Shown: positions 1-64,000 of the stretch, piece after piece
Layout of the letters: the number at the start of each line of letters is the position of its first letter
Numbering within the stretch: position 1 is the stretch's first letter
Assembly (NCBI GenBank): GCA_024275235.1
Contig: JAJRZN010000012.1
Location: 5,279-69,278 of the forward strand
DNA: 64,000 bases
From: Deltaproteobacteria bacterium
GTDB lineage: Bacteria; Desulfobacterota; Desulfobulbia; Desulfobulbales; VMSU01
Reading direction: 5' to 3'
The notes under the pieces: generated by a model
What the model saw: the letters and a program-made list of their open reading frames with translations, nothing else
Told to the model about the DNA's origin: nothing
The model's database searches: none
Made by a program: the position numbers and the translations under genes

Positions 1-1
1 C

Positions 2-919
2 AAGTTTTTAGAGGGACTGCCGGCGGGGCTCTTTCAGTTTGAAATCGGCATCCAGTCCACCAATCATGAAACCCTGAAGGCCGTAAACCGGGTAATGGAT
101 CTCGAGAGAACCAGCGCTAATATCCGGCGCCTTACGGCCATGGCCAATATTCACCTCCATATTGATCTCATCCTGGGGCTGCCCCATGATACCCGCCAGA
201 CCTTCGGCCGGTCGCTTAATGATGTTTTTGCCCTGAGCCCTCATCATATTCAGATGGGCTTATTGAAGGTACTGCCCGGTACCGCCATCCACCGCCGCCG
301 CCATGAATTCGGCTTTACAGCCGCCGCCCTGCCCCCCTACGAAATACTGGCCACCAAGTGGCTGGAAGATAAGGAGCTGGGCCGCCTTTTCTGGCTCGGA
401 GAATGCCTCGAGGCCTTCCACAATAACCGCTTTTTCACCACCTTTTTTAATTATCTGCGCCAAAGCGGCGAGGATATTTTCCGCTTTGTCAGTGAATTAA
501 GTGAGTTTTGCCAGAGACAGGGATTTTTCCAACTGGCCAGAACCCAGAAACTGCTCACCGAAACGCTGGTGGATTTCACCGCCCGGCACCCCAGAGCCGC
601 TCTTATCAAAGAGGTACTGCTCTATGACTGGCTGCGCGCCGGGGGCCGCACCCCGCCGCCCTGTCTGCCAGCGGACATGAAAGGGGCCAGGGATTACCTC
701 TGGCACCACCTGCCGGACGAAGTGGAGGGACTATTTAATCGGCGGCAGCGCCACGCCTTCTTCAAAAAAACCATCTTCCAGCGTTTCAGTACCAAAACCC
801 TGAAACTTGCCGGTCATAATGTAGATTCTGTAGATTCCACCCGGTTTGAAGCTCACGCCGCCTTCCTGCCCCGGACTACCGGACTACTCAGGCATCAGGA
901 AATCAGGGTAATCCTGTAA
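2..919 (+). CDS. radical SAM protein, C-terminal part (B12-binding/DUF4080-type); 5' end outside window
   Basis: The frame is open from base 2 (KFLEGLPAGLFQFEIGIQSTNHETLKAVNRVMD...), upstream of the Met at 95. FEIGIQS...LKAVNR is a typical radical-SAM barrel strand motif. The C-terminal region resembles DUF4080. Confidence 0.6.
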   Translation, partial: KFLEGLPAGLFQFEIGIQSTNHETLKAVNRVMDLERTSANIRRLTAMANIHLHIDLILGLPHDTRQTFGRSLNDVFALSPHHIQMGLLKVLPGTAIHRRRHEFGFTAAALPPYEILATKWLEDKELGRLFWLGECLEAFHNNRFFTTFFNYLRQSGEDIFRFVSELSEFCQRQGFFQLARTQKLLTETLVDFTARHPRAALIKEVLLYDWLRAGGRTPPPCLPADMKGARDYLWHHLPDEVEGLFNRRQRHAFFKKTIFQRFSTKTLKLAGHNVDSVDSTRFEAHAAFLPRTTGLLRHQEIRVIL

Positions 920-974
920 CTTCAGGAGGTCAGCCGCTACTCCGCCATTTTTTATAGTTGCTATTTAGAACAAC

Positions 975-2951
975 TTAGTCCAGGAGTGTTCCCAGTCCTG
1001 AGACCCGGCGGGTACGACGACGCACCGCCGCCGGCAACAGCTCCGGATGGCAGCCGATGAGGGTAAACTTTTCCCTGGCCCTGGTGATCCCCGTATAGAT
1101 AAGTTCCCTGGTCAGAAGCGGACTGTCATGCTCCGGCAGGGCCATTACCGTATGCTCAAATTCCGACCCCTGGGACTTATGAACGGTCATGGCGTATACG
1201 GTTTCCACCTCCGGCAGGCGAGCCGGGCTGATCTTTTTCAATTCTCCGGACACCGACTGAAATACCACCCTCAAACCGCCATAATCACCACCCTCACCCT
1301 CAACGGGCAGGGTGAGCCCAATATCTCCGTTCATCAGCCCCAGGGTGTAATCATTTGTGGTCATTAAAACCGGACGTCCAGCATACCAGCCATCCGAAAC
1401 CGGGATAAGGCCGGCCCGGTACAGGATGTCCGCCGTCAAACGATTAAGCCCTTCCACCCCCCATATCCCGCGGCGGGCCGGAGTAAGAAGCTGGAAACGA
1501 TTAAAGGCCTCTAAAAGCCGACGGCACCAACTGTCAAATTCCCCCTCCACTTTCCGGCGGCAAAGCTCCAGACTGGGGCGATAACCCGCCAATATAAGGG
1601 CCGTCAGCCTCTCGTCCGCGGGCCCCGCCAGCCTTAAGCGCCTGATATCGGGATATTTCTGCCATACCGCCTCCAGCCGTTCCCCGTCACCGGTCTTGAC
1701 AGCCGCCGCCAGAGCCCCTATCCCGCTTTGGGGGCCAAAACGATGACTGTGGCGGAGAATAACAATATGCTGGTCAATCTCACCGCCCTCACCAGCCGCC
1801 TCCCGCAGCGAATAGCCCGTATTGTCTTCCAGCCAGGCCACTGTCTCAGCCTTATAGCCCGGCCGCTCCGCCCACCGGCAAAGATCACCCAGCACCGAAC
1901 CCGCCTCTACCGAGGCCAGTTGATCCTTATCACCAAGGAGAATAAGAGCCGTCTCTTCGGGGAGAGCCGCCATAACCGCCGCCATCATCTCCAGATCCAC
2001 CATGGAGGCCTAATCCACCACGAGGAGATCAATATGCAGTTTACAGCGAGCGTTATATTTGAACCGGCCGCTGCCGGGCCGGCGACCCAGCAAACGATGC
2101 AGGGTCGTAACCTCCTCCGGCACCATATCCCTTAACTCAGCCGGCAGCCGGGCCACAGCCTGACGGATTGATTCAGTAAGGCGGGCCGCTGCCTTGCCGG
2201 TGGGGGCGGCAAGGGCAACACGCAGAACCCGCCCCCGCTCGGAAGCAAGCCCGGCAAGGAGAGCGATAATCTGGACAACGGTGGTGGTCTTACCGGTTCC
2301 GGGGCCGCCGGAGACCACGGTAAAGGCGCTGCGCGCGGCAAGAGCCGCGGCCACACTCTGCCAATGGACATGCTTTTTTGCCCGCTCCCCGCTGTCACGA
2401 AGAGGGGTAAAAAGAATATCTAACCGTGAAATAAAATTATCCCCATAGTCAAACACACATGCCATCTTCCGGTTCAGGGCCTGGGCCACATCCATCTCAT
2501 ACTGCCAGTAACGGCGCAGATAAAGGCGGTAATCCCGCATAACCAGGGGAGTACAGCCCCTGCCGTCACTTACCAGAGGCGAGGCTGAAAGCATCTGCCG
2601 CCATTGTTCTTTTTTGATCCCCCGCACCATGGCGGCTGGAGTAACAAGGCCGGTTTTTTCGTCACCGGCTCCCGGCCCCGGCAGCAACAACGGCTGACGC
2701 AGGGCCGTCTCCATGTCAAGGCAGATATGGCCCTTGACCAGCTGCCAGCTCGTAAACAGCGCCGCAAGCAGCACCAAAGGATGCGCCCTGGACTGGGTAT
2801 CTAAAAAAAGGACAAAGGCCCGGTCCAGGGGCCTGATCCAGCCTTGATCCACCCAGGCCGTGAGCAGCCGGTTAAACTCCGGGCCTCTGAAATCCGGGTA
2901 ATTTTCTCCACCAGCACCATCGTCAGATGCCGGCAGCTCTTCAATATTCAT
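975..2951 (-). pseudogene. recD: exodeoxyribonuclease V alpha subunit RecD, interrupted by an in-frame TAG at 2010-2012
   Basis: ORFs 2010-2951 and 975-2003 are in the same frame. The N-terminal part has Walker A (SGGPGTGKTT). The junction reads LLVVD*ASMVD where RecD helicases have the DEAS(M) Walker B box. The C-terminal part has TVHKSQGSEF. The start overlaps the recB stop (ATGA). Confidence 0.85.
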
Positions 2952-5900
2952 CGTGTTAAACCTGATAACTGTTTGCCCCGCAGAAGATTATCCAGCCGCT
3001 CCACCAGCTCCGCCCCCGGTTTATCAGCATATATGCCATGTCCGGGGGCCTCCACCCCGCGCAGAAAAAGATATAAGACCCCGCCCACATCCCGTTCATA
3101 GCTGTAATCCGGCAGCCGGGATTTAAGCAGACGATGCATGGCCACGGTATAAAGCGTGTACTGCAAATCGTAACGATGCTCCAGCATGGCTCCAACCATA
3201 TTTTCATTATTATAGGCAGCGGCAGCGGCACCGAGATAATTTGATTTGTAATCCAGAACAAAATAACGGCCCTGATAGCAGAACAAAAGATCAATAAAAC
3301 CTTTAAGCATGCCGTTTATCAGACCTTTGGTCAGGAGCGGCCGGGAACGGCCGGGAATAACCCCGGCCCTGATTTCAGCGTCAAAGGCCGTAAGATCAAG
3401 ATCATTAACGGGAAACATAAACTCAAGCTCGGCCTGCAGGGCATCCGGCCGCAGGTCAGCCAGGGCGCCGTTCCCGCCCCCGCACCCCGGAATAACAGGA
3501 GCACTAAGCAGAACACCAAGCCAGTCGGCCAAAATCCCGCCCCATTGCTGCCAGTTCCGCCGCCGACAGCGCTTATCAATCTCCTCTTCAAGACGTTCCC
3601 GGCTGCCGGCAGTCCCGGCAAAATCCTGGGCCGCCCATTCCAGCAGGTCGTGCAGGAAGGTACCAGCCGCCGGGCCTTTGGGGAAAGCGGCGATAGAGGT
3701 GAGTTGATTACCCCCCTCAGCCCCGGCGCTCAGCCGTATTTCCCCGCTTTCTTCCTCTATGAGCGAGCGGGGAAAATCTGGGGCCGCCTCCATACTTCCA
3801 CCCTGTCCCGCGCTTCCACGCAGAATGGCGCTGTAACTGGTAATCCGCCAGGTATGGAAAATTTTCCCTCTGAATTTACGAGCCCCGGCGAGCCCGGCCT
3901 TAATCTCCGGCGGCCGGTATGGGGCCTGATTGGCGACAGGCAGGGGCATAATATCCAAATCAGAGCAGTCACCCCACATCTCATCAAACAGCCCCGGCAG
4001 TTCAGGCAGGCTGATCTCCCGGCCGCCGGACAGCAGATAGCCCAGGGCGGAGTGGTGCAGACAGGAGACATCACCCTTCCTGTTGCTCCGCCCCATAACC
4101 CCCACTCCCAGCCAGCAGGCATGTTTAGCCCTGGTCAGGGCCACATACAGCAGCCTCAGGTCCTCGGCCAGACGTTCACGATCGGCAGCAGCCGCGTCTT
4201 TGTCATCAGGCACCAGGGCCAAATGCTCCCGGCCGTCGGCGTCACGATAGGAAAACGGGCCGTCTTTAACCTTCAGCAAGCGGGTGTTACAGATAAAAGG
4301 CAGAAAAACCAGTCCGTATTCCAGCCCTTTAGCCTTATGAATAGTAACCACTTTAACCAGATCTTCATCACTCTCCAGGCGAATAATTTCCTCATCGGCC
4401 GCGGTGAGAGAGGAATCGTTAATTTTAACCGTCAGCCAGCGGATAAGGGCCTGCTCTCCCTCAAGAGAAACAGCCGCCTCCTGCAAAAGCTCCGAGATAT
4501 GAAAGATATTGGTTAATATCCGTTCAGCGCCCCGGGCCGTGAGATTACGGGCCACCCCAAAGTCACGGAACAGGGTACGCAGCATGGTAAGCACCCCCCG
4601 CCGCTGCCATATATCCCGGTAACGGCGAAAGCGCTCCGCCTCCAACTCCCATTGAGCGCTGTCTTCATTGAGCCTGTCAAGCCAGGCAAAGGGACGCTCA
4701 AGGAGAGACACCGCCAGGGCCGCCTTCAACAGCCGTTCCCGCTCCGGCATTGCACAGGCCCGCAGAAGATAAAGAATATCACAGGCCTCCCGCCCCTTGA
4801 ATACCGAATCCTTATCCGAAAGATAGACGGAAAGCACCCGCCGCTGCCGCAGAGCCGCGCGAATTGCCCTGGCCTCTTCGATATCCCTGACCAGAATGGC
4901 AATATCCGCCGGCCGCAGCGGCCGCTGACTGCCATCCTTACTGATAAACCGGGCCCTGGAAGTAAGCGCCAGATTAAGAAGCCGGACAATCTCAGACGCC
5001 GCCGCCGCGGCCATACGCCCCATATAGCCCTCCGGGCCGTTCTTTTTCACCGGAGCCTCCTGATCCAGCAGCCATATTTTGACGCCCTCCACCACTTCAT
5101 CCTCCACCAGCAGAGACTCATCACGCCCCCGGGCCTCAAGCCGCGGGCCGGGAATTTCATTTCCAAAGAGAAAAGAACCGCCGCTATGCCGTCTTCCAGC
5201 CGCGAAGATACGGTTCACCGCCGCCACCGCCGCCGCCGTGGAACGATAATTAGTCCCCATGGTATAAAGACCGGCGGCATCATGCCGGGCCTGGAGATAG
5301 GTATGAATATCAGCCCCCCGGAAACTGTAGATGGCCTGTTTAGGATCACCAATCATCAACAGGGCTGATTCAGCGGGGCGGAATATCCGGCTGAATATCC
5401 CGTACTGCACGGGATCGGTATCCTGAAACTCATCAATCATCACCACCGGAAACTGCCGGCCAATGATCCGGGCCAGACGACCGCCGCCCTCCGCTCGCAG
5501 GGTCCGGTACAGGTTATGAAGGAGATCGTCAAATCCTATTCTGGAGCGCCGCTCCTTCTCCGCCTCAAGACGCCGGCGGATATAGCGGACTGCATGGGGG
5601 AAAAAGGCGGTTTTGAGGTCAAGACGGGCCAGTTCATGCCACAGCACATCGAGACCGGCATAGGCGGGATGTTCCGGAGTGCGGCCATTTTTGGCAGTAC
5701 CGGCGCTCAAGGTACTCTGGGATAATTTTTCCAGGGCCTTAGGGCCGGGCAGAGTGCCGTCCGCGACCCAGACCTGGATCTCAGCAATATATTTTTCCAG
5801 GCTGCCTGCCCTGTATTTATTGCCGTTTAAATCTTTGGCTGCCCGTGCCTGCCGCAATTTATCAAGGGCTGCCATTAAATCTCCGGCCCAGAGGGAACGG

Positions 5901-6643
5901 GCAGCGGCAATGGCCTGCTGCCGCTTCTTAAGCACCAGGGCAATGTCCGATTCAGGGAGCGGAAGGGCAAGAGCAAACCAGGGCTTCAGCTTTTTCAATA
6001 ATTCACCGGGAGTGGAACAGCCGCAGGCCGCAATCAAATCGGCAAGCTCCCCGGCCGGCAGGGCGTAGAGGTGTGAACGCCAGTAGTCGCGGGCCGCCTC
6101 CATCATCAATTCATCTTCATCACAATCCAGATCAAGATCAAAGAGGGAACCGCTGTCAAAGGCATGCTGACGAAGCATACGCTGGCACCAGGCATGAATG
6201 GTATGAATAGCCGCCTCATCCATCCACTGGGCGGCCCGCTCCAGAAACCGGGCCTGCCGGGGCCGCTCCTCCTCGGCGTATGCCGCCCGCAGACCGCGCA
6301 GAAAATCATCACCCTCACCCACACCCCGAAAAAACGCCGCCCCCTCAACGAGACGGCGGCGTATTCTCTCCCGCAGCTCTTCGGTGGCGGCATTAGTGAA
6401 GGTAACCACCAGAATTTCCGGCGGCATCAACCGCCGGACAGCGGCATTCGCCCCCCCATGCCCCAGAATCAACCGCAGATAGAGAGCGGCAATGGTATAG
6501 GTTTTACCAGTACCGGCTCCGGCCTCAATAAGACGAATACCGTTCAGGGGCAGAGTAAGGTTATCAAGTGTAAATAGAGGACAGACCACGATTAATTGCG
6601 ATTTATTGATTGTATATTTAAATCCATCACCATTAATGGACAT
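2948..6643 (-). CDS. recB: exodeoxyribonuclease V beta subunit RecB (UvrD-type helicase plus C-terminal nuclease)
   Basis: 1231 aa. The N-terminus reads LPLNGIRLIEAGAGTGKTYTI (RecB Walker A context). It has UvrD-like helicase motifs (VMIDEFQDTDPVQ) and a C-terminal PD-(D/E)XK-like segment (GFIDLLFCYQGRYFVLDYKSN). Confidence 0.9.
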   Translation of the reverse strand: MSINGDGFKYTINKSQLIVVCPLFTLDNLTLPLNGIRLIEAGAGTGKTYTIAALYLRLILGHGGANAAVRRLMPPEILVVTFTNAATEELRERIRRRLVEGAAFFRGVGEGDDFLRGLRAAYAEEERPRQARFLERAAQWMDEAAIHTIHAWCQRMLRQHAFDSGSLFDLDLDCDEDELMMEAARDYWRSHLYALPAGELADLIAACGCSTPGELLKKLKPWFALALPLPESDIALVLKKRQQAIAAARSLWAGDLMAALDKLRQARAAKDLNGNKYRAGSLEKYIAEIQVWVADGTLPGPKALEKLSQSTLSAGTAKNGRTPEHPAYAGLDVLWHELARLDLKTAFFPHAVRYIRRRLEAEKERRSRIGFDDLLHNLYRTLRAEGGGRLARIIGRQFPVVMIDEFQDTDPVQYGIFSRIFRPAESALLMIGDPKQAIYSFRGADIHTYLQARHDAAGLYTMGTNYRSTAAAVAAVNRIFAAGRRHSGGSFLFGNEIPGPRLEARGRDESLLVEDEVVEGVKIWLLDQEAPVKKNGPEGYMGRMAAAAASEIVRLLNLALTSRARFISKDGSQRPLRPADIAILVRDIEEARAIRAALRQRRVLSVYLSDKDSVFKGREACDILYLLRACAMPERERLLKAALAVSLLERPFAWLDRLNEDSAQWELEAERFRRYRDIWQRRGVLTMLRTLFRDFGVARNLTARGAERILTNIFHISELLQEAAVSLEGEQALIRWLTVKINDSSLTAADEEIIRLESDEDLVKVVTIHKAKGLEYGLVFLPFICNTRLLKVKDGPFSYRDADGREHLALVPDDKDAAAADRERLAEDLRLLYVALTRAKHACWLGVGVMGRSNRKGDVSCLHHSALGYLLSGGREISLPELPGLFDEMWGDCSDLDIMPLPVANQAPYRPPEIKAGLAGARKFRGKIFHTWRITSYSAILRGSAGQGGSMEAAPDFPRSLIEEESGEIRLSAGAEGGNQLTSIAAFPKGPAAGTFLHDLLEWAAQDFAGTAGSRERLEEEIDKRCRRRNWQQWGGILADWLGVLLSAPVIPGCGGGNGALADLRPDALQAELEFMFPVNDLDLTAFDAEIRAGVIPGRSRPLLTKGLINGMLKGFIDLLFCYQGRYFVLDYKSNYLGAAAAAYNNENMVGAMLEHRYDLQYTLYTVAMHRLLKSRLPDYSYERDVGGVLYLFLRGVEAPGHGIYADKPGAELVERLDNLLRGKQLSGLTR

Positions 6644-6732
6644 ATTTGGTAACTATTCAACAGCCCCTCATTTAGGCCCGCTCCGGCCTCGCCCTGCCAT
6701 GTTTTTTACACCAGGGCCATAATAAAAACAAT

Positions 6733-9700
6733 TCAGCTCAAAGAACCAAGAGCCATATTCACCAGCGGCCCGTAAATCATGTCTGCCAGCACTGTAAATC
6801 CCGGCTCCGGGCCGCCCGTAAGCGCCTCAAAGTCGACATAACTCCGGCTGCTGTAAAGATCATAATCCCGTTCCCCCCGGTTGAAGGAATCTCCGTCATA
6901 GACTTTCCGGGCGGCGGCAAGTCTTTTTTCGGCCCCGCCCTGACTTGTTACCCAGGTCAAGGCCGTTTTAAGGCTTAAAGGCAGGGGCAGACGCAGGGCA
7001 AGCAGCCAGTATTCCATCAGCCCGGCAAGCTCCTGCCGCGCCTTTACTTCCGGCAGAGGGGGCAGTTCAATATTTTTATCAGGGCCGACAAGATAGCTGT
7101 ACAGTTCAATTCCCGCGGCACAGGCCGCGAGATGCCTCACCCAGAGAGAAATCATTCGCCTGTAACATCCGGTTTTATCACTGCCGCCCTCTTTATAAGA
7201 AAATTCCCAGCGAGCCAGAGGCCCGGTGTTTTCATCCCGCCGCCGCAAACCGCTCAGCCAGTCTTCCAGCCGTTGTTCCCGCCCGCCGGGCAGCAGGGAA
7301 AGACAAATTTCCCGATCTCCGGCGGCCAACGGCCATTGAACCATTAATTTCTCTTCATTGGCAAGAATCAGACATATCGTCTCACGCAGCCGCGCTGCCG
7401 TCAGCTCTCCCAAACCCGCCGGCGGCAGCTTACCGGCCCGGCGCAGGGCCGCGGTTCTCTCTACCAGCACCCTGTCCCTGTCCCCAGGCTCTGCGGCCAA
7501 AGCCGAAGCTAACAGTTCATTACTGAAAGAATAGACAGCAAGGGCATCCAGACTGAAGGGTTCGCTGTAATCGGCCGAAGCCGCGGGTTCATCAAAATAA
7601 ACCCCCAAACGATAATTATAAAAGACCCGTACGGGGCTTTTAAGCAGGGTAATAAGCTGGCGGCAGTCAATAGCGGCAGAAGAAGTGACGCCGGCCAGGG
7701 CTTTACCGCCCCCCTGAGCCTGTTTGTTAACCATATAAATATCAGACCACTCCCCGGCATAGGTAAAAAAATCGTTATCGCCGGAAAAATATAACCGGCT
7801 GAAGGGCTGAAGAGGATGCAGCATGGTCAGCCGGGATAAGAGATCCGCCTCCCGGTCAGATTCGGCCGTCCGCCAGCCCGCGGCAAGATAATCGCGCAAC
7901 TGCCCCACCAGCACTGACGGCGCCCGGCTGCTGTTATCTCTGGCGTTACGCCCTGTATAACTGATATAAAGCCGCTCCCGGGCGGATAAAAGGGCCTCAA
8001 GAAAGAGATAACGGTCATCCTCACGCCGGGAGCGGTCACCGGGCCGATAATTGGAAGCCGCCGCCATAAGATCAAAATCAGGGGCCGGATAATGGCGTGG
8101 ATAATCACCATCATTCATCCCCAGCAGGCAGACAACCTTGAAGGGAATGGCCCGCATGGGCATCAAGGTACAAAAATTCACCATCCCGGCCAGAAAACGC
8201 TGAGAAATGGACGATTGTTTAAGGGCCGCAAGCAGCATATCGGCCACCACCGTCAAAGGGAGCTCATGATTAAAACCGGCCGCCTGGCAGTCATCCAGCC
8301 ATTGTGCCAGCAGATCTTCCAGGCTCTGCTCAAATACAATATCCTCACTGAGGCTGAACTGAAAAAAATCAGCCGTCAGGTTCCTGATCCGCTCCCCCCA
8401 TTCAGCGGGAACCGCCGAACGGCGCAGAATACGCCAATGATGTTCCAGCATCTCAAGCATCCGGGCCAGTTTACCAGCCAGTTCGGCCTCCAGACCGCCG
8501 ACCCCGGCATAGGGTTCAATATCGTGCCAGACCGGGCTGTCACCCACGGCATAACCAAGAAGCATCCGTCTGAGGCCGAAGCGCCAGGAGTTCTCCTCAA
8601 AGGCCGAAGGCAGATCCAGGGACTGACGCTGTTCGGCGTCCAACCCCCAGCGCACTCCGGCGCCGATGAGCCATTCCTCAAGGATGGGCAGATCGTTTTC
8701 ACTTATGGCAAAACGCGCCCGACAGGCCGGCACCTCAAGAAGATCCATAACATCGCCGACGGTGAAACGTGATTGAGGTAAATGAAGAAGCGTGTCAAGG
8801 GCCGTCAGAACCTGAGCCCCGCCCCCTCCCGGACTGTCGGCGATGGAAAAGGGAATATGACGGGAATCATCAGCCGCAAGAGAAAATACCGCCTCAATAT
8901 AGGGGGCGTAAGCCTCCACATCGGGCATCATGACAATAATATCCCGCGGCCGTAATTCCGGCTGCCTCTCGAAGAGGGAGAGCAGCCAGTCGTGCAAAAT
9001 CTCCATCTCCCGCTGCCGGCTGCAGGCAAGCTGAAAGATAATTGAATCGTCAGCCGCAGCAAGTACCGTTTTCCGATCAGGGTCGGGCAGGGGCGTCAAG
9101 TCAAGAATCCCCTGCTGCACCTGCTGAAGCAGGTCGGCATTTTCCGAAACAGCAAAATCACTGAAGAGATCAATCTCGGAAAAATTATGGCGGTAGGAAT
9201 CCGGACGATCATAGCCGTAAAGCAGGCCGATATAATCCCGGCCCTGCTTGCCCCAGGCCGCCAGCAGTGGATTTACATGCTGATGGAGAAGATCCGGAGC
9301 CGGATCAGGCGGCATATCCTTGCGATGATGACGGGGGGCTTTCATGGGCAGCAGATCCCGGTCTTCGATGATGTCAGCCCAGTAATGACGGCAGGGATTA
9401 TGAACAAAGATGAGGATCTGGCAATATTTCGCCAGACCGTGCAGAGCCTCTAAAAACTGCCGGGGCATGGAGCTGATGCCAAAAACAATAACCCGCCTGG
9501 GCAGCAGTTCCGGCCGCGAGCCACCCGTCGAGACAGCCCGCAGAAAACGCTGATGCAGGGCGGCCCGGTGGCCCTGCCGTTCCGCCGCCGGAACATCATC
9601 CAGCAGCCGCCGCCATAATTCAGCCTGCCAGACCTGCTCCGCGGGCAGAGGCACCATCCCGCGCGGCCCGTCCAGACGGTTCATCCCTCTAGCCCAGTCG

Positions 9701-10170
9701 GCCAGCCAGTCCGCCCGATATACCTGATACTGATCGTAAAGATCGGCCAACCGACAGGCCAGTTGATAATGCTTACGGAAATCATTATCCGCCTTTAAAA
9801 ACCTGGCGAAAGCACTAAAAGTTTCTTCCTGGCAGAGAACCGGCAGCAGACGCAGCAGACGCCAGAGCAATCTGGATTTATCATAGGGAGAGGCGGGCGG
9901 CACCACCTCGCCACCCAGCACGGCCCGGTAAGCCGCCCACAGGAATCGGGCCGGTAACAGTATCTCCACGGCGGCGCAGATGCCGCTCCCCTCGTCGGCG
10001 GCCAGGGCCAGCTTCAGCCACTGGGCCATACCGTTACTCTGAACGATGAAAACTTCAGACTCCAGCGGACGGAGCGGATGGCTGCCTGTCCAGCGAATCA
10101 CAAGCTCCCGCAAATCTTCCAGGCGGTTAGAATGAATTATTGACAGACCGGGGCTTAATTCTTTATCCAT
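6733..10170 (-). CDS. recC: exodeoxyribonuclease V gamma subunit RecC
   Basis: 1145 aa. The N-terminus (IIHSNRLEDLRELV...FIVQSNGMAQWLKLALA) is characteristic of RecC. It lies directly upstream of recB and recD. Confidence 0.9.
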   Translation of the reverse strand: MDKELSPGLSIIHSNRLEDLRELVIRWTGSHPLRPLESEVFIVQSNGMAQWLKLALAADEGSGICAAVEILLPARFLWAAYRAVLGGEVVPPASPYDKSRLLWRLLRLLPVLCQEETFSAFARFLKADNDFRKHYQLACRLADLYDQYQVYRADWLADWARGMNRLDGPRGMVPLPAEQVWQAELWRRLLDDVPAAERQGHRAALHQRFLRAVSTGGSRPELLPRRVIVFGISSMPRQFLEALHGLAKYCQILIFVHNPCRHYWADIIEDRDLLPMKAPRHHRKDMPPDPAPDLLHQHVNPLLAAWGKQGRDYIGLLYGYDRPDSYRHNFSEIDLFSDFAVSENADLLQQVQQGILDLTPLPDPDRKTVLAAADDSIIFQLACSRQREMEILHDWLLSLFERQPELRPRDIIVMMPDVEAYAPYIEAVFSLAADDSRHIPFSIADSPGGGGAQVLTALDTLLHLPQSRFTVGDVMDLLEVPACRARFAISENDLPILEEWLIGAGVRWGLDAEQRQSLDLPSAFEENSWRFGLRRMLLGYAVGDSPVWHDIEPYAGVGGLEAELAGKLARMLEMLEHHWRILRRSAVPAEWGERIRNLTADFFQFSLSEDIVFEQSLEDLLAQWLDDCQAAGFNHELPLTVVADMLLAALKQSSISQRFLAGMVNFCTLMPMRAIPFKVVCLLGMNDGDYPRHYPAPDFDLMAAASNYRPGDRSRREDDRYLFLEALLSARERLYISYTGRNARDNSSRAPSVLVGQLRDYLAAGWRTAESDREADLLSRLTMLHPLQPFSRLYFSGDNDFFTYAGEWSDIYMVNKQAQGGGKALAGVTSSAAIDCRQLITLLKSPVRVFYNYRLGVYFDEPAASADYSEPFSLDALAVYSFSNELLASALAAEPGDRDRVLVERTAALRRAGKLPPAGLGELTAARLRETICLILANEEKLMVQWPLAAGDREICLSLLPGGREQRLEDWLSGLRRRDENTGPLARWEFSYKEGGSDKTGCYRRMISLWVRHLAACAAGIELYSYLVGPDKNIELPPLPEVKARQELAGLMEYWLLALRLPLPLSLKTALTWVTSQGGAEKRLAAARKVYDGDSFNRGERDYDLYSSRSYVDFEALTGGPEPGFTVLADMIYGPLVNMALGSLS

Positions 10171-10206
10171 CAGGGTATGAACCGGAGATATTCCTTTAAA
10201 AAATTA

Positions 10207-11310
10207 TCAGGGAAGGGCAGGTGTTGTGTCAGGCAGACAATGGGCCGTAATAAATTCTTTTATCCTCTGCAGAACCAGATTTCGAATAGAATCCTTTTCC
10301 ATCACCAGTTCATGCCGGCCGCCGGGAAAACGGGCCAGAATACAGTCCGGCGCCTGAGCGCAGAAATCGTTCTCAGCCTTACGCCCCACAACCGTGTCAG
10401 AGCCGCCCTCTAAAATAAGTATGGGAATTCTTAGCTGTCCGGCTGCCGCTTTCGCCTGCCGCATAGCCTTAAAAGACTGATTGAGCCATCGAAAGGTCGG
10501 GCTGCCAAGTTCATTTTCCGGGAATTTACGGAGTATCTTTTTATTGAGCGCGAAACGGGCCGCACTGTGAGTCAGATCATTACCGGCAAAGACCTTGGCC
10601 GGATTATAGGAGCCGCCGCCGAAAACATAAAAATCACCGCCACCAAGATCGGTTATCCCTGCCGTCAGTAACCGGGCCAGTTCAGCGGGGTAAGGCGCGG
10701 TGTTAATCCACAGCATCGGCGAGCAGAGAATCATACCACTTAGAATACCCGGATTTTCAACGCTGTAAATAATGGCGATCGCACCACCCATGGAATGAGC
10801 CAGAATAAAAAGACGCTTATGTTTTTTCCCCTTGACAACGGTCTGGATAATTTTTCCTAAGTCAGCTACATAATTAGAAAAATTTTTCACGTCTCCCTTT
10901 TGAGCATCACTGAGCAGACGACCGGACATCCCCTGCCCCCGATGATCATAGATATAGAAAGACCACGGCATATGCCGCAGATCATAAAACAATTCAGCAT
11001 ATTTAGTCGTGTATTCCGTGCGGCCGTCGACAATCACCAAAGCCGCCTGTTCTCCGGCAATTTCCCGTTTGGCATAATGGATGGCAACCCCGCCCGCCCC
11101 CCGCATAGTGCCGGTCTTAAACTGCGTCGTAAAAAAAGGCAGGATAACAGAATCAAAGACCACCGGCAGCCGCCCCTCCGGAACGGCAGCACTCAGAGCC
11201 GGACAAAGCAGGAATATAATAACCGATACCCACAGGACTTTCACCCGAAACAGCACAACACCGGAAACCGGACTTTTTACAACGCTGTCAATATTTGTAA
11301 GCTGTGTCAT
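10207..11310 (-). CDS. alpha/beta hydrolase (lysophospholipase / monoacylglycerol-lipase-like), secreted or membrane-anchored
   Basis: It has a GxSxG nucleophile elbow (AHSMGGAI), an HRGQG oxyanion region and a hydrophobic N-terminal segment. Confidence 0.7.
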   Translation of the reverse strand: MTQLTNIDSVVKSPVSGVVLFRVKVLWVSVIIFLLCPALSAAVPEGRLPVVFDSVILPFFTTQFKTGTMRGAGGVAIHYAKREIAGEQAALVIVDGRTEYTTKYAELFYDLRHMPWSFYIYDHRGQGMSGRLLSDAQKGDVKNFSNYVADLGKIIQTVVKGKKHKRLFILAHSMGGAIAIIYSVENPGILSGMILCSPMLWINTAPYPAELARLLTAGITDLGGGDFYVFGGGSYNPAKVFAGNDLTHSAARFALNKKILRKFPENELGSPTFRWLNQSFKAMRQAKAAAGQLRIPILILEGGSDTVVGRKAENDFCAQAPDCILARFPGGRHELVMEKDSIRNLVLQRIKEFITAHCLPDTTPALP

Positions 11311-11912
11311 TATTTATTTTGCAGATCAGAGAGATGACAGAGATCGTTCCAGTTAATAATTACCCGGTTTTCATGTTCATACCCCAAAATACTTAAAGAG
11401 GCTGTACCAAGCATTAACAACCTGGCGGCATTGGGCGGCAAACCAAGCCAGCGGGCCGCAATCACCCGCAGCATATGGGCATGAGCAAAGATTAAAGAAT
11501 CGCCGTCAACAGCCGCCACTCTCGCAATAACAATATCGGCCCGCTCTGCCACCTGCGCAAGTGTTTCTCCACCAGGGGGGTCGCCGCTCCAAATCGTCCA
11601 GCATGGCTGCTCGCTGCGGATATCCCGCGTAGTTCGCCCCTCATAGAGCCCATAATCCCATTCCTGTAAATCATCGGTAAATTCAGCCCGCTCTCCATAG
11701 CCCGCAAGCCGGCAGGTTTCGACAGCACGTTGGAGAGGGCTTGAAAGAACCATGCTGAACGAATGAGCGGCCAGCCTGACGGCCAAGGCTTCAGCCTGCA
11801 TAATTCCCCTGTTTGTGAGAGGTATATCACTTCTCCCGGTATGCCGCCCCATTACGGCCCACTCTGTCTCACCGTGACGCACCAGCCATATTTTCTGTTT
11901 AGTGTTAATCAT
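11310..11912 (-). CDS. histidine phosphatase family protein (phosphoglycerate-mutase-like)
   Basis: It has the RHGETEW catalytic motif 10 residues after Met at 11912 (MINTKQKIWLVRHGETEW). The longer ORF reaching 11990 reads through a CRISPR-like repeat and is not credible. Confidence 0.75.
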   Translation of the reverse strand: MINTKQKIWLVRHGETEWAVMGRHTGRSDIPLTNRGIMQAEALAVRLAAHSFSMVLSSPLQRAVETCRLAGYGERAEFTDDLQEWDYGLYEGRTTRDIRSEQPCWTIWSGDPPGGETLAQVAERADIVIARVAAVDGDSLIFAHAHMLRVIAARWLGLPPNAARLLMLGTASLSILGYEHENRVIINWNDLCHLSDLQNK

Positions 11913-11923
11913 AATTGTATTTT

Positions 11924-11955
11924 GTTTCAATTCGCGCCCCCGCATGGGGGGCAAA
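11924..11955 (-). repeat. orphan degenerate type I-C CRISPR repeat (psi-repeat)
   Basis: gtttcaattcgcgcccccgcatggggggcaaa compared with the array repeat gtttcaatccacgccccccgcatggggggcgac. The stem-loop and the ATTGAAAC end (minus-strand sense) are retained. It has the same polarity as the array, about 0.87 kb beyond it. Confidence 0.75.
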
Positions 11956-12022
11956 TCTCTCCGAAACTTGCCCCAATGTATGGAGAACATTTATACAGTT
12001 TTTGTATGTAACTTGCAAACAA

Positions 12023-12051
12023 CGGTTCATCCCCGCGGGTGTAGGGAACAT
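12023..12051 (-). repeat. isolated type I-E-like CRISPR repeat (29 nt)
   Basis: cggttcatccccgcgggtgtagggaacat. In minus-strand sense it ends ...CGGGGATGAACCG, close to the E. coli K-12 I-E repeat end ...CGGGGATAAACCG. It has a CCCCGC/N4/G-rich quasi-palindrome. Confidence 0.6.
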
Positions 12052-12108
12052 ATCGACAAGGGTTGGGATCATGCGCCGGGGGCCTCAGTAACAAAGGAGG
12101 TCAATAAG

Positions 12109-12657
12109 ATGGCGGCCAAGACCCAACAATGGGACTATACCATTGCCAAGGCATATATGCGGAGTGTACCGACTGGGCGGCGTGACGCCTTTGCCAAATC
12201 CTACCAGTCGCTACCTTCTGTTGCCGATGATATACGACGCTACGCCAGGCGGGCACTTGATAACAAAACCGCCGCCGGGATGCCGCCCTACAACAAGACC
12301 ATGGGGCTGCTCACCGGCAAGGACGCGGCCAGGGTTAAGGAGCTGACCGGCCGGGATGTGGGGTTATATGACTACGCACTCGATCCCAGCAGTATTGGAC
12401 ATATCAGGAGGCAGCACGGCGAAGCCGCCGGGGAGCTTGCCAGGGGCCAGCGCTTAGTGACCGCATCTGACTACTCGGCATTGCCGGGGATATTGAACGC
12501 CCCGGACTTAGAGGAATACGGCGTCTTGTCGGATGTCGGCCATCCGGTGGTGAGATATAAAAAGAAGATTGACGGGGAGTTATATACCACCGTTTTTGAA
12601 ATACGAAAAAAGAGAAGAATGCTGGTCTTGCAGAGTCTGTGGATAAAACGGCCCTGA
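12109..12657 (+). CDS. free-standing nuclease-toxin-like protein (PBECR-type Barnase/EndoU/RelE-like RNase fold suspected)
   Basis: AAGGAGG lies 8 nt upstream of the ATG. It has 182 codons. The motif pattern LDPSSIGHIRRQHG...VTASDYSALPGILNAPD...VVRYKKKIDGELYTTVFEIRKKRRMLVLQSLWIK resembles PBECR domains of phage/ICE polyvalent proteins. This assignment is from memory and has not been searched. Confidence 0.5.
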   Translation: MAAKTQQWDYTIAKAYMRSVPTGRRDAFAKSYQSLPSVADDIRRYARRALDNKTAAGMPPYNKTMGLLTGKDAARVKELTGRDVGLYDYALDPSSIGHIRRQHGEAAGELARGQRLVTASDYSALPGILNAPDLEEYGVLSDVGHPVVRYKKKIDGELYTTVFEIRKKRRMLVLQSLWIKRP

Positions 12658-12780
12658 TTTGTCCCCAACCTCAACGTCCGAAACGGCTTCGCGGTATGAA
12701 TGCGACGGCACAATGCCCAAATCAGGAACCAGATAAACATTATAGCAATGAAAACCATAAAAATCAACGATCAGGGAATA

Positions 12781-12801
12781 CGGTTCGTCCCCACGGGTGT
12801 G
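12781..12801 (-). repeat. truncated type I-E-like repeat fused to the terminal I-C repeat
   Basis: cggttcgtccccacgggtgtg matches the first 21 nt of the 12023-12051 element (2 mismatches). It runs directly into the degenerate I-C repeat. Confidence 0.55.
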
Positions 12802-15038
12802 TTACTGACACCCCCGCATAGGGGGCAACCATTGCAGACAGCGGAACAGGTAAAATGCAGTATGTTTCAATCCACGCCCCCCGCATGGGGGGCGACGTAC
12901 GAGCAACGGTGCTGCCGGCATGATGGGTCGTTTCAATCCACGCCCCCCGCATGGGGGGCGACTAATCCTATCGTTTTTTGCCGTCCGCCCTGCCAGTTTC
13001 AATCCACGCCCCCCGCATGGGGGGCGACGGCTGCAGTCCGACATCGAGCATTTTAAAGACAGTTTCAATCCACGCCCCCCGCATGGGGGGCGACGACGGA
13101 GTTTCCCCGGAGACGGCTAAACTGTATGAGTTTCAATCCACGCCCCCCGCATGGGGGGCGACACTAAAGGTGATATAATATGTCCGCATATAAAGTAGTT
13201 TCAATCCACGCCCCCCGCATGGGGGGCGACGTATGACAACAATGTAGACATCTCCTGTATCCCGTTTCAATCCACGCCCCCCGCATGGGGGGCGACGAAT
13301 AACCCCCAAGATGATGGACGACAAGATTAGTGTTTCAATCCACGCCCCCCGCATGGGGGGCGACATCCAAACTCAGTCGGCTTGGCACTATCATACCATG
13401 TTTCAATCCACGCCCCCCGCATGGGGGGCGACCAGGGTTAAGTTGGTTTTTGTCACCAATTAAAATGTTTCAATCCACGCCCCCCGCATGGGGGGCGACC
13501 TAATTGTGGCGGGGTGGTAGAGGAGACCGATGATGTTTCAATCCACGCCCCCCGCATGGGGGGCGACAACTGTAAATATTCTCGTTGTCGATCAAACAAA
13601 ATGTTTCAATCCACGCCCCCCGCATGGGGGGCGACTGCGGTATGTTTTGTTTTGCGTCATGCCAATTTTGTTTCAATCCACGCCCCCCGCATGGGGGGCG
13701 ACTTGGTTGACAAAATAGGTGATCCTGATAGCATCGTTTCAATCCACGCCCCCCGCATGGGGGGCGACGGTGATCTATTTTAATTTAGAGGTAACTGGTT
13801 ATGTTTCAATCCACGCCCCCCGCATGGGGGGCGACAGGCGTGATAACCTTGGCCTCTCTGCTATGTTTGTTTCAATCCACGCCCCCCGCATGGGGGGCGA
13901 CGGCACGGCGGGCTGGTTATCTCAAACGTTGTACGGTTTCAATCCACGCCCCCCGCATGGGGGGCGACTGAGTAAAAAAAATGGTTGGGTGCCGATAGAT
14001 AAGTTTCAATCCACGCCCCCCGCATGGGGGGCGACTTCCCGCCGATATTTATCATACCAGCAGGGAGATTGTTTCAATCCACGCCCCCCGCATGGGGGGC
14101 GACCGTGGTTTTCTTGTTAATGCCATATTTTTCTCCTGTTTCAATCCACGCCCCCCGCATGGGGGGCGACTGTATGCGCTGGGAGCAGGTGCGGGGATGT
14201 GCTGTTTCAATCCACGCCCCCCGCATGGGGGGCGACTATATGTCACCAGGGGATCTGGTAGCAGCTATATGTTTCAATCCACGCCCCCCGCATGGGGGGC
14301 GACCAAAAGCCCCCAGGTCGGCTGCGGTTTTTGAGTGTTTCAATCCACGCCCCCCGCATGGGGGGCGACTGATCCGGCTAAATACGTGCCGGTTGAGACA
14401 TTTGTTTCAATCCACGCCCCCCGCATGGGGGGCGACGCAACGAGCTGATCTATGGCGTTGACGACAGGAAGTTTCAATCCACGCCCCCCGCATGGGGGGC
14501 GACGAAATAGGCCGTCTGCTCGGCAAAGGGGAGCTTGTTTCAATCCACGCCCCCCGCATGGGGGGCGACTCTTTCCTTGTGGGCAGGCGGCCCACTGAAT
14601 TCGTTTCAATCCACGCCCCCCGCATGGGGGGCGACAACGGAGCGAATGTCGGTTCGCGGTGTGCGAACCTGTTTCAATCCACGCCCCCCGCATGGGGGGC
14701 GACACTCAAAGAAATTAGCGTTGAGGGTAAAGTAAAAGGTTTCAATCCACGCCCCCCGCATGGGGGGCGACATGATGTGGAGCTGCTTTTTGCTGTTGTT
14801 GCTGTTTCAATCCACGCCCCCCGCATGGGGGGCGACCGCAGTAGCTTTGATTTGCACAGTGGCGGCAAATGTTTCAATCCACGCCCCCCGCATGGGGGGC
14901 GACCTCGGTAACATATGTTGGGATTGACACCGGCGGGTTTCAATCCACGCCCCCCGCATGGGGGGCGACGTTGCCGAGACAGTTACTGCCCCGGCGTTTG
15001 TTGTCGTTTCAATCCACGCCCCCCGCATGGGGGGCGAC
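12797..15038 (-). CRISPR. type I-C CRISPR array: 33 identical 33-nt repeats plus 1 degenerate terminal repeat, 33 spacers of 32-36 nt
   Basis: The repeat on the plus strand is gtttcaatccacgccccccgcatggggggcgac. In transcribed sense it is GTCGCCCCCCATGCGGGGGGCGTGGATTGAAAC (8-bp GC stem, 4-nt loop, ATTGAAAC tail typical of I-C). The first perfect repeat is 12864-12896 and the last is 15006-15038. Period is 65-69 nt. The degenerate terminal repeat is 12797-12829. cas2 lies on the 15-kb side, so that side is leader-proximal. Confidence 0.97.
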
Positions 15039-15458
15039 AGCCAGCCTTTTTGGGCAGAGCCAACAAAGGAGAACGCTCACTTTTGAGCGAAACTCCCAAA
15101 CTGCCTTGCTATTTTTTTGTAAAATTCACCTCCTTTTCAACAAGTGTTTAATAATCAAGCAGTTAAACACACTGCGAACCCCACCGTAGAAACAGGTGAA
15201 CTTGGGGTTCGCAAATAAACTTTTCCTGCCCCTTGATCGGATAACCGCTAATAGGTGAAAAGCAGTTATCATATCGACAAGGTCTGCTTGATTCTCCATA
15301 ACCAGTAATATATTTTATATGCTCCAATTGCTTCATCAGATAGATTCGCTAAAATTTCCGCTTAGTTAAAAGCGCTCTTCTCAATATCGTCAAGCCAGAA
15401 TTTAATGGGAATATCTTCGAAAATTATATTTTTCATAGTAGAGATTAAACTGCCGCCC
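15039..15458 (-). promoter_or_regulatory. CRISPR leader region between cas2 and the first repeat
   Basis: This is a non-coding, partly AT-rich 420-bp interval between the cas2 stop (15459) and the newest repeat. It contains a 10-bp-arm inverted repeat (15174-15212). No promoter could be pinned down by eye. Confidence 0.6.
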
Positions 15459-15749
15459 CTATATCAACAATAACCCTTCCTGCTCCACCCCTCCTTTTGC
15501 CCCCACATGCTCCACCCGCCGCTGCCAGTTTGAGCCGAGAAAATAAAAACGCAGGCTATCGGTTTTTTGATTAATTTCGTCCACCAGTTTTTGCCGCATA
15601 ACCGCCCACTGAGCTGGATCAACAATGCACTCAAAGACAGAGAATTGCACCCTTTGGCCATAATCCTTACAGGTCTTGGCAACTCTGCGTAACCGGCGTC
15701 TGCCGGCCTTATCCATTGTGGAAACATCATAGCTCACCAACACAAACAT
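15459..15749 (-). CDS. cas2: CRISPR-associated endoribonuclease Cas2
   Basis: 96 aa. MFVLVSYDVS...RVQFSVFEC is the typical Cas2 ferredoxin-fold signature. It is adjacent to cas1 and the array. Confidence 0.95.
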   Translation of the reverse strand: MFVLVSYDVSTMDKAGRRRLRRVAKTCKDYGQRVQFSVFECIVDPAQWAVMRQKLVDEINQKTDSLRFYFLGSNWQRRVEHVGAKGGVEQEGLLLI

Positions 15750-15758
15750 AACTCCCTC

Positions 15759-16790
15759 CTATTGCCAGCAGAAAACTGGATAACCGTCAATATCGCCCCG
15801 AATATACCTGGCCAGCAACAAGGCTTGAGTATGAAACAAGAGGCCGACGGGCATCTTCTCCCGTAAAAACGGATGGGTGATTATATCCTGCTTCCTTTTC
15901 TGGTAGGCCACAAGCAGCGTCTTGCGGGTATCGTCGCTCATAATAACCGCCCCGCCCGCCGCCTTCTTAAAACCCTTGCGGTTAACCTGCCCCAGGTTAA
16001 TCAACGATAAGACCAGGCGGTCAGCAACATAGGGGCGGAACTCCTCCATCATGTCAAGTGCCAGACTTGGCCGCCCCGGCCGATCACGGTGCAGAAAGCC
16101 CACCGCCGGATCGAGGCCGACACATTCAAGGGCTGAACGTATATCGTGCATCAACAACATATAGGTGAAAGACAAGAGACTGTTCACCAGATCCAGCGGT
16201 GGACGCCGACTCCGTTCATGAAAGCTGAAATCATCCTTCTGGGCAACAATGAGATGATCAAACACCCTGAAATAAACCTGAGCCGCCTCACCCTCAAATC
16301 CCCGCATCTTATCAAGGGGGATGTCTATTTTAACGTGCATGAGAATGGACGAAATACGATCCGCCGCCGCCTTCACCGCATCGCCGTCCACCTTATCAAG
16401 ATGATCCCGTAATACCCGCCGTAACACCTTGCGGCAGTTGGAAACTTTGCCGATAATAACCGGCCTTGCCATGTGTGCTGACTGCCGCAAATCGTCCGCC
16501 CAGCGATATTGTTCCCGACGCAGCAAAACATTACCGGAAACCGGCCCCTGAACCCTGGCCAGAAAACGACCGTGTTCGGTGAGAAAACTGACGGTGACAT
16601 CCCGCTCGGCGCAAAATCCCATGAGGAATGGACTCATGGATACCTGTCCAAAACAAACAATACCATCCAGGGTGTGGACAGGTAGCTGCAGGCGGGTCTT
16701 TTTATCGACCCTAACCACCACAGTTTCACCTTCTTTGGCCAGATATGCGCCCTGAGTTGTCACAAAAAGGGTATTAAGATGTTTTTTCAT
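15759..16790 (-). CDS. cas1: CRISPR-associated endonuclease Cas1 (I-C type)
   Basis: 343 aa. It has the Cas1 pattern (LNTLFVTTQGAYL..., ...NSLLSFTYMLL..., ...DMMEEFRP...). Its start overlaps the cas4 stop (ATGA). Confidence 0.95.
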   Translation of the reverse strand: MKKHLNTLFVTTQGAYLAKEGETVVVRVDKKTRLQLPVHTLDGIVCFGQVSMSPFLMGFCAERDVTVSFLTEHGRFLARVQGPVSGNVLLRREQYRWADDLRQSAHMARPVIIGKVSNCRKVLRRVLRDHLDKVDGDAVKAAADRISSILMHVKIDIPLDKMRGFEGEAAQVYFRVFDHLIVAQKDDFSFHERSRRPPLDLVNSLLSFTYMLLMHDIRSALECVGLDPAVGFLHRDRPGRPSLALDMMEEFRPYVADRLVLSLINLGQVNRKGFKKAAGGAVIMSDDTRKTLLVAYQKRKQDIITHPFLREKMPVGLLFHTQALLLARYIRGDIDGYPVFCWQ

Positions 16791-17425
16791 AATGCCGCGG
16801 CCCTATTGAGATATTGTTCAACCCGCCGTTTTTTCTCCAGAGTTCTGGGCAGACAGATGTCCTTGAATGAGCAGGTATCACACTTCTTTGAATAGACCGG
16901 CGCAGGGGTCACGGCATTGTCAAAGAGCCGGTGCAGACGCAGAGCCGTATCCTCTGTCTGCCGCCGCAGTTCTCCGGTGAACTCCACCTTCTGCCGCCGC
17001 CGTTTTTTACCGTAGAACAACGCCCCTTGGGGAATGATAAGATCAAGCGTTTCTTCAAGACAGAGGGCCTGGGCGCAAAGCTGCACCTTGTCACAGTTAT
17101 CCTTTTTAGGCCGCCCCCGTTTATGCTCCACCGGAAAAGGAAGCCAGCGGGGATTACCCTCAGGCCGGCGGTGAAATTCAACCGCATCCGCCTTACCGAT
17201 AAGCCCAAGCCGCAGAGAGCGAAGGGGCAAGGCAAATTCAACCCGAATATCACCGTGCGACTCGCCACCGCTTCTATCTACCCGTTCGTGCATAATTCGC
17301 CCCTGGGCCGTAAAAAGATTTTCCACCCAAAGCTGTTCAATATGAATTAAGGCACATTGCCGTTCACAAAAGAGAAGATGCTGAAGCGCCGACAGGGGCA
17401 GAAGATCGTCTTCGTTATACATCAT
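16787..17425 (-). CDS. cas4: CRISPR-associated exonuclease Cas4
   Basis: 212 aa. It has an N-terminal Cys (LLFCERQCAL) plus a C-terminal CDTCSFKDIC cluster (four-Cys Fe-S pattern of Cas4) and a RecB-like nuclease core. Confidence 0.9.
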   Translation of the reverse strand: MMYNEDDLLPLSALQHLLFCERQCALIHIEQLWVENLFTAQGRIMHERVDRSGGESHGDIRVEFALPLRSLRLGLIGKADAVEFHRRPEGNPRWLPFPVEHKRGRPKKDNCDKVQLCAQALCLEETLDLIIPQGALFYGKKRRRQKVEFTGELRRQTEDTALRLHRLFDNAVTPAPVYSKKCDTCSFKDICLPRTLEKKRRVEQYLNRAAAL

Positions 17426-18408
17426 TCATCGGTGTTGGTGATTAAGTTGGCAATCAGCCGTATCAAAATATCCTTCTGGGCCGGATCGCTGGCCGCCGTG
17501 AGCAGAGTCAGGGCGACCAGGGCATTATCGGAAAATCGGCGTTCATCCAACCGGCCGTTTTTTTCAAGAAACAGGAGAAAGAGGAATGTAGCGATCCGCT
17601 TGTTCCCATCGCTGAAGGGGTGATCCTTGATGACAAAATAGAGAAGGTTCGCCGCCTTTTCCGCAACTCCGGGATAAAGATCATGGCCGCCGAAGGTCTG
17701 CTGAACAGCGCCAAGAATGCCCGCCAGACCTTCACCCCGCTCCTGGCCGAAAAGCTCGGTCGCTTAGCCCTTGCCAGACAGCTCTTTTTTCAATGAGGTG
17801 ATGGCGGATCGTGCTTCGGAAAGCTCAATAAGTACCTTGCTCGCTGCAACAGCCTTAGGAAGGGCAAGCGCGTCCTCATCATACTGCAAAAGAAGGTTCC
17901 AGGTTTTGGCATACCGGCTCACGATACGCAGAACGGCCCGGCCCTCGTCATTCAACAATTCATTGCTATCCAGGGTATTGGCAAGAAGCGACAGCACCTG
18001 CCGCATTTCCTCAGTTCCTTTTTCGGCAAGGCGTTTCTGATTGACGGTGAAGCCGCGCACGAGATGATCTTTCAACACGGAGGTGGCCCAGATGCGGAAC
18101 TGGGTGCCGCGTTTGGAATTTACCCTGTATCCGACAGAGATAATGGCATCCAAATTATAAAAATTTGTTCGATATGTTTTGCCGTCAGAGGCAGTATGTG
18201 CAAATTTTGCACATACTGCCTCTTTATCCAACTCGCCCGTTCGAAAAATATTATTAATATGCTTCGTCACAACACTTCGCTCCGTCCTGAAGACAGAGGC
18301 AATCTGTTTTTGTGTAAGCCATACAGTTTCATCTTTCAACTGCACGTCAATGGCCGAACTTCCGTCCTCAGACTGGTATAAAACAATTTCACCAAGATGA
18401 GCGTTCAT
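17422..18408 (-). pseudogene. RhuM-family protein with C-terminal Fic/Doc-like domain, interrupted by an in-frame TAA at 17764-17766
   Basis: The N-terminal part (from Met at 18408, MNAHLGEIVLYQSEDG...YRVNSKRGTQFRIWAT) is RhuM-like. The same frame continues after the TAA as ATELFGQERGEGL...DHPFSDGNKRIATFLF (HxFxDGNKR Doc/Fic motif) to a TGA at 17422 that overlaps the cas4 ATG. Confidence 0.75.
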
Positions 18409-18592
18409 ATTGAGATTCCTGTTAATTTCACGACCTTTTAAGTCGCTTGACACTTTCAGGCTCGGTCAGATAGTTTTCAGAACTTACCACTTTCCTGTTA
18501 GTTTCAAGCTCCAGATTAGTTCTGGCATCACCGGCAATTTTGCCACCCTTTCGGGCTGCTGTTTTATTTTAATCAAAGTCATTGGCATCCTT

Positions 18593-19252
18593 TTATCTGG
18601 CGATCTCAGTGGTGGCAGCCTCTCCCAGCATGGAGAAAATCGACTCAAGATCGGTCATGTGATCGCGCAGATTATGTCGTTTCAGGCCCTTAACTTTCTT
18701 ATATTCAGAGGGGGTGATGCCGAAGGTTGCTTTGGAAATCTCAGCGGTGAGAATAGCGTATTCAGGGTCTTCTTTTATGCCGCGTTTCTGCCATTCATCT
18801 GTCAACTCATCCCGAACGACAATACCACGCATCCATTTCTCTATCCAGGCATCGGAATAGCCCTTGGCACGGTAAATGGCTTTGGTGCGCTTGCTGGCCA
18901 GTTCCGGGTCTTCAATTTCCTGTACCCGCTCATAACCGACCTTGGCCAGCCAGCGTTTGAAGGGCTCTGCTTTGGGAGATGGAATGGATTGGATGATGCG
19001 GAAAAGGCCTTCGGTGTTGGCGCATAACATCCGCTGCACCCCGCCGGTAGTCTCAATGGGAAGGGTATGTACAATTTGTACCCACCCTTTAGCCAACTCC
19101 GGATCACGGCGTTTCATACGTTGGATATATTGCTTGGGGTCTTTCGAATCAATGAGTGCAAGCACCACATCCTGCACAACAAACCACCATTCCTCATTGT
19201 GCAGTATCCGACGGATTCCCTTGTTTTTAAAAACTACCAGTTTATTTTCCAT
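18593..19252 (-). CDS. Bro-N domain protein (phage antirepressor-like), copy 1
   Basis: MENKLVVFKNKGIRRILHNEEWWFVVQDVVLAL is a Bro-N signature. GGGGAGGA precedes the ATG at 19252. The start overlaps the fic stop by 11 nt. It is a paralogue of 27533-28372 (shared SPKAEPFKRWLAKVGYER core). Confidence 0.8.
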   Translation of the reverse strand: MENKLVVFKNKGIRRILHNEEWWFVVQDVVLALIDSKDPKQYIQRMKRRDPELAKGWVQIVHTLPIETTGGVQRMLCANTEGLFRIIQSIPSPKAEPFKRWLAKVGYERVQEIEDPELASKRTKAIYRAKGYSDAWIEKWMRGIVVRDELTDEWQKRGIKEDPEYAILTAEISKATFGITPSEYKKVKGLKRHNLRDHMTDLESIFSMLGEAATTEIAR

Positions 19253-20072
19253 GATCGTCCTCCCCACCCCGTTGCCGCTGTTTCTCCTGCGCCGCTTCCA
19301 CTAACGACAATGATTCCTGCCAGGATTTTTGGCAAAAGGCAATGAAGGGCTTTAAACTCTCCAAATACGACAAAAGTTCATCACCGCCCCGGACTTGCCC
19401 CGCTTCAAAATGATATGCCGAAAGCAGATCAATATATTCCTTGCGCTGTTCCCTTGGAATGATTATTGGCGGAAGTCCTGCCTGTAAAACCGGAAGATTG
19501 GCCACCAAACGAGCCATACGGCCATTGCCGTCAAAAAAAGGATGAATACGGACGAAGGTGACATGCAGACAGGCATATGCGGTTACTGCTTGTTCTGTAT
19601 CCTCAGAACGAACCTGCCGACTCACATCATGATATAGATCAAACCAACGCTCCATGAGGGCTGGAACGTCATCGGGGGGAGCATAATCAAAAATAATCTG
19701 TTTGCCAGCCACAACCCCGGTGGTGGAATTTGGTTCTCTCTTCCAGGCCCCGACAGGCTTATAGACATCAACAACCACCTCAGTCTGTACCGCCGCATGA
19801 AGGGCAAAGAGTTCCGACTCCCCCAACTCTTTACCCTCCTGGAGCAGCTGATAAAGAAGATCAATGGCCTTGGCATGCCCCACCACCTCCTGATGATCTT
19901 TGAGGGGTTTACCGGATATGGTCAGCCCCTCCTCAAGGACAAAGGCAGTCTCGCCAAGGGTGAGGGTATTGCCCTCTATGGCCGTGGAACTATGAGTCCA
20001 CAGGTTGCGGAGCTGGATGAGCAGGGTTTGGCGGAGATCGGGGTCTATGTTGGCAAGAAACGATAGGTGCAT
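19242..20072 (-). CDS. Fic family protein (class II, with N-terminal inhibitory motif)
   Basis: It has the canonical active-site motif HPFFDGNGRMAR and an N-terminal STAIEG matching the [ST]xxxE[GN] auto-inhibition helix. The start was chosen at Met 20072 (GAGGA upstream), 10 nt after the cas7 stop. Confidence 0.85.
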   Translation of the reverse strand: MHLSFLANIDPDLRQTLLIQLRNLWTHSSTAIEGNTLTLGETAFVLEEGLTISGKPLKDHQEVVGHAKAIDLLYQLLQEGKELGESELFALHAAVQTEVVVDVYKPVGAWKREPNSTTGVVAGKQIIFDYAPPDDVPALMERWFDLYHDVSRQVRSEDTEQAVTAYACLHVTFVRIHPFFDGNGRMARLVANLPVLQAGLPPIIIPREQRKEYIDLLSAYHFEAGQVRGGDELLSYLESLKPFIAFCQKSWQESLSLVEAAQEKQRQRGGEDDHGK

Positions 20073-20082
20073 ATAAAAATCC

Positions 20083-20934
20083 TCAAAAACCATCAATGAT
20101 TTCGGGTGGATCAATTTCTTTAACTGACTCAATAGAAATATTAACCCCGGAACTTTCCTCTATAATTTTTAAGCTTCGATGAACCTTAGCTGATGAAACT
20201 TTACCGTTGGGACATTTATGATCCCACCAGACAACCTTAAGAACCTCCATGCTTCCTTCTGGTCGTGCAGAGGATGCGTCATTTTCAAAAAGTTTCGGTA
20301 GAATGTCTTTTACGATTTTGGCATCGTCATCACTAAAACCTGTTTTAGAGGCAAGTTGCGGGTTCATGCTTCCAAAAAACGCATATGTCCCGTGATCCAC
20401 ACGATGCTTAATTCACATCGTATCAGAACTTTTTTTCTTTCCGTCACCCTCACCACTAACACTTTTGGTTATTTGTGTACTGGTTATATCCACCGGAGAT
20501 ATAGAAAACGCTGTATGAACTGAAACCGGCCCTCTAATTCCAATTGAGACTCCTGCGCCTTTTTTGTCGCCGGCATAGGCAAAGACTTGGCCAAAGGCTC
20601 TGACATCAAACCATTTTTCACAAACCGCATCAGCAATTTCTCTTGATGTTTTAGTATTATCAAATATTTTTTTCCCGCTAATATCTGTAGCCTTTTCAGC
20701 ACGTTCACGCAGACTATTGCATTCATCCAATTTATTGTCATCAGATTGTACAAAAATATCTTTACCCTTTTCCATAAGACGGTTCCGAATTTTCCGTTTG
20801 ATACATACATCAGAGACTTCTCCAATCCTGTCATAATTTGTCCGAGGGCGGTTTCCATTCAGGGGGTCACCATTTGGATTGGCATTTTTTACGGTGAAGA
20901 TTACAGCAAAATCAATTTTTTTCGTTAAGCTCAT
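20083..20934 (-). pseudogene. cas7: Cas7 (Csd2, type I-C backbone subunit) interrupted by an in-frame TGA at 20413-20415
   Basis: The start is at Met 20934 with AAGGAGA upstream. The N-terminal part reads FAVIFTVKNANPNGDP (Csd2 signature). The junction reads ...KKSSDTM*IKHRVDHGTYAFFGSMNPQLASKTGFSDDDA...FENDASSARPEGSMEV, which is continuous Csd2 family sequence in one frame. Confidence 0.85.
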
Positions 20935-21316
20935 CGTTTGTCTCCTTATTTGCATTATTTTCAGGATTAAAAGCTAACCGTTGGCAGTGAAAACCTAAAA
21001 GGAATTCCCCGGATAATGAACTGTCGGACGAATAACCTTCCACGTCGGTGAATAAACCATGAATCAAATCCATTTCCTTTTCATACTTATTGCTTCGACT
21101 CAATCTTGCCTTGTATGGGACAAGGGCTAATTCAATAGTTTTCCAGGTGCTACTTGGGCGTTCAGCAAACCTTTGCATCAATTTTGTTGCGCTTGTTTGT
21201 CTATTTTTACTGTTTTCACTTGCGACATAAAGCGCAGTTGATTCCAAACAATCCGCAACAGCCAACAAACGCCCGTACAAATAGTCCCTGGTCTTTCGTT
21301 CTCGTTCTAGTCCCAT
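20912..21316 (-). CDS. cas11: candidate internally translated small subunit Cas11c (in frame within the 3' end of cas8c)
   Basis: An in-frame ATG at 21314-21316 is preceded by AGGGAGGA at 7-8 nt (plus strand tcctccct, 21324-21331). It would give 134 aa (MGLERERKTRDYLYGRLLAVAD...). Type I-C systems are known to make Cas11 from an internal start in cas8c. Confidence 0.55.
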   Translation of the reverse strand: MGLERERKTRDYLYGRLLAVADCLESTALYVASENSKNRQTSATKLMQRFAERPSSTWKTIELALVPYKARLSRSNKYEKEMDLIHGLFTDVEGYSSDSSLSGEFLLGFHCQRLAFNPENNANKETNDELNEKN

Positions 21317-23275
21317 CGTATAATCCTCCCTTTCTTTGAAATAATATTTGTAAAGTCCACAAGCAATCCCCAATGCCTTCTGCCAGGCCCAATCTGGAAG
21401 ACTGTATCTCTGAACCGCCTTTCTGATACAAGATTCAACTATATCCCAAGCGAGAGGCACTCCATCAATTACGCACGGTATCAAACGTTCAACCGTTGTT
21501 TTTTGGACATTGTCATCGACCTTGATGAGATCATCATCTTTGGTTCCATAAGCGGCTTGGGCAATATCTTTTGGGGATGGAGCACCATAAAATTCCTTGT
21601 CTTTTGAAAAATGCTGAAGCCAAGCACACCCCTTATGCCAGGTTTCTATTCTTTTTAAAAAATCAGAACCAGTCAGTTCCCGGTAGTAGGTCAACACCAT
21701 CCGGCCCGGAGTCGCAGAATCGACTCCCATGACAATAATTTCATCTGCACTGCCCAGCTTTACGCTATACCCTGAAAGATACTGAGAAAGGCGAACACCA
21801 AAATCTTGCGCAGTAAATCCGTTCTGTATTCTTGCTCCCGAGGAGGCTTCATTTATCGTTGAATCATCGTTTAACAAATCATCGCTGTCCACAAGCGGGT
21901 CGGGTATATCCATGCCGGATACCGCCCATGCAACAATAGCCAATTTGGGCTCATTTTTAACAAAAAACACTTTACCTTGTCTTCCAAGCAGCCAACGTAA
22001 TGCACTGTGCGCCTTTTGAGCAATAATGACATCAACACCACAAACTTGATATTCATCTGTGAACCGACCCCTAAATGTAAATCCAGAAGTGTCATTTGAT
22101 GAAATTAGCTTTGCTCCATCATTGGCGGATCGAATCATCCGTGGATATTGTTCCGGCTGAAACTTCTGACATCCTGACTTCGATTCTCCCGAAACAAAAC
22201 AAAATGTTTCATACTTTCTGGTGCTAAGATAGTAGTCAATCCAACTTTGCCAAACAGACTTATCAAATTGAAGATCAGAAGATCTCTCCCCTGGGATCTC
22301 AACACACCAACGAATAAATACGTCTATTTGGGTCTGACCTTGCCCTAATGCTCTAAATATATCCGGCTTTTCTTCTCTTCTCCCATGCCATTTTTTAAGG
22401 AGGGTTCCTGTCTCATCATCAATATAGAGGACTTTTTTTCTTACCAGGTCAGTAATTAATTTTCCTTTACGAATGTATTTATAAACTGCTTTTATTTTTT
22501 CGTTTGCAAAACCTGACTCAACCCACTCTTCTAACACTTCTAAGTATCCAGCATAGCCAGCTTCAATTGAAGGGTAAATAAATTCCAAAATAGCGGCTTT
22601 CAAATGAACGTTTTCTCTGTCATGAAAATTGTCAGCATTATCAACTCTTTTTAGCAAATATATATATTGTTTTTTCTCTTTTCTTTTCTTTTCAGTTAAC
22701 AGATCATCCTCTTTTCGAATCAATGAATTTTTAGGGTTCAACAAATTATAGTAAATTTGATCAGTTTGGCGTCGTCTAATATCCTCCTCCATGATCGAAG
22801 CAAACAACTTCTTTTGTCTACTGAAATTATTTTCTGATTCAAGTATTCTTTGATTTTCTCTTGAAATTCTGGCTAAACATCCTTGTTTATCCTTACTGCC
22901 ATCATGCAATAAATTATTAAATGATTTTTCATTCCCTTTGAATTTAACTAACAATGAATGAAAGTAGTGACCTTTAGTCCCACCATATTTCTCATAATCA
23001 GCAGCAATATACTGTAGCTGCTCGGCTAAAGGATGAGGAGCGCAACCACTTGTTCTCCCCGCAGAGCTTTCCGTTGCAGGCAAAATAGTTTTCGCATCAT
23101 TTTCAGAGATAACAGAAGCTCTCTTGAATACACCTTGCCCATCAACCACGACTTCTACATGTGCACGTTTTTTTGTTGTGTGAAATATTGGCAATAAAGG
23201 AATTTTATCATTTGGATCGCCGATTTTGTCAGTATTACTTTCATACGTTTGGTACAGCTTCTCAATCCAGCTCAT
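20912..23275 (-). CDS. cas8c: Cas8c (Csd1) large subunit, unusually long
   Basis: The MSWIEKLYQTYE N-terminus is typical of Csd1. It lies between cas5 and cas7. It is about 787 aa from Met 23275. It overlaps cas5 and cas7 at both ends. Confidence 0.85.
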   Translation of the reverse strand: MSWIEKLYQTYESNTDKIGDPNDKIPLLPIFHTTKKRAHVEVVVDGQGVFKRASVISENDAKTILPATESSAGRTSGCAPHPLAEQLQYIAADYEKYGGTKGHYFHSLLVKFKGNEKSFNNLLHDGSKDKQGCLARISRENQRILESENNFSRQKKLFASIMEEDIRRRQTDQIYYNLLNPKNSLIRKEDDLLTEKKRKEKKQYIYLLKRVDNADNFHDRENVHLKAAILEFIYPSIEAGYAGYLEVLEEWVESGFANEKIKAVYKYIRKGKLITDLVRKKVLYIDDETGTLLKKWHGRREEKPDIFRALGQGQTQIDVFIRWCVEIPGERSSDLQFDKSVWQSWIDYYLSTRKYETFCFVSGESKSGCQKFQPEQYPRMIRSANDGAKLISSNDTSGFTFRGRFTDEYQVCGVDVIIAQKAHSALRWLLGRQGKVFFVKNEPKLAIVAWAVSGMDIPDPLVDSDDLLNDDSTINEASSGARIQNGFTAQDFGVRLSQYLSGYSVKLGSADEIIVMGVDSATPGRMVLTYYRELTGSDFLKRIETWHKGCAWLQHFSKDKEFYGAPSPKDIAQAAYGTKDDDLIKVDDNVQKTTVERLIPCVIDGVPLAWDIVESCIRKAVQRYSLPDWAWQKALGIACGLYKYYFKEREDYTMGLERERKTRDYLYGRLLAVADCLESTALYVASENSKNRQTSATKLMQRFAERPSSTWKTIELALVPYKARLSRSNKYEKEMDLIHGLFTDVEGYSSDSSLSGEFLLGFHCQRLAFNPENNANKETNDELNEKN

Positions 23276-24041
23276 TTTGTAGCGCCTCCTCATTGATTCC
23301 TATAGATTTGGGAGGATTGGGTATCATATCACGCACAAATTTCCGCATGGTACATTCCTCTGGACGTATAAACCGAATGACCCCTTTTTTCATAACTGGT
23401 TTCCAGAAACGACTATGGAGACGATATTCCCCATTCTCATCTGGCTTACCATATTCAGTTGTTTTTCCCGTTTCATCGGGATAATCAAATCCATGAAACA
23501 TGATGCCGTAATCCAGACGCTCAATATCATCATACGCTCCATCTCCCTGACCGAAATCACACGGCTCGACATATCCCTGGCATTCTCGCGCCCCCAAAAA
23601 GATATCCTGCCTCCCACCTCTTTCTATCATCCGTTGAGCAATCTGAAAATGTTTACCATCAATCCGGTCGCTAGCCATATCTTCCCTAAACTTATTCCAT
23701 TTGAAATGGGCTTTAACCTGATATTCAACATCTGCAAGATAGGTGTACATTGCCAAGGTGTTGAAAGATTCTTGCTTTTTTGTTGGATTACGCCGTGAAG
23801 GATAAATACCTCCGTAATTAAGTGGTTTGACACTCTTGGCTTCGGTTCTGATAGGTTTCATGATTCTAACCGCATCAATAATCCAGATTAAGGTAGGCTT
23901 CCAGTACACCGATTTAAGAATTCCTTTTAATACCTCGTAAGTAGGAATGTGGTAGGAACATTTTTCACCACCTATTTTTGTTAATGGATCAGTAAAGAGA
24001 GCGTGTCGCCCACTTATTTTAAATTCAACGTTGTTTCTCAC
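23262..24041 (-). CDS. cas5: Cas5d (type I-C pre-crRNA processing subunit)
   Basis: 259 aa. MRNNVEFKISGRHALFTDPLTKIGGEKCSYHIPTYEVLKGILKSVYWKP is the Cas5d N-terminal signature. Confidence 0.9.
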   Translation of the reverse strand: MRNNVEFKISGRHALFTDPLTKIGGEKCSYHIPTYEVLKGILKSVYWKPTLIWIIDAVRIMKPIRTEAKSVKPLNYGGIYPSRRNPTKKQESFNTLAMYTYLADVEYQVKAHFKWNKFREDMASDRIDGKHFQIAQRMIERGGRQDIFLGARECQGYVEPCDFGQGDGAYDDIERLDYGIMFHGFDYPDETGKTTEYGKPDENGEYRLHSRFWKPVMKKGVIRFIRPEECTMRKFVRDMIPNPPKSIGINEEALQNELD

Positions 24042-24051
24042 TCGGACCTCC

Positions 24052-26523
24052 TTATGCGTTTAAAAATTCCATAGGTGAAACTGGCTCTTCACTCACGCCA
24101 AACTCTCTACTATAGTGCTGTTGGTCTAAGTGCAATATTCCGTAGTCGCTTTGCGTCTGAAATAACACCCCTTTTCTTATTAAAACCTCCTTCAGATAAG
24201 GAAAAATATTCACAGAATACTGTTGGGCAGCTTCCAGAAGCTTTTTTTCTTCCTTCAAGGATAATTTTGATGATAGTTTCATAATGATTGATTTCGCTTC
24301 ACCATTAAAGGGCACCATAATTCCTTCGGTCGGCGCATCAATAACTCGGAAATTTTTTCCTGCGGTCTTAAATGACTGCCATAAATAATAAGGTGGCTTT
24401 GCCTTATCGTTAGATCTGCTATATGCCGCAAACGATTCAAAGTTTGTAGACAATAAAGATAGCATGTCATCATCACGGCCAATTTCATTCCGAGATAGCC
24501 GATAACTCATTTCATGGGATCGCTGAAAAAAATAATACTTATAAAATCGTTTCATGGCGTTGGGGCCAATTAGGTCATAATCAAACTCTTCTGGCGTTTT
24601 TCTAAACTCATCAAGAATGCGTAGCGTAACCTTTTGGGCTATCTTCATCTCCCGCAGGTTGGCAAGATTCTCTGCTTTAAGGTTAACAATCTGAACCACA
24701 CCCAACCCATTTTTCTGTAACCCACTTCGGTTACAACGTCCCGCCGCCTGAGCAATCGAATCCAGTCCGGCCAGGCATCGAATAACCGCCCCAAAGTCAG
24801 CGTCAACACCAGCCTCAATAAGCTGTGTGCTTATACAGATAACGGGTTGAGGGTTGACTGGATCGAGATCATCAAGCACCCTGCCCAATGTATCTTTGCG
24901 ATGTTTCGGACACATGGATGTACTGAGGTGAAATACATTTTTGAACAGCCTCTTGCAAATTACATACAGATTTTTTGCTGTAGCCTTGGTGTTGGCAACA
25001 ACCAAAACGCTTCCCTTGGCCTGAAGAAGATCCATGACACGCTCCGCCAGCTCATCTTCCATCCAACCTCCATCTTTTAAGCAATCCTGGACGTTAACCC
25101 GTTTTAACACCTTATAGAGTGGGGGATAATCAACTATCTCAAGTTCACTAGAATATGGGACCGCCCCCTTAGAAGCATCAACACTATGCAAAAGCGGCTG
25201 AGTTGCTGTACAGAAAACGACTGTGGAAGAACAAATTCCCGTCAACAAATTGATAGCATTGTTAAAAAGATGGACTGTCTTAATAGGCAATGTTTGAATT
25301 TCATCAAAAATAATGACTGATTTAGCCAACTGGTGCATACGACGTACGCTACGTGTTCCACCACTAAACAATGTGTCCAGAAATTGAACTGATGTGGTAA
25401 ATACAATTGGCGCATCCCAATTTTCTGAAAGAATGCGATTACGCTGAGTGTCTTTATCTGGAACCAAGTTTGAATGGTGTTCCAAGACTATTTCATGGGA
25501 AACAGCAGCGAAAATTTTGGCCACCTCAGAGGCATTCTGGTCAATAATTGAAGTATAGGGAATAACATAAATTATTCGGTCAAGTTTGTGTTTCATTGCA
25601 TGATGGAGAGCAAAACGAAGGCTGGCAAATGTTTTGCCACCGCCAGTTGGCACCGTCAGATAATAAAGTCCTTGTTTGCCACTTGCCCTCTGCATACACG
25701 ACAACGAAACTTCGCACCTTTTCTGGTCAATCATATTTTTAATTCTAAATTTTTTGGATTCAAAACAATCGATCAATTTAAGCCAAGATGGATATTGCCC
25801 AAGGTAGCGCAATTTCGCATCTTCCGGATTGTCAAAATCGGCAGTACTTATCCGGTCAGCATCAATCAAACAACTGAAAAGAAAACGAGTCAGCAACCCT
25901 TTTGCGAAGAGCCGTATTTGTCCGTCAAAGAGCCCATGAATTTGGCTAATAACTGCTTTTAGCTGCTCATTTTTTTCATTTGAATTGATGATATTGTTAA
26001 TACTGTCTGCAATAGATTTATCGGTTTTTTCTTTTACTTCAAAATAGTGAGTTAACGCAGCATCTTTTGTCAAACGGATAGTTAATTTATCCTCACCAGA
26101 TATATCAAGCAAATCAATTAATCCAGAATGGTGTGAGACTCCACATAATGCGATAATTTCTTTTAATATTCTGCCAATCTTGATTTCTTTACTTAGGGAT
26201 TCACAAACCCACTGAGCTCCAGCGGTAGAATGGTCTATTTGCCCCCTGAGCGGCTCTGGATTCATATAACCCCGGTCTCCTTTACAAAGTAACCCTACCG
26301 CAGATTTGATATAGCGTTGAAATACAAAACTATATTTCCCTACGTCGTGCAATAGACCTAACAGTGTTCCTATTTGTCTCAAGCCTATTTTGCTCGCAAA
26401 ATCTCCCGAAAAATTAGCAGCCTCATTGAGATGACTTTCCAGCGAATGAATTAGCCACTCGCCAGATACTTCATCTTGACGAGCGTGAGCAATTACTGAT
26501 GAACCCATTCCTCCTCCATTCAT
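24052..26523 (-). CDS. cas3: Cas3 HD nuclease / DEAD-box helicase
   Basis: 823 aa. It has an HD domain (LLGLLHDVGKY, ...SHHSG), a helicase Walker A (LTVPTGGGKTF), a DEIQ box (IIFDEIQT) and a C-terminal helicase domain. Confidence 0.92.
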   Translation of the reverse strand: MNGGGMGSSVIAHARQDEVSGEWLIHSLESHLNEAANFSGDFASKIGLRQIGTLLGLLHDVGKYSFVFQRYIKSAVGLLCKGDRGYMNPEPLRGQIDHSTAGAQWVCESLSKEIKIGRILKEIIALCGVSHHSGLIDLLDISGEDKLTIRLTKDAALTHYFEVKEKTDKSIADSINNIINSNEKNEQLKAVISQIHGLFDGQIRLFAKGLLTRFLFSCLIDADRISTADFDNPEDAKLRYLGQYPSWLKLIDCFESKKFRIKNMIDQKRCEVSLSCMQRASGKQGLYYLTVPTGGGKTFASLRFALHHAMKHKLDRIIYVIPYTSIIDQNASEVAKIFAAVSHEIVLEHHSNLVPDKDTQRNRILSENWDAPIVFTTSVQFLDTLFSGGTRSVRRMHQLAKSVIIFDEIQTLPIKTVHLFNNAINLLTGICSSTVVFCTATQPLLHSVDASKGAVPYSSELEIVDYPPLYKVLKRVNVQDCLKDGGWMEDELAERVMDLLQAKGSVLVVANTKATAKNLYVICKRLFKNVFHLSTSMCPKHRKDTLGRVLDDLDPVNPQPVICISTQLIEAGVDADFGAVIRCLAGLDSIAQAAGRCNRSGLQKNGLGVVQIVNLKAENLANLREMKIAQKVTLRILDEFRKTPEEFDYDLIGPNAMKRFYKYYFFQRSHEMSYRLSRNEIGRDDDMLSLLSTNFESFAAYSRSNDKAKPPYYLWQSFKTAGKNFRVIDAPTEGIMVPFNGEAKSIIMKLSSKLSLKEEKKLLEAAQQYSVNIFPYLKEVLIRKGVLFQTQSDYGILHLDQQHYSREFGVSEEPVSPMEFLNA

Positions 26524-26657
26524 ATTTTCTATATGATCTTTTTCTACTTTTATTTTCCCAAAAACTTAGTATTAATCTACCCAAATCACTACTAAACTCA
26601 TCGTCTTTACAAATAATTAATTTTTAGCAGATAATGCACGTATAATAACCGGATCTT

Positions 26658-27472
26658 TTATCCATCGTTGCCCACAATCTCCCGAAACAACTCATTCAGC
26701 GGTTCCACCGACGCAGATATCTTTTTTAAGCCAGAGGCTGTTTCGGCAAACCGAAACAACTCCCTTTCTATAAAATCATTCAGCACCGGCAACCTGGACT
26801 CAAGATCAAGTTCACAGCCCTTTTGCTTTCTCTCCAGCAGCGAACAAACCGCCTCATACACCATTGTTTCATCAGAGGATATTTTATTTAGTAATACGGC
26901 AAAAGGCACCGGTACAGCAATACGACTACGATCGTATGCGATGGACTTTTTTATCTCCAGCCAACGCAGGGCCAATAAGGGACGAAGGACGTACAGATAT
27001 TTTTTGATTCGTACGGTTTCTCCCCGTAAATAATCCCGGTAATTCCTTTGCGCCATGTGCAGGTAGTGATAAAAACATGAGCGGGGAGAATAATACTGCG
27101 GCAGCAAATTGCACGGTTTCTCCCTGAACCCGGCACAATCAATATAAACTATCGGCGAGTGAAGCCATTCTATCAGTGGAGAATTTGTTTTTTGAAATAA
27201 ATTTAACGCCTTCCGTATGTCCCAACCGCTGATATCAAGGTCGTTTTCTATCTCCGGTTCAATGACATCCCGTTTTCTTTCCAGATCGATGCTGAGGTAC
27301 CATTCAAGGAGCGGACATAGATGAAACGGATATCCCAGTCACTGTCCCTTAAGGCAAAGCCCCAGGCCCTGCTTCCGGATTCACAGGCATAAAGAATGGT
27401 GATGCTCTCTGTGTCTTCCAACTTTTCTAACCGTGAAACGATCAATCCATGCTGGTCTTTATTGTTCATCAT
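26658..27472 (-). pseudogene. nucleotidyltransferase (RlaP / PF10127-like, DNA polymerase beta superfamily), single frameshift
   Basis: The N-terminal ORF reads ...[27 protein letters not shown] and then leaves the family frame. The -1-shifted frame continues [38 protein letters not shown]...KKYLYVLRPLLALRWLE to the stop at 26658. Confidence 0.65.
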
Positions 27473-27484
27473 TCCCCCTTGCCC

Positions 27485-27547
27485 TACACCCTAACACACC
27501 CCCTGGGTCATATAGTGACCCACCCCCCAAATTTATTTCATTTTTTT
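27485..27547. repeat. 63-bp direct repeat, copy A, containing palindrome TGGGTCA-N5-TGACCCA
   Basis: tacaccctaacacaccccctgggtcatatagtgacccaccccccaaatttatttcattttttt has 3 mismatches to copy B. It overlaps the 3' end and stop of bro-N copy 2. Confidence 0.8.
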
Positions 27548-28372
27548 ATTTTTGGGGTCATCCGGCGGTAGATAATTACCGGAACTAACGACCTTACTAC
27601 CGGTTTTTTCTTCAAGCTCTCGGCGAGCCTTCCGGGCGATGTTTCCGCCGGTTTTAGCGGCGTGTTTATTCTCCTTGAATCCTGCCGCCTCCCGGCTCTC
27701 CGCAATTTGCCGGGTAGACAGCTCGGCCAGGGCTGTAAAGATAAGTTCCGCCTCGTTCATATGGTCACGCAGGTTCTGGCTTTTCAGGTTTTTTATTTTT
27801 TTATGCTCTTTTACGTTAATACCAGACCATTCCTGATGGATAATATTGGTAAGGATGGCGAATTCTTCTCCCTGCTTTATTTCGTGACTGCGCCAATAAT
27901 CGGTTAATTTATTCCTGCTCTCCTGGCCGGTCATGCGCTGCTGAATCCATTTTTCGCTGCGACCGTGTTTCTGCCAAGTCTCTCGGGCTCGGTTGAGAGA
28001 TATTGCCGGATCAGCCATTTCCTGCATACGTTCATAGCCAACCTTGGCCAGCCAGAGTTTAATTGGCTCGGCCTTGGGGCTTGGCACCGACTGCACCAGA
28101 CGGAGCAGGGTCTCAGCAGTGGCGACATCGGTGAGATATTTTTTACCATCGGCGGCAGTCATTTTCAGTCGGTGACAATTTGTCACCGACTGACTTCCTT
28201 CCTTTTTTAAACGCTGTTTGAGCTTGTTCCAATATTTTCGCGCGGTTTGATAATCTTCCTGTTGGGTCAGAACCCGGACGATATCAATAACCGAAAACCA
28301 CCATATCTCACGATCTTCATCGTAAACCCGGCGAATCTGATACTCTTCAAATAAGGTCATATCCGTTTTCAT
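27533..28372 (-). CDS. Bro-N domain protein (phage antirepressor-like), copy 2
   Basis: From Met 28372, MKTDMTLFEEYQIRRVYDEDREIWWFSVIDIVRVL is a Bro-N signature. The central SPKAEPIKLWLAKVGYERMQE block is shared with copy 1. Confidence 0.8.
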   Translation of the reverse strand: MKTDMTLFEEYQIRRVYDEDREIWWFSVIDIVRVLTQQEDYQTARKYWNKLKQRLKKEGSQSVTNCHRLKMTAADGKKYLTDVATAETLLRLVQSVPSPKAEPIKLWLAKVGYERMQEMADPAISLNRARETWQKHGRSEKWIQQRMTGQESRNKLTDYWRSHEIKQGEEFAILTNIIHQEWSGINVKEHKKIKNLKSQNLRDHMNEAELIFTALAELSTRQIAESREAAGFKENKHAAKTGGNIARKARRELEEKTGSKVVSSGNYLPPDDPKNKKMK

Positions 28373-28447
28373 AATAGTCCTTTTCCATATGTTAAAACCA
28401 ACGCATACGATCGTTGTCGTACCACTATGCCGCAGCATACCTTCTCA

Positions 28448-28510
28448 TACACCCTAACACACCCCCAGGGTCATATAGTGACCCACCCCCTAAATTTATT
28501 TTATTTTTTT
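28448..28510. repeat. 63-bp direct repeat, copy B
   Basis: tacaccctaacacacccccagggtcatatagtgacccaccccctaaatttattttattttttt overlaps the stop of the WYL gene and lies about 75-140 nt upstream of bro-N copy 2. Confidence 0.8.
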
Positions 28511-29451
28511 TCTTTTTCTTTGTATATCTCCATCATGGCCGCCGCCTCCTCCGCCACCTGACGGCGCAGTTCCGGCAGGGCGAGAACCTCCACGTTATGG
28601 CCGTACTGCATAATCCTCATCCTGATTTCGGTGAAATCCGCCACGGGCAGGGTCAGGCGAAGACCGCCGTCCGGTTCTTCAACGGCCTTCTGTCTGGGAT
28701 GCCAGGATAATTGATGGACAAAATTTCTCACCTCGGGGCTGAAACGAAGAACAACCTCCGTCAATTTCGTCCCCTTGAAAATCCCAAAGGCCCCACGCAT
28801 ATAGGTGTTAACATCAAAACGGCGGCCGATTACTTCTTCTTCCAAAACCGTCAATTCCAGGATACGACCAAGCTGGAAATTTCGCGGCTCCTGCCGCAGA
28901 CGGCAGAAGCCAATAAGATACCAGCCGCCATCGTAATTATGCAGGCGGTATGGCTCCACCTCACGTTCGGTAATGACGCCTGATCGTCCATCGCGGTAAC
29001 TAATGGCGACAAGCCGTTCCATGAGCATTGCCCGGCTCAAGAGATCAAAATTTTCATTGTCACAGGCCACGCAGGGGGCGTTTTCAAAGGAAAATACATC
29101 AAGTTGACGACCGCCGCTCAAGGTGAGCATATCTAAAAGACGCCGGCGCAGCAGGGCCGTGGCCGCGGAATGAGAGGACTGCTCAAGCTGACGGCAGGCC
29201 GCGGCTATGAGCAAAAGCTGACGATAATCAAACCAGAAGGAAGGAAGTTCAAAAGTCTGATCGGAGAGATAATAACCCCCGCGTTCCTGATGATAGGCGA
29301 CCGGAGCGCCGAGACGGTCACGCAGAAAGGCTATATCCCGTTTAAATGTACTTTCAGAAACCTCGAAACAGGCCGTAAAATCGGCACGGCACGGATAACG
29401 TTCCGCCTTCAGCCGTTTATACAGCCATGTTATCCGCTCATACCCAGTCAT
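28501..29451 (-). CDS. WYL-domain transcriptional regulator (HTH-WYL-WCX architecture)
   Basis: It has an N-terminal HTH (FEVSESTFKRDIAFLRDRLGAPV), a WYL core (VAISYRDGRSGVITEREVEPYRLHNYDGGWYLIGFC) and a C-terminal extension. Confidence 0.8.
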   Translation of the reverse strand: MTGYERITWLYKRLKAERYPCRADFTACFEVSESTFKRDIAFLRDRLGAPVAYHQERGGYYLSDQTFELPSFWFDYRQLLLIAAACRQLEQSSHSAATALLRRRLLDMLTLSGGRQLDVFSFENAPCVACDNENFDLLSRAMLMERLVAISYRDGRSGVITEREVEPYRLHNYDGGWYLIGFCRLRQEPRNFQLGRILELTVLEEEVIGRRFDVNTYMRGAFGIFKGTKLTEVVLRFSPEVRNFVHQLSWHPRQKAVEEPDGGLRLTLPVADFTEIRMRIMQYGHNVEVLALPELRRQVAEEAAAMMEIYKEKEKK

Positions 29452-29479
29452 AGATTCAGCCTATATTTTTGGGAGTTTT

Positions 29480-30542
29480 ATGTCAAGTCAATTACATTTA
29501 GAGGCCAACACACGGCCGCTGAATAAGGCGGATACCTTTTCCTTGACTCTCAACGGGCTCAATTTTATAGTGAATCGAAGACTCACCCCAACAATATTAT
29601 TTTCTCCCACACCTATGCTGCCCATCCAGACTTCTGTTACCCTGGCCCCCTGGTTTAATGACCAGACTTTAGAAAAAGCGGATACCCTGCTGCGCGGCGG
29701 TCTTTCCGGGTCAAACGGGATATTGCCTGCTCACGGTGGAAAAAGCGCCGCAATTATCCAGAGGATTCCGCGTCCACCAGATTAATTGCACTATTTGCGA
29801 ACATCGCCAGCGCAGCGGCGATCACTGCCGGCATGCGGCAGCACTAACCGCGGCCATCCTGCGAAATGATGAAGGCACACTGCGGCCGGGTACGCTTCGG
29901 ACTCAGCGGCACCCCCATTTCAATTTTCTGGCCCTGGTACAGCAGTTGAAGCAGATATGCAATCACCCCTCCCAACTGACCGGCAGCCGGAATTATGAGG
30001 CATATAAAAGCGGTAAATGGGGATTATTCAAAGAAATCTTGGCAGAATGCCTGGAGGACAATATCAAGGTCGTAGTTTTCAGCCAGTACACTACCATGCT
30101 GGATATTATTAGCCGTTATCTTGATGATATGGACATTAAATATACAGAACTCAGGGGCAGCACAACTATAGCCAAGCGCCGAAAAAGTATTAAAGCGTTT
30201 AATCAGGGGAAAGATATCAAGGTTTTCTGCGCCAGTCTCCTGGCCGGGGGAACGGGCATCGACCTCACCGGAGCGCAGGCCGTTATCCATTATGACCGTT
30301 GGTGGAACTCGGCCCGTGAAGAACAGGCAACCGCCCGGGTGCATCGTTTTGGGCAAAGCCGCGCCGTGCAGGTCTTTAAATTCATCACAACGGGGACAGT
30401 GGAAGAAAAAATCCACCGGCTTATCAACAAAAAACAGGATCTGGCCGCCGACGCGGTGCGCTATGATGACGGCTCCATTATCAAGAAACTGGATCGGGAT
30501 GAAATTGCCTCCATCCTGCAATGGACACCGGCATCCGGTTAA
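29480..30542 (+). pseudogene. relic of a SWIM-zinc-finger SNF2-family helicase (frameshift near 29700 and loss of almost all of the SNF2 ATPase N-lobe)
   Basis: ORF 29480-29785 continues in another frame as ...VFPGQTGYCLLTVEKAPQLSRGFRVHQINCTICEHRQRSGDHCRHAAAL (SWIM CxC...CxH). About 25 residues later comes ...LVQQLKQICNHPSQL (end of the SNF2_N domain), followed by an intact helicase-C domain (VVVFSQYTTMLD..., HYDRWWNSAREEQATARVHRFGQ). Confidence 0.7.
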
Positions 30543-30550
30543 TTATGCCA

Positions 30551-30583
30551 AAAAAAAAGGATTAGACTTAGAGTGTCTAATCC
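30551..30583 (-). terminator. intrinsic terminator downstream of tRNA-Ala (also closes the plus-strand SNF2 relic)
   Basis: A 9-bp stem ggattagac/gtctaatcc (30559-30583) has a 7-nt loop. On the minus strand it is followed by a run of 8 T (plus-strand A-run 30551-30558). Confidence 0.7.
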
Positions 30584-30598
30584 CTTAATATTTACTTA

Positions 30599-30674
<76 letters not shown>

Positions 30675-30919
30675 ATTGCAACAATTCTTTTCACGGCAGA
30701 TATCTCCCCCAAAAAGAATTAAGATAATTACAATAGCCTTTGACAAAAGTCAAGAAAATTCTTAAAGCAGCCAGCATACTATTTTTCTTGCCAATGACGT
30801 GTCAGTTTGTTAGATAATTGGTTAGTAATAGTTCAGTGGTACGTCCGTTGTTCATTCATGCTCTACGTTTTCCAAGTTAAGGCTTACCCCCTGAATAATC
30901 TCCAAATAATCTTCCTTGA

Positions 30920-31969
<1,050 letters not shown>

Positions 31970-31982
31970 TAGGGCCCAGGGC

Positions 31983-32813
31983 ATGAGGAGAAAAAAAAAG
32001 TCGTCCCAGCCCCTAAAGCTTGTTCTGATTATTGCTGTCCTGATCCCCCTGATTCTCTATGTGGCGCTAACCTCAATCGGCCGGCAGGAATTCAATATGC
32101 CGCACCGTCTGGCGTTAGAGGTCATGGGCCCGGTGCAGGGGACTTTTACCAAGTCCATGTCTTTTGTTTCCGGCATCTGGCGGCATTATATCAGCCTGAC
32201 CAAGGTAGCAGTTGACAATGACCAGCTGCGGCGCGAGATAGATAAATATCGTCAAAAGAATGCCGAATTCAGGGAGGCTGCCGCTCTTAACGGTCAGTTA
32301 CAAAAGCTCCTTGACCTCGACAAACGCCTTAAACTGCCCACGGTTACGGCGAGAATTGTCGGCCGGGATCCATCACTGTGGTTTAAAACTCTGATAATCG
32401 ACAAAGGCAGCACCTCGGGGATCAGTGCCGGAATGGCGGCAGTCACTCCAGACGGCGTCGCCGGTCAGGTAATAAACACCTCACCCCATTATGCCAAAAT
32501 CATGGCAGCCACCGATCCAAATTCGGCCATTGACGCCATTGTCCAGGACAACAGGCTGCAGGGCATTATAAAAGGAGATGGCCAAAATTACCGTCTGCGT
32601 TATGTTTTAAAAAACAGCGTAGTAAAAATTAATGACACCATCATTACCTCGGGACTGGGGGGAGTATTTCCCAAAGGGCTGGTAATAGGCACGGTATTGA
32701 AGGTCTTAAGAGCCCGACGCGGGATGTTTCTCCAGATTAAGGTAAAACCCTCGGTCAATCTCCATCACCTGGAATATTTGACAATTATATTACAAGGCAA
32801 ACCAACACTTTAG
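31983..32813 (+). CDS. mreC: rod shape-determining protein MreC
   Basis: 276 aa. It has an N-terminal TM segment, a coiled-coil (LRREIDKYRQKNAEF) and a C-terminal beta domain (ITSGLGGVFPKGLVIG). Confidence 0.88.
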   Translation: MRRKKKSSQPLKLVLIIAVLIPLILYVALTSIGRQEFNMPHRLALEVMGPVQGTFTKSMSFVSGIWRHYISLTKVAVDNDQLRREIDKYRQKNAEFREAAALNGQLQKLLDLDKRLKLPTVTARIVGRDPSLWFKTLIIDKGSTSGISAGMAAVTPDGVAGQVINTSPHYAKIMAATDPNSAIDAIVQDNRLQGIIKGDGQNYRLRYVLKNSVVKINDTIITSGLGGVFPKGLVIGTVLKVLRARRGMFLQIKVKPSVNLHHLEYLTIILQGKPTL

Positions 32814-32864
32814 CCTGAATGTGGTGATTATTTTACGCCGACAAGGGCCTCCTCCATATCTTCT

Positions 32865-33416
32865 ATGCGTTTTATATTATTTTTATCTCTCGGCTGTCTG
32901 TTTATCGGCCTGCAAACCACCATCTTCCAGGCCCTGCCCAGGTGGACAGGAGTGCCGGATCTTCTCTTTCTGCTCATCATCTTTATCGCCCTCCGGGCCT
33001 CCATCGCCCAGGGCGTACTGCTGCTGCTGATATGGGGTACCATTATGGGGGTGTTGTCAGGCTACTTCTCCGGCCTTTACACCATCGCCTATCTCCTGAT
33101 TTTTGTTATCGTCAAGGCTCTCTCTTCAGGACTGTCCATAGACGAAATCAACCATCAGCCCCCCATCGTTGCCTTAAGCTACCTTCTCGCCAACGGGATT
33201 ATTTATATCTTTTCCTCCATGCTGGCCAGCAGCAGCCTTACTCCATGGCTATGGGGTGAAATCCTGCAGCGCCTGCTGATTATAACCATCCTGGTGATTC
33301 CCGCCCACAAGATGTTCAGCCTCCTCTGGGATATGGGAATTCACCATGAAGACAACGGCTTCCCCGCCATGTTCAGAAGCAGGCAGGGAAACCGGCGTAG
33401 AACCGTCAGGCGTTGA
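32865..33416 (+). CDS. mreD: rod shape-determining protein MreD
   Basis: It is a 183-aa polytopic membrane protein between mreC and mrdA. Confidence 0.75.
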   Translation: MRFILFLSLGCLFIGLQTTIFQALPRWTGVPDLLFLLIIFIALRASIAQGVLLLLIWGTIMGVLSGYFSGLYTIAYLLIFVIVKALSSGLSIDEINHQPPIVALSYLLANGIIYIFSSMLASSSLTPWLWGEILQRLLIITILVIPAHKMFSLLWDMGIHHEDNGFPAMFRSRQGNRRRTVRR

Positions 33417-35337
33417 AACTACCTTGAAAAAATTCACCCCGACCTCATTTCGAGATAAGAATAAACAGGATTTAAATCAGCGGACTGTTATCTCCAGAAT
33501 TCACCGCATGGACGAAAGCGAGCTCCAGGCCCTGAAGCGCCGCACTAGTATCGTCATTGTTATCATCCTGGCCCTCTTTGGAATTCTGGTTGTCAGACTC
33601 TGGTTCCTGCAGATTCTGCGCGGCTCGCAATATCTTAAAATGTCGGAAAACAACCGCATACGCCTGCAATGGCTGCCCGCTCCGCGCGGTAATATTCTCG
33701 ACCGCAACGGCAGACCTTTAATCGTTAACCGGCCCTATTTTAATGTTACGTGGAACAAAGAGGATGCCCCTGATCCAGAGTTGATTATCCGCAAAATGGC
33801 CGCTATTTTAAAGGTTAATGTCAGCGAAATTTTAAAGCGAATCAGGGAGGCTGCTGATTACCCCCGCCATCTCCCCATTCTGCTTAAGGAAGATATCGAC
33901 TGGCCGACCCTGGTATATATTGAAAATCATCAATATGAACTGCCCGGAGTCCATATCGAAACCCTGCCCTCAAGAAAATACAACTTCGGCAATCTCGCCT
34001 CCCATCTTGTGGGCTATCTCGGCAGAATTAACGAAAAGGAATTAAAAAAGTTTGGCGACAGCTACCTGCCCTCCGATCAGATCGGCAAAATGGGCATTGA
34101 ACGGATATACGAGAAATTACTGCGGGGCGAAAAGGGCCGCCGCTATGTGGAAGTGGATGTCCACGGCTTTGAACAGCGGGAAATAATGGAACAGGCCCCA
34201 CTGCCGGGCAAGGATCTCAAGCTTACCATTGATATTGCTTTGCAGCAAACCGCCGAACGCGCCCTGCGTGGTAAGGCCGGGGCCGTGGTAATGATGGAGG
34301 TAAACAGCGGCAAACTGCTGGTTCTGGCCAGTTCACCACCCCTGAAGTTACAGGAGTTTATCGGCGGTATTTCAACTAAAAACTGGAAGGCCATGCTAAA
34401 TGATCCCCTGAAGCCCTTTATAAACAAGACCATCCAGGGGCAATACCCACCAGGTTCCACCTATAAAATTGTTACGGCCCTGGCGGGCCTGAGTGAGGGA
34501 GCCATTACCCCGGATACCATATTCTACTGCACAGGCTCAATGCTGCTTTACGGCCGCCGCTATCATTGCTGGAAACGCTCCGGACACGGAGCGGTAAATT
34601 TAAAAAAGGCCCTGCGTGAATCATGCGATATATATTTCTATCATGTCGGCCTCAAGGTCGGAGTGAACAATTTGGCGAAATACGCCCTTAGCCTCGGTTT
34701 AGGACGCAAGACAGGGATCAATATGCCAAATGAAAAGCCAGGCCTGGTTCCCACCAAGAGCTGGAAAAGACGGCGTTATAAACAGGAATGGCAGGAGGGG
34801 GAGACCATGTCGGTGGCCATTGGCCAGGGATTTAACCTGGTAACTCCGCTCCAGGTCTGTGAGATGACCGCCACCCTCGCCAATGGCGGCACCCGCTACC
34901 GGCCGCAGTTTGTAGAATCCGTCATAGATGCCGATGGCAAGGTAGTAAAACCGTTCCGCCCCGTGATAGACGGCCACGCCCTGGGCAGTAAACACTCCCT
35001 GGCCCTGATCCGGGCAGGGCTGGTGGCGGCGGTAAACGAAAAGCACGGCACCGGCAGCGTCGCCAGGATGAAATCAATCCTGGTGGGGGGCAAAACCGGC
35101 ACCGCCCAGGTGGTGAGGCTGGCCCAATACCGCCATCTACCGGCCAAGGATATTCCTTATAAATACCGAGATCATGCCTGGTTTACCTGCTTCGCTCCCG
35201 CCGATAAACCCCAAATAGCCATCACCGTCCTCGTTGAGCACGGCCGCCATGGCGGTTCCGAGGCAGCGCCCATAGCCAAGGCCTTATTAGAGCAATATTT
35301 TAACGGGAAAACGGCTGAACATCCCACAGACAAATAA
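33346..35337 (+). CDS. mrdA: penicillin-binding protein 2 (elongasome transpeptidase); start uncertain (33346, TTG 33424 or ATG 33508)
   Basis: It has a TM segment, then LQILRGSQYLKMSENNRIRL...APRGNILDRNGRPL (PBP dimerisation domain) and the transpeptidase motifs STYK, SxD and KTGTA. Confidence 0.9.
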   Translation: MKTTASPPCSEAGRETGVEPSGVETTLKKFTPTSFRDKNKQDLNQRTVISRIHRMDESELQALKRRTSIVIVIILALFGILVVRLWFLQILRGSQYLKMSENNRIRLQWLPAPRGNILDRNGRPLIVNRPYFNVTWNKEDAPDPELIIRKMAAILKVNVSEILKRIREAADYPRHLPILLKEDIDWPTLVYIENHQYELPGVHIETLPSRKYNFGNLASHLVGYLGRINEKELKKFGDSYLPSDQIGKMGIERIYEKLLRGEKGRRYVEVDVHGFEQREIMEQAPLPGKDLKLTIDIALQQTAERALRGKAGAVVMMEVNSGKLLVLASSPPLKLQEFIGGISTKNWKAMLNDPLKPFINKTIQGQYPPGSTYKIVTALAGLSEGAITPDTIFYCTGSMLLYGRRYHCWKRSGHGAVNLKKALRESCDIYFYHVGLKVGVNNLAKYALSLGLGRKTGINMPNEKPGLVPTKSWKRRRYKQEWQEGETMSVAIGQGFNLVTPLQVCEMTATLANGGTRYRPQFVESVIDADGKVVKPFRPVIDGHALGSKHSLALIRAGLVAAVNEKHGTGSVARMKSILVGGKTGTAQVVRLAQYRHLPAKDIPYKYRDHAWFTCFAPADKPQIAITVLVEHGRHGGSEAAPIAKALLEQYFNGKTAEHPTDK

Positions 35338-35343
35338 TCCGCC

Positions 35344-36456
35344 ATGTTCCAATTCGACCGCCGTCTGATCTTAAATTTCGACTGGATTCTCCTGCTTACC
35401 GTGCTGGCCGTAATCGGCATGGGGCTGGTTAACCTTTATTCCGCCACCACCAACGGCTACACCTCATCGCATATCTTTATAAAACAGATATATTTCTATA
35501 TAATCGGACTGGGGCTGGTTGTTACAATTATAAGCGTGGATTACCGGGTACTGCTCAGCTGGAACTATGTATTTTACGGGGTGATTATCCTGCTCCTGAT
35601 CATGGCCAAATTCTTTGGCAACAGCGCCGGCGGCGCTCAGCGCTGGATCAATCTGGGCTTTTTTAAACTCCAGCCCTCAGAACCTGCCAAGCTCGCCATG
35701 GTTATCTGCCTCGCCAGCTATTATTACCGGAAGGATACCGGCAAGGGCTTCAGCTTAAGGGAATTAATTGCCCCCGGCCTGCTGGCCGGTATTCCCTTTA
35801 TACTCATCGTCAAGCAGCCTGATCTCGGCACCGCCCTGATGATTGCCATGATCGCCATATCCATGACGCTCTTTGTCAAACTGCGCTGGAGCACCTTGGT
35901 CATCATCATTATGGCCTGTATGATTATTGCCCCGTTAGGCTGGAAGTTTGCCCTGAAACCATATCAGCAGCAGCGAATAGAGACATTCCTGCATCCGGAG
36001 GGCGACCCGTTAACCACCGGCTATCACATCATGCAGTCCAAGATAGCAGTGGGCTCGGGCCGAGCCTTTGGCAAGGGATTTTTGAAGGGCTCACAGGCCC
36101 ACCTGGATTTTCTGCCCGAACATCATACCGATTTTGCCTTCTCGGTATGGGCGGAAGAGTTTGGTTTTGCCGGCTCAGTATTTTTCCTGGCCTGTTACAC
36201 CTTTATGCTGTTGCTCGGCCTGAATATTGCGCTCTCGGCCAGGGACAAATTCGGCGTCCTCCTGGCCTTTGGCATAGTGGCTCTTATCTTCTGGCAGGCC
36301 TTTATCAATCTGGCCATGATTTTAGGATTGCTGCCGGTGGTGGGCATGCCTCTGCCACTCTTCAGTTACGGCGGCTCTTCGCTGTTAACCAATATGGCCG
36401 GCATCTGCATACTCTTCAATATCCGCATGCGGCGTTTTATGGTTAAGACCACCTGA
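35344..36456 (+). CDS. rodA: peptidoglycan glycosyltransferase RodA (SEDS family)
   Basis: It is a 370-aa polytopic protein with QPSEPAKLAM and a SEDS pattern, directly after mrdA. Confidence 0.92.
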   Translation: MFQFDRRLILNFDWILLLTVLAVIGMGLVNLYSATTNGYTSSHIFIKQIYFYIIGLGLVVTIISVDYRVLLSWNYVFYGVIILLLIMAKFFGNSAGGAQRWINLGFFKLQPSEPAKLAMVICLASYYYRKDTGKGFSLRELIAPGLLAGIPFILIVKQPDLGTALMIAMIAISMTLFVKLRWSTLVIIIMACMIIAPLGWKFALKPYQQQRIETFLHPEGDPLTTGYHIMQSKIAVGSGRAFGKGFLKGSQAHLDFLPEHHTDFAFSVWAEEFGFAGSVFFLACYTFMLLLGLNIALSARDKFGVLLAFGIVALIFWQAFINLAMILGLLPVVGMPLPLFSYGGSSLLTNMAGICILFNIRMRRFMVKTT

Positions 36457-36484
36457 AAAAATTCACCTGCCGGGGGCATAGCTG

Positions 36485-38146
36485 TTACTGAGCAGTCGGC
36501 TGCTGTTTTACACGTTTCGGCAGCTGAAGCGGGAAGGTCAACACCGTAGAGGTGGCGTCGCTCAAGATGTCAATGCCACCACTGCGTAGAATTAATCCCA
36601 CATAGAGATTAGCTGTGCCGGCTGAATTCTTATTTTTGGTATCAGCCGCCGGTTTTTTAATGGGCCCAAGCTGATAATCGGCTATATAACCGTCGATCTT
36701 CCGGGTACGCCAGAGCTCGGTAAGACCTATACCGTTCCAGGTCAGGGCGTAAATCTCCCCGCTGGGATAACTCTTATGCTTGGCCATGAACCGGGATGCT
36801 GAAGATAGATTCCGGTTGATAATTATATCGGGATGACCGTCACCGTTAACATCACGGACAATGATACGGGCCGGAACATATATCCTTGGCGGCTCATAGG
36901 AACCATTTTCCAGATCTTTATTTATATCATCAAAGCCAATGCCGCCAAGATAGGTAGTGGTGCCGCCATAATAATCATCGCTGACCCACATAACCTTGCC
37001 GCTGGGACGCAGAACAAGAATTTTATCACCATGACTGATGGCCACTACCTCATTACGGCCGTCGCCATCCAGATCGGCAATGGAAAAATCAAAAAGATTG
37101 ACCCCGTTAACCGGCACCATTCCGGACTTAACAAGTTGACCTTTTTTTAACTTAAGCCGATAAATTCCAGGGGCCAGCAAAGTTCCAAAACCAGCTTTCT
37201 GACCGGCCAGCACCCGCCCTTCACCAGGGATATTAATCGCCCTTATATACCACCTCTGATTTTTGGCCAGCTTGACAAAATTCTTGCCATCCCATTCCAG
37301 AATAAAAGAGTTGGGGCGTTTGGCATCGGCGGCGCTGACATATATTTCCTGCCGCCCATTTTTATTCAGATCAGCCATAGTAATGGCATGAATGGCATAA
37401 CGTTCAGGGGTTGACATCTGCCATATTTTCTGAAAACGATTGCCCAGTCGGCGGTAAATTCTGATCTCATGCTTGGCCGCCAGAACAAACTCCGTTTTAC
37501 CGTCGCCGTCTACATCTCCGACATCCATGGCCACCAGGCCAAAATGGAAATTCTGGCTCTTTAAAAAGCCGAAGGGCCCGGTGATTACCCCCCGCGGCCG
37601 CAGGAGACTGCCGCCGTAACCACCCTGCAGACCGGCCCGAAAGGCAAGCTCCGGATTGGCGGTCTGATAGGGAGAAACGGCAGCAGCCGGGGCGGCAATT
37701 GCCGCAACGCGCGGAGCAGGAGTGCTCAGAGCGCTGGCTGGTTTCTTCCTGCCAAAGACCTTCTCGGCGATATCCCAGCTCAGAGAATCAACCGCCTTTA
37801 TAATTCCGCCCTCCGTGGCGGCAGTGGCATAAAACTTCCTGCTCTGGCCACCCTTGACCGGGGCAAGCGTCACGTCAAGCGAATAGCTGCCGCCAAAGAC
37901 CGTCATACTGCCCTTCAGGATGTAATCGGCCCCGGCATCCGGGGACACTATATTCACCCCGGCGTTATCAGCGAGACGGCTGGCCAGCATCGACCTGATC
38001 CCGCTTTTAAGATATGACATATCTTTAGCGGCGTTAATGGTAAACGGTTTAATAACCACCGTGGGCGGAGCCGCCAGCACCGGGAGGGCAAAGGAGATAA
38101 TCAGGGCGGCAAGAACGTAAATCTGCAAAAATCGTTTAGAATTCAT
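36485..38146 (-). CDS. secreted FG-GAP/VCBS repeat protein
   Basis: A signal peptide starts from Met 38146 (MNSKRFLQIYVLAALIISFALPVLAAPP). It has repeated DxDGDGxxE loops (DVDGDGKTEFV, DLNKNGRQEIY, DLDGDGRNEVV, DVNGDGHPDII). Confidence 0.7.
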   Translation of the reverse strand: MNSKRFLQIYVLAALIISFALPVLAAPPTVVIKPFTINAAKDMSYLKSGIRSMLASRLADNAGVNIVSPDAGADYILKGSMTVFGGSYSLDVTLAPVKGGQSRKFYATAATEGGIIKAVDSLSWDIAEKVFGRKKPASALSTPAPRVAAIAAPAAAVSPYQTANPELAFRAGLQGGYGGSLLRPRGVITGPFGFLKSQNFHFGLVAMDVGDVDGDGKTEFVLAAKHEIRIYRRLGNRFQKIWQMSTPERYAIHAITMADLNKNGRQEIYVSAADAKRPNSFILEWDGKNFVKLAKNQRWYIRAINIPGEGRVLAGQKAGFGTLLAPGIYRLKLKKGQLVKSGMVPVNGVNLFDFSIADLDGDGRNEVVAISHGDKILVLRPSGKVMWVSDDYYGGTTTYLGGIGFDDINKDLENGSYEPPRIYVPARIIVRDVNGDGHPDIIINRNLSSASRFMAKHKSYPSGEIYALTWNGIGLTELWRTRKIDGYIADYQLGPIKKPAADTKNKNSAGTANLYVGLILRSGGIDILSDATSTVLTFPLQLPKRVKQQPTAQ

Positions 38147-38432
38147 AATGTTATTAAGGCTGTGGTTAACTTCATGATAAAGACAACTGTTAAAAAATAT
38201 CATCGTAACTACTCAAGCGGGGAAAAAACCGCCATACATGGAGCTCTTCAACTGACAGCTCACAATTACACATTAGCAAATAAACTATTTTACAGCACTT
38301 GGCAACCAGACATATTAAATATGTTAACTACAACGCCATCAAATATCCGGTAATTATTTATCTACGCCCAATCCGAACTCCTACATAGTCGCTTATCTAA
38401 ACAGTCAGCCCTTTATATTTCCTTTATTAATC

Positions 38433-38460
38433 TTGCAATTACCAGTTTTTTAGTTATAAT
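38433..38460 (+). promoter_or_regulatory. sigma70-like promoter upstream of the multihaem cytochrome gene
   Basis: TTGCAA (38433-38438), 16 nt, then a perfect TATAAT (38455-38460), about 80 nt upstream of the ATG at 38540. Confidence 0.45.
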
Positions 38461-38539
38461 TCGTGATTAAATATGGATACTCACAAATGAACAAAGTATA
38501 AAATTACTTGTAATATTACACACTTAATGGAGAAGTGAA

Positions 38540-41197
38540 ATGAAAAAGGTTATCTGCCTGATTAACGTGCTGATTTTCTTTGCTCTCTGCGGTTACGCCT
38601 CGGCCTCGGTTATTGATTCTCCTCACAATGAGACTCACGGCATTAGTTGCGGCGACTGTCATACCTATTCCCTGTGGTGGCAATATTCACCAGCGGCCAA
38701 TAACAGCACCACCCCTTATTCCGCCATCACCGCCGCCGTCTGTAATAAATGTCACGGCAGCGGCGGTTACGCCCCCAACAAGGTCAGTCATTCATCCGCC
38801 TCCATGGGTGCCATGCATGATAAAAATCTCGGCGACTGGTCAACCAGCTGCGTTGACTGCCATGACCCACATTTCCAGGAACAGTTAGGCTGGCTGTCCA
38901 CCGATGAAGCCGCCCTTTATCTGGTAAACGGCAGCATTGATTCCGGCTCTATTCAGGTTGACACCGCCGCCAATACCACCACCTTTACCTATAATAACGC
39001 CGACTCATCCACTTTCTGGAGCGATCCCGCCAACTGGGGCGCCAAAACGTCCAAAGGCCGGGGCCTGATTCTGGTACTGAGCAAAGACAACCCAGGCAAC
39101 ACCTATGAAATAAACAGCGCCGTACAAACCACCGCCATTACCCCCGGTACTCCCGGCGGCACCGGAACAATAACGGTACAGGGCATAATCCCCAATAGTT
39201 ACGACGGCAGTACCTTTGGTGTTATTTACGGTCAATTAATCAAGAAGACCATTACCACCCCCAGATTGGATGCCAACGGCAAGAAAATCAAAATGGATGT
39301 CAAATTTTTCGATCCTGAGATAACCTATGCCTCCGGTGAGGTCGGCGGCCTGGCCGACGGCTCCGGTCTGCCGCCCAAGGGTATCTGCCAGGTATGTCAC
39401 GCCTCCACCAAATATTACAATTACGACGGCCTGCAGCCCGACCCGGCAGACCCAGATTACCCCAACGGGGCCAGGATAGCGGTAAGTAAACATTACAAGA
39501 CCAAATGCACCGCCTGCCATATAACCCTGCTCGGTTTTAAGCCTTCCTATCCGAATCACAATGTCTTTATCTCCGGCACAGGAACCAGTTGCGTCCATTG
39601 TCACAACGCCACCGATATTATTGCCGATACCCATAAATTTCATTGCGGAGACTGCCATTACCCCGGTCCCCCGACCCTGATTTCTCCATTCCCGAGCCCC
39701 AAATGGCCCACCGCCTCTGGTGCCGTCCGCAAAACAGGTACTTGTTACGACTGCCACAGCGGCATCGCGGCAGACTTCACCTCTCATCCCAACGCCCTGG
39801 ATCATACCGGCCATGTGGATCCCAACCCAAGATGCACGGGATGTCATTTCCATCATAACAAAAATGTTATTACCGGTATTCATGTCACCAAGGTCTGTGC
39901 CACCTGCCACAATCTGACTTATGATGCCTCCACTGGTAAATACAGCGGCAATGGCGTCCTCATCAGCCTGGCCGCCCAGCATGGCCCCGGCGACTGCACC
40001 AACTGCCATACGGATATAGCCGCCAATTTCTTTGCCCATCCAACCTCCGGTGACCATACCGGCTTAGTAACGGCCACAGCGCAATGCGCGGTCTGTCATA
40101 CCGGCGACCCGGTAAAAAGTGTCCACAACAGTAACTGCGGCATGTGCCATGCCAATAAAACAGGGCTGCTCTACGGAGTCGCCAAGACCAACGGCCCCGG
40201 CGACTGCCTTAACTGCCACTCCACTTACAGTGATTTTGCCAGCCACACTCCGCCCCCGCACACAACCCAGGTCAGCGCTGATACCGCCTGTGTGAACTGC
40301 CATTCTAATCAGGATCTGGTTAATGGAATTCATGGCCGTAACAGCTGCGCCACCTGCCATGACAGCAAAGGGGTATTAGTCGGTTCCGCCAGCGGCCATA
40401 ACGACGGCGGCAACTGCTCGGTCTGCCACACTACCGAAGCCACGAACCTGAGCGGAGGAACCCATCCCACCGCCAGCCACTCCAGCACCACTGTCACCTT
40501 CATGGTCGGCAGCAGCTGCGTTACCTGTCATAAAGGTGATACCGTTTCTACGGTTCATAATAATAATTGCTTAGACTGCCATGTGGCCTTGAATTCCACC
40601 CAGATTCACACTCTGAAGGGCAGCGCCGCCGGCCGGGAGGGCAATACGACCAATACCTGCGTTGACTGCCATACGGCCATTGCCGCCAGCTTTAACAATC
40701 ACAATTCCTGGTCTCACGATGTACGAGTCAGCAGTACCGGTACCAGTTGCGCCTCCTGTCATCCTGGCGACCCCATCTTCACCATTCACCAGAAAGGCGG
40801 TTATTGCGTTGACTGCCATGACAGCAATGACTGGCGGCTCATCGGCAGCGCCGCCGGCAAGGGAACCGGCAAACCAGCGGTCAAAGGCAACAACTGCATG
40901 GACTGCCATGGCGGTTTTCCGCTTCACGATTCTCTGAATATTGATTTAAGCCACTCAACCCAGGTCACCGCGACCCCGACCTGTATTACCTCCGGATGCC
41001 ACGATCAGGTGTCCGATCTCGGGGCAAATATTTACGTGGGCACCAACAGCGTCCACACCTCAGGAACTTATACGGGTACTGACAGCTGTGCGGCCTGCCA
41101 TCTTAACGACGGCAGCCTGAACCCGCCGGCAATAGCAGGCGGCGGTGACTGCAAGACCTGTCATAGTGATACCAAATACGACAGTACACCACATTAA
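38540..41197 (+). CDS. large secreted multihaem c-type cytochrome (25 CxxCH plus 1 CxxxxCH)
   Basis: It has a signal peptide (MKKVICLINVLIFFALCGYASA). I counted the haem-binding motifs by eye across 885 aa. There is a repeated module CxxCH-x2-IAAxF-x2-H...H...V...CxxCH. Confidence 0.85.
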   Translation: MKKVICLINVLIFFALCGYASASVIDSPHNETHGISCGDCHTYSLWWQYSPAANNSTTPYSAITAAVCNKCHGSGGYAPNKVSHSSASMGAMHDKNLGDWSTSCVDCHDPHFQEQLGWLSTDEAALYLVNGSIDSGSIQVDTAANTTTFTYNNADSSTFWSDPANWGAKTSKGRGLILVLSKDNPGNTYEINSAVQTTAITPGTPGGTGTITVQGIIPNSYDGSTFGVIYGQLIKKTITTPRLDANGKKIKMDVKFFDPEITYASGEVGGLADGSGLPPKGICQVCHASTKYYNYDGLQPDPADPDYPNGARIAVSKHYKTKCTACHITLLGFKPSYPNHNVFISGTGTSCVHCHNATDIIADTHKFHCGDCHYPGPPTLISPFPSPKWPTASGAVRKTGTCYDCHSGIAADFTSHPNALDHTGHVDPNPRCTGCHFHHNKNVITGIHVTKVCATCHNLTYDASTGKYSGNGVLISLAAQHGPGDCTNCHTDIAANFFAHPTSGDHTGLVTATAQCAVCHTGDPVKSVHNSNCGMCHANKTGLLYGVAKTNGPGDCLNCHSTYSDFASHTPPPHTTQVSADTACVNCHSNQDLVNGIHGRNSCATCHDSKGVLVGSASGHNDGGNCSVCHTTEATNLSGGTHPTASHSSTTVTFMVGSSCVTCHKGDTVSTVHNNNCLDCHVALNSTQIHTLKGSAAGREGNTTNTCVDCHTAIAASFNNHNSWSHDVRVSSTGTSCASCHPGDPIFTIHQKGGYCVDCHDSNDWRLIGSAAGKGTGKPAVKGNNCMDCHGGFPLHDSLNIDLSHSTQVTATPTCITSGCHDQVSDLGANIYVGTNSVHTSGTYTGTDSCAACHLNDGSLNPPAIAGGGDCKTCHSDTKYDSTPH

Positions 41198-41226
41198 TAA
41201 GAACACCTGTAACCACCGATAAAAAA

Positions 41227-41259
41227 CCGGCCATGCTTTGAAAGCGTGGCCGGTTTTTT
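41227..41259 (+). terminator. intrinsic terminator after the cytochrome gene
   Basis: A 10-bp stem ccggccatgc/gcgtggccgg (one G-U pair) has a 7-nt loop, followed by TTTTTT. Confidence 0.75.
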
Positions 41260-41394
41260 ATTTTTATTGTGATCTCAATATGCCCCTGAAAGAGACTGAT
41301 TTTATTTCTAAGTAATAAAAGTTTTTTTGACAATTTCAATCCAACTCCTTATTCTTCAAAATAATGTTCAAAAAATATCGATAGAGGGATAATT

Positions 41395-41940
41395 ATGCAG
41401 GAAACCGGCTACCTGAAGGAAAATAAAAAGGTTCTTCAACTGCTTAAAAGAATTAAAAAATTCCAGGCCTTTTCCGATGACGACATAGAAGCCTTTTTAG
41501 AAGTGGGGAAATTAAAATCCTATGAGGCTGGAGAAACTATTATAAGTAAAGGCGATAAGGACCAATGGGTTTATTTTCTAATCTCCGGGCAGGTAAAAAT
41601 TGTCAAGGGTGAAAAGACCTTTGCGATCCTGGAGGGCGGCGGCGACCTCTTTGGAGAAATGGGGGTCATTGACGGCTCTCCACGTTCGGCCAGCGTCTGG
41701 GCTCTGGCCAGGACAATGGTTCTGGGACTGGACTGCAGTAATCTTGACCATAAACTCAAAGACAATGCCAGAGTCTTCCAATATGCCGTTTTCAGACTCT
41801 TTGCCGAAACCCTTGCCGAACGTCTACGGCAAACCGACGAAGAATTATTAAAACTCCAGATAGAATTACAGCAAAAGGATAAACTCATCGCCCAGTTAAA
41901 AAAGTCCGGCAACCAGGAAGATGAGACTATCTGGGTGTAG
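41395..41940 (+). CDS. cyclic-nucleotide-binding domain protein with C-terminal coiled coil
   Basis: It has a cNMP-binding signature (FGEMGVIDGSPRSASVWA) and a C-terminal heptad-rich tail. Confidence 0.75.
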   Translation: MQETGYLKENKKVLQLLKRIKKFQAFSDDDIEAFLEVGKLKSYEAGETIISKGDKDQWVYFLISGQVKIVKGEKTFAILEGGGDLFGEMGVIDGSPRSASVWALARTMVLGLDCSNLDHKLKDNARVFQYAVFRLFAETLAERLRQTDEELLKLQIELQQKDKLIAQLKKSGNQEDETIWV

Positions 41941-41953
41941 CAGAACAGAACAA

Positions 41954-42805
41954 CTACCTTTTTTCTTTATTTAACTCCTGCTCAATCATTACATCAAAAC
42001 CTTTCAGAGTAGGTAGACGAAGAAGGCGACCGTTAATAAATATTGTCGGCGTACCATGGACACCAGCGGCTATGCCTTCCCTGAGATCTTCGTTAATCCG
42101 CCGGATGGCCTCAGGATCTTGGCGGTCATGCTCAAAACGCGGCATATTAAGCCCTATTTCCCGGGCGAATTGCTGAAAATCAGCCATACTCAGACTACTA
42201 TAATGCTGAAAAATTTTATCATGCATCTGCCAATATTTACCCTGCCGCCCAGCGGCAATATCGGCGAGCGAGGCTTGACGCGAGAAGCGGTGCATCCGTA
42301 GAGGAAATTCTTTATAAACCAGTTTGACTTTAGTGGGATATTGCTTGAGCACCTGCTCAAGTAAGGGGTTAACCCTTGCGCAGTATGGTCATTGATAATC
42401 ACTGAATACCGCGATAACCACCGGGGCGTCGGCAGGCCCCTTGAATGGCGAGCCTTTAGTGCTGATTTTATGCACAAAGCTTAAGCGCGTCATCCGCACC
42501 ATGTGATGGGCACTGTCGGTTAAAAACAAGGTGGTTCCATCCGGTGATACCGCGAGACGATCCGCCTTGGCGCTTAGTTTAACCGAGCCCTTATGGCGCC
42601 CCTTTGGATCATATATTTCCACCCGGCCAGATTCAGTGAGAACAAATATCGATTGACCATCCCCGGAGATGGCAGTATCAAGAGGGGCGGAAGACAGGCG
42701 CAGACTGGCAACAGGCGTGGTCTCCACCTCCACCTTCGCCCCGGCCCGGGCCGGAACCAGCAGCGGCAGGGCCAGCAGCGAACCTATAATGATTTTTTTA
42801 AACAT
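41954..42805 (-). CDS. secreted DsbA-family thiol:disulfide oxidoreductase, candidate selenoprotein (UxxC; TGA at 42389-42391 read as Sec)
   Basis: ORFs 42389-42805 and 41954-42352 are in one frame. The junction reads VVIAVFSDYQ-TGA-PYCARVNPLLEQVLKQYPTKVKLVYKEFPL, so the stop replaces the first Cys of the DsbA CPYC motif. Downstream it has GKYWQMHDKIF and GVHGTPTIFINGR. The N-terminus has a signal peptide. Confidence 0.65.
42344..42361 (-). promoter_or_regulatory. candidate bacterial SECIS hairpin
   Basis: The mRNA sense is CUUGAGC-AGGU-GCUCAAG (7-bp stem, 4-nt loop containing GGU). The loop starts 34 nt after the UGA, within the commonly quoted 16-37 nt window. Confidence 0.5.
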
Positions 42806-42951
42806 AGTTTTCTCCCATTTTCATAAGAACAGACATACCCGGTCAGCCGGATTTAACGCAAAAAGATATATCGAATTTATACCAGAAAGGCCCTAAGGTC
42901 AAATCAATCAAAACATGCCGGAAAATAAAACAAAATTAAGTAGGGACAAAG

Positions 42952-43773
42952 ATGCCGGAACTGCCAGAAGTTGAAGTCGTCCGCCAGGGGATTGCCCCCA
43001 TGCTCATCGGCAGAACCATTACCCGAATCAAGACCAGCGGCCTGGCCCTGCGGCGGCCCATCCCCGAGGCAGAGATTGAGCGCTATATTAAAGATCAACC
43101 TATAAGCACGGTAGGACGGCGGGCCAAATATCTGATTGTGACTGCGGCCAACAATGCCGCCTTAATCATCCATCTCGGCATGACAGGACGGCTGGGAATG
43201 TTCAGAGCCGGCCAGAGCTCAGCCCGCCATGACCATCTATACTGCCGGCTTGATAACGGCCTGGAACTACGTTTTAATGATACCCGCCGTTTTGGTTTAA
43301 TCCAGGTACTGCCTCCGGATGCCGATGAAGGTAGTTTTTTCGCCGCCCTGGGGCCCGAACCCCTCGGTAATGACTTCACCACCGACTATATGCTGAGCAG
43401 GGCCGGAAAAAGCCGGCGGCCCCTGAAGAATTTTCTCGTGGACAGCCATGTAGTAGTGGGAATCGGCAATATCTACGCCAATGAAATCACCTTCGCCGCC
43501 TCTATCTCACCCACGAGAGCGGTCAATAAGATAAACCGCCCGGAGTGGCAGACCGTTGTCACCTCAACCAGAGAAATACTCAAGAAAGCTATTGCCGCCG
43601 GGGGCTCCACCATCGCCGATTTTATTAACGCCGGCGGCAAGCCGGGATATTTCCAGCTCCAGCTCCAGGTTTACGGCCGCGCCGGTGAGCCCTGCCCCAT
43701 CTGCGGCAGAGCCATAGAAAAAATCACCTTGGCAGGCCGGGCCACCTTCTGGTGCCGTCACTGCCAGCATTAA
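42952..43773 (+). CDS. mutM: formamidopyrimidine-DNA glycosylase
   Basis: It has an MPELPEVE N-terminus and a C-terminal zinc finger (CPICGRAIEKITLAGRATFWCRHCQ). Confidence 0.95.
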   Translation: MPELPEVEVVRQGIAPMLIGRTITRIKTSGLALRRPIPEAEIERYIKDQPISTVGRRAKYLIVTAANNAALIIHLGMTGRLGMFRAGQSSARHDHLYCRLDNGLELRFNDTRRFGLIQVLPPDADEGSFFAALGPEPLGNDFTTDYMLSRAGKSRRPLKNFLVDSHVVVGIGNIYANEITFAASISPTRAVNKINRPEWQTVVTSTREILKKAIAAGGSTIADFINAGGKPGYFQLQLQVYGRAGEPCPICGRAIEKITLAGRATFWCRHCQH

Positions 43774-45941
43774 CTGCCTTGCGCTGAACCGCCAAAGCCA
43801 ATAATAACAAAAGTGCCTTGAGCCCCGGAAGAACGCATGGTTATATCCCCTCCCTGAGTAACGGCCATGAGCCGGGCGCTGTAAGTTCCCAGCCCGCTGC
43901 CGCCGCTCTTGCCTCTGGTGGCGTATTTATCAAAAAATGAGGCGCGCAGCTCCTCAGGTACGGCCCCATCGTTATGAATTATTATTTCTAAACGCCCATT
44001 CTCCGCCTTACGCATGGCAACCTCAATGACCTGCCCGACGGGCGAGGCCTCCAAGGCGTTTTTAATAAGATTAGCCAGCATACTGTAGGTCAACAGTTCG
44101 TCTCCGCTGATAATAAAACGTTCATCCTTACGGCATGGCCGACCATTTACCAGAAGCCGCAGCTCAACCCGCTTACTCTGAAGCTGATCTAAAAGATCAA
44201 GACCAATTTTGCGCAGAATGGCGACACAATCCACCCGCACCGGCTGAAAATTATATCGTCCCTCTTCCATGCGATAGATTTCCAGAGAGTTGTTAATCAA
44301 CTCTAACATCTTGTAACCGCTGTCCTCAATCATCTGCAGCCATCGCAGCTGGTCAGAACTGAGATTATTCTGCTTACGAATGAGATAGGGAATATTAACA
44401 ATACCGTTTAAGGGGGCCTTGAGATCATGGCGGGCGATACGGTCAAGCTCCTCCCGCAGACGGTTCGCCTCCCGGCGCTCTCTCAGATCACGATCATAGG
44501 CCAGCACCCCTCTGAAAAGGCCCTTATCATCCACCAGGGGTTTAGCCTTCCGCCATACCGGCCGTTCCTCCCGCTCCGGGCCATAATAAATTATTATTTC
44601 CTCCTCAACATTTACGACCGCCGCCCCTTTTAAACGCTCAAAATTAAGCCGGCAGACCTCCAGATTTTCCGGATGAATAAAATCGATCGTCTTCTTACCC
44701 ACCATTTCCCAGCGTCCCAGGCCGTAGAGACGCAGAGCCGCCGGATTCACATCAACAATTACCCCCTGATCATCAAGAACGCTGATAGCATCCGGGGCCG
44801 TCTCAAACAAGGTACGGTAACGTTCCTCACTCTGGCGGCGGGCGGCTATCTCCAGATCACGGCTGCGGATCATGTCATGCAGCCGCCCCTTCATCACCAG
44901 AAAGGCCTGAGCCAGAACTCCGGTTTCATCATCTTTACGGGGCCGAATTTCCTGAGCCCAGTCACCCCGTGCTAACTTGTTGGCGGCCGCGGCCAGCTCC
45001 AATATCGGCCGGGTTATACCCCGGGCCAACTTATATGACACCAGCAGACATAAGGCCATGGTCAACAATATAATAGCGAGATAGACAATAATTAACCGTC
45101 TTGGCACCAGCATGAAACGGTTCATCGGCAAAGCGGCATCAAGAAAGACACCCATTTCAGGCAGGTAGATCAGGGCGTTCATCACGTCCTGCCCCAGAAG
45201 AGGGGCTCGTTTAATCCGTACCCCCCCCAGGCACAGGCCGGAGGTTCCGATTATCCCCCCGAGATTCACCCGCTGCATAATCCGCCCTTTATCCCGAGAA
45301 ATCAGCACCCGGCCATCAGCGGTCATCAAGGTCAAATAGCCGGTCTCTTCAAAATGGAAATTCGCCATAGTCGGCGATAATCGATCAATGGTGGACACGG
45401 CCATGACCGCCCCGGTAAATCTACTGAAACGGTCGCCATAATAGATGTATTCAATATACGGCGGCGGCAGTTCCGCCCCCGCCGTTTTCTCGGTAACAAT
45501 TTTGAACTGAATAACATTGGGATGCTCTTTGGCCCGTTTAAAAATGGCGCAATCACCATGATCTATTAAATGACGTGACTTGCGGCCGCGAACAACCTTA
45601 ACCTTTTCAAGACCGCTCTTATCGAGATAGGCCACAACGGAAAAGTCCTGGCTGGAAATATCCTTTAAATACTCGGTGAGGGCACCCTCCCAGAAAGAGC
45701 TGGTATAGGTGGTTACCGCCTCACTATGCCCCAGTTCTCTTATTTCACTTAAGAGCAGATCCCAGTTGTGACGAACAAAATCAGCCTGGCTGACCGCCAC
45801 ATAACGCATCTGCCGTTTGGCACTGGCAGTAAGGGCAGTGTAGAGAATAAAATACCCGGCCACAGCAAGAGCCAAAGCTCCAAGAAGAGCCATGAGAAGC
45901 TGAACCAGCATAATTTTACTGTTAATGGAAAGAGCCTTCAC
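43770..45941 (-). CDS. sensor histidine kinase (periplasmic sensor domain, HAMP, PAS, HisKA, HATPase_c)
   Basis: It has two TM segments flanking a sensor domain of about 250 aa. After a HAMP-like linker comes PAS (RYRTLFETAPDAISVLD), the H-box HDLKAPLNGI and the G-boxes GGSGLGTY. Confidence 0.85.
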   Translation of the reverse strand: MKALSINSKIMLVQLLMALLGALALAVAGYFILYTALTASAKRQMRYVAVSQADFVRHNWDLLLSEIRELGHSEAVTTYTSSFWEGALTEYLKDISSQDFSVVAYLDKSGLEKVKVVRGRKSRHLIDHGDCAIFKRAKEHPNVIQFKIVTEKTAGAELPPPYIEYIYYGDRFSRFTGAVMAVSTIDRLSPTMANFHFEETGYLTLMTADGRVLISRDKGRIMQRVNLGGIIGTSGLCLGGVRIKRAPLLGQDVMNALIYLPEMGVFLDAALPMNRFMLVPRRLIIVYLAIILLTMALCLLVSYKLARGITRPILELAAAANKLARGDWAQEIRPRKDDETGVLAQAFLVMKGRLHDMIRSRDLEIAARRQSEERYRTLFETAPDAISVLDDQGVIVDVNPAALRLYGLGRWEMVGKKTIDFIHPENLEVCRLNFERLKGAAVVNVEEEIIIYYGPEREERPVWRKAKPLVDDKGLFRGVLAYDRDLRERREANRLREELDRIARHDLKAPLNGIVNIPYLIRKQNNLSSDQLRWLQMIEDSGYKMLELINNSLEIYRMEEGRYNFQPVRVDCVAILRKIGLDLLDQLQSKRVELRLLVNGRPCRKDERFIISGDELLTYSMLANLIKNALEASPVGQVIEVAMRKAENGRLEIIIHNDGAVPEELRASFFDKYATRGKSGGSGLGTYSARLMAVTQGGDITMRSSGAQGTFVIIGFGGSAQGS

Positions 45942-46226
45942 ATCTATTTACCCCCTTGTGCCATAAAGAATTGAGTAAAGCGCGATCACCGGGCACCAAA
46001 GCCGCAGCACCGGAAACAAGGGCCGACAAATTAAAAGACAGCGGGTATTTTTTTCAGTATTTGCAAAAGATGTTTTAGTTCATTATGATAAGAAATTACG
46101 AAGCTTAATTCCCGGGCGGTTCAAACAAGATTCAATAATTTTGTAATTCAGCAGCCCCTCATCTTCAGTTACATTCAGTAGTTATTGCTAATTTCGGACA
46201 TTTTGCTGAATAGTTATATTTATTAT

Positions 46227-48638
46227 ATGCCATATCTTTTTATTTCAACATTATTATTTATTTTCAGCCTTGTGCCACTGAGCACCAGAGCCGCCGTTAA
46301 CAATCATGTTCCGATAGGGATTGACAGCAGCGCCCTGCTTAATCTTAACGTCAAGGTACTGATTGCCGCCCGTCCCTTATCTATCATTTTAGTGGAAAAA
46401 GATTTCCAGCGCCTCCGGGTTCTCCGCTATGACGGCAGGTTACAGGTTATGACGGAATATACTGCGGCTACCGGCGAGAATTCCGGCCCTAAAATAGTGG
46501 AAGGGGACAAAAAAACCCCGGAAGGTATATATTTTATTACCAAAAAATATATCGACAAAAAGCTCACCGTCTTCGGTACCAAGGCCTTTCACCTAAATTA
46601 TCCCAACATTTTTGACCGCCTGGAAAAACGAGATGGACATGGTATATTTATCCACGGTACCAACAAAAAATTACGTTATGACAGTACCAACGGCTGCATC
46701 AGCCTTAACAACAATGATCTCTCACAATTAGCCCGATTTTTAAAAATCGGGACTATTCCGGTGATAATTATCCCAAGTCTCCTGGATTTAAAAACCGGCC
46801 AGGCCCCATTACCGGATTTAAGCAGCAATAATTTTGAATTAGCCAAAAAACTATTACTGCCTGAGATCGCTAAGGCCCCTGTTACCTTTTATAACCTCTA
46901 TATAATTCAGGTTAACAGCCAGACCCTGGTCGCCTGTGAATACGGCCTGCCGGGCCGCAAATCATCTTTCGCCGCCAGTTATATAGGTTTTAAGCCCGAC
47001 AGAGGCTGGAGAATTATGCAGCGCCTCAGGCCGCCTGTCAACTGGATTCCGGCCATAACTCAAAAGAAAGCGCAGTCAGCCAAACCGCTCTCCACAACCG
47101 CTGCCGAGTCAAGTATTGCCGCTCTTTCGTCATGGCCGCCCCAAAAAAGTGATATCTATCTCAAATGGTACCGAGAGGCAAACAGAGCGCTTAACTTACC
47201 AACACCCAGCCGGAAACCAAAAACCGGCCAAAAACAAAAGCCGTCAGCCGCTCAAAAGCCGTCACCTGCTCCTTACGGCGGCCCGGCCTCATCCATGCCG
47301 GAACTGATGTTTATCATCCTGCTCCTGTCGGCAGTTCTCGTAATATTAAGTTATATAATTATACGCCTGCGAGGTTTGGAAAAGAAAACCCTCGCCGTCA
47401 AGTTGGACAACAAAGACATTCACCTTTATTCCAGCACAACAGAACAACAGGAAACCTTGACAAATGGCATTAAACTACTCAAAAACGATCTTAACGCCCT
47501 GGACATTTTTTTAAAGGAGACAGTTATGGATAGAGAGGAATTCCGAACCCGGATTGACGATTTGGAGACCAGACTGGCCAGCCGGCAGGATGAAATTGAG
47601 CAGCTTATTACCGAAAAAGCAGCTTTAAAGCTCAAGGGTATGTCTGGTTTGTCAAAGCAGGTGGAAGAATTAGGGGAGATGCGGCAGGAATTAAAAATCG
47701 CCCAGGAAAAACTGGACGAATCACGCCTGGACTTAGAGCGTCTTCCTGCCCTTGAGGCAATGCTTGCCGATCAACAGGAAAAATATCAACAATTAGCCCT
47801 TAAGTACGCGGCGTTAAAGCAGGAAGGAGCAGGAGAGAGCGCCGGCCTTGAAGAGGAATTAACAACTCAGCGCGAAAAGGCGGATGACCTGCGCGAACAA
47901 TTACAAACCAGCCTGGCGGCGCAGGAAGCCCTGCAAGACCAGCTTCAGGAACAAAAGGCGGCACAGGAGAACAATAAAAATCTCCAGATCAGAAGCCAAA
48001 GCTTAGAGACCGAGTTGGAGAACAGCCGCCAGGAATGCCGCCGTCTTCAGGATGAAATAGCTCTGCTTAACCGGAAAGAGGCAGTAGACAATGAACAGGA
48101 AGTGGAAATCACCATGCTGTCCAGCCAATTAGAAGATATGCGGCAGGAAATAACCACCTTACGGGAAAAACTGCAGGCCGGCAGGGATGAGGAACACAGC
48201 TTACGGCAGAAAATCGCCACAATATCGTCTCATACCACCAGGGTAAAAGAGTTAGAGGAGCTTTTACTGGCACGCCAGATTGAGATAACCCGCCAGAACA
48301 ACAAGATAGAGGAAATCCACACTGAACATCAGCAGGAACTGAGCGGCCTGAACCGCCAGCTGGAAGAGTTAGGGCAGGCCTTAGAAGAAGAGAGAGCGAG
48401 ACGCGCCGAGGACGAATTAAAGCTCCACAAGTTTGAAGAGGAATTAACGACCCGGCGGCAAACTGTTGAGCCCGTCCCGATCGTGCCTGAGGCTGAAGAA
48501 CCCCTCAAACCCGCAGCAGAGAAAGAAACAGAACCGGCAGATCAACCTGCCGCAGCCAGCAAATCAGCGGATAGAGCAAAGACATCGGGCAGTCCGCTCC
48601 TGCCCGACGATATCCTCAACAAATGGTTAGGCGGCTAA
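46227..48638 (+). CDS. L,D-transpeptidase (YkuD) domain protein with TM segment and long C-terminal coiled coil
   Basis: It has a signal peptide from Met 46227, the YkuD catalytic motif HGTNKKLRYDSTNGCISL, a TM segment (LMFIILLLSAVLVILSYIII) and then about 400 aa of E/Q/L-rich heptad sequence. Confidence 0.75.
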   Translation: MPYLFISTLLFIFSLVPLSTRAAVNNHVPIGIDSSALLNLNVKVLIAARPLSIILVEKDFQRLRVLRYDGRLQVMTEYTAATGENSGPKIVEGDKKTPEGIYFITKKYIDKKLTVFGTKAFHLNYPNIFDRLEKRDGHGIFIHGTNKKLRYDSTNGCISLNNNDLSQLARFLKIGTIPVIIIPSLLDLKTGQAPLPDLSSNNFELAKKLLLPEIAKAPVTFYNLYIIQVNSQTLVACEYGLPGRKSSFAASYIGFKPDRGWRIMQRLRPPVNWIPAITQKKAQSAKPLSTTAAESSIAALSSWPPQKSDIYLKWYREANRALNLPTPSRKPKTGQKQKPSAAQKPSPAPYGGPASSMPELMFIILLLSAVLVILSYIIIRLRGLEKKTLAVKLDNKDIHLYSSTTEQQETLTNGIKLLKNDLNALDIFLKETVMDREEFRTRIDDLETRLASRQDEIEQLITEKAALKLKGMSGLSKQVEELGEMRQELKIAQEKLDESRLDLERLPALEAMLADQQEKYQQLALKYAALKQEGAGESAGLEEELTTQREKADDLREQLQTSLAAQEALQDQLQEQKAAQENNKNLQIRSQSLETELENSRQECRRLQDEIALLNRKEAVDNEQEVEITMLSSQLEDMRQEITTLREKLQAGRDEEHSLRQKIATISSHTTRVKELEELLLARQIEITRQNNKIEEIHTEHQQELSGLNRQLEELGQALEEERARRAEDELKLHKFEEELTTRRQTVEPVPIVPEAEEPLKPAAEKETEPADQPAAASKSADRAKTSGSPLLPDDILNKWLGG

Positions 48639-48659
48639 GGGCCTTCTTTTTTATAACCC

Positions 48660-49442
48660 CTAAGTCAGATCGACCAACTCTATCTCACCCCAGGCCCCAA
48701 TCTCCTCACCACGGATAACAACCACTCCGCGAATACCGCTGATCTCTTGAGCCGCGTCCAAGGCCTGAGAAAGGGGAGAATCTATGCCGACCTCATTGCC
48801 CAGACGGGTAGCCGCGGCATCGGCCAAGACGGTACTGGCGGCCAGAACAGTTACCGCGTCAGCCGTTCCGAAGCTCAGAGAATGGCCCACCGATGCTGAA
48901 GAGGTGCAGACCCCCATGGGCATTGCCTCCGCCTTAACCTTGACCCCAACCTTATTACTTAAAGGTGAGGGCCCGGCAAAAATGGCAATCCGGCAATCCT
49001 CCCGGCGGTGTAAAAATATATCACCACCATTTTCAACCACCACCTCATCAATCCCGACTTCAGCCAATAAGCCATTGCCGACATATTCCGCCACTGCCCC
49101 GGCCACTGCCGCCATGGGGCCGACCCCGGCAACGGCAGAGGCCTTAAGCATATCTTTAACAATGGGCGGAGCCAGCCGATCAAGAGAGAGAGGACGCAGA
49201 GAGGATTGAAAGGAAGGATTATGGTTGATATAATTTTCCAACTGATTACGATACTGACGGACTAAATCACAGGCAGGGCCGTGGACATCAGCGGAAGCCA
49301 TAATCAACAGGTCGGTTTCCTTCACCTTAACCTGAAAGGTGGAAAAATCAGCCGCGCCCACGGCCCGCCGATAATCACGTTTTATATATGAATTTGGAGT
49401 GGGTTTAAGATTTCCCCTGCCATATTTTTTGTATTGGGGCAT
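48660..49442 (-). CDS. UPF0280 / ApbE-superfamily protein
   Basis: The pattern VKVKETDLLI...GVGPMAAVAGAVAEYVG...VENGGDIFL resembles the UPF0280 family. This assignment is from memory. Confidence 0.5.
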   Translation of the reverse strand: MPQYKKYGRGNLKPTPNSYIKRDYRRAVGAADFSTFQVKVKETDLLIMASADVHGPACDLVRQYRNQLENYINHNPSFQSSLRPLSLDRLAPPIVKDMLKASAVAGVGPMAAVAGAVAEYVGNGLLAEVGIDEVVVENGGDIFLHRREDCRIAIFAGPSPLSNKVGVKVKAEAMPMGVCTSSASVGHSLSFGTADAVTVLAASTVLADAAATRLGNEVGIDSPLSQALDAAQEISGIRGVVVIRGEEIGAWGEIELVDLT

Positions 49443-49447
49443 ATAAT

Positions 49448-50047
49448 TTGGTCAATCATGGAATTAACGAAAAGCGGCCAGTGGCCTCTGTCAGCCGGCA
49501 GGCAGTTCAAACAAAAGATTATGGCACAGAAGACACAGTTATCATCTTTACTAAATTCCCGCTACCGGGCCTGGTTAAGACCCGGCTGATCCCGGCCCTG
49601 GGGGCTCAAGGAGCCGCTGACTGCCAGCGCAGAATGAGCGAGAAGATCGTCCGCCAGGTTAGAGAGTTAAAGCGTTATAGAGCCACAGACCTCCAGATTC
49701 ACTATCAGGGCGGCAAAACCGAAATGATGGCCGCCTGGCTGGGAGACGATCTGAATTACTATCCTCAGAAAGGGGATGATATAGGCTGCCGCATGACCGC
49801 CGCCTTCCAGCAGGCATTTACCGCAGGCAGCAGACGTATAATTCTGGTCGGCTCTGACTGCCCGGCCCTGACTGCCGCCATTTTACACAGCGCTCTTAAT
49901 AAATTACAACGGCGGGATCTCGTTCTCGGGCCGGCTGTGGACGGCGGATATTACCTCATTGGCCTGAAACACCCCTGCCCGGCACTGTTTACTGAGATAA
50001 GCTGGGGAACCGACAGGGTATTGGCCGAAACCATGAGAAAGGCCTAG
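49448..50047 (+). CDS. DUF2064 / TIGR04282-type transferase (rSAM/selenodomain-associated transferase 1); start uncertain
   Basis: The sequence IIFTKFPLPGLVKTRL...GDDIGCRM...LVGSDCPALT...LGPAVDGGYYLIGL...EISWGTDRV is typical of the family. Confidence 0.7.
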   Translation: MVNHGINEKRPVASVSRQAVQTKDYGTEDTVIIFTKFPLPGLVKTRLIPALGAQGAADCQRRMSEKIVRQVRELKRYRATDLQIHYQGGKTEMMAAWLGDDLNYYPQKGDDIGCRMTAAFQQAFTAGSRRIILVGSDCPALTAAILHSALNKLQRRDLVLGPAVDGGYYLIGLKHPCPALFTEISWGTDRVLAETMRKA

Positions 50048-50084
50048 GAACAAAATCTCTCAGTCGGCCGCGTAGACACCCTTT

Positions 50085-50789
50085 ATGACATCGACCGCCC
50101 GGAAGATCTTAGACATTTCTATAATTATACCAACCCTTAACGAAGCCGGCAATATTGCCCCTACCCTGCGGGCGGCCGCGGCTCCAGAGGTTAGAGAAAT
50201 TATTGTAGTTGACGGCGGCAGTACCGATGACACGCTGGCCATTGCCCAGGCCAATGGCGCCATTATCCGACGCTCTCCAGCAGGACGGGCCCGGCAGATG
50301 AATCACGGTGCGGAGGCAGCGCAAGGCGTCATTCTCCTTTTCCTGCACGCCGATACCCTGTTGCCGCCGGATTTCCAGCATCATATAACACAAATTATGC
50401 AACAGCCCAATACCGCCGCCGGGGCCTTTCGCTTCGCCATGAGCAGCCGGGGAACAGGCAGCCGCCTGGTGGAGGCCGGTACCAATCTAAGAACCCGCCT
50501 CCTGCGTCTGCCCTATGGCGATCAAGCTATCTTTGTCAACAGCGCTTTATTTAAAAAAGCAGGCGGTTATGCCCCGCAGCCCATCCTCGAAGACGTTCTT
50601 CTCATCAAAACTTTAAAGAAATATGGCAGAATCAGAATAGCGCCGGCCGCCGCCATCACTTCTGACCGGCGCTGGCAGCGTCTGGGACTGTTCAAGACTA
50701 CTCTCATCAACCAGGCGATTATGACAGGGTATCTATTTGGCCTGCCCCCCAAGCTTCTTAAGAGCTGGTACAGGATTGGCAAGAAATGA
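50085..50789 (+). CDS. family-2 glycosyltransferase, TIGR04283-type (rSAM/selenodomain-associated transferase 2)
   Basis: It reads ISIIIPTLNEAGNI...IVVDGGSTDDT...GRARQMNHGA...LLFLHADTLLP and is directly paired with the DUF2064 gene. Confidence 0.7.
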   Translation: MTSTARKILDISIIIPTLNEAGNIAPTLRAAAAPEVREIIVVDGGSTDDTLAIAQANGAIIRRSPAGRARQMNHGAEAAQGVILLFLHADTLLPPDFQHHITQIMQQPNTAAGAFRFAMSSRGTGSRLVEAGTNLRTRLLRLPYGDQAIFVNSALFKKAGGYAPQPILEDVLLIKTLKKYGRIRIAPAAAITSDRRWQRLGLFKTTLINQAIMTGYLFGLPPKLLKSWYRIGKK

Positions 50790-51296
50790 GGAGATGGCCG
50801 GAGATTTGGGAATCAGTGACTTCTGCAAGTCCTTATCCTTGATAAAGGAGGTGACAAAACGGGCGCTGCGGGTAAGATATTTGGCACTGAATGATTTTTG
50901 AATAATGGGATTACTGGTAGAGAATATACCAGCGAGGGCCATATAGGCCAGGGTGGAAATAAAAACAGCCTTGGCCAGACCGAATATACCGCCCATGAGC
51001 CGGTCCAACCAGCCCAGGAAAGAGACCTGCATCACCTTTTTCAGACCCGCTCCCAACAGCATAATCAAGACATAGGTCACCAGAAAAAGCAGGGTGTAGG
51101 TAATGACAAAACGAAGTTCAGGATTATGCACCCATTTACCGAGATACCTGGAAAAATGATCATAATAGGCCCCGGCGGCAATATAACCCGTGGTCAGGGC
51201 CAGGACAAAGGCAATCTGCCGGACAAAACCAATCCATACGCCGCGCACCAGAAACAATACTGTAATGGTGATAACACCAATATCAAGAGCTGTCAT
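50733..51296 (-). CDS. cvpA: CvpA family membrane protein
   Basis: It has MTALDIGVITITVLFLVRGVWIGFVRQI and four hydrophobic segments. Its 3' end overlaps the convergent transferase gene by 57 nt. Confidence 0.75.
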   Translation of the reverse strand: MTALDIGVITITVLFLVRGVWIGFVRQIAFVLALTTGYIAAGAYYDHFSRYLGKWVHNPELRFVITYTLLFLVTYVLIMLLGAGLKKVMQVSFLGWLDRLMGGIFGLAKAVFISTLAYMALAGIFSTSNPIIQKSFSAKYLTRSARFVTSFIKDKDLQKSLIPKSPAISSFLANPVPALKKLGGQAK

Positions 51297-51408
51297 AGAG
51301 GTATAAGTTAAATTTTATCGTAAGTCTCTACAGTTAAGACGGATATGGCTGAACAATGGAGACCTGCTGTTTAAGTAATTATGCACTGTACAAGAAAGAC
51401 TATATTTT

Positions 51409-52230
51409 ATGCAAAATAGCAAGAAATTTCCCGGTTCACCGGGCCGGGCAAAGCTCGATATTGCCATCCAGCCCCTGCTCTCCCAGACCGAAATATTAAA
51501 CCTGCCAATTTTCAAGGGGATAAACGTGGCGGCCTGCCGTCTAAAAATCGGCCCGCAGCAAGCTGATCTCGCCCACCGTTATCTCAACCCGGCAGAGCGC
51601 GGGGTCTTACGACAATTCACGTTCCCCCGGCGGGCCGCTCAATGGCTGGCCGGCCGCCTGTGTGCCAAGGCCGCGGCGCTGTCAGTTATTTCTACCTCCA
51701 GCCCATCCCCCGCCGCCTGGCAACAAATAGAGATTAATAACCAGCCCAGCGGCCGCCCGTTTATAGCGCCGAGCAGCGCCGGGCCCATCCCCGACATATC
51801 CATCAGCCATAGCGGCAATCAGGCCGCGGCCCTGGCGGTACGGCCCTTTTTATGCGGCCTGGATCTCCAGGAAATAAAGAACACAAGCCGCATAAAAAGT
51901 CGTTTCGCAAACCCGGAGGAAGAAATTCTTCTACTACGTCAGGGGACTGTTTTAAACCAGTCACCCAAGGCAATGTTTATCATGCTTTGGTCAATAAAAG
52001 AGGCGGTTCGCAAGGCCTTTCCTCTTCACCCCCTGCCAGGTTTTTTAGACTTAAATCTCCAGTCGTTAAGCACGACCACCGGAGGTTTCAGCGGCCGTAT
52101 AGCCTGTCGGCGCTCAGACATGCCTGACATCTTGTCCTTCTTCGCCTTTATTGAAAACAATTACGCCGCCGCCTTCATCATAAATCGTGAGCCCGGCACA
52201 ACAGCGGATAATTATCTGGTAACTATTTAG
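51409..52230 (+). CDS. 4'-phosphopantetheinyl transferase (Sfp-type)
   Basis: It has PSGRPFI...ISISHSGNQAAALAV...GLDLQEI...LWSIKEAVRKA motifs. Confidence 0.7.
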   Translation: MQNSKKFPGSPGRAKLDIAIQPLLSQTEILNLPIFKGINVAACRLKIGPQQADLAHRYLNPAERGVLRQFTFPRRAAQWLAGRLCAKAAALSVISTSSPSPAAWQQIEINNQPSGRPFIAPSSAGPIPDISISHSGNQAAALAVRPFLCGLDLQEIKNTSRIKSRFANPEEEILLLRQGTVLNQSPKAMFIMLWSIKEAVRKAFPLHPLPGFLDLNLQSLSTTTGGFSGRIACRRSDMPDILSFFAFIENNYAAAFIINREPGTTADNYLVTI

Positions 52231-52343
52231 GAGGTCACACAAAGCATGCACCTACCTCAGATTATCACTAATCCTCTTCTTTGCCCCTTGTCTATTTTAT
52301 CCACCTTGCTTATAATAACTATAATAAAGGAGGTGGTGCGCCA

Positions 52344-52661
52344 ATGAATATAAATTCACTCAACAGCCTGAATCCCAATCAGCTGTATCAAAACGTCGAG
52401 AATAGTCAGAATGCCCCCCAGGCTCAAAGGACGCAGAAAAATAATGCTCCGCAAAGCCAAAGCCGAGTAGAAATATCCACCCGCGCCCGGCAGTTACAAC
52501 AGCAGGCCACAACCCAAAAGAGGGAAGACCTTAAGGCTGAACAGAAGCCTGAACCGGGGACAACTGCCCAGGCCAGGGGCAGCGCTGAACGAAATCAGAT
52601 TCGCCAGGCAGAGACCGCGGCCGGTAACGCCAAAGGCCAAGCCATAAATCTTGTCGCCTGA
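52344..52661 (+). CDS. small Q/N-rich hypothetical protein
   Basis: The ATG at 52344 is preceded by AAAGGAGGTGG. It is 105 aa of low-complexity polar sequence. I recognise no family. Confidence 0.4.
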   Translation: MNINSLNSLNPNQLYQNVENSQNAPQAQRTQKNNAPQSQSRVEISTRARQLQQQATTQKREDLKAEQKPEPGTTAQARGSAERNQIRQAETAAGNAKGQAINLVA

Positions 52662-52663
52662 CA

Positions 52664-53341
52664 GTGGATATCGCCCAGCACCTTGCTCAGACCCCTTTGT
52701 TCGGAGGGCTTTCCAGCAGCCTGATTTCTGAACTTTCCATGATCGTTGATGACCAGACCGCAGGACGTGGCGAGACGATATTTTCCGAGGGTGATCCCGG
52801 CCTGGGATTTTACATAATAGTAAGCGGTAAGGTAAAAATTTTTAAACTGTCAGCCGACGGCAAAGAGCAGATTCTCCACATACTTGAGCATCGGGAGCCC
52901 TTTGCTGAAGCGGCCATTTTTGCCGGAGCTCCTTATCCGGCTTACGCCATGGCCATGACCAGAGTTAGATTATTCTTTTTTTCCCGCACGGCCTTCATGG
53001 ACTTAATCCGCACCAAACCGGATCTGGCCATGAATATGATGGCCGCCCTTTCCCGACGTCTCAAAAAATTTACCTCCATGATTGAGGCCCTGTCCCTGAA
53101 AGAGGTTCCCGGCCGCCTGGCCGCCCATTTATTATTGCTCAGTGAGCAGCAGGGCCGGAATGTTGAGCTTGATATCGCCAAAAACAACCTGGCAAGCCTC
53201 CTCGGCACCATTCCGGAAACCCTGTCCCGTATCTTCGCCAAAATGGCCAAAAACGGTTTCATCGAATCCAACGGCAAGCAGATAAAAATTATCGACTTAG
53301 CGGCCCTTGAGGACCTGGCTTCGGGAAGCAGCCGCCTGTAA
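52664..53341 (+). CDS. Crp/Fnr family transcriptional regulator
   Basis: It has a cNMP-binding domain (GDPGLGFYIIVSGKVKIF) and a C-terminal HTH (IPETLSRIFAKMAKNGFI). It uses a GTG start. Confidence 0.85.
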   Translation: MDIAQHLAQTPLFGGLSSSLISELSMIVDDQTAGRGETIFSEGDPGLGFYIIVSGKVKIFKLSADGKEQILHILEHREPFAEAAIFAGAPYPAYAMAMTRVRLFFFSRTAFMDLIRTKPDLAMNMMAALSRRLKKFTSMIEALSLKEVPGRLAAHLLLLSEQQGRNVELDIAKNNLASLLGTIPETLSRIFAKMAKNGFIESNGKQIKIIDLAALEDLASGSSRL

Positions 53342-54718
53342 TTACGAGGTTTTCAAATAAGCCGGTAAAATTTTATGAGCCTGAACCGGATCCATGGGGG
53401 CCTTACGGCGATCAATCTTCAACCCCCTTTCCTCCGCTTTTTTATCTAAAACCATAATATCCTGTTTGGTGGTCAACGGTCTCCCCTCCACATCGGTGAA
53501 AGCTATAAGAGCCGGGCCCTCGCTGTCAAGGACATAGGCCAGCTGGCCATTAATCAGCGAGACCACACTGCCGGAAGGATATATCCCCACCGCCCGGACA
53601 AAGGCATGGAGAATAAACTGGAGCAGGGTATCTTTCTGAGCGTATTTATGAAATATATCCGCCACTACCCCAACCGGGTTCAAGGCCTCTTTATAACAGC
53701 GTTTAGAGGTCATAGCGTCAAATATATCGGCTAACTTACAGACCTTGACATAGGCCGGAATATCCAAGGGAGAGATTTCAGCGGGATAACAGCGTTCCTC
53801 ATCCTCAAAGAGCCGGGCATGGTGATAATGGCTTATTTTACAGAGATATGGATTAATCAAATTGTTTTTCTCCAGGATCTTGATGCCGTTTCTGGTGCTG
53901 TGAGCCTTGACAACCTCAAATTCACTCTTACTCAGCCGACCTTTTTTATTCAGAATCGACTTTTCTACTAACACCTTACCCATATCATGCATAAAAAAAC
54001 CGGCCGAGATATCCTGTAATTCGTCATCCTGAAAATATTTGAAGGCCTGTGGCACATCCTTCGCAGCAGCGGCATTAATGGAGGTCGGTATATTATTAAG
54101 GTGATTATTGACCATGGCATTAAAGTTTTCGTTAAACTTCTTCATTACCACCGTGCCGATCACACAGACATTCAAAGAATGATTATAGAGATATTGATCA
54201 TAAGAAAAAATCTCCCTGGTCAGATATGAAAAAGCGGTCTCATTCTGAGAAACAAAATCAAACAGCTCCCTCACCGTGTCATCAATAGGCTCAAAATCGA
54301 ATTTACCGCCGTTCTCCTGAATCTGGCGCAGGGCATTTTTTAAATTATTCTTGGCCAGAGAGGCCTTCTCTGCCGCGGCCCGCCGCAATTCTTCAATCTC
54401 ATATATACGACGGTCTATCTCTGAAACCGGTGCCGGCTTAGGGGCCGGCTTAGGGGCTGGCGGAGTCTCGCTTTTAACAACAACCGGCTGCCCGGTTTCA
54501 TCCCATAAACCACCATCACCACCGCTGACAATAGAAATTAACTCCACCCCAAATTTTTTAACCCGCAACAGGGGAGCGACATCCGCCACCAGAACATCCC
54601 GTTCCAGAATCAGGCGCCCCTGTTTATTAAAAACATCAACTCCGGTACGGATCTTCCCGCCGGATTGAACAATATCAATTAATTTATCGATGGAAATTCT
54701 AATTTCTCCGTCCGCCAT
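53342..54718 (-). CDS. HD-GYP-like HD-domain protein (GYP motif degenerate)
   Basis: The Met at 54718 has GGGGGAGA upstream. It has HD motifs (FFMHDMGK, ISHYHHARL). It has CYPAEI where HD-GYP proteins have GYP, then LADIFDAMTSKRCYK. Confidence 0.7.
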   Translation of the reverse strand: MADGEIRISIDKLIDIVQSGGKIRTGVDVFNKQGRLILERDVLVADVAPLLRVKKFGVELISIVSGGDGGLWDETGQPVVVKSETPPAPKPAPKPAPVSEIDRRIYEIEELRRAAAEKASLAKNNLKNALRQIQENGGKFDFEPIDDTVRELFDFVSQNETAFSYLTREIFSYDQYLYNHSLNVCVIGTVVMKKFNENFNAMVNNHLNNIPTSINAAAAKDVPQAFKYFQDDELQDISAGFFMHDMGKVLVEKSILNKKGRLSKSEFEVVKAHSTRNGIKILEKNNLINPYLCKISHYHHARLFEDEERCYPAEISPLDIPAYVKVCKLADIFDAMTSKRCYKEALNPVGVVADIFHKYAQKDTLLQFILHAFVRAVGIYPSGSVVSLINGQLAYVLDSEGPALIAFTDVEGRPLTTKQDIMVLDKKAEERGLKIDRRKAPMDPVQAHKILPAYLKTS

Positions 54719-54955
54719 CTTCTCCCCCTTTGCTAAAGGTAATATTGTTAGTTGCAGGCAGGCAACTGCCTGAACAGTTGACAATCATTCTTATTTTACT
54801 TAAAAAAAGAACTTAAAACCAGGGGATTTATGTTTTTTAACCTGGCTAATACCAGTACCAGGTATTTTAAACGGTCTTAAAAAGAAGATGAATTAGTCAT
54901 GACTATTATTGACATGAGCATTCTGAGATGTTAAAAAAATTACATTAAAATTTAC

Positions 54956-55041
54956 GGAGGAATGGCCGAGTGGTTGAAGGCGGCGGTCTTGAAAACCGTT
55001 GTACGAAAGTACCGTGGGTTCGAATCCTACTTCCTCCGCCA
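54956..55041 (+). tRNA. tRNA-Ser (anticodon UGA), CCA encoded
   Basis: GGAGGAATGGCCGAGTGGTTGAAGGCGGCGGTCTTGAAAACCGTTGTACGAAAGTACCGTGGGTTCGAATCCTACTTCCTCCGCCA has a long variable arm, anticodon loop CTTGAAA and the T-loop GGTTCGAATCC. Confidence 0.92.
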
Positions 55042-55113
55042 ATTTTACCGCAAACTCTCCTTCCAGCAGTCAATCAATCCATACAAACTTCCCCGTCAAA
55101 AGGACGAACTTAA

Positions 55114-56088
55114 ATGACAGGCCTAATGCGAAACATCCAGCCGGAGACCGAGAAGATAGATCTTATCATGGGCCAGGATTTAAATGCCGCCATTGACAAT
55201 CCCCTGCTGGGCGAAGTTATAAAATATGCCGTCTTTAACGGCGGTAAACGTATCCGCCCCCTGCTGACTGTCCTGAGTGCCGGATTAGAGGGTCGCAATT
55301 CACCGGATCTTTACCGGCTGGCCCTGACCTTTGAATACCTGCATGCCGCAAGCCTCCTGCACGACGACGTGATTGACCACGCCGAAGAGCGCCGGGGGCG
55401 CAAGGTCGCCAACAAGGTGTGGAGCAATACCCATGTTATTCTCGCTGGTGATTTTCTGCACAGCCATGCCATGCGTCTGGCCGGAACAGTGGGCGGCATA
55501 TCCTGCCTGCAGGTAATATGCCAGGCCGCCGCCGCCATGGTGGAATCAGAATTTTTACAATTACAAAACGCTGAGAAGCAGGAGACAGATGAGGACTATT
55601 ATTTTGCGGTCTTGCGGGGCAAAACTGCCGCCCTGATTGCCGCCGCCTGTGAGTCAGGTGCCATCTTTGCCGGCTGCACCAATGCCGGGAGAGAGGCCCT
55701 GGCTCTGTTCGGCACTAATCTGGGCTTAGCATTCCAGATAATTGATGACCTGCTGGATTATCTGGGTGACGGGGCCAAAACCGGCAAGGCGGTGGGCAAT
55801 GATTTCCAGGAGGGCAAAATGACCCTGCCGCTCCTCTACGCCCTAAGGGGGGATAGCAGCGACAGCCGGGAGTTAAAAAAACTTCTGACAACTTCGGCCG
55901 TTGATCGAAGTAATTATTTCACCAGGGCTCGAGACATAATCTCCATGACAGGAGGATTCACCGCCGCCCGCCGGCGGGCCGTAACTCTGATCGACGAGGC
56001 CCTGGCGGCTCTAAACATATTTCCAGAATCCAGCGCCAAAGACACCCTGCATGCCCTGGCCTATTACGTCCTGGAGCGGGATAAATAA
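55114..56088 (+). CDS. polyprenyl diphosphate synthase (IspB-like)
   Basis: It has two Asp-rich motifs (LLHDDVIDHAEERRG and FQIIDDLLDY). Confidence 0.85.
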   Translation: MTGLMRNIQPETEKIDLIMGQDLNAAIDNPLLGEVIKYAVFNGGKRIRPLLTVLSAGLEGRNSPDLYRLALTFEYLHAASLLHDDVIDHAEERRGRKVANKVWSNTHVILAGDFLHSHAMRLAGTVGGISCLQVICQAAAAMVESEFLQLQNAEKQETDEDYYFAVLRGKTAALIAAACESGAIFAGCTNAGREALALFGTNLGLAFQIIDDLLDYLGDGAKTGKAVGNDFQEGKMTLPLLYALRGDSSDSRELKKLLTTSAVDRSNYFTRARDIISMTGGFTAARRRAVTLIDEALAALNIFPESSAKDTLHALAYYVLERDK

Positions 56089-56961
56089 ATGGCAAAAAAA
56101 CACTCCAAAAAGAGAAAAAGCAAATCTAACCTTTACATCACCTTGCTGTTAACCTTAGTCCTCTTCATCTCCATAGCCTTTGCCCTTTATTTTATTTTCT
56201 TAAGAACTAATCCCACCGCAAGAAACTCCCGGCAAGGGCAAAGATCACCGGAAGAAATAGATGCCAAACCTTACAAGACCCCATTTAAACCCAGAATAGC
56301 AATAATAATCGACGACATAGGCAACCAGAAGAAACTGGCCCTTGCCTTAATGGATCTCAAGCTGAATCTTTCTTTCTCCGTTATGCCCTTTCGCCCATTC
56401 AGCCGGGAGCTGGCCCTTAAGGCTGCCGCTCTGCATCACGACGTCCTCCTCCATCTCCCCATGGAGCCCTATAATCTGCGGCGCTGGAATCCCGGCCCGG
56501 GGGCCTTATTGCTCTCCATGTCTCAGAACGAAATGGGGCGGATTCTGGACCAGGATCTAACAGAGCTGCCAATGGTCATTGGGGTAAACAATCATATGGG
56601 TTCCAAATTTACCGAAAACGTCCCGGCCATGACTTATGTCCTCAAAATCCTTAAATCCCGGCACCTCATCTGGCTTGACAGCCTGACCTCACCAAAGAGC
56701 GTGGGCTTCCGGCTGGGGCGAAAACTGGGGCTTAGAACAGCCAGCCGTGATGTATTTTTAGACAACACCCAAAGCGCCGCCGCCATAACCGTTCAACTCA
56801 ACAAATTAATCAATCTGGCCGACAGACGGGGATACGCCATTGGCATAGCCCACCCTCACCCCTCTACCCTCAAGGCCCTGCGCCTCAACCATGAGCGGCT
56901 GACACAAAAGGTGATTCTCATAGGCCTGCAGCAACTGATCGCGGAAAAGAGCATGCGGTGA
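56089..56961 (+). CDS. divergent polysaccharide deacetylase family protein (YibQ-like)
   Basis: It has an N-terminal TM segment and the motifs IAIIIDDIGN, HLPMEP and NNHMGSKFT. Confidence 0.75.
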   Translation: MAKKHSKKRKSKSNLYITLLLTLVLFISIAFALYFIFLRTNPTARNSRQGQRSPEEIDAKPYKTPFKPRIAIIIDDIGNQKKLALALMDLKLNLSFSVMPFRPFSRELALKAAALHHDVLLHLPMEPYNLRRWNPGPGALLLSMSQNEMGRILDQDLTELPMVIGVNNHMGSKFTENVPAMTYVLKILKSRHLIWLDSLTSPKSVGFRLGRKLGLRTASRDVFLDNTQSAAAITVQLNKLINLADRRGYAIGIAHPHPSTLKALRLNHERLTQKVILIGLQQLIAEKSMR

Positions 56962-56984
56962 TCCAATGAGCGTCATGATCACCC

Positions 56985-57248
56985 CTATAACATCCCGTAT
57001 ATAAAAACAAAATCATCATCATTAACACTGATTCGCAGACGGCCGCCGTGATTATGGCCATAGACCTCCCATCCCGCCTTATCCTTGATCTCGCATTTAA
57101 GGCAGGAGGGGGAGTGAATATCCCGCTGCCGGTCATTCCAGGCAATGAGCATGGCCTCCGGAATCTCCCGCTCAGCCCTTGCTTTAGCCAAATCGGCAGC
57201 CCGTCCGTAATCAACTTCGCCCTCGGCCTTAAGGTTAATTTCACGCAT
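56985..57248 (-). CDS. small conserved hypothetical protein
   Basis: It is an 87-aa ORF from Met 57248 (MREINLKAEGEVDYGRAADLAKA...). I recognise no family. Confidence 0.35.
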   Translation of the reverse strand: MREINLKAEGEVDYGRAADLAKARAEREIPEAMLIAWNDRQRDIHSPSCLKCEIKDKAGWEVYGHNHGGRLRISVNDDDFVFIYGML

Positions 57249-57381
57249 GTCAGTTCCTCCCATATGGGTAATATTAATTGGTATCCAATTAGAATTTTGA
57301 TGAACTTGCCAAAAGTTACTGCGAAAAGTTCTTTTATACAGCTAAGCGCAGACTCCGGGACAGGTGGATCTGAAGTGACGA

Positions 57382-57993
57382 TTATCTAAACAGTTGGTCG
57401 ACCTCAACAACACCAGACCGCAAAAGGCAAAGCTCATCTCCCTGACAACCAATAATAGTGGACCCCTGGCCGCCTGGAGTGGAACCACCGTCCAGGATAT
57501 AATCCAGGCCGCCGCCAAATATCTTTTGCAGCCTGCCGGCGTTTAAGGCCGGGGGCTGGCCTGATATATTGGCGCTGGTTGCGGTTATGGGCCGCCCCAC
57601 CGCCCTGACTAAGGAATGAGCCAGGGCATTAGAAGATACACGGGCACCGATGGTACCGGAAGCAGCGGTAACACGGGGCGGAAGCTCAGGCCTGGCGTTA
57701 AAAATGAGGGTAAGCGGGCCGGGCCAGAAACGGGCCATAAGAGAATTAAAGCAGGGTGGAATAACGGTACTGATGGTGGAGAGCTGAGCCCGGTTCTCAA
57801 TAATAGTGAGCACCGGTTTAGAGAGAGAACGCTGTTTAAGGGCAAAAAGACGATCAAGCGCCTGGCAGTTAAAGGGGTCAACCGCCAGGCCGTAATAAGT
57901 TTCGGTGGGAAAGGCGACAATACCACCCTCTAAGATTATGGCCGCCGCCTCTTCAACAGCCAGGGCCTGTTCTGAAGCTAATGGTGAAGTCAT
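57382..57993 (-). CDS. tsaC: L-threonylcarbamoyladenylate synthase (YrdC/TsaC)
   Basis: It has YrdC-domain motifs (GGIVAFPTETYYGLAVDP, KQRSLSKPV, TATSANISG). Confidence 0.88.
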   Translation of the reverse strand: MTSPLASEQALAVEEAAAIILEGGIVAFPTETYYGLAVDPFNCQALDRLFALKQRSLSKPVLTIIENRAQLSTISTVIPPCFNSLMARFWPGPLTLIFNARPELPPRVTAASGTIGARVSSNALAHSLVRAVGRPITATSANISGQPPALNAGRLQKIFGGGLDYILDGGSTPGGQGSTIIGCQGDELCLLRSGVVEVDQLFR

Positions 57994-58076
57994 ATATTTT
58001 AACGAACTTGTATAGGCAACAAGTCCGCTTTTACGTGGTGAATGGCAGTAAAAGACAGCCGTTCACCACAATTAAG

Positions 58077-59849
58077 TTAATCAGCAATCCCCGCAGAGGC
58101 CTTTTCCACATCCCTTGCCATCCGCCGTTTAAAGTCCACCAGCCATTCGGCCATTTTATCATCGCTGAGCGCCATCATCTCGGCAGCGAGAACAGCCGCG
58201 TTTTTGGCTCCGGCCGGGCCGACCGCCATGGTAGCCACCGGCACCCCCGGCGGCATCTGAACGGTGGAGAGCAGAGAGTCAAAGCCCTGCAAAGACGAGG
58301 AAGCCACCGGGACCCCGATAACCGGCAGGATGGTATGAGCGGCCAGCACCCCGGCAAGATGAGCGGCCATACCGGCCCCGGCAATGAGTACCCGCAAGCC
58401 CCGCCCCTTTGCCTCTCTGGCGTAATCTGCCGCCCGCTCCGGACTGCGGTGAGCCGAGGCAATAATAGTCTCATGGGCAATACCCATCTCCCGCAAAAGG
58501 GCGGTACAGCCCTTAAAAACCGGCAAATCAGAGGCGCTGCCCAGGACAATCCCCACCTGTATGGTGCCTTCCCCAGGCAGACGGTTCAGGGCCTTACGAC
58601 CAATATCGGTACGATAAAAGCAGCCCGGCCAATTTATTTTTTTGACCGCTTCATAGGCGGCATCAACCGCCGCTCGCAGATCTGCCGCCCGGGCAGTAAC
58701 CCCAAGCACCCGGCCGCCGGAGGTCACAACCTCACCCCCGGTACTTAGAGAAGTACCGGCATGAAAGACCATCAAATCATCGCCAAAATCCTGATCCAGA
58801 CCAGTAATCACCCGCCCCTTCTCATAGCTGCCGGGGTAACCGTCGGCGGCCATTACCACACAGACGGCAGGCCTGGAGTCAATTTCCAGGTGAACAGCGG
58901 CAAGATTCTCATCAATGACCCCCTCCATGAGTTCCACCAGATCCGTCTTGAGCCGCATAAGCAGAGGTTGAGTTTCAGGATCACCAAAACGGCAGTTAAA
59001 TTCCAGCACCCGGGCCCGGCCATCCTTAATCATCAAACCGGCATAGAGAATGCCCTTATACGGCCGCCCCTCAGCGGCCATGGCCCGCACGGTGGGATAC
59101 ATAATCTCAGCCATGACCTGACGCTCCAGCTCTGCCGTTAATACCGGGGCCGGAGAATAGGCCCCCATGCCGCCGGTATTAGGGCCTTTATCACCATCAA
59201 ACACCGCTTTGTGATCCTGCGCCGAGGGCAGCGGTAAAATTGTCCGACCATCGGTAAAGGCCAGAAAAGAGGCCTCCTCACCTGCCAGGAATTCCTCAAC
59301 AATCACCCTGCTCCCCGCCTTGCCAAAGGCCTGATCGGCAAGCATTAAATCCACCGCGGCCACAGCCTCATCAACATTATTGGCAACAATAACCCCCTTA
59401 CCAGCCGCCAGGCCGTCGGCCTTGACCACAATGGGCGCCCCCTTCTCCCGGATAAAGGCCGCCGCCTCATCACGCCTGGTAAAGGCCTGATAAAAACCGG
59501 AGGGAATATTATATTTGGCCAGCAGATCCTTCATAAAGACTTTACTGCCTTCCAAAACAGCCGCCGCCTTCGTGGGGCCAAAGGCCTTCAAACCCTTAGA
59601 TTCAAAAAAATCAACAATCCCCAGGGTCAAAGGCTCCTCAGGGCCGACAAAGGTGAGCTCAACCCCATTATTTAAGGCAAAATCGGCCAACTTTTCCACC
59701 TCGTTAACTCCAATATCAAGGCATTGAGCCATATCTGCTATACCGGCATTGCCAGGGGCGCAAAAAATTTCAGTAACCCTAAGACTCTGTTTCAACTTCC
59801 AGACCAGGGCATGTTCCCGGCCGCCGGCACCAATCACTAATATTTTCAT
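58077..59849 (-). CDS. purD: fusion protein: phosphoribosylamine-glycine ligase (PurD) plus N5-CAIR mutase-like PurE domain
   Basis: The N-terminal part of about 425 aa (MKILVIGAGGREHALVWKL...) is PurD. The C-terminal part of about 160 aa (IQVGIVLGSASDLPVF...IASAHRSPER...GVIAGAGMAAHLAGV...PVIGVP) is PurE. They form a single uninterrupted ORF in the supplied track. Confidence 0.85.
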   Translation of the reverse strand: MKILVIGAGGREHALVWKLKQSLRVTEIFCAPGNAGIADMAQCLDIGVNEVEKLADFALNNGVELTFVGPEEPLTLGIVDFFESKGLKAFGPTKAAAVLEGSKVFMKDLLAKYNIPSGFYQAFTRRDEAAAFIREKGAPIVVKADGLAAGKGVIVANNVDEAVAAVDLMLADQAFGKAGSRVIVEEFLAGEEASFLAFTDGRTILPLPSAQDHKAVFDGDKGPNTGGMGAYSPAPVLTAELERQVMAEIMYPTVRAMAAEGRPYKGILYAGLMIKDGRARVLEFNCRFGDPETQPLLMRLKTDLVELMEGVIDENLAAVHLEIDSRPAVCVVMAADGYPGSYEKGRVITGLDQDFGDDLMVFHAGTSLSTGGEVVTSGGRVLGVTARAADLRAAVDAAYEAVKKINWPGCFYRTDIGRKALNRLPGEGTIQVGIVLGSASDLPVFKGCTALLREMGIAHETIIASAHRSPERAADYAREAKGRGLRVLIAGAGMAAHLAGVLAAHTILPVIGVPVASSSLQGFDSLLSTVQMPPGVPVATMAVGPAGAKNAAVLAAEMMALSDDKMAEWLVDFKRRMARDVEKASAGIAD

Positions 59850-59937
59850 ATCATTCCTCACAAACTAATTTAATTCGAGAAGTCCTAAATGGGCAAAGAT
59901 GGGGTGCTGCTGAACAGTTACATTTTTCTTTTATTAC

Positions 59938-59966
59938 TTGACAGCCTCACCAGCCATACATATCAT
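59938..59966 (+). promoter_or_regulatory. sigma70-like promoter of the TetR-family gene
   Basis: TTGACA (59938-59943), 17 nt, then TATCAT (59961-59966), 55 nt upstream of the GTG start. Confidence 0.45.
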
Positions 59967-59970
59967 TAGA

Positions 59971-59988
59971 AATGAATTTCTATTCATT
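59971..59988. promoter_or_regulatory. candidate TetR operator (inverted repeat AATGAAT-N4-ATTCATT)
   Basis: Perfect 7-bp arms lie immediately downstream of the predicted -10 element. Confidence 0.4.
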
Positions 59989-60020
59989 CTATTCTTTTAC
60001 TCCCATCAGGTCATACATAC

Positions 60021-60608
60021 GTGAAAAAGGCAGACAAACATCAAAAAATTCTTGTGGCAGCCACCAAGGTTTTCGGCAGTAAAGGATTCTTCAGCGCCAG
60101 AATATCCGACATCGCCAAGGAAGCCAAGGTTGCAGATGGCACCATATATCTATATTTCCACAACAAATATGATATATTACTTACTCTTTTTGAAGAAGAA
60201 ATAGCCAAGTTAATCGTTGACATAAAGGCGGCCCTGGCTCAGGAAGAAGATCCGCGGCGCAAGTTATATATCTTCGCTCTCCATCACCTGAAACTGGTGA
60301 TAGAAAAAAAGGAGCTGGCCGAGGTACTCCAGATGGAACTCCGTCAGAGTTCAGATTCCGTGAAGGAATACCGGATCACCAAGTTCGTCGATTATGTGAA
60401 TATAATTTCAGGTATTATTCACCAGGGCCAGAAATCCGGAATTTTCCGGCCGGAATTAAAGCCTGGGATTATCAAACGGGCCTTCTTTGGTGCCCTGGAC
60501 GAAATGTCCAGATTATGGATATTAAACTCCGATCACTCATATACCATTGATGATACCGCCGATGAAATAAGCTCTATTTTCTTAAACGGCATCAGCCTGC
60601 CGGCATAG
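60021..60608 (+). CDS. TetR/AcrR family transcriptional regulator
   Basis: It has an N-terminal HTH (ILVAATKVFGSKGFFSARISDIAKEAKVADGTIYLYF). Confidence 0.88.
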   Translation: MKKADKHQKILVAATKVFGSKGFFSARISDIAKEAKVADGTIYLYFHNKYDILLTLFEEEIAKLIVDIKAALAQEEDPRRKLYIFALHHLKLVIEKKELAEVLQMELRQSSDSVKEYRITKFVDYVNIISGIIHQGQKSGIFRPELKPGIIKRAFFGALDEMSRLWILNSDHSYTIDDTADEISSIFLNGISLPA

Positions 60609-60625
60609 AAGCCCGTAAAGAACCA

Positions 60626-61111
60626 TCAAGGCTCCGTTGCCGGAGATATCTCCATAATTTCAAACTGCCTGACCCCGCCGGGCGTCTTCACCGTAACCTC
60701 ATCACCGACCTCCTTCGTCAATAAACCTTGACCAAGGGGAGAAAGAACGGAGATGCTGCCGTTCTTCACATCCGCCTCTTCCGGCCCCAGCAGACAATAG
60801 GTTATTTCTTCATCAGTATCCAGATCTACCATCTCAACTACCGTACCAAAAACCACCCGCTGACATTTTACGTTTGTGCAATCAATAATCTCGGCCCGGC
60901 CCAGCTTATTCTTCAGTTCCATGATCCGGCCTTCAATATGACCCTGCCGTTCCTTGGCAGCATGATATTCGGCATTTTCTTTCAGATCACCATGGGCCCT
61001 GGCCTCCTCAATGGCGCTGATAACCTCAATACGTTCCTTACTCTCCAAACGATGCAGTTCCTCTCGCAGCCTGGCGTGACCAGTCTTTGACATCGGCACT
61101 CTCGTAACCAT
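60626..61111 (-). CDS. greA: transcription elongation factor GreA
   Basis: From Met 61111 it reads VPMSKTGHARLREELHRLES...AIEEARAHGDLKENAEYHAAKE..., then a C-terminal FKBP-like domain. Confidence 0.92.
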   Translation of the reverse strand: MVTRVPMSKTGHARLREELHRLESKERIEVISAIEEARAHGDLKENAEYHAAKERQGHIEGRIMELKNKLGRAEIIDCTNVKCQRVVFGTVVEMVDLDTDEEITYCLLGPEEADVKNGSISVLSPLGQGLLTKEVGDEVTVKTPGGVRQFEIMEISPATEP

Positions 61112-61308
61112 TATATTCCCCGCCTGTATATTCTGGACTCTGCCAGTATTTATTGTGTTATAAAACAAAACAAGCCATGCGCGGCCGGCTGCTGCGCTGG
61201 TCGTCATGGCTCCTGTCAACTGCTTTAAATAATGATTCTTAGCTACTCTAAGTCATGTTTATCATCTTTTTTTTCAAGCCGAACCGGCTTGTGGCTATCC
61301 GGGGACGC

Positions 61309-61422
61309 TCAATCACAGCCGACGCCCATTTTAGGCGCCACCCACTTTTGCAGTCCCAGAATAACCGCAAAAACAGCGACAATCGTCAATAATAACTTGA
61401 GCACATCCTGCCATCCATTCAT
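61309..61422 (-). CDS. possible 37-aa small membrane protein (below the ORF-track size cutoff)
   Basis: MNGWQDVLKLLLTIVAVFAVILGLQKWVAPKMGVGCD has one hydrophobic helix, with GAGGA about 9 nt upstream of the ATG. Confidence 0.3.
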   Translation of the reverse strand: MNGWQDVLKLLLTIVAVFAVILGLQKWVAPKMGVGCD

Positions 61423-61537
61423 CAGCCCGAGTCCTCTATTTTAGAAAAAAGTATATCAGATGGTAACTACTGTCCACCACCTGCTCTATTTTCTTCCCCG
61501 ATATTATACCAAAAATCCGTCGATTTTAAACCAATTT

Positions 61538-63991
61538 CTACCAACGGTAAGAAATTGACAGCCCCAGTTCTTTTTTACGATAAAAGCTGGAAGAGAACCA
61601 TTCCCCTCCGGCCCGCAGAGCAAAATCATTATTAAGCTCAAAAAAGGCACCGCCGATAAAATGTTGAAAGGCATAACCATCGGCATCGTGACCGACATAG
61701 TACTCCATTGTATAATATTTAGAAAGCCCGCGCCCCAGATTATCATGAGAAAGCAGCTGTTTAAAATACACCCCGACCTCATTGAGCCAATAATTTTTTG
61801 GCGACCAGTAAGGATGCCGGGCATAATCCATCAATCCTCCCGCACTTAAGGCCGGATCATTACCAACCCGGGAATCGACAAAGGAATAGCGATAACGGGC
61901 CTGGAGGAAATAGGGCTCACTGTGAAGCAATAATGACGACCAGAGGTCATAACCGTTACTCCAGTTATCGTCGGAATAACGACTATGGGCATAACCTCCC
62001 CCCAAAGCAAGACGAGACAGCGGTTCAAAGGTTAGACTCCCCTTAAACTGCCGGCGGGATATTCCCTGCCGGACACTGCTCAGCGTATCTGATACCACAT
62101 CCTGCCCAAAAGACAAATCAGCGGTTAACTTATCACCAGCCTTAGCTTTAACCTTTAAATAAAACAGAGAGGTATTTCCCCTGTCACCCCCCCGGCCGCT
62201 GTTACTCTCCAGACCACCTCCCAGATCGAGCCCAATGCCCTTTAAGACCTTCCCCTGCCAGGCGGCAAATATCCTGTTGGCACGACTCGCGCCATCGGCA
62301 TTAACCCCATGATAATTGCGGCGCTGCAGGTCAAGACGCCATTGCCGGCCGGGGCCGCTGGGCAGCTTAAAGGCAAGCTCAGGAGCCATCATCCTTATAT
62401 CTTTAAAGCCGTTACGTCCCTCTTCCTCAATATAATTAAGTTTAGACAGAACCTGAGGGCGCAGCTTCAACTTATTACGCCGCCGGTCGGGCTTAAGCTG
62501 CGCGAAACGAATGCCGTCAGCAGATAAGCGGTCGTAAATTGCCGCCTCATCACCAAGCCTTTCAAGACGGCTGTAGACCCCGGCCAAATCAAAGAGCAGG
62601 GATTTATCGGCCGGGTATTGTCTCGTCAAGGACTTATACCTCTTCGCGGCGGTGAAATAGGCCCGGCCACGCACCGTACGCCGCACGAGATACTCAGCCG
62701 AGTACTCCTGCTGCCAGCGGTAGCGGGCATAAAGACGGGCCACGCTCAGCTGCCAGCGGCGGAACTTAATCGATTTACCAGGAGGCGCGGGGGTCATGAG
62801 AATATCGGCCAGCGGGCTCTCGTTCACCGGCGCCAGCGAAATCCGGCGCCAGAGGGACTCCTGACGCTTCGGTTCAGGCAGGATAATATCCCTTTTCCCT
62901 GCCATAGCCATCAGAGTAACGTCCACCCCGGGCCGCAGAAACTGCTGATATATCCGCATAGCGGCCGGCCATTTATCAGCCTGCCATAATATCCGGGCTC
63001 GAAGCAGAAGAATTTGCGGATCATACCCCGCCTTGACCGCCGCCCGGCAAATTTTAAGGGCCTTAGTTGGATCACCGCTGTAAAAAGCGGCCCTGACAGC
63101 CTGAGCCGACATCAACAAATCGTGGGGACGGCTGGCGGCCAGGGCCTCCCAGGCCACGGCTCCGGCTCTGTACCTCTGTTCCTTGATTAAAGCCCAGGCC
63201 GAGATGACCTTTACCGTTAAAGAATTCGGCTCCCGGGTCTCGACATCGTCCGCGCTCAAAGAAGCAAGAGCGGGCTGATCATACTGTCGGGCCAAACGGG
63301 CATAGACCAGGGCCTCAGCGACTGGCAGCCGACGGATCTTCCTGATAAGAGCCGAGAGAGTTAAACGCCCCAGGCTCAACAAAATGACCCTGGCCCGGGG
63401 ATTCATCTGCTCACGGGCCAAAACGGCCTTACACAGATCTGCCGCCCTTCCCGGAGCCGGCCGAAGCCAGAAATCGGCCAGAGCCAGCTGCCTGCTTATC
63501 CAGCGCCGGTTTATATTCTCTCCCGCGGCCCCGTCATCCTCCAGTTCGTCTTCCAGTCTCAGGGCCAGATACCGGGCCTGCTTCTCTTCCCCGCCCGCCA
63601 GCAGGAGACGAGCCTTGAGCAGAGTAAAATCCCAGGGGGCAATCCCCTTTCTCTCATGGGCCAGGGTCAGCCAGCGCCCTGCCTCATGCAGGCGGCCCTC
63701 CAGCAGAGCCAGATCAAAGAGACGGGGAATCAAAAGATCTCCATCTCCGCTGACAATCAGCCCCACCCGCAGGGCCTGACCAGCCTCATACAAACGTTCG
63801 TCACGCCGCAAAACCGCTGCCAGCCCCAGGGCGGCCCTGGCGCTCAGCCTTGCCCTGGCCGCGGTCATTTGGGGCCAGTCTTTATTATTGGCCGTTTCAT
63901 TGATTATACGTTTATAGGAGTCTATGGCCTCCTGCCAGGCCTCACAATTGGCAAAGGCCTCAGCAATATCAAGCAGCAGCGGCTCAGACAT
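61538..63991 (-). CDS. TPR-repeat outer-membrane beta-barrel protein (PgaA/BcsC-like architecture)
   Basis: The N-terminal half is TPR-like helical repeats. The C-terminal part of about 300 aa has alternating-hydrophobic beta-strand character and ends ...LGLSISYRW (aromatic terminus typical of OMPs). The start lies 9 nt from the window end. Confidence 0.6.
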   Translation of the reverse strand: MSEPLLLDIAEAFANCEAWQEAIDSYKRIINETANNKDWPQMTAARARLSARAALGLAAVLRRDERLYEAGQALRVGLIVSGDGDLLIPRLFDLALLEGRLHEAGRWLTLAHERKGIAPWDFTLLKARLLLAGGEEKQARYLALRLEDELEDDGAAGENINRRWISRQLALADFWLRPAPGRAADLCKAVLAREQMNPRARVILLSLGRLTLSALIRKIRRLPVAEALVYARLARQYDQPALASLSADDVETREPNSLTVKVISAWALIKEQRYRAGAVAWEALAASRPHDLLMSAQAVRAAFYSGDPTKALKICRAAVKAGYDPQILLLRARILWQADKWPAAMRIYQQFLRPGVDVTLMAMAGKRDIILPEPKRQESLWRRISLAPVNESPLADILMTPAPPGKSIKFRRWQLSVARLYARYRWQQEYSAEYLVRRTVRGRAYFTAAKRYKSLTRQYPADKSLLFDLAGVYSRLERLGDEAAIYDRLSADGIRFAQLKPDRRRNKLKLRPQVLSKLNYIEEEGRNGFKDIRMMAPELAFKLPSGPGRQWRLDLQRRNYHGVNADGASRANRIFAAWQGKVLKGIGLDLGGGLESNSGRGGDRGNTSLFYLKVKAKAGDKLTADLSFGQDVVSDTLSSVRQGISRRQFKGSLTFEPLSRLALGGGYAHSRYSDDNWSNGYDLWSSLLLHSEPYFLQARYRYSFVDSRVGNDPALSAGGLMDYARHPYWSPKNYWLNEVGVYFKQLLSHDNLGRGLSKYYTMEYYVGHDADGYAFQHFIGGAFFELNNDFALRAGGEWFSSSFYRKKELGLSISYRW

Positions 63992-64000
63992 GGGGCGCTT

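What the first reader, a model, noticed from the sequence alone, without database searches (positions are those of the whole stretch)
11924..12863. Patchwork CRISPR trailer: repeats of two different subtypes bracket a gene-sized insert
I read the array in its transcribed (minus) direction.
- The last perfect I-C repeat (12864-12896) is followed by one normal-length spacer and a degenerate I-C repeat (12797-12829; the hairpin half is kept as cccccgcatagggggcaac).
- The distal part of that repeat is overwritten by 21 nt (12781-12801, cggttcgtccccacgggtgtg) that look like the first two thirds of a type I-E repeat.
- 729 nt further on (12023-12051) sits a full-length 29-nt copy of the same I-E-like element. 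In minus-strand sense it ends CGGGGATGAACCG; the E. coli K-12 repeat ends CGGGGATAAACCG.
- After another 67 nt comes an orphan I-C repeat (11924-11955) that still keeps its stem-loop and the ATTGAAAC end.

All four elements have the same polarity as the main array. The 729-nt interval is not a spacer, because it carries a complete, oppositely oriented gene with a strong RBS. No I-E cas gene is present in the window. I am not aware of a described array with this I-C / I-E / gene / I-E / I-C layout.
Basis: partly seen in the sequence, partly recalled or inferred. Interest (0 to 1): 0.8.

Follow-up and report, generated by a model that had tools for sequence, protein, structure and literature searches.

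The report
Giant phage-derived spacer in CRISPR relic
The far end of this bacterium's type I-C CRISPR array encloses the fossil of a type I-E array. One "spacer" in that fossil is a 729-base piece of a Mu-like phage instead of the usual 32 bases, and similar oversized phage pieces sit in the same position in other I-E arrays, so the spacer-inserting machinery may occasionally insert very long DNA.

Summary

- **The 29-nt element is a type I-E repeat.** It differs by 2 of 29 bases from the repeat of a clean I-E array (L002). Arrays of that repeat family have a 61-nt period and lie next to cse2, cas7e, cas5, cas6e and cas1.
- **The 67-nt interval is more I-E array.** It holds a 32-nt spacer and a third, decayed I-E repeat in exact 61-nt phase.
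- **The 729-nt interval is phage DNA.** It is one contiguous piece of a Mu-like phage, 86.7% identical to phage contig L003, and the homology stops exactly at the two I-E repeat edges. It carries the PBECR3 nuclease module of a MuF-PBECR3 head protein, a conserved phage intergenic element, and 11 codons of the G-like gene.
- **It sits in spacer position.** It is not an inserted gene cassette.
- **Other arrays show the same thing.** At least three other I-E arrays (L002, L009, L057) carry 0.3-1.3 kb Mu-like fragments between repeats, with different junctions and orientations.
- **The junction base differs.** The repeat's 29th base is G before 97% of normal spacers but before only 4 of 10 long inserts.

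Best explanation: oversized, PAM-independent integration by I-E Cas1-Cas2, later stranded between the last two I-C repeats. The origin is inferred, not shown. No I-E cas genes lie in the window, so the relic is probably inert.

The parts
11924..11955 (-). Orphan (terminal) type I-C repeat. It lies 11 nt upstream of the His-phosphatase start codon (11912).
   Evidence: 27/30 aligned columns identical to the I-C repeat, with stem and ATTGAAAC kept. Homology to the syntenic relative L159 stops at 11931, inside this repeat, so it marks the edge of the CRISPR segment.
11962..11990 (-). Decayed terminal type I-E repeat.
   Evidence: 18/29 to the I-E consensus, exactly 61 nt before the repeat at 12023. 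Only 4 of about 128,000 window positions score exactly 18/29, this one included, and two more (the repeats at 12023 and 12781) score higher.
11991..12022 (-). Normal-length (32-nt) I-E spacer.
   Evidence: Its length and phase fit the 61-nt I-E period. No match to the phage loci fetched.
12023..12051 (-). Full-length type I-E repeat, slightly decayed (minus sense: ATGTTCCCTACACCCGCGGGGATGAACCG).
   Evidence: 27/29 to the repeat of the I-E array on L002. That repeat family has a 61-nt period in the loci returned by the repeat search (120 stretches matched) and sits next to I-E cas genes in L090.
12052..12780 (.). 729-nt contiguous fragment of a Mu-like phage in spacer position ('giant spacer').
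   Evidence: 86.7% identical to phage contig L003 6001-6727, 74% to the array-embedded copy on L002, and 69% to prophage L001. Homology ends at the repeat edges. No other Mu-like DNA lies in the window.
12052..12657 (+). PBECR3 nuclease module: the 3' 201 codons of a MuF-PBECR3 polyvalent head protein. An internal Met lies at 12109 behind AAGGAGG (12094-12100).
   Evidence: Pfam PF18812, 49.8 bits against a cut-off of 30. Homologs conserve IDKGW...MAAKT upstream of the Met. The gene is fused to Phage_Mu_F in L003 and is a separate 198-aa gene in L001. All invariant columns are kept.
12658..12747 (+). Conserved phage intergenic element (between PBECR3 and G) with small covarying hairpins.
   Evidence: Conserved across divergent Mu-like loci. 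12 predicted pairs, 2 of them with compensatory changes. No Rfam family.
12748..12780 (+). First 11 codons of the phage G-like (Phage_tail_S) virion morphogenesis gene.
   Evidence: Aligns to the start of the Phage_tail_S genes of L003 and L002.
12781..12801 (-). Partial I-E repeat (the 3' 21 nt in the transcribed sense).
   Evidence: 20/21 to the L002 repeat. Its first base, C (12781), is shared with phage L003 at the junction.
12797..12829 (-). Degenerate penultimate I-C repeat, abutting or overlapping the partial I-E repeat.
   Evidence: 17/19 over the hairpin half; the distal half is degenerate.
12830..12863 (-). Last normal I-C spacer (34 nt).
   Evidence: Sequence reading.
12864..15038 (-). 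Main type I-C array: 33 identical repeats. Spacers 14504-14536 and 14370-14403 match phage L003 perfectly.
   Evidence: TTC precedes both protospacers.
15459..26523 (-). Type I-C cas operon: cas3, cas5, cas8c, cas7 (in-frame TGA), three embedded candidate defence genes, cas4, cas1, cas2.
   Evidence: Pfam and PADLOC; stop codons.

Best explanation
Window 11956-12801 is the decayed trailer end of a type I-E CRISPR array. Read on the minus strand, its order is: partial repeat, 729-nt insert, repeat, 32-nt spacer, terminal repeat.

The oversized 'spacer' is a contiguous piece of a Mu-like phage, taken from the region where the MuF-PBECR3 gene meets the G-like gene.

Most likely origin (inferred): the I-E adaptation integrase Cas1-Cas2 joined the two ends of a long phage DNA fragment to the two borders of a repeat. 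This is the reaction used for a 32-nt spacer, but without PAM selection and without the length ruler. It duplicates the repeat on both sides of the insert.

The I-E cas genes are absent from the window. The relic now lies between the penultimate and the terminal repeat of an I-C array that has recently targeted the same phage group.

Today it is probably inert. At most it is transcribed as the 3' tail of the I-C pre-crRNA, antisense to the PBECR3 ORF.

What is shown: the anatomy, the phage origin, the recurrence in other arrays, and the junction statistics. What is inferred: integration by Cas1-Cas2, the order of events, and the lack of function.
For: 1. **I-E identity.** The elements score 27/29, 20/21 and 18/29 against the L002 repeat and lie in 61-nt phase. 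The same repeat family borders cse2, cas7e, cas5, cas6e and cas1 in L090.
2. **Phage origin.** The insert equals L003 6001-6727 at 86.7% identity. Homology starts at 12052 and ends at 12780/81, the repeat borders. L003 and L001 show Mu-like synteny: portal, MuF, PBECR3, G, protease.
3. **Recurrence.**
   - L002 has a perfect I-E array with a 1309-nt Mu-like insert between two perfect repeats, collinear end to end with L003.
   - L009 has three long inserts of 368, 1105 and at least 584 nt. Two of them match Mu-like phage genes; the 1105-nt one matched none of the phage proteins tested.
   - L057 has a 303-nt insert carrying the start of the G-like gene.
   - Junctions and orientations differ between loci. 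The window copy is closer to free phage L003 (87%) than to the L002 copy (74%), which indicates independent captures.
4. **Junction chemistry.** The 29th repeat base is G before 2873 of 2959 normal spacers (97%) but before only 4 of 10 long non-IS inserts. In E. coli I-E this base comes from the PAM of the incoming DNA (established knowledge, recalled). So the long inserts entered at the same phosphodiester bond but without PAM selection.
5. **No alternative source of repeats.** 27 viral PBECR3 loci and 7 phage loci carry no I-E repeat-like sequence.
6. **No I-E cas genes** in the window.
Against: - No experiment shows that Cas1-Cas2 can integrate fragments of 0.3-1.3 kb. The known ruler mechanism argues against it.
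- The sample is small (about 10 inserts), and several come from short metagenome contigs.
- The window's own junction base is G, so the window alone cannot separate this model from recombination through normal spacers.
- GAG precedes the last 32 nt of the window insert, and AAG precedes the last 32 nt of the first long insert of L009 (the 368-nt one). This hints that at least one end may have been measured from a PAM (sequence reading).
- Every Mu-like insert includes the 5' end of the G-like gene. Random oversized capture does not explain this.
- How an I-E fragment came to lie between two I-C repeats is unresolved.
- The PBECR3 ORF is intact. The window-branch substitutions are 17 synonymous to 18 non-synonymous, with no excess of non-synonymous changes over the phage (L003) branch (15 to 9; not significantly different). 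Either a recent capture or retention under selection would explain this.
Confidence: 0.55

Rival explanations
1. Double crossover or gene conversion. The array once held two ordinary spacers against the phage. Homologous recombination between these spacers and their protospacers replaced the array segment between them with the phage segment.
For: - The window's junction base is G, as before normal spacers, and L003 has the same base there.
- GAG precedes the last 32 nt of the window insert, and AAG precedes the last 32 nt of the first long insert of L009, the 368-nt one (read).
- This lineage does carry spacers against this phage region, although they are I-C spacers.
Against: - 6 of 10 long inserts are preceded by a non-G base, whereas 97% of normal spacers are preceded by G. 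Recombination inside a normal spacer would keep the G.
- No AAG-like motif lies at the predicted position in L002 or in the second long insert of L009 (the 1105-nt one).
- It requires two spacers in the same order and orientation, with only 32-bp homology arms.
Confidence: 0.12
2. Selected cassette. The phage fragment is retained because it does something. Two possibilities: the PBECR3 RNase acts as a toxin held in check by antisense array transcription (a back-up abortive-infection or addiction module in the spirit of CreTA), or the conserved phage intergenic element acts as a decoy.
For: - The ORF is intact with all invariant residues. Its internal Met sits behind AAGGAGG, where the phage has AACGAGG.
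- The window-branch substitutions are about 1:1 non-synonymous to synonymous.
- The left edge of the insert coincides with the start of the stand-alone PBECR3 gene of L001.
- All five Mu-like inserts share the region around the start of the G-like gene.
- The gene is antisense to array transcription in the window and in L002.
Against: - Orientation is mixed: sense in L057 and in both G-containing L009 inserts.
- L057 lacks the PBECR3 domain.
- There is no PADLOC hit and no sigma-70-like promoter upstream of the ORF on the + strand.
- The flanking I-E repeats are decaying and their cas genes are absent.
- n = 5 inserts, and three of the four loci were found through PBECR3 homology, which is an ascertainment bias.
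Confidence: 0.12
3. Assembly artefact. The contig is a metagenome chimera joining array and phage reads.
For:
- L002 and L009 are short metagenome contigs.
- Phage L003 is targeted by this array, so host and phage probably co-occur.
Against: - The window's I-E repeats are decayed and non-identical, so they cannot collapse in an assembly graph.
- The insert is only 87% identical to the known phage.
- The phages share no k-mer with the repeats.
- Both junctions are base-precise in four independent assemblies with different junctions.
- L057 is part of a 30-kb contig.
Confidence: 0.05
4. Mobile-element ends. The I-E-like repeats are attachment or terminal sequences of a mobile cassette or phage that integrates into CRISPR repeats, as described for a Streptococcus pyogenes prophage.
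For: Prophage integration into CRISPR repeats through a repeat-like attP is documented (bioRxiv 10.1101/2020.10.09.333658, from the listing).
Against: - The insert is an internal head-gene fragment, not a phage end.
- Mu-like phages transpose and have no repeat-like att site; no repeat-like sequence was found in 34 phage loci.
- The insert boundaries differ in every locus.
- A normal 32-nt spacer and a further repeat follow in 61-nt phase.
Confidence: 0.04

Closest known systems
Canonical type I-E spacer acquisition (E. coli Cas1-Cas2)
   Same: - The insert lies exactly between two repeat copies, with no leftover spacer halves.
- The junction is at the 28/29 position of the repeat.
- The repeat family, the 61-nt period and the neighbouring cas genes (in other genomes) are I-E.
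   Different: - The length is 729 nt (303-1651 nt in the other loci) instead of 32.
- The PAM-derived G is not enforced: 4 of 10 long inserts against 97% of normal spacers.
- All long inserts lie one to a few repeats from the trailer end.
Long 'spacers' (100 nt or more) noted in E. coli, P. aeruginosa and S. thermophilus arrays (Kupczok et al. 2015, PMC4524480)
   Same: They are inter-repeat intervals far longer than a spacer.
   Different: Most of those were reported to resemble transposons, meaning elements that inserted themselves. Here the inserts are internal fragments of phage structural genes with repeat-exact junctions. Two of the long intervals I found (L039 IS-like, L021 HipA-like, both judged by eye) are probably of the transposon or gene-insertion kind.
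Prophage integration into CRISPR repeats (S. pyogenes; bioRxiv 10.1101/2020.10.09.333658)
   Same: Phage DNA is flanked by CRISPR repeats.
   Different: That case is a whole prophage entering through a repeat-like attP and an integrase. Here it is a sub-genic to two-gene fragment of a transposable phage with no att-like site.
CreTA, mini-arrays and solitary repeat units (recalled from the literature, not tested here)
   Same: Degenerate repeats lie next to a toxin-type gene near a cas locus.
   Different: - Those have spacer-sized pseudo-spacers that guide Cascade to a promoter.
- Here the repeats belong to a different subtype from the resident cas genes.
- The interval is 729 nt.
- The toxin is a phage-derived protein domain.
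MuF-toxin polyvalent proteins of phages (Pfam Phage_Mu_F + PBECR3)
   Same: The ORF is 82% identical in protein to the PBECR3 end of the L003 MuF-PBECR3 protein and passes the Pfam threshold.
   Different: The MuF domain and all neighbouring phage genes are missing. The module sits in a CRISPR array.

Membership tests
Type I-E CRISPR repeat/array | 29-nt (28+1) repeat with a CCCC(R)C...G(Y)GGGG stem and a GGGGATGAACCG-type 3' end | tested here: met
   12023-12051 matches 27/29 and 12781-12801 matches 20/21 to the L002 array repeat. The stem of the full copy is weakened by two changes.
Type I-E CRISPR repeat/array | 61-nt repeat-spacer period (32-nt spacers) | tested here: met
   11962-11990, 11991-12022 and 12023-12051 are in exact phase. 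The family has a 61-nt period in the loci returned by the repeat search.
Type I-E CRISPR repeat/array | Association with I-E cas genes (cse1, cse2, cas7e, cas5e, cas6e) | tested here: not met
   None in the 64-kb window (tblastn). The feature is met for the repeat family elsewhere, in L090. The rest of the genome could not be searched, so this is an orphan remnant of an I-E array and not a working one.
Type I-C CRISPR-Cas locus | cas3, cas5, cas8c, cas7, cas4, cas1, cas2 operon and a 32-33-nt repeat ending ATTGAAAC | tested here: met
   Pfam hits and 33 repeats. cas7 carries an in-frame TGA.
Type I-C CRISPR-Cas locus | 5'-TTC PAM next to protospacers | tested here: met
   Both perfect protospacers in L003 are preceded by TTC.
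CRISPR spacer (in the strict sense) | Foreign-derived sequence lying exactly between two repeats | tested here: met
   Phage homology runs from repeat edge to repeat edge.
CRISPR spacer (in the strict sense) | Length fixed by the subtype's ruler (about 32 nt for I-E) | tested here: not met
   729 nt.
PBECR3 nuclease domain (PF18812) | Profile match above Pfam's gathering score | tested here: met
   49.8 bits against 30, E 3.7e-13.
PBECR3 nuclease domain (PF18812) | Nuclease activity or toxicity | not testable with these tools
   All alignment-invariant residues are kept.
Mu-like (transposable) phage DNA | Collinearity with the portal, MuF, (PBECR3), G, protease/scaffold, major head block | tested here: met
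   L001 and L003 gene order; the insert is collinear with L003.
CreTA-type CRISPR-regulated toxin-antitoxin | Spacer-sized pseudo-spacer between degenerate repeats of the resident subtype, partly matching the toxin promoter | tested here: not met
   The repeats are of a non-resident subtype, and the interval is 729 nt and contains the ORF itself.
Dispersed REP-like element | Many scattered copies in the genome | tested here: not met
   Only the two copies (plus the decayed phased one) in 64 kb.

The most novel reading that the evidence does not exclude
Type I-E adaptation in nature occasionally writes kilobase-scale phage fragments into arrays as 'giant spacers', without PAM or ruler control. 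These are preferentially taken or retained from the central region around gene G of Mu-like transposable phages. Arrays of one subtype can also end up carrying fossil pieces of another subtype's array. If retention is selective, the embedded phage element or PBECR3 toxin would be a new kind of array-borne anti-phage or addiction function.
Probability: 0.3. Interest if true: 0.85.

Novelty: new variant of a known kind. Interest (0 to 1): 0.66.

Why it matters
Spacer length is thought to be fixed tightly by the Cas1-Cas2 ruler, and long inter-repeat intervals are usually dismissed as IS insertions.

Here, internal phage gene fragments of 0.3-1.3 kb lie between repeats with base-precise junctions. 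The junction base behaves differently from that of normal spacers. This occurs in several unrelated assemblies.

If it holds, it would mean three things:
- The integrase can join long DNA in vivo. This bears on the casposon-to-CRISPR origin story and on using Cas1-Cas2 as a DNA recorder.
- Array-finding software systematically breaks or discards such arrays.
- Arrays can preserve datable fossils of phage genes and of lost CRISPR subtypes.

The repeated capture of one phage region also offers a concrete handle on where long free phage DNA ends arise during infection by a transposable phage.

Tried and rejected
- **Exact look-ups.** Look-ups of the ORF, the annotated 225-aa version and the His phosphatase found no encoding contig.
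- **Family libraries.** Rfam found nothing for the I-E remnants or the phage intergenic element. PHROGs and PADLOC found nothing for the PBECR3 module.
- **Spacer matches.** About 3,000 I-E spacers were compared with the phage loci. Only chance-level 13-18-nt matches came back, apart from the two I-C spacers of the window and one L066 spacer. No I-E PAM could therefore be derived.
- **PAM test at the far end of the inserts.** Result mixed: AAG in the 368-nt insert of L009, GAG in the window, nothing in L002 or the 1105-nt insert of L009. Inconclusive.
- **Branch test for relaxed selection** on the window ORF: not significant.
- **Break at the Mu strong gyrase site as the source of ends.** The site lies near genes G and I at the centre of the Mu genome (PMC10052514). 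However, the inserts span the conserved element instead of ending at it, so a simple break model does not fit.
- **Microhomology between the repeat and the phage at the left junction.** Only a 7-of-8 match that is 3 nt out of register (read). Rejected as chance.
- **Viral contigs.** All 27 PBECR3 loci lack arrays.
- **Relatives.**
  - L131 has cas genes 80% identical and a 12-repeat I-C array, with no I-E remnant and an unrelated downstream region.
  - L159 has the syntenic recC and His-phosphatase locus, no array, and only a solitary partial I-C repeat.
  - So no relative was found in which the array could be seen running uninterrupted.
- **Literature.** Searches for long or giant spacers found only the transposon-type long spacers and prophage integration into repeats.


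Full report
**1. What is in the sequence**

Region 11.9-15.0 kb holds a type I-C array of 33 identical 33-nt repeats (12864-15038). Next to it lies a I-C operon with cas2, cas1, cas4, cas7, cas8c, cas5 and cas3.

The array is read on the minus strand. Two of its spacers (14504-14536 and 14370-14403) match a Mu-like phage contig (L003, VAPG01042172.1) at 33/33 and 34/34. Both protospacers are preceded by TTC, the I-C PAM.

Past the last perfect repeat, in the minus direction, the order is:
- a 34-nt spacer
- a degenerate I-C repeat (12829-12797; hairpin half 17/19)
- 21 nt of an I-E repeat (12801-12781)
- 729 nt (12780-12052)
- a full 29-nt I-E repeat (12051-12023)
- a 32-nt spacer (12022-11991)
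- a badly decayed I-E repeat (11990-11962)
- 6 nt
- an orphan I-C repeat (11955-11924; 27 of 30 aligned columns)
- 11 nt later, the start codon of a His-phosphatase gene

The third I-E repeat, in exact 61-nt phase, is new. It scores 18/29, and only 4 of about 128,000 window positions score exactly 18/29, this one included.

**2. The 29-mer is a type I-E repeat**

A homolog of the ORF led to metagenome contig L002. L002 carries a clean array of CGGTTCATCCCCACGGGTGTGGGGAACAT with a 61-nt period. The window elements differ from that repeat by 2 of 29 and 1 of 21 bases.

In Desulfurivibrio (L090) such an array follows cse2, cas7e, cas5, cas6e and cas1.

tblastn with those I-E proteins finds nothing in the window. 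The element has no other copies in the window, so it is not a dispersed REP-like element.

**3. The 729 nt are a phage fragment in spacer position**

The ORF (Met at 12109) has a PBECR3 nuclease domain. Its homologs conserve 'IDKGW...' upstream of that Met, so the homologous coding region starts at 12052, the first base after the repeat.

In prophage L001 and phage contig L003 the gene sits in a Mu-like head block: portal, MuF, PBECR3, G-like (Phage_tail_S), protease. It is fused to MuF in L003 and separate in L001.

Window 12052-12781 aligns to L003 6001-6727 at 86.7%. The alignment stops at both repeat edges, with one shared C at the right edge.

The fragment contains the last 201 codons of MuF-PBECR3, a conserved roughly 90-nt intergenic element with small covarying hairpins, and 11 codons of the G-like gene. 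No other Mu-like DNA is in the window.

**4. It is not unique**

- **L002.** Its array has a 1309-nt gap between two perfect repeats. The gap is collinear end to end with L003 5915-7254.
- **L009.** This is another I-E array, with eight normal units followed by inserts of 368, 1105 and at least 584 nt. The first carries the N-terminal part of the G-like gene. The third carries the PBECR3 end, the intergenic element and the G-like start. The 1105-nt insert matched none of the phage proteins tested.
- **L057.** Found through the repeat alone, it has a 303-nt insert with the same intergenic element and 52 codons of the G-like gene.

Junction positions differ in every case. Orientation relative to array transcription is antisense in the window and L002, and sense in L057 and in both G-containing L009 inserts.

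The window copy is closer to free phage L003 (87%) than to the L002 copy (74%). L002 is 72.5% identical to L003. These are therefore independent captures and not one inherited insert.

Among about 3,016 inter-repeat gaps in the loci returned by the repeat search, I found eight real long ones. Six look like gene fragments and two look like IS or gene insertions, judged by eye. They lie between one and four repeats from the trailer end.

27 viral PBECR3 loci have no repeats.

**5. How the long inserts got there**

Three features point to the spacer integrase.
- The junctions are exact at both repeat borders, and no spacer halves are left.
- The flanking repeats are full copies.
- The 29th repeat base is G before 2873 of 2959 normal spacers (97%), but G in only 4 of 10 long inserts. 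In L009 it is A, A and C before the three long inserts and G before all nine normal spacers.

In E. coli I-E that base is supplied by the PAM of the incoming DNA (established knowledge, recalled). So the long inserts entered at the usual bond but without PAM selection.

Recombination, or an assembly chimera through ordinary spacers, would keep the G. The phages share no repeat-like k-mers with the arrays.

I therefore favour oversized, PAM-independent Cas1-Cas2 integration. The position near the trailer would follow if such inserts are tolerated only when few spacers lie downstream. This is inference.

The weak points are:
- There is no biochemical precedent.
- The sample is small.
- The window's own junction base is G.
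- GAG in the window and AAG in the 368-nt insert of L009 lie just before the last 32 nt. One end may therefore have been measured from a PAM.

**6. The I-C / I-E nesting**

The closest syntenic relative, L159, is 82-86% identical across recB, recC, the hydrolase gene and the His-phosphatase gene. Its homology to the window stops at 11931, inside the orphan I-C repeat. That repeat is therefore the true edge of the CRISPR segment, and the I-E relic lies inside the I-C array's last unit.

L159 has no array. It has only a solitary partial I-C repeat about 0.7 kb upstream of the His-phosphatase gene. L131, from the same metagenome, has the I-C operon and a 12-repeat array without any I-E relic.

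I cannot tell whether the 845-nt I-E piece was itself taken up as an oversized I-C 'spacer' or arrived by another form of recombination.

**7. Function today**

- Without I-E cas genes nearby the relic cannot be processed as I-E crRNA.
- No terminator-like site lies between the array and the His-phosphatase gene. Read-through would therefore be antisense to the ORF.
- The ORF is intact and keeps all invariant residues. Its branch shows 17 synonymous and 18 non-synonymous changes, not different from the phage branch.
- It has a good Shine-Dalgarno sequence but no sigma-70-like promoter upstream and no PADLOC match.

I rate a retained function (toxin or decoy) at about 0.1-0.15.

**8. Organism**

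The closest named RecC proteins, at about 55% identity, are from Desulfosarcina and other Desulfobacterales. Closer unnamed relatives come from a hydrothermal-vent metagenome.

**9. Verdict**

It is partly wrong: the interval is a phage fragment in spacer position, not a gene cassette.

Long inter-repeat intervals are known but were attributed mostly to transposons (PMC4524480). Whole prophages can also integrate into repeats (listing). Repeat-exact, kilobase-scale fragments of phage structural genes, recurring from one region of Mu-like phages, did not turn up in my four literature searches, and I know of no description of them. I file this as a new variant of a known kind.

Noticed in passing
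window 20083-20955 (-): The I-C cas7 (csd2) gene carries an in-frame TGA at codon 181 (..DTM*IKH..), splitting it into two ORFs. Yet the array holds spacers that match a phage contig perfectly. This points to recent inactivation of interference, or to a sequencing error.
   Followed up: partly
window 17437-20132 (-); L090 3449-4438: Three non-cas genes sit inside the I-C operon between cas7 and cas4:
- a Fic/DOC gene (PADLOC SoFic / PDC-S04)
- a Bro-N gene (PDC-S13)
- a RhuM-Fic gene (PDC-S23/S05), which has an in-frame TAA

A 64%-identical RhuM-Fic gene sits between cas6e and cas1 in the I-E operon of Desulfurivibrio dismutans. The same candidate defence gene is therefore embedded in cas operons of two subtypes.
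   Followed up: partly
window 12658-12747; L003 6604-6696; L001 10598-10687; L002 771-860; L009 2443-2532; L057: A roughly 90-nt intergenic element between the MuF/PBECR3 gene and the G-like gene is conserved across Mu-like phages that are only 50-70% identical elsewhere. It has small hairpins with compensatory changes and no Rfam family. It lies in the head-gene block around gene G, the part of the Mu genome where the strong gyrase site maps (near genes G and I, PMC10052514). In three 33-35 kb viral contigs the PBECR3 gene sits at 45-55% of contig length by my arithmetic on the coordinates, but at 15-37% in three shorter ones. Four of the five Mu-like array inserts contain the element, and all five contain the start of the G-like gene.
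   Followed up: partly
L009 1-2642: One short I-E array carries three long inserts in a row at its trailer end, separated by single repeats and one normal spacer. The first and third match Mu-like phage genes; the second matched none of the phage proteins tested. Gene callers read an ORF (P0005) straight through repeat, spacer and repeat. Its N-terminal part resembles the start of a Mu protease by eye, but this was not confirmed.
   Followed up: partly
L159 7455-7477: The syntenic relative has no CRISPR-Cas locus here. It keeps a solitary partial I-C repeat (20/23, ending GGATTGAAAC followed by a second ATTGAAAC) between tRNA-Asp and the His-phosphatase gene. This suggests that a I-C locus was once there or passed through.
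   Followed up: no
L013 1482-1843; L065: Two unrelated genomes (a Rhodocyclaceae MAG and a Methylomarinum MAG) have 307-nt and 377-nt inserts between I-E repeats. Each encodes a small two-helix membrane protein on the antisense strand. The L065 insert also encodes a tape-measure-like N-terminus (weak PHROG hit). In L013 the two repeats stand alone in the chromosome. The junction base is T in both.
   Followed up: no
window 12767-12739 (-): A strong sigma-70-like site (TTGATT, 17 nt, TATAAT, with TG) lies on the minus strand inside the phage fragment, antisense to the PBECR3 ORF. The sequence is nearly identical in phage L003 (one base differs, in the spacer between the two hexamers). It may be a phage antisense promoter or a by-product of the conserved region around the G-like start.
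   Followed up: no
window 11902-12657 (+): The reading frame of the PBECR3 ORF stays open leftwards through the I-E repeat, the 32-nt spacer and the decayed repeat. One public annotation therefore calls a 225-aa protein starting at 11980, whose first 24 residues are translated CRISPR repeat and spacer.
   Followed up: yes

Follow-up and report, generated by a model that had tools for sequence, protein, structure and literature searches.

A probable oversized spacer of Mu-like phage head-gene DNA in a decayed type I-E-like CRISPR remnant of a Deltaproteobacterium

We analysed a 64,000 nt stretch of a contig from a Deltaproteobacteria bacterium (hereafter the window), in which a sequence-only reading had singled out an open reading frame near a type I-C CRISPR array as a possible toxin gene. 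Its description of the ORF was accurate: the frame opens with an ATG at 12109, closes with a stop codon at 12655-12657 and comprises 182 codons, with AAGGAGG at 12094-12100, 8 nt 5′ of the ATG. The C-terminal domain, suspected to be of the PBECR type, was identified by a Pfam profile search as PF18812 (PBECR3; residues 70-180, E-value 3.7e-13, 49.8 bits against a curated gathering score of 30 bits, profile positions 5-108 of 115). H103, E109, G113 and Q114, which are invariant in a 90-sequence alignment of PBECR3 relatives, are all kept in the window protein, as are H98 and R112, each conserved in at least 90% of that alignment. A structure model built from the same alignment reached a pLDDT of 91.7 and consists of helices followed by a four-stranded C-terminal sheet; it replaced an earlier model from a 6-sequence alignment (pLDDT 53), which was discarded. 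Comparison of the model with the PDB gave non-significant matches only (best E-value 0.076; RelE 4fxh_B, 0.18; XendoU, 0.78), and comparison with BFVD returned large phage polyvalent proteins with E-values of 3.6e-9 to 6e-4. We take the RNase activity of the PBECR3 family to be a prediction only. PADLOC, PHROGs and NCBIfam offered no useful match for the ORF, no exact protein match was found for the ORF, P0001, Cas2 or the histidine phosphatase encoded nearby, and no sigma-70-like promoter was found upstream of the ORF on the + strand. No immunity-like ORF adjoins it, as had been stated.

The ORF had also been placed between CRISPR-like repeats, which is correct, except that the repeats are of two kinds: those that bracket it directly (12023-12051 and 12781-12809) are type I-E-like, and those of I-C type lie outside them (Table 1). 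The two repeats reported upstream of the ORF were likewise recovered, at 11962-11990 and 12023-12051, and both are of the I-E type. We compared these repeats with that of a metagenome array, L003, to which an identity of at least 18/29 occurs at only 6 of 127,942 window positions; the most degenerate of the three stands exactly 32 nt from the next, and the combination of I-E-type repeats with 32-nt spacing is well beyond chance. On the − strand, 12023-12051 reads ATGTTCCCTACACCCGCGGGGATGAACCG. We tentatively assign the three repeats to type I-E from the 29-nt repeat (GTGTTCCCC...GGGGATGAACCG), spacers of 32 nt and a period of 61 nt, features that we take to mark E. coli-type repeats. The window showed no I-E cas genes, and the ORFs beside a related array (L046) include no I-E cas genes and gave no Pfam match. 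The repeat at 12781-12809 overlaps the 3′ part of the terminal I-C repeat, forming a hybrid I-C/I-E repeat. Judged by these repeats, the trailer end of the I-C array, which looks active, is joined to a decayed I-E array remnant of three repeats. The outlying I-C-like repeat at 11924-11956 reads ATTTGCCCCCCATGCGGGGGCGCGAATTGAAAC on the − strand, with the stem-loop and the ATTGAAAC handle intact, and lies 11 nt upstream of the likely start (11912) of a histidine phosphatase gene (His_Phos_1). I-C-like repeats thus stand on either side of the I-E remnant, an arrangement for which the interpretation offered below does not account.

Table 1. Features of the window around the flagged ORF and in the adjoining type I-C locus.
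Feature	Coordinates	Strand	Remarks
Degenerate I-C-like repeat, near full-length	11924-11956	−	gapped alignment to I-C consensus
Degenerate terminal repeat of I-E-like remnant	11962-11990	−	18/29 to L003 repeat
Ordinary 32-nt spacer of I-E remnant ("pseudo-spacer")	11991-12022	−	tested for CreA-like targets
I-E-like repeat, PAM-distal border of probable oversized spacer	12023-12051	−	27/29 to L003, 26/29 to L038
Probable oversized spacer, 729 bp of contiguous Mu-like phage DNA	12052-12780	− (slot, like arrays)	phage genes inside on +
Flagged ORF	12109-12657	+	182 codons; conserved His98, His103, Glu109, Arg112, Gln114 kept
Phage intergenic element, MuF-PBECR3 to gpG	12658-12747	+	hairpin with covarying pair
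5′ end of gpG / Phage_tail_S gene	12748-12780	+	11 codons, MKTIKINDQGI, cut by repeat
I-E-like repeat	12781-12809	−	21/29; last 21 nt good, first 8 nt degenerate
Degenerate terminal I-C repeat	12797-12829	−	5′ 19 nt conserved, 3′ part replaced
Type I-C CRISPR array	12864-15038	−	33 identical repeats, 32 spacers
I-C spacer 23	14370-14403	−	34/34 to protease I gene of phage L031 (8254-8287), TTC PAM
I-C spacer 25	14504-14536	−	33/33 to 5′ MuF-PBECR3 gene of phage L031 (5386-5418), TTC PAM
I-C cas7 (csd2)	20083-20955	−	in-frame TGA 20413-20415, possibly a sequencing error; both halves match Cas7

About 110 of the best 120 relatives of the ORF were Phage_Mu_F+PBECR3 proteins of 405-427 aa, in keeping with the expectation that a PBECR domain usually sits inside a larger phage protein. 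Their genes are situated between the portal and gpG/protease I genes of Mu-like head modules; the cultured relatives are phages RC1 and RS1, in which the gene product bears the annotation "minor head protein and DNA pilot". The ORF is 82-84% identical over its whole length to two such relatives (P0008 and P0007), with homology beginning at residue 218 of the 417-aa P0008; a Phage_Mu_F domain was not found in its product, PF18812 being the only domain detected. With 12052-12108 included, it amounts to the 3′-terminal 201 codons of a gene for a MuF-PBECR3 minor head protein, so that 19 phage codons precede the ATG and the 3′ 47% of the gene (product of approximately 415-430 aa in Mu-like phages) is present in the window. 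The initiating Met and most of the Shine-Dalgarno-like run correspond to internal codons of the ancestral gene (TKEVNKM in the window, ANEVSKM in phage L031). The ORF had been described as free-standing; because the homology extends 57 nt 5′ of its ATG, to the repeat border at 12052, we read it instead as a 5′-truncated fragment of a phage gene, not a host toxin gene. The fallback proposal of a captured mobile-element fragment is thereby borne out, by the phage homology and by the gene context alike.

The phage homology occupies 12052-12780, with nucleotide identities of 86.7% to L031 (6001-6727), 74% to L003 and 69% to L001, and ends at the border of an I-E-like repeat on both sides. The fragment is collinear with the phage genes throughout, and no inverted repeats were found at its ends, nor a transposase or target duplication. 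No terminase, portal or protease genes were found in the window, and gpG is represented by its 11 codons only. The intergenic element is far more conserved than the flanking coding DNA: over the 93 nt that begin with the stop codon and end at 12747, it differs from L031 at 2 positions, and pair 62:72 of its hairpin is CG in four sequences and UA in four. Rfam returned nothing in the phage fragment, nothing for the I-E repeats and no CRISPR-DR match for L003. The dN/dS of the window copy is 0.245, close to the 0.21-0.23 obtained between phages; for the domain part against L031 it is 0.46.

The oldest spacer of the I-C array lies at 12830-12863, and the leader lies towards cas2 (15459). The premature stop codon of the I-C cas7 gene is an apparent G-to-T change, as is one in recD (2010-2012). 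As spacers 23 and 25 of this array match L031 at 100% with TTC PAMs, one in the protease I gene and the other in the MuF-PBECR3 gene itself, they indicate that the host lineage encounters phages of the L031 group.

Overlapping fragments of the same phage region were found in spacer position in three independent metagenome arrays (L003, L038/L039 and L051), a recurrence that is partly a matter of ascertainment, the arrays having been searched via PBECR3. L003 carries a 1309-nt phage fragment between perfect repeats. In L038/L039, three "spacers" are long, measuring 368 nt, 1105 nt and at least 584 nt, and the same junctions recur in the assemblies of two sister samples, which differ by SNPs and by one spacer unit; apart from the fragment of this region, the other two long spacers of L038 likewise derive from the phage head module. 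In L051, 23 repeats are followed by a phage fragment of at least 1107 nt. The borders differ from array to array and both orientations occur; the L051 fragment lacks the Met of the window ORF and the L038 fragment lacks its first 64 or so codons. All four array cases, the window included, are metagenome or MAG assemblies from four different data sources, namely the present MAG, JGI 3300011013, JGI 3300036762/3 and ENA ERZ1742330, so that the evidence consists of assembled contigs. Intact phages have no CRISPR repeat at the positions of the fragment borders. A scan of genome contigs returned only two phage-type loci, and in viral contigs with this I-E-like repeat family the arrays were normal or the repeats solitary, further long spacers being absent. 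We also considered a single ancient capture common to the window and L003, and rejected it: the window fragment shares 87% identity with L031, a free phage, and 74% with the fragment in L003, so that the two captures were independent.

We consider it probable that the phage fragment is an oversized spacer, most plausibly an untrimmed prespacer, which now persists as a silent phage relic. Direct repeats stand on both sides of the fragment, with borders at the repeat ends, in the window as in L003 and L038, and the source of the DNA is a mobile element to which the host lineage is exposed (87% identity to L031, two 100% I-C spacers). Its length of 729 nt departs from the 32-33 nt set by the ruler, to which the neighbouring 32-nt spacer conforms. 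In E. coli, type I-E acquisition by Cas1-Cas2 involves delayed trimming of the PAM end. The adaptation machinery of the I-E system would here have joined the non-PAM prespacer end to the repeat in the normal way and never trimmed the DNA on the PAM side, so that a long tail would have been integrated and an oversized spacer with exact repeat borders would have resulted. This untrimmed-tail mechanism is supported by the junction bases. A G is present at −33 from the PAM-distal end, the place of the PAM-derived G in a normal spacer, in all four doubly bounded long spacers (joint probability 0.006), and no other offset in the range 25-45 is G in all of them. At the opposite border, 3 of 6 long spacers carry a base other than G, compared with 1 of 45 normal ones (Fisher p 0.004). 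Normal spacers are preceded by a repeat G in 44 of 45 cases; the corresponding bases before the long spacers of L038/L039 are A, A and C, the last being A in L039. A full AAG PAM for the hypothetical terminal spacers was found in only 1 of 4 cases. The long-spacer junctions agree with E. coli I-E acquisition in their exact repeat borders, the G at the PAM-derived position and the occurrence of either orientation relative to the phage genes, and differ from it in fragments 10-40 times the ruler length and an arbitrary base at the PAM-proximal border. The difference in junction bases between long and normal spacers fits failed PAM-end trimming in the I-E system. To our knowledge, kilobase spacers are without precedent for an integrase with a 33-bp ruler; this counts against the mechanism, as does the lack of I-E cas genes in the window.

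We regard the fragment as probably silent, since its start codon and ribosome-binding-site-like run descend from internal codons of the phage gene and an evident promoter is lacking. If so, the RNase-type domain would still be intact only through the short time since capture; a recent capture is supported by the 2 differences in 93 nt and by a dN/dS close to that between phages. Further observations sit less easily with this account. The recurrence of one phage region across arrays, together with the extra head-module spacers of L038, counts against an accident, and the intact ORF with its strong Shine-Dalgarno-like run and every conserved residue counts against a silent relic.

An assembly chimera is the foremost competitor of the oversized spacer, although we regard it as unlikely. 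An assembler could have passed from a repeat into an I-E spacer, from there into a co-occurring Mu-like phage, and through a second spacer back into the array. All cases come from short-read metagenome or MAG contigs, with a coverage of approximately 4.7x in L051, the host does carry spacers that match this phage group perfectly, and a genuine terminal spacer would likewise give the G seen at −33 in all four doubly bounded long spacers. Such a path would, however, require two old spacers that match the present-day phage perfectly and are collinear in it, at a locus where the I-E repeats have decayed (27/29, 21/29 and 18/29), stand leaderless behind the I-C array and are fused to an I-C repeat. 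An array-derived path would also keep the G before the long spacers, where L038/L039 has A, A and C, and arrays of 14-23 repeats would presumably demand k-mers longer than the 32-33 nt shared by spacer and phage. The recurrence of the L038/L039 junctions in two sample assemblies, and the spread of the cases over four data sources, argue further against an artefact.

Homologous recombination anchored in spacers, by which two collinear spacers pair with infecting phage DNA and a spacer-repeat-spacer unit is exchanged for the phage segment between them, appears improbable. It would yield exact repeat borders and a contiguous fragment and predicts the G at −33, and recombination between phages and CRISPR loci has precedents in the literature, reportedly including work by Varble et al. 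It also predicts the normal G before every long spacer, which fails in L038/L039; only one of the four inferred terminal spacers has a full AAG, and two co-oriented spacers within 0.4-1.3 kb of each other would be needed every time.

Expression from 12109 of a domesticated RNase toxin, either repressed by CRISPR with the upstream repeats and 32-nt spacer as a CreA-like guide or acting in abortive infection, is in our view very improbable. The ORF is intact, with its AAGGAGG, ATG and all conserved residues, the structure model is confident, and the domain part has a dN/dS below 1 against L031. The arrangement required of CreTA is present in outline, 11962-11990 and 12023-12051 flanking the 32 nt of 11991-12022 at 58-147 nt upstream of the ATG, and CrePA provides a precedent for a truncated phage domain becoming a Cascade-repressed protein toxin. 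Against this, a search for partial complementarity with an I-C PAM, which the sequence-only reading had suggested, gave nothing beyond chance: neither within the ORF nor upstream of it does any spacer or pseudo-spacer have a PAM-flanked seed match above that level. Among the I-C spacers, the best exact match of a 5′ part was 9 nt, lacked a TTC PAM and was within random expectation. The best non-self match of the I-E pseudo-spacer, inside the ORF, agreed at 9 of the 10 seed positions and had GTT as its PAM; we estimate that approximately 4 matches of this kind are expected by chance in the whole window. The repeats are of I-E type at a locus whose cas genes are I-C, the relatives of the ORF are phage head genes and not toxins linked to cas loci, and neither a promoter-like site nor a PADLOC or NCBIfam match supports a toxin gene. 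The ORF persists despite the nonsense codon in cas7 (unless that is a sequencing error), whereas an addiction module would lead one to expect the reverse. The fragment carries useless flanks, namely the intergenic element and 11 gpG codons, and the other array-borne copies vary in borders and orientation, the start being absent from L051 and L038. The proposal of a CreTA-like, Cascade-repressed toxin is therefore unsupported on each of these counts: target, repeat subtype, cas7, promoter and borders.

An ordinary prophage remnant, in which a Mu-like prophage beside the arrays decayed and the repeat-like borders arose as by-products of array-array recombination, is very improbable: remnants with PBECR3 and gpG but no MuF do exist outside arrays (L052 and L053, bounded by GGGGTCA...TGACCCC hairpins and near a transposase), and the hybrid I-C/I-E repeat indicates that the trailer was rearranged, but both fragment ends are base-exact at direct I-E repeats, as in three other arrays, and the window has no other Mu-like genes and no Mu ends.

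Several known systems resemble parts of this locus. MuF-PBECR "polyvalent" minor head proteins of temperate phages were described by Iyer et al. (2017), as cited in bioRxiv 10.64898/2026.08.28.747851. The window ORF is homologous over its full length to the C-terminal half of such proteins and includes PBECR3 with its conserved residues, but lacks the Phage_Mu_F domain and the head module and is cut at a CRISPR repeat. Most of the MuF polymorphic-toxin head proteins of temperate phages are followed by a small immunity ORF (Jamet et al. 2017, PMC5576092), whereas in the phages considered here the MuF-PBECR3 gene is followed by gpG, with no small immunity ORF. CreTA modules are CRISPR-repressed toxins (PMC8501985, PMC9458426), and in CrePA a truncated phage KilAC domain is repressed by CreA and the I-F effector (bioRxiv 10.1101/2024.01.05.574328), so that a protein version of CreTA is no longer new. 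The window shares with these systems degenerate repeats around approximately 30 nt beside a truncated phage-derived domain at a cas locus, and differs in a pseudo-spacer without a target, a mismatched repeat subtype, a broken effector gene and no conserved association among relatives. The arrays of E. coli, P. aeruginosa and S. thermophilus contain long spacers (at least 100 nt) that are mostly inserted transposons (Kupczok et al. 2015, PMC4524480), and our literature search found only long spacers of this mostly transposon-derived kind. There, as here, far more than 33 nt separates neighbouring repeats in arrays that are normal in other respects, but the window insert is an internal piece of phage genes that ends at the repeat borders and is accompanied by no transposase, inverted repeat or target duplication. 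In S. pyogenes, the whole prophage phiAP1.1 integrates site-specifically via a repeat-like attP (bioRxiv 10.1101/2020.10.09.333658), which also places phage DNA between CRISPR repeats inside an array; here, in contrast, arbitrary internal fragments of 0.4-1.3 kb have array-specific borders, and the intact phages are repeat-free at those positions.

These results deflate the idea of a CRISPR-guarded toxin at this locus, the candidate being a piece of a phage head-protein gene. In its place stand four arrays from four data sources with 0.4-1.3 kb of one phage region exactly in spacer position. We tentatively suggest, as something that may well prove otherwise, that I-E adaptation occasionally installs kilobase spacers anchored at one canonical protospacer, that these persist for long in natural arrays and that the stored phage homology may matter in itself. 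It may serve as recombination bait, as a template of long antisense or sense RNA against the Mu-like head-gene region, or as a source of new spacers. If the junctions are false, they represent a recurrent class of array-phage assembly chimera that would produce spurious "genes inside CRISPR arrays" in MAGs. If they are real, natural systems can escape the ruler that sets spacer length, array-annotation tools built on the assumption of short spacers overlook these units, and CRISPR arrays can store long stretches of phage homology.

The coordinates of the flagged ORF, its 182 codons and the AAGGAGG run 8 nt before its ATG were as described in the sequence-only reading. Its assignment to a PBECR-type domain was also correct: a profile search matched residues 70-180 to Pfam PBECR3 (PF18812) with an E value of 3.7e-13 and 49.8 bits, against a Pfam cutoff of 30 bits, and PADLOC, NCBIfam and PHROGs returned nothing further for the ORF. 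A confident structure model (pLDDT 91.7, built on a 90-sequence alignment) matched phage polyvalent proteins of 900-1170 aa in BFVD (E 3.6e-9 to 6e-4); among solved structures no match was significant, RelE appearing only at E 0.18. The ORF had been read as a free-standing gene, but this does not hold for its closest relatives (58-84% identity), and in the protein alignment the similarity to the phage gene runs on upstream of the ATG, through IDKGWDHAPGASVTKEVNK. As had been expected of a domain that usually belongs to bigger phage proteins, approximately 110 of the 120 best hits were Phage_Mu_F plus PBECR3 proteins of 405-427 aa annotated as phage minor head proteins. In the fetched Mu-like phage loci, such as L001 (prophage from a Desulfobulbia MAG), L002 and L031, the MuF-PBECR3 gene is flanked by a portal gene on one side and by gpG (Phage_tail_S), a Mu-type protease gene and the major capsid gene on the other; in the cultured relatives, Rhodobacter phage RC1 and Rhodovulum phage RS1, the protein is named 'minor head protein and DNA pilot'. 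In L001 (9880-10003) the MuF and PBECR3 parts have between them a stop (GWGCQ*) plus some 110 nt whose coding sequence is still recognisable as MuF-PBECR3 linker; this otherwise complete prophage holds a split gene or a decaying one.

Window 12052-12781 is collinear with positions 6001-6727 of phage contig L031 (VAPG01042172.1) at 86.7% nucleotide identity, which supports the alternative suggestion that the ORF is a captured fragment of a mobile element. The fragment carries the final 201 codons of a 430-codon MuF-PBECR3 ORF (P0008 in the gene calls, 417 aa), an intergenic element of 90 nt and the opening 11 codons of gpG. The flagged ORF takes its Met, and most of its SD-like run, from internal codons of the phage gene, and no further Mu-like genes were found in the window. 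Similarity between window 12052-12657 and L031 6001-6600 is mosaic, with the first ~85 codons of the fragment very divergent (dS 1.7) and the PBECR3 domain, intergenic element and gpG start ~95% identical (dS 0.09), a pattern that suggests intragenic recombination among Mu-like phages. The intergenic element is far more conserved than the flanking coding DNA, with 2 differences from L031 in the 93 nt from the stop codon through the element, compared to ~15% in the coding part. Within it lie a hairpin (TCG[C/T]G-GTATGAG-C[G/A]CGA) with one fully covarying pair (CG in four sequences, UA in four) and an outer helix containing several compensatory pairs. No Rfam family matched the element, which may serve Mu-like phages as a regulatory RNA or as an anchor for recombination.

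Both ends of the phage homology coincide to the base with direct repeats of a second, I-E-like kind. Identity of at least 18/29 to the I-E repeat occurs at only 6 of 127,942 window positions, so these repeats are well beyond chance, and the slot that the fragment fills is that of a spacer in a three-repeat array remnant abutting the I-C trailer. The remnant is tentatively classed as I-E-type on its repeat sequence, 29-nt repeat, 32-nt spacers and 61-nt period. The ORF does lie between CRISPR-like repeats, two of them upstream, as had been noted, but the repeats directly bracketing it are I-E-like, not I-C. I-C repeat sequences in turn bracket the remnant, as a hybrid (I-C 5' 19 nt plus I-E repeat) on the array side and a near-complete copy on the far side.

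Features of the window around the phage fragment and the I-C locus
Feature	Position	Strand	Remarks
recD	975-2951	-	split by in-frame TAG at 2010-2012 (VVD*ASM), in apparent DEAS Walker B motif
Histidine phosphatase gene	likely start 11912		11 nt beyond I-C-like repeat
Near-complete I-C-like repeat	11956-11924	-	intact ATTGAAAC handle
Degenerate I-E-like repeat	11990-11962	-	18/29; 5 nt from I-C-like repeat
Spacer	12022-11991	-	32 nt
I-E-like repeat	12051-12023	-	ATGTTCCCTACACCCGCGGGGATGAACCG, 27/29
Phage fragment	12780-12052	-	729 nt
Flagged ORF	ATG 12109, stop 12655-12657	+	182 codons; AAGGAGG at 12094-12100
Intergenic element, MuF-PBECR3 to gpG	12658-12747		L031 6604-6645; L001 10598-10687; L003 771-860; L038 2443-2533
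I-E-like repeat	12809-12781	-	21/29
I-C terminal degenerate repeat	12829-12797	-	3' part overlaps I-E-like repeat
Type I-C array	12864-15038	-	33 identical repeats; leader adjoins cas2; right of flagged ORF
I-C operon	15459-26523		cas2-cas1-cas4 ... cas7-cas8c-cas5c-cas3
RhuM-family protein gene	17764-18453		between cas7 and cas4
Bro-N protein gene	18593-19267		between cas7 and cas4
Fic/DOC protein gene	19242-20132		between cas7 and cas4
I-C cas7/csd2	20083-20955	-	in-frame TGA at 20413-20415 (DTM*IKHRVDHG); both halves match Cas7
Second Bro-N protein gene	27533-28438		upstream of cas3
WYL/WCX-domain regulator gene	28501-29451		upstream of cas3

Among the few relatives lacking MuF, three more independent contigs carry a phage fragment in spacer position. 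In L003 (JGI 3300011013), a clean I-E array of 14 identical repeats and 32-nt spacers, one 'spacer' is a 1309-nt fragment reaching from inside MuF-PBECR3 to two codons short of the gpG end. In L038 (JGI 3300036763) seven normal spacers are followed by long ones of 368 and 1105 nt, then by one normal spacer and finally by a PBECR3 fragment that is at least 584 nt long; all the long spacers derive from Mu-like head modules. L039, from a sister sample, shares these junctions but differs by a few SNPs and lacks one repeat-spacer unit. In L051 (ENA ERZ1742330) 23 repeats lead into a fragment at least 1107 nt long, the start of which is preceded by AAG at the homologous L031 position. The fragment borders differ in every array; relative to the array, the phage genes are antisense in two cases (the window and L003) and sense in the other two (L038 and L051). 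Since the window fragment is closer to the free phage L031 (87% nucleotide identity) than to the L003 fragment (74%; L003 and L031 share 72.5%), the captures were independent. Intact phage loci have no I-E-like repeats at this region. All long spacers, including the other two in L038, come from the MuF-to-protease region, a recurrence for which PBECR3-based ascertainment accounts only in part.

The MuF-less remnants L052 and L053 are not in arrays, and elements of another kind delimit them: their PBECR3 and gpG remnants start directly after GGGGTCA...TGACCCC hairpins (L052 3395-3425; L053 288-327 and 6570-6633), and in L053 a 33-nt unit recurs 6.2 kb away. These hairpins look like transposon or MITE ends, and we take the GGGGTC motif to be Tn3-like. 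Single I-E-type repeats were also seen amid phage-like sequence in the IMG/VR contigs L041 (8569-8597; intergenic, and from the same sample series as L038/L039), L044 (1408-1436) and L048 (7194-7222), and they resemble the solitary repeat units of RNA anti-CRISPRs.

At the junctions, the base 33 nt inside the PAM-distal border is G in all four doubly bounded long spacers (joint probability 0.006); -33 is the only uniform offset within 25-45 and is the position of the PAM-derived G in a normal unit. At the other border, position 29 of the repeat is G in front of 44 of 45 normal spacers; in front of the six long spacers it is G, G, G, A, A and C (Fisher p 0.004). Because both features fit, we infer a route in which the non-PAM end of the prespacer would be measured and integrated normally, its PAM side would never be trimmed, and the long tail would then be joined at an arbitrary base. 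The PAMs deduced for three of the four doubly bounded long spacers are non-AAG (GAG, CTG, CCG), which could be the cause of failed trimming. A chimera produced by the assembler, the in-silico twin of double recombination at two spacers in the cell, is unlikely but keeps some weight because every case comes from a metagenome assembly. Both two-spacer models predict the observed G at -33, but they also predict G at the other border, which fails in L038/L039, and a chimera in the window would need two old spacers of a leaderless, decayed remnant both to match a contemporary phage perfectly.

That the ORF is a functional toxin is highly improbable. CrePA offers a precedent for a CRISPR-guarded protein, in which a truncated phage KilAC domain is repressed by CreA and a I-F effector (bioRxiv 10.1101/2024.01.05.574328), but all tests run for a CreTA/CrePA-type guard were negative: the proposed PAM-flanked complementarity was not borne out, no spacer or pseudo-spacer having a seed match beyond chance in 11900-12700, and a Cascade guard is at odds with upstream repeats that are I-E-like beside a resident I-C system whose cas7 carries an in-frame TGA. 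No sigma-70-like promoter was found upstream of the ORF on the + strand, the sole promoter-like site (12767-12739, - strand) being of a kind of which about one is expected by chance. The intactness of the ORF is not evidence of selection: the stretch running from the stop codon to the end of the intergenic element has only 2 differences from L031 in 93 nt, and overall dN/dS against L031 (0.245) is near phage-to-phage values (0.21-0.23). The closely related domain part gives 0.46, from few changes. The most probable reading of the ORF is thus a silent relic.

The host lineage fights L031-type phages, as I-C spacers 23 (34/34; protease I gene) and 25 (33/33; 5' part of the MuF-PBECR3 gene) match L031 perfectly with TTC PAMs; none of the I-C spacers is directed at the fragment. 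The cas7 stop may leave the I-C effector defective despite the 33 perfect repeats of the array, or it may be a sequencing error; judging from the Csd2 consensus, it is probably a change of GGA (Gly) to TGA. The recD stop, like that in cas7, is most simply a G-to-T change, and a pair of these within 64 kb points either to genuine decay of the genes or to a sequencing artefact of the damage type. RecD loss, if real, would alter the DNA-end processing that feeds adaptation. The recC, recB and split recD genes (975-10170) lie ~2 kb from the arrays, with alpha/beta hydrolase and histidine phosphatase genes between, and three extra genes (17764-20132) separate cas7 from cas4. WYL proteins, one of which is encoded upstream of cas3, often regulate CRISPR or defence loci.

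The guarded-toxin hypothesis is not supported, while the observation that gave rise to it is confirmed. Phage fragments of kilobase scale that sit exactly where a spacer belongs, as in these four arrays, would, if real, represent an unusual variant of spacer acquisition.

Follow-up and report, generated by a model that had tools for sequence, protein, structure and literature searches.

The 2.65-kb segment that separates cas7 from cas4 in a deltaproteobacterial type I-C CRISPR-Cas operon is, with a probability of about 0.5, a recurrent cargo bay for growth-arrest-type defence genes, which is co-transcribed with the cas genes and has partly decayed in this genome. The operon lies in a stretch of 64,000 nucleotides (GCA_024275235.1, JAJRZN010000012.1:5279-69278), hereafter the window. 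In Desulfobacterota and their relatives, the proposed bay would lie where the effector module of type I cas operons meets the adaptation module. Its cargo here would be three independent single-gene defence candidates: a Fic protein (PDC-S04/SoFic-like), a Bro-N protein (PDC-S13) and a RhuM-N~Doc fusion (PDC-S23). Dozens of other genomes of sulfate reducers carry these gene families at this position.

Table 1. Features of the type I-C locus, in window coordinates.
Feature	Position	Strand	Remarks
CRISPR array	12864-15038	minus	33 identical 33-nt I-C repeats, 32 spacers of 32-36 nt
cas2	15459-15749	minus	adaptation module, intact
cas1	15759-16790	minus	adaptation module, intact
cas4	16787-17425	minus	adaptation module, intact
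rhuM-N~Doc fusion	17422-18408	minus	328 codons, nonsense-disrupted
perfect 18-bp-arm palindrome	18187-18223	no strand	within rhuM-N coding region
bro-N copy 1	18428-19252	minus	274 codons, nonsense-disrupted
fic	19242-20072	minus	intact, 276 aa, class II Fic
cas7 (Csd2)	20083-20955	minus	NCBIfam Csd2 6.1e-95, match spans in-frame stop
cas8c	20912-23293	minus	NCBIfam Csd1 8.4e-83
cas5c	23262-24041	minus	NCBIfam Cas5c 1.8e-70
cas3	24052-26523	minus	part of low-GC effector cassette
bro-N copy 2	27533-28438	minus	intact full-length paralog, upstream of cas3
WYL/WCX-domain regulator	28501-29451	minus	Pfam WYL 1.7e-21, WCX 2.9e-16

All seven cas genes of a type I-C system were matched with NCBIfam and Pfam models, together with a 33-repeat CRISPR array (Table 1). 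A preliminary description had reported a same-strand trio of fic, bro-N and rhuM-Doc between cas7 and cas4 with operon-like junctions, and both the trio (2.65 kb) and the junctions are real. The fic ATG, preceded by a GAGGA ribosome-binding site, lies 10 nt past the cas7 stop; the bro-N ATG (19252) covers the fic stop by 11 nt; and the TGA of rhuM-Doc overlaps the cas4 ATG (ATGA). The apparent 184-nt gap between bro-N and rhuM is really 19 nt because the full bro-N frame is longer (Table 1), and the gaps along cas7-fic-bro-N-rhuM-cas4 are thus 10, -11, 19 and -4 nt. Consensus scans found 24 promoter-like sites versus 21.1 expected and 10 terminator-like sites versus 12.6 expected, and no such signal above chance isolates the trio. 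Because this packing leaves no room for signals of their own, we infer that the three genes are read from the cas transcript.

The nucleotide composition reverses the impression that the trio was inserted into the operon, which is misleading. The effector cassette from cas3 to cas7 has a GC content of 0.40-0.42 and a GC3 of 0.31-0.37, and the GC3 of the trio (0.51-0.62) matches both the adaptation module (0.55-0.58 for cas4-cas1-cas2) and the flanking chromosome. The break in GC3 is located at the cas7|fic junction, which shows that the foreign block is cas3-cas7 and not the host-like trio. The low-GC effector cassette may therefore have been swapped in recently, with its seam precisely at this point, and the locus would be a natural example of effector-module replacement at the effector/adaptation junction. 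Around the trio, only short repeats of the kind expected by chance were found in place of mobile-element ends, and no transposase or recombinase gene.

The only intact gene of the trio in this genome is fic. Of the five genes concerned, three have in-frame stops at positions that are sense codons in homologs, four stops in total. The identities and junctions of the trio stand as first described, but the stop codons in bro-N, rhuM-Doc and cas7 had been overlooked. In cas7, a TGA at 20413-20415 replaces a Gly that is invariant in an alignment to 10 homologs, and the truncated 173-aa product is found in a public protein collection. Copy 1 of bro-N has a TAA at 18593-18595 (Lys in homologs), another at 18569-18571 (Glu in homologs) and an R-to-W change in the otherwise invariant KRMRG. 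In rhuM-Doc, a TAA at 17764-17766 (Glu in homologs) lies between the two domains, upstream of the Doc active site, and the sole in-frame start after it falls past the Doc motif. The stops belong to the deposited sequence, since the public collection contains the truncated products encoded on the same 70,392-bp NCBI contig. Interference is probably inactive here owing to the TGA in cas7, and any system-level function has probably been lost in this window, three partner genes being nonsense-disrupted.

Other origins of the stops were considered. An alternative genetic code (code 25, TGA = Gly) was rejected for cas7, where the TGA is the only one in frame in the 6.4-kb effector cassette, and genome-wide pseudogenisation was rejected in view of long intact ORFs elsewhere in the window. 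Self-targeting was also considered as a cause of the loss of cas7, and no array spacer matches the window.

The Fic protein belongs to the Fic/DOC superfamily (PF02661), which is defined by the core motif HxFx(D/E)GNGRxxR on a Fic fold; the Pfam match is 2.9e-17 (63.7 bits versus a cut-off of 24), and the active site, HPFFDGNGRMAR, occupies residues 177-188. In class II Fic proteins, the inhibitory helix is part of the same polypeptide and precedes the Fic core, with the motif [S/T]xxxE[G/N] (Goepfert 2013, PMC3667792). The window Fic carries this motif as STAIEGN at residues 29-35, and the HPFFDGNGR motif and inhibitory helix first noted from the DNA are thus both present. Residues S29, E33 and G34 are invariant in a 28-sequence alignment, and among 82 homologs the inhibitory motif is found in 81 and the catalytic motif is near-invariant. 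Mean identity among Fic proteins is 69%, the same as for Cas1 (69%). The AF2 model of Fic (pLDDT 89.9) matches Fic structures, the best in the PDB being BT_2513 (3cuc; TM 0.77-0.81), followed by FICD at an E value of about 1e-10. A toxin role of Fic is not assured, because class II Fic enzymes can work mainly as deAMPylases or regulators.

A search against PADLOC models matched Fic to PDC-S04 (PDLC04840; 1e-31, positions 16-198 of 227), which is a candidate family only and gave no defence in one native-host test (bioRxiv 10.1101/2024.12.20.629700). The match to the SoFic model (4.6e-24) is restricted to profile positions 56-247 of 361. SoFic is about 361-372 aa long at full length, requires its C-terminal domain for toxicity and acts in abortive infection through AMPylation (PMC12249575), with EF-Tu as the AMPylated target (bioRxiv 10.64898/2026.07.09.737422). 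The 276-aa window Fic lacks this full-length architecture, and the TM score normalised to SoFic is 0.40-0.50.

Copy 1 of bro-N matches Pfam Bro-N (4.5e-14) and, as an ORF with two in-frame TAA codons, PADLOC PDC-S13 (2.3e-108, positions 2-273 of 286). Its homologs are 273-287 aa long and 77-86% identical; in some sources the family is called DNA-damage-inducible protein D (DinD-like). All five close homologs sampled are CRISPR-adjacent: three at the effector/adaptation junction, one upstream of cas3 and one beside a cas6 remnant. Viral relatives are 43-63% identical, and none adjoin cas genes. Copy 2 is 43% identical to copy 1, and the WYL/WCX regulator gene is located upstream of this copy and of the cas operon. 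A WYL-to-Bro-N pairing is also seen in Geotalea uraniireducens (L178).

The third gene of the trio combines a RhuM domain (Pfam, 2.9e-24) with a Fic/DOC domain (6.5e-12), separated by the in-frame TAA, and matches PADLOC PDC-S23 over positions 5-325 of 327 (1.5e-128). Its Doc domain matches a PHROG Doc-like toxin family and reaches 1.1e-08 with TIGR01550 (DOC_P1), where its 35.2 bits miss the curated threshold of 38.65. The two Fic/Doc active sites first described are both encoded, including HPFSDGNKR, but only that of Fic is expressible here, the Doc site being behind the premature stop. No small antitoxin ORF lies upstream of rhuM-Doc because bro-N ends 19 nt before it. A RhuM family, PDC-S05, protected E. 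coli against T7, T5 and T4 (bioRxiv 10.1101/2024.09.26.614923). A common TA(A/S)DGK(K/T)Y motif and a common palindrome suggest that RhuM-N and Bro-N may be homologous; a comparison by hhalign gave a probability of only 38%. The AF2 model of a RhuM-Doc homolog (pLDDT 65.6) was too uncertain for use.

The palindrome is a DNA element inside the RhuM-N and Bro-N genes that is conserved in position and strongly covarying in sequence; the one in bro-N copy 2 has 14-nt arms. It lies in genes of a widespread defence-island family.

The preliminary description would have been refuted if the arrangement were unique to this strain, and this is decisively not so: many I-C and I-E loci have Fic, Bro-N and RhuM-Doc at the corresponding position. 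The Fic subfamily is found there in about 41 of 80 species-representative genomes, and I-C operons with Fic at the junction show three effector layouts. The gene before Fic is the last effector gene (cas7, cas3 or cas6e) and the gene after it is cas4 or cas1, a placement seen in 38 of 51 assessable loci with a Fic of at least 60% identity and again in metagenomes. Linkage to cas genes varies by clade: 48 of 87 Fic homologs of at least 60% identity are linked, versus 5 of 73 more distant ones (Fisher p = 2.6e-11), counts that may be inflated if a few ancestral insertions gave rise to many of the linked loci. Between about a quarter and a half of the close Fic clade occurs away from cas loci, and linkage is thus not obligatory. 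No other system recurs beside the non-cas homologs, whose neighbours are housekeeping or assorted defence genes.

The partner genes recur as well. In loci L011, L038, L086, L087 and L274, the gene immediately before cas4 or cas1 is rhuM-Doc; Cas4, Cas1 and Cas2 of the window share 85-96% identity with their counterparts in L086-L088, where rhuM-Doc also directly precedes cas4. Between fic and cas4, other species carry other defence-island genes, e.g. AAA_21 and 23S_rRNA_IVP. Literature searches on Fic, Bro-N or RhuM with CRISPR returned nothing relevant.

An abortive-infection-type layer, as originally suggested, is plausible, all three genes matching PADLOC candidate defence families. Going by these families, induction of the operon would yield Fic alongside Cascade/Cas3 and Cas4-Cas1-Cas2. 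Displacement of the inhibitory Glu-helix could then allow Fic to AMPylate an essential host factor; FicT toxins, for example, target GyrB/ParE. The resulting growth arrest, possibly reversible, would block phage replication and gain time for interference and spacer capture. The RhuM-N~Doc protein may provide a second, Doc-type brake by phosphorylating EF-Tu and so slowing translation, and its Bro-N-like N-domain would serve as nucleic-acid binder or sensor.

Fic, perhaps together with the DinD-like Bro-N, could instead be a true CRISPR accessory factor that tunes spacer acquisition and is not a toxin, through post-translational modification of one of the Cas proteins or of a host factor on which adaptation or interference depends (e.g. 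a topoisomerase, RecA/RecBCD-linked steps). The cargo always lies 5' of the adaptation module, whichever effector gene comes last, and the pace of Fic evolution is as slow as that of Cas1, its catalytic and inhibitory motifs being invariant. Its nearest structures, BT_2513 and FICD, represent the regulatory, bifunctional class, and the damage-inducible name sometimes given to the Bro-N family points in the same direction. Fic distances correlate with those of Cas1, Cas2 and Cas4 (r 0.35-0.41, p <= 0.002) and not significantly with those of Cas7 and Cas5 (r 0.13-0.17), a pattern that also favours the cargo-bay reading, but this co-phylogeny is only moderate, far below that of Cas1 with Cas4 (0.37 versus 0.84). 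Many members of the Fic clade also stand alone in unrelated contexts, and the same families occur as free-standing defence candidates and within type I R-M operons; we consider the accessory role unlikely. A further reading, in which the junction is a dedicated docking site for pairs of a Fic/Doc enzyme and a Bro-N/RhuM-N protein that work with the adaptation machinery, and the palindrome a cis-acting sensor, operator or recombination site, is speculative and quite improbable. Enzyme-imposed stasis that licenses spacer capture would be one example, and a docking site would make these genes Cas accessory genes of a new class in type I systems.

Neutral hitch-hiking is likewise doubtful. It supposes that the boundary merely tolerates insertions and module swaps, and that mobile defence-island genes collect there without a functional tie to CRISPR. 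The two modules are evolutionarily uncoupled (Cas1-Cas7 r = 0.15), a swap took place exactly at their boundary in this window, cargo content differs between species, and cargo genes are often damaged, in the window as in L087 (an internal deletion) and in L008, L053, L063 and L065 (remnants). Against this, Fic remains undamaged in different families and in both I-C and I-E systems, its motifs are invariant and its conservation resembles that of Cas1, the same three families return and not a random sample of genes, and the genes lie inside the operon although the intergenic DNA flanking it is equally permissive. The hitch-hiking mobile DNA initially envisaged is unlikely to be phage DNA in the case of Fic, whose best viral relatives are just 31-38% identical. 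The addiction layer also raised earlier, here taken as a CreTA-like safeguard that makes loss or silencing of the cas genes costly, is very unlikely. CRISPR-regulated toxin-antitoxin pairs are an established concept (CreTA), and this operon does contain Fic and Doc domains of the toxin type; however, Fic is a class II protein with its own inhibitory helix, and with gaps of -11 to 19 nt no separate antitoxin gene or small ORF was found between the genes, nor an Rfam match, whereas class I FicTA and CreTA-like systems have a separate labile antitoxin (protein or RNA) beside the toxin. Moreover, the host persists with a broken cas7 and an intact Fic, and loss of interference is thus evidently tolerated.

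Type I CRISPR-Cas is usually seen as self-contained; accessory effectors that arrest growth are known chiefly from type III, and nested abortive-infection genes chiefly from type I R-M. The repeated presence of Fic, DinD-like Bro-N and RhuM-Doc at one I-C/I-E junction points to a testable layered-immunity arrangement. The arrangement is intact in cultured strains, in which clean mutants of the inhibitory Glu or the catalytic His are possible in principle; candidates with an intact locus are Desulfosarcina cetonica JCM 12296, Desulfobacter vibrioformis DSM 8776 and D. curvatus DSM 3379. Growth-arresting activity is coupled to the CRISPR-Cas locus in CreTA and in type III effectors of the Csm6/Card1 type, as it would be here. 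By contrast, the loci described here are I-C or I-E, without cyclic-oligoadenylate signalling or a CARF or SAVED sensor, and their effectors are Fic/Doc enzymes, with no CRISPR-repressed toxin RNA. Fic/Doc enzymes are not reported as CRISPR-linked effectors in the literature searched.

Like SoFic, the window Fic has a Fic fold with an HPFxDGNGR motif and carries an inhibitory helix near its N terminus, but it is shorter (276 versus about 361-372 aa), has neither the SoFic C-terminal domain nor a downstream small antitoxin like AS1, and is better matched by PDC-S04 and BT_2513. With BT_2513 and FICD/HYPE it shares a full-length fold match and the inhibitory Glu motif at a sequence identity of about 30%; FICD differs in having TPR and membrane parts and BiP as its target, and BT_2513 has no known function. 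RhuM-Doc resembles phage P1 Doc (Phd-Doc) in its Doc-type HPFSDGNKR motif, with Lys replacing the Gly of Fic, and differs in being fused to a DNA-binding-like RhuM-N domain, in the absence of Phd and in its nonsense disruption here. The closest parallels in organization are PrrC (prr locus), RloC (rlo) and RhuM/Fic/DOC in type I R-M systems, where a growth-arrest effector is likewise co-oriented and tightly spaced inside an immune operon. EcoprrI restrains PrrC, and on Methylophaga plasmid NZ_CP095734 a RhuM/Fic/DOC homolog (50% identical) is located between hsdS and hsdR (hsdM-hsdS-X-hsdR). The loci described here differ in that the surrounding operon encodes type I CRISPR-Cas and the cargo is located between its effector and adaptation modules.

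The type I-C locus of the window carries its cas and trio genes on one strand (table), and their family assignments by NCBIfam and Pfam profiles are firm. A leader lies between cas2 and the CRISPR array. The operonic junctions reported in the preliminary description are present in the sequence: the fic ATG lies 10 nt past the cas7 stop, with GAGGA ahead of it, the bro-N ATG and the fic stop overlap by 11 nt, and the rhuM-Doc stop overlaps the cas4 ATG (ATGA). The cas8c product is unusually long, with 793 aa versus 572–697 aa in related loci, and the residues before 247 lie outside its Csd1 profile match, so the protein may have an N-terminal insertion or extension. Just past the trailer end of the array lies an ORF with a C-terminal PBECR3 domain (Barnase/EndoU/colicin-like nuclease toxin). 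Some 2.7 kb from the array are genes for a RecB-like protein (1231 aa; UvrD helicase and PD-(D/E)XK) and RecC (1145 aa); RecBCD is the source of substrates for naive adaptation.

Features of the I-C locus and its surroundings (window positions)
Feature	Position	Strand	Remark
WYL/WCX regulator	28501-29451	minus	upstream of bro-N copy 2
bro-N copy 2	27533-28438	minus	intact DinD-like paralog, 43% identical to copy 1; upstream of cas3
RlaP nucleotidyltransferase fragment	26658-27107		
Low-GC block	20083-27200		
cas3	24052-26523	minus	
cas5c	23262-24041	minus	NCBIfam Cas5c 2e-70
cas8c	20912-23293	minus	NCBIfam Csd1 8e-83
cas7	20083-20955	minus	NCBIfam Csd2 6e-95; in-frame TGA
cas7 stop TGA	20413-20415		Gly in homologs, invariant in 10
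fic	19242-20072	minus	Pfam Fic 2.9e-17
bro-N reading frame (copy 1)	18428-19252	minus	Pfam Bro-N 4.5e-14
bro-N stop TAA	18593-18595		Lys in homologs
bro-N stop TAA	18569-18571		Glu in homologs
rhuM-N~Doc	17422-18408	minus	Pfam RhuM 2.9e-24 and Fic/DOC 6.5e-12
Perfect palindrome	18187-18223		18-nt arms; inside rhuM-N coding region
rhuM-Doc stop TAA	17764-17766		Glu in homologs
cas4	16787-17425	minus	NCBIfam Cas4 2e-36
cas1	15759-16790	minus	
cas2	15459-15749	minus	
CRISPR array	12864-15038		33 identical 33-nt repeats
PBECR3-domain ORF	11902-12657	plus	
RecB-like and RecC genes	2948-10170	minus	

The third-position composition of the locus breaks exactly at the cas7/fic junction. GC3 is 0.31–0.37 from cas3 to cas7, 0.51–0.62 in the trio and cas4-cas1-cas2, and 0.51–0.61 in the flanking chromosomal genes, so that the effector cassette, and not the trio, is the compositionally foreign block. 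These values indicate a recent replacement of the effector module that ended exactly at the cas7/fic boundary. The low-GC block, in which cas3-cas5c-cas8c-cas7 have a GC content of about 0.40 within a locus of about 51–56% GC, may extend over the RlaP fragment. Neither direct or inverted repeats nor a transposase or integrase flank the trio, for which hitch-hiking mobile DNA had been considered, and promoter-like and terminator-like sites that might isolate it were not above shuffled expectation.

The window Fic is a member of a large, well conserved family in Desulfobacterales. Among metagenome contigs, a homolog with 71% identity is found in a type I-E operon, flanked by cas6e and cas1 (locus L001), and a homolog with 70% identity lies about 6 kb downstream of cas4-cas1-cas2 (L003–L005). 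Screening a single genome from each GTDB species yielded 80 Fic loci with 57–72% identity, around which cas genes were located by tblastn with the window I-C and the L001 I-E Cas proteins as queries. In about 41 of the 80 species-level loci Fic resides within a cas operon on the same strand, and in cas-linked loci it follows the last effector gene and precedes the first adaptation gene. These loci show four layouts: cas7-Fic-cas4 in canonical I-C operons, the same order in a divergent, Csd1-positive I-C lineage, cas3-Fic-cas4 with cas3 as the last effector gene (L008, L020), and cas6e-Fic-cas1e in I-E operons (L063, L079). Cultured strains with a junction Fic include Desulfosarcina cetonica JCM 12296, Desulfobacter vibrioformis DSM 8776, D. 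curvatus DSM 3379 and strain NaphS2. The arrangement, described initially from this single locus, is thus not restricted to one strain, and recurs in I-E as well as in I-C operons.

Between alignment ends, the gap upstream of Fic is 16–27 nt in canonical I-C loci; the gap from Fic to cas4 or cas1 does not exceed 110 nt in 19 of 36 loci and holds extra cargo in the other 17. Linkage to cas genes is clade-dependent. In the genome set it was found for 23/35 Fic genes with 65% or more identity to the window protein (23/29 with enough flank), 15/32 at 60–65% and 3/13 at 55–60%, and in the metagenome set for 1/46 below 55%. With both sets pooled, 48/87 genes at 60% or more are cas-linked versus 5/73 below 60% (Fisher p = 2.6e-11). 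Stand-alone members adjoin unrelated housekeeping or miscellaneous defence genes, and viral contigs contain only distant relatives (31–38% identity). Seven contigs (L012, L015, L036, L046, L054, L056, L071) end 0–360 nt after the Fic gene. These ends may be assembly breaks at a repeated Fic/adaptation module, and the count of cas-linked loci may consequently be too low.

Mantel tests on pairwise distance matrices were used to measure the coupling of Fic with cas genes. Fic distances correlate with those of Cas1 (r 0.35–0.37, p 0.001), Cas2 (r 0.41, p 0.0005) and Cas4 (r 0.36, p 0.002 in the 23-locus shared set; r 0.23, p = 0.013 over all 33 pairs); the correlations with Cas7 (r 0.14–0.17, p about 0.055) and Cas5 (r 0.13, p 0.12) are weaker and not significant, and the Cas1–Cas4 and Cas1–Cas7 pairs yield r 0.84 (p 0.0005) and r 0.15 (p 0.07). 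Mean pairwise identity is 69% for both Fic and Cas1. Fic thus tends to travel with the adaptation module through repeated effector swaps, but only loosely.

Bro-N and RhuM-Doc also recur at cas loci. Bro-N homologs, annotated elsewhere as BRO-N domain protein, prophage antirepressor or DNA-damage-inducible protein D, form a strongly conserved family (77–86% identity) and accompany Fic in L008, L024, L051, L053, L063, L065, L075, L095, L097 and L103. Close homologs with examined context are CRISPR-adjacent in 5/5 cases, without this Fic; the arrangements are cas6e-Bro-cas1e (L172), cas7-Bro-cas4 (L174–176), cas7-HEAT-Bro-cas4 (L177), Bro directly upstream of cas3 (L180), and WYL-Bro beside a cas6 remnant (L178, Geotalea uraniireducens Rf4). 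The WYL-to-Bro-N pairing is common to the latter and the window (27533-29451). RhuM-Doc is found directly upstream of cas4 in L011, L038, L086 and L087/88, and Cas4, Cas1 and Cas2 of L086 and L087/88 are 85–96% identical to the window proteins. One I-E operon reads cas6e-Bro-KilA-N-Bro-RhuM-Doc-cas1e (L274). Further cargo in the Fic-cas4 gap comprises an AAA_21 ATPase, a 23S_rRNA_IVP four-helix protein and unknown genes, and the L020 junction carries an IS element. Cargo genes are often, and independently, damaged in relatives: rhuM-Doc of L087 (GCA_006243245.1, 2-520) has lost about 40 aa in frame immediately ahead of the HPF motif, and RhuM-N or Bro-N remnants are present in L008, L053/L097, L063 and L065. 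By contrast, the Fic gene remains intact at about 95% of 82 loci, with HPFxDGNGR and STA[IL]EGN motifs almost invariant, which points to fast turnover of the cargo genes around a stable Fic. A 518-aa protein from an NCBI MAG (P0267) combines Bro-N, RhuM and Fic/DOC domains in one chain, and the PADLOC model PDLC04841 (PDC-S04 Fic) has a weak hit to the Bro-N domain (1e-5); both observations hint that Bro-N and Fic/Doc modules have been fused.

Four in-frame stops, overlooked in the preliminary description, interrupt the window locus, and aligned homologs have a sense codon at each site. Each is a first-codon-position change to T relative to homologs (GGA->TGA, AAA->TAA, and GAA->TAA twice), all four are clustered in 2.65 kb, and no frameshifts were found among the disrupted genes. 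Read through its stops, bro-N has 274 codons, in line with the 273–287 aa of homologs and with the PADLOC PDC-S13 model over its full length; this shortens the apparent 184-nt gap before rhuM to 19 nt. Bro-N copy 1 also shows R->W at the invariant KRMRG motif. The claimed Doc-type motif HPFSDGNKR is present, but sits beyond the premature stop of rhuM-Doc, and the sole in-frame start after this stop is downstream of the motif. Fic is the only intact cargo gene of the three; neighbouring genes are intact and the remainder of the window holds long intact ORFs. Shortened products of 219, 214 and 173 aa from the same 70,392-bp NCBI contig occur in a public protein collection, so the stops belong to the deposited record. 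Judged from the sequence, the nonsense codons could be either real decay or sequence error. Because cas7 is broken, CRISPR interference is probably off in this genome.

Fic is a class II enzyme with its inhibitory motif at the N-terminus. Its AF2 model (pLDDT 89.9) superimposes over its full length best on BT_2513 (3cuc; TM 0.77–0.81), then on FICD. In PADLOC-DB, Fic matches the candidate single-gene defence family PDC-S04 (1e-31) and, partially, the anti-phage AMPylase SoFic (4.6e-24); since it lacks the C-terminal domain of SoFic, it is not a member of that system. Bro-N matches PDC-S13 (2.3e-108) and RhuM-Doc PDC-S23 (1.5e-128), with an N-terminal domain that matches PDC-S05. SoFic has been reported to cause abortive infection via AMPylation (PMC12249575), with EF-Tu as a reported AMPylation target (bioRxiv 10.64898/2026.07.09.737422). 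In E. coli, protection from T7, T5 and T4 was obtained with a RhuM-type PDC-S05 gene (bioRxiv 10.1101/2024.09.26.614923), and PDC-S04 was inactive in one native-host test (bioRxiv 10.1101/2024.12.20.629700). No published link between type I cas operons and Fic, Bro-N or RhuM was found in an incomplete literature collection.

The palindrome inside rhuM-N, folded as RNA, has an energy of -32.4 kcal/mol (z = -7.7) and matches no Rfam family. A perfect inverted repeat with arms of at least 8 nt occupies the same position in 48/57 distinct RhuM-N genes of bacterial and viral-contig origin, compared with about 3% of random windows. The sequences differ between genes and covary: in a 20-sequence alignment centred on the repeat, and thus fitted to the structure, 92.5% of cells pair, 12/12 pairs change on both sides, and 60 cells are changed on both sides versus 3 on one side only. 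G-U pairs are almost absent, which suggests a dyad or hairpin at the level of DNA, not of RNA. A similar palindrome is found at the analogous place in 12/28 DinD-like Bro-N genes, including window bro-N copy 2. Beyond the window, the palindrome observations cover loci L008, L011, L028, L038, L072, L086, L169–171, L276 and L277–L356. The shared palindrome and a common TA(A/S)DGK(K/T)Y motif support homology of the RhuM-N and Bro-N N-domains, for which hhalign alone gives a probability of only 38%.

The best-supported reading is that the effector/adaptation boundary acts as a cargo bay in which defence genes of a growth-arrest type recur. The cargo would be expressed from the cas transcript; by analogy with their families, the inhibitory helix of Fic would be released, Fic would AMPylate an essential host factor, and RhuM-Doc would add a Doc-type kinase brake. 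Growth arrest favours spacer acquisition, which is offered as a rationale only. That Fic and Bro-N are instead true adaptation-accessory factors appears unlikely, and we are equally doubtful that cargo accumulates neutrally at a permissive recombination seam. The least likely explanation is a toxin-antitoxin addiction module, because there is no antitoxin gene and the loss of cas7 is tolerated.

If the stops are not sequence errors, the defence layer is partly decayed in the window genome, which still has Fic, the adaptation genes and an array of identical repeats. The RhuM-Doc family is also nested in a type I restriction-modification operon (hsdM-hsdS-RhuM/Fic/DOC-hsdR), and the proposed cargo bay would be the CRISPR counterpart of the abortive-infection genes nested in type I restriction-modification operons.
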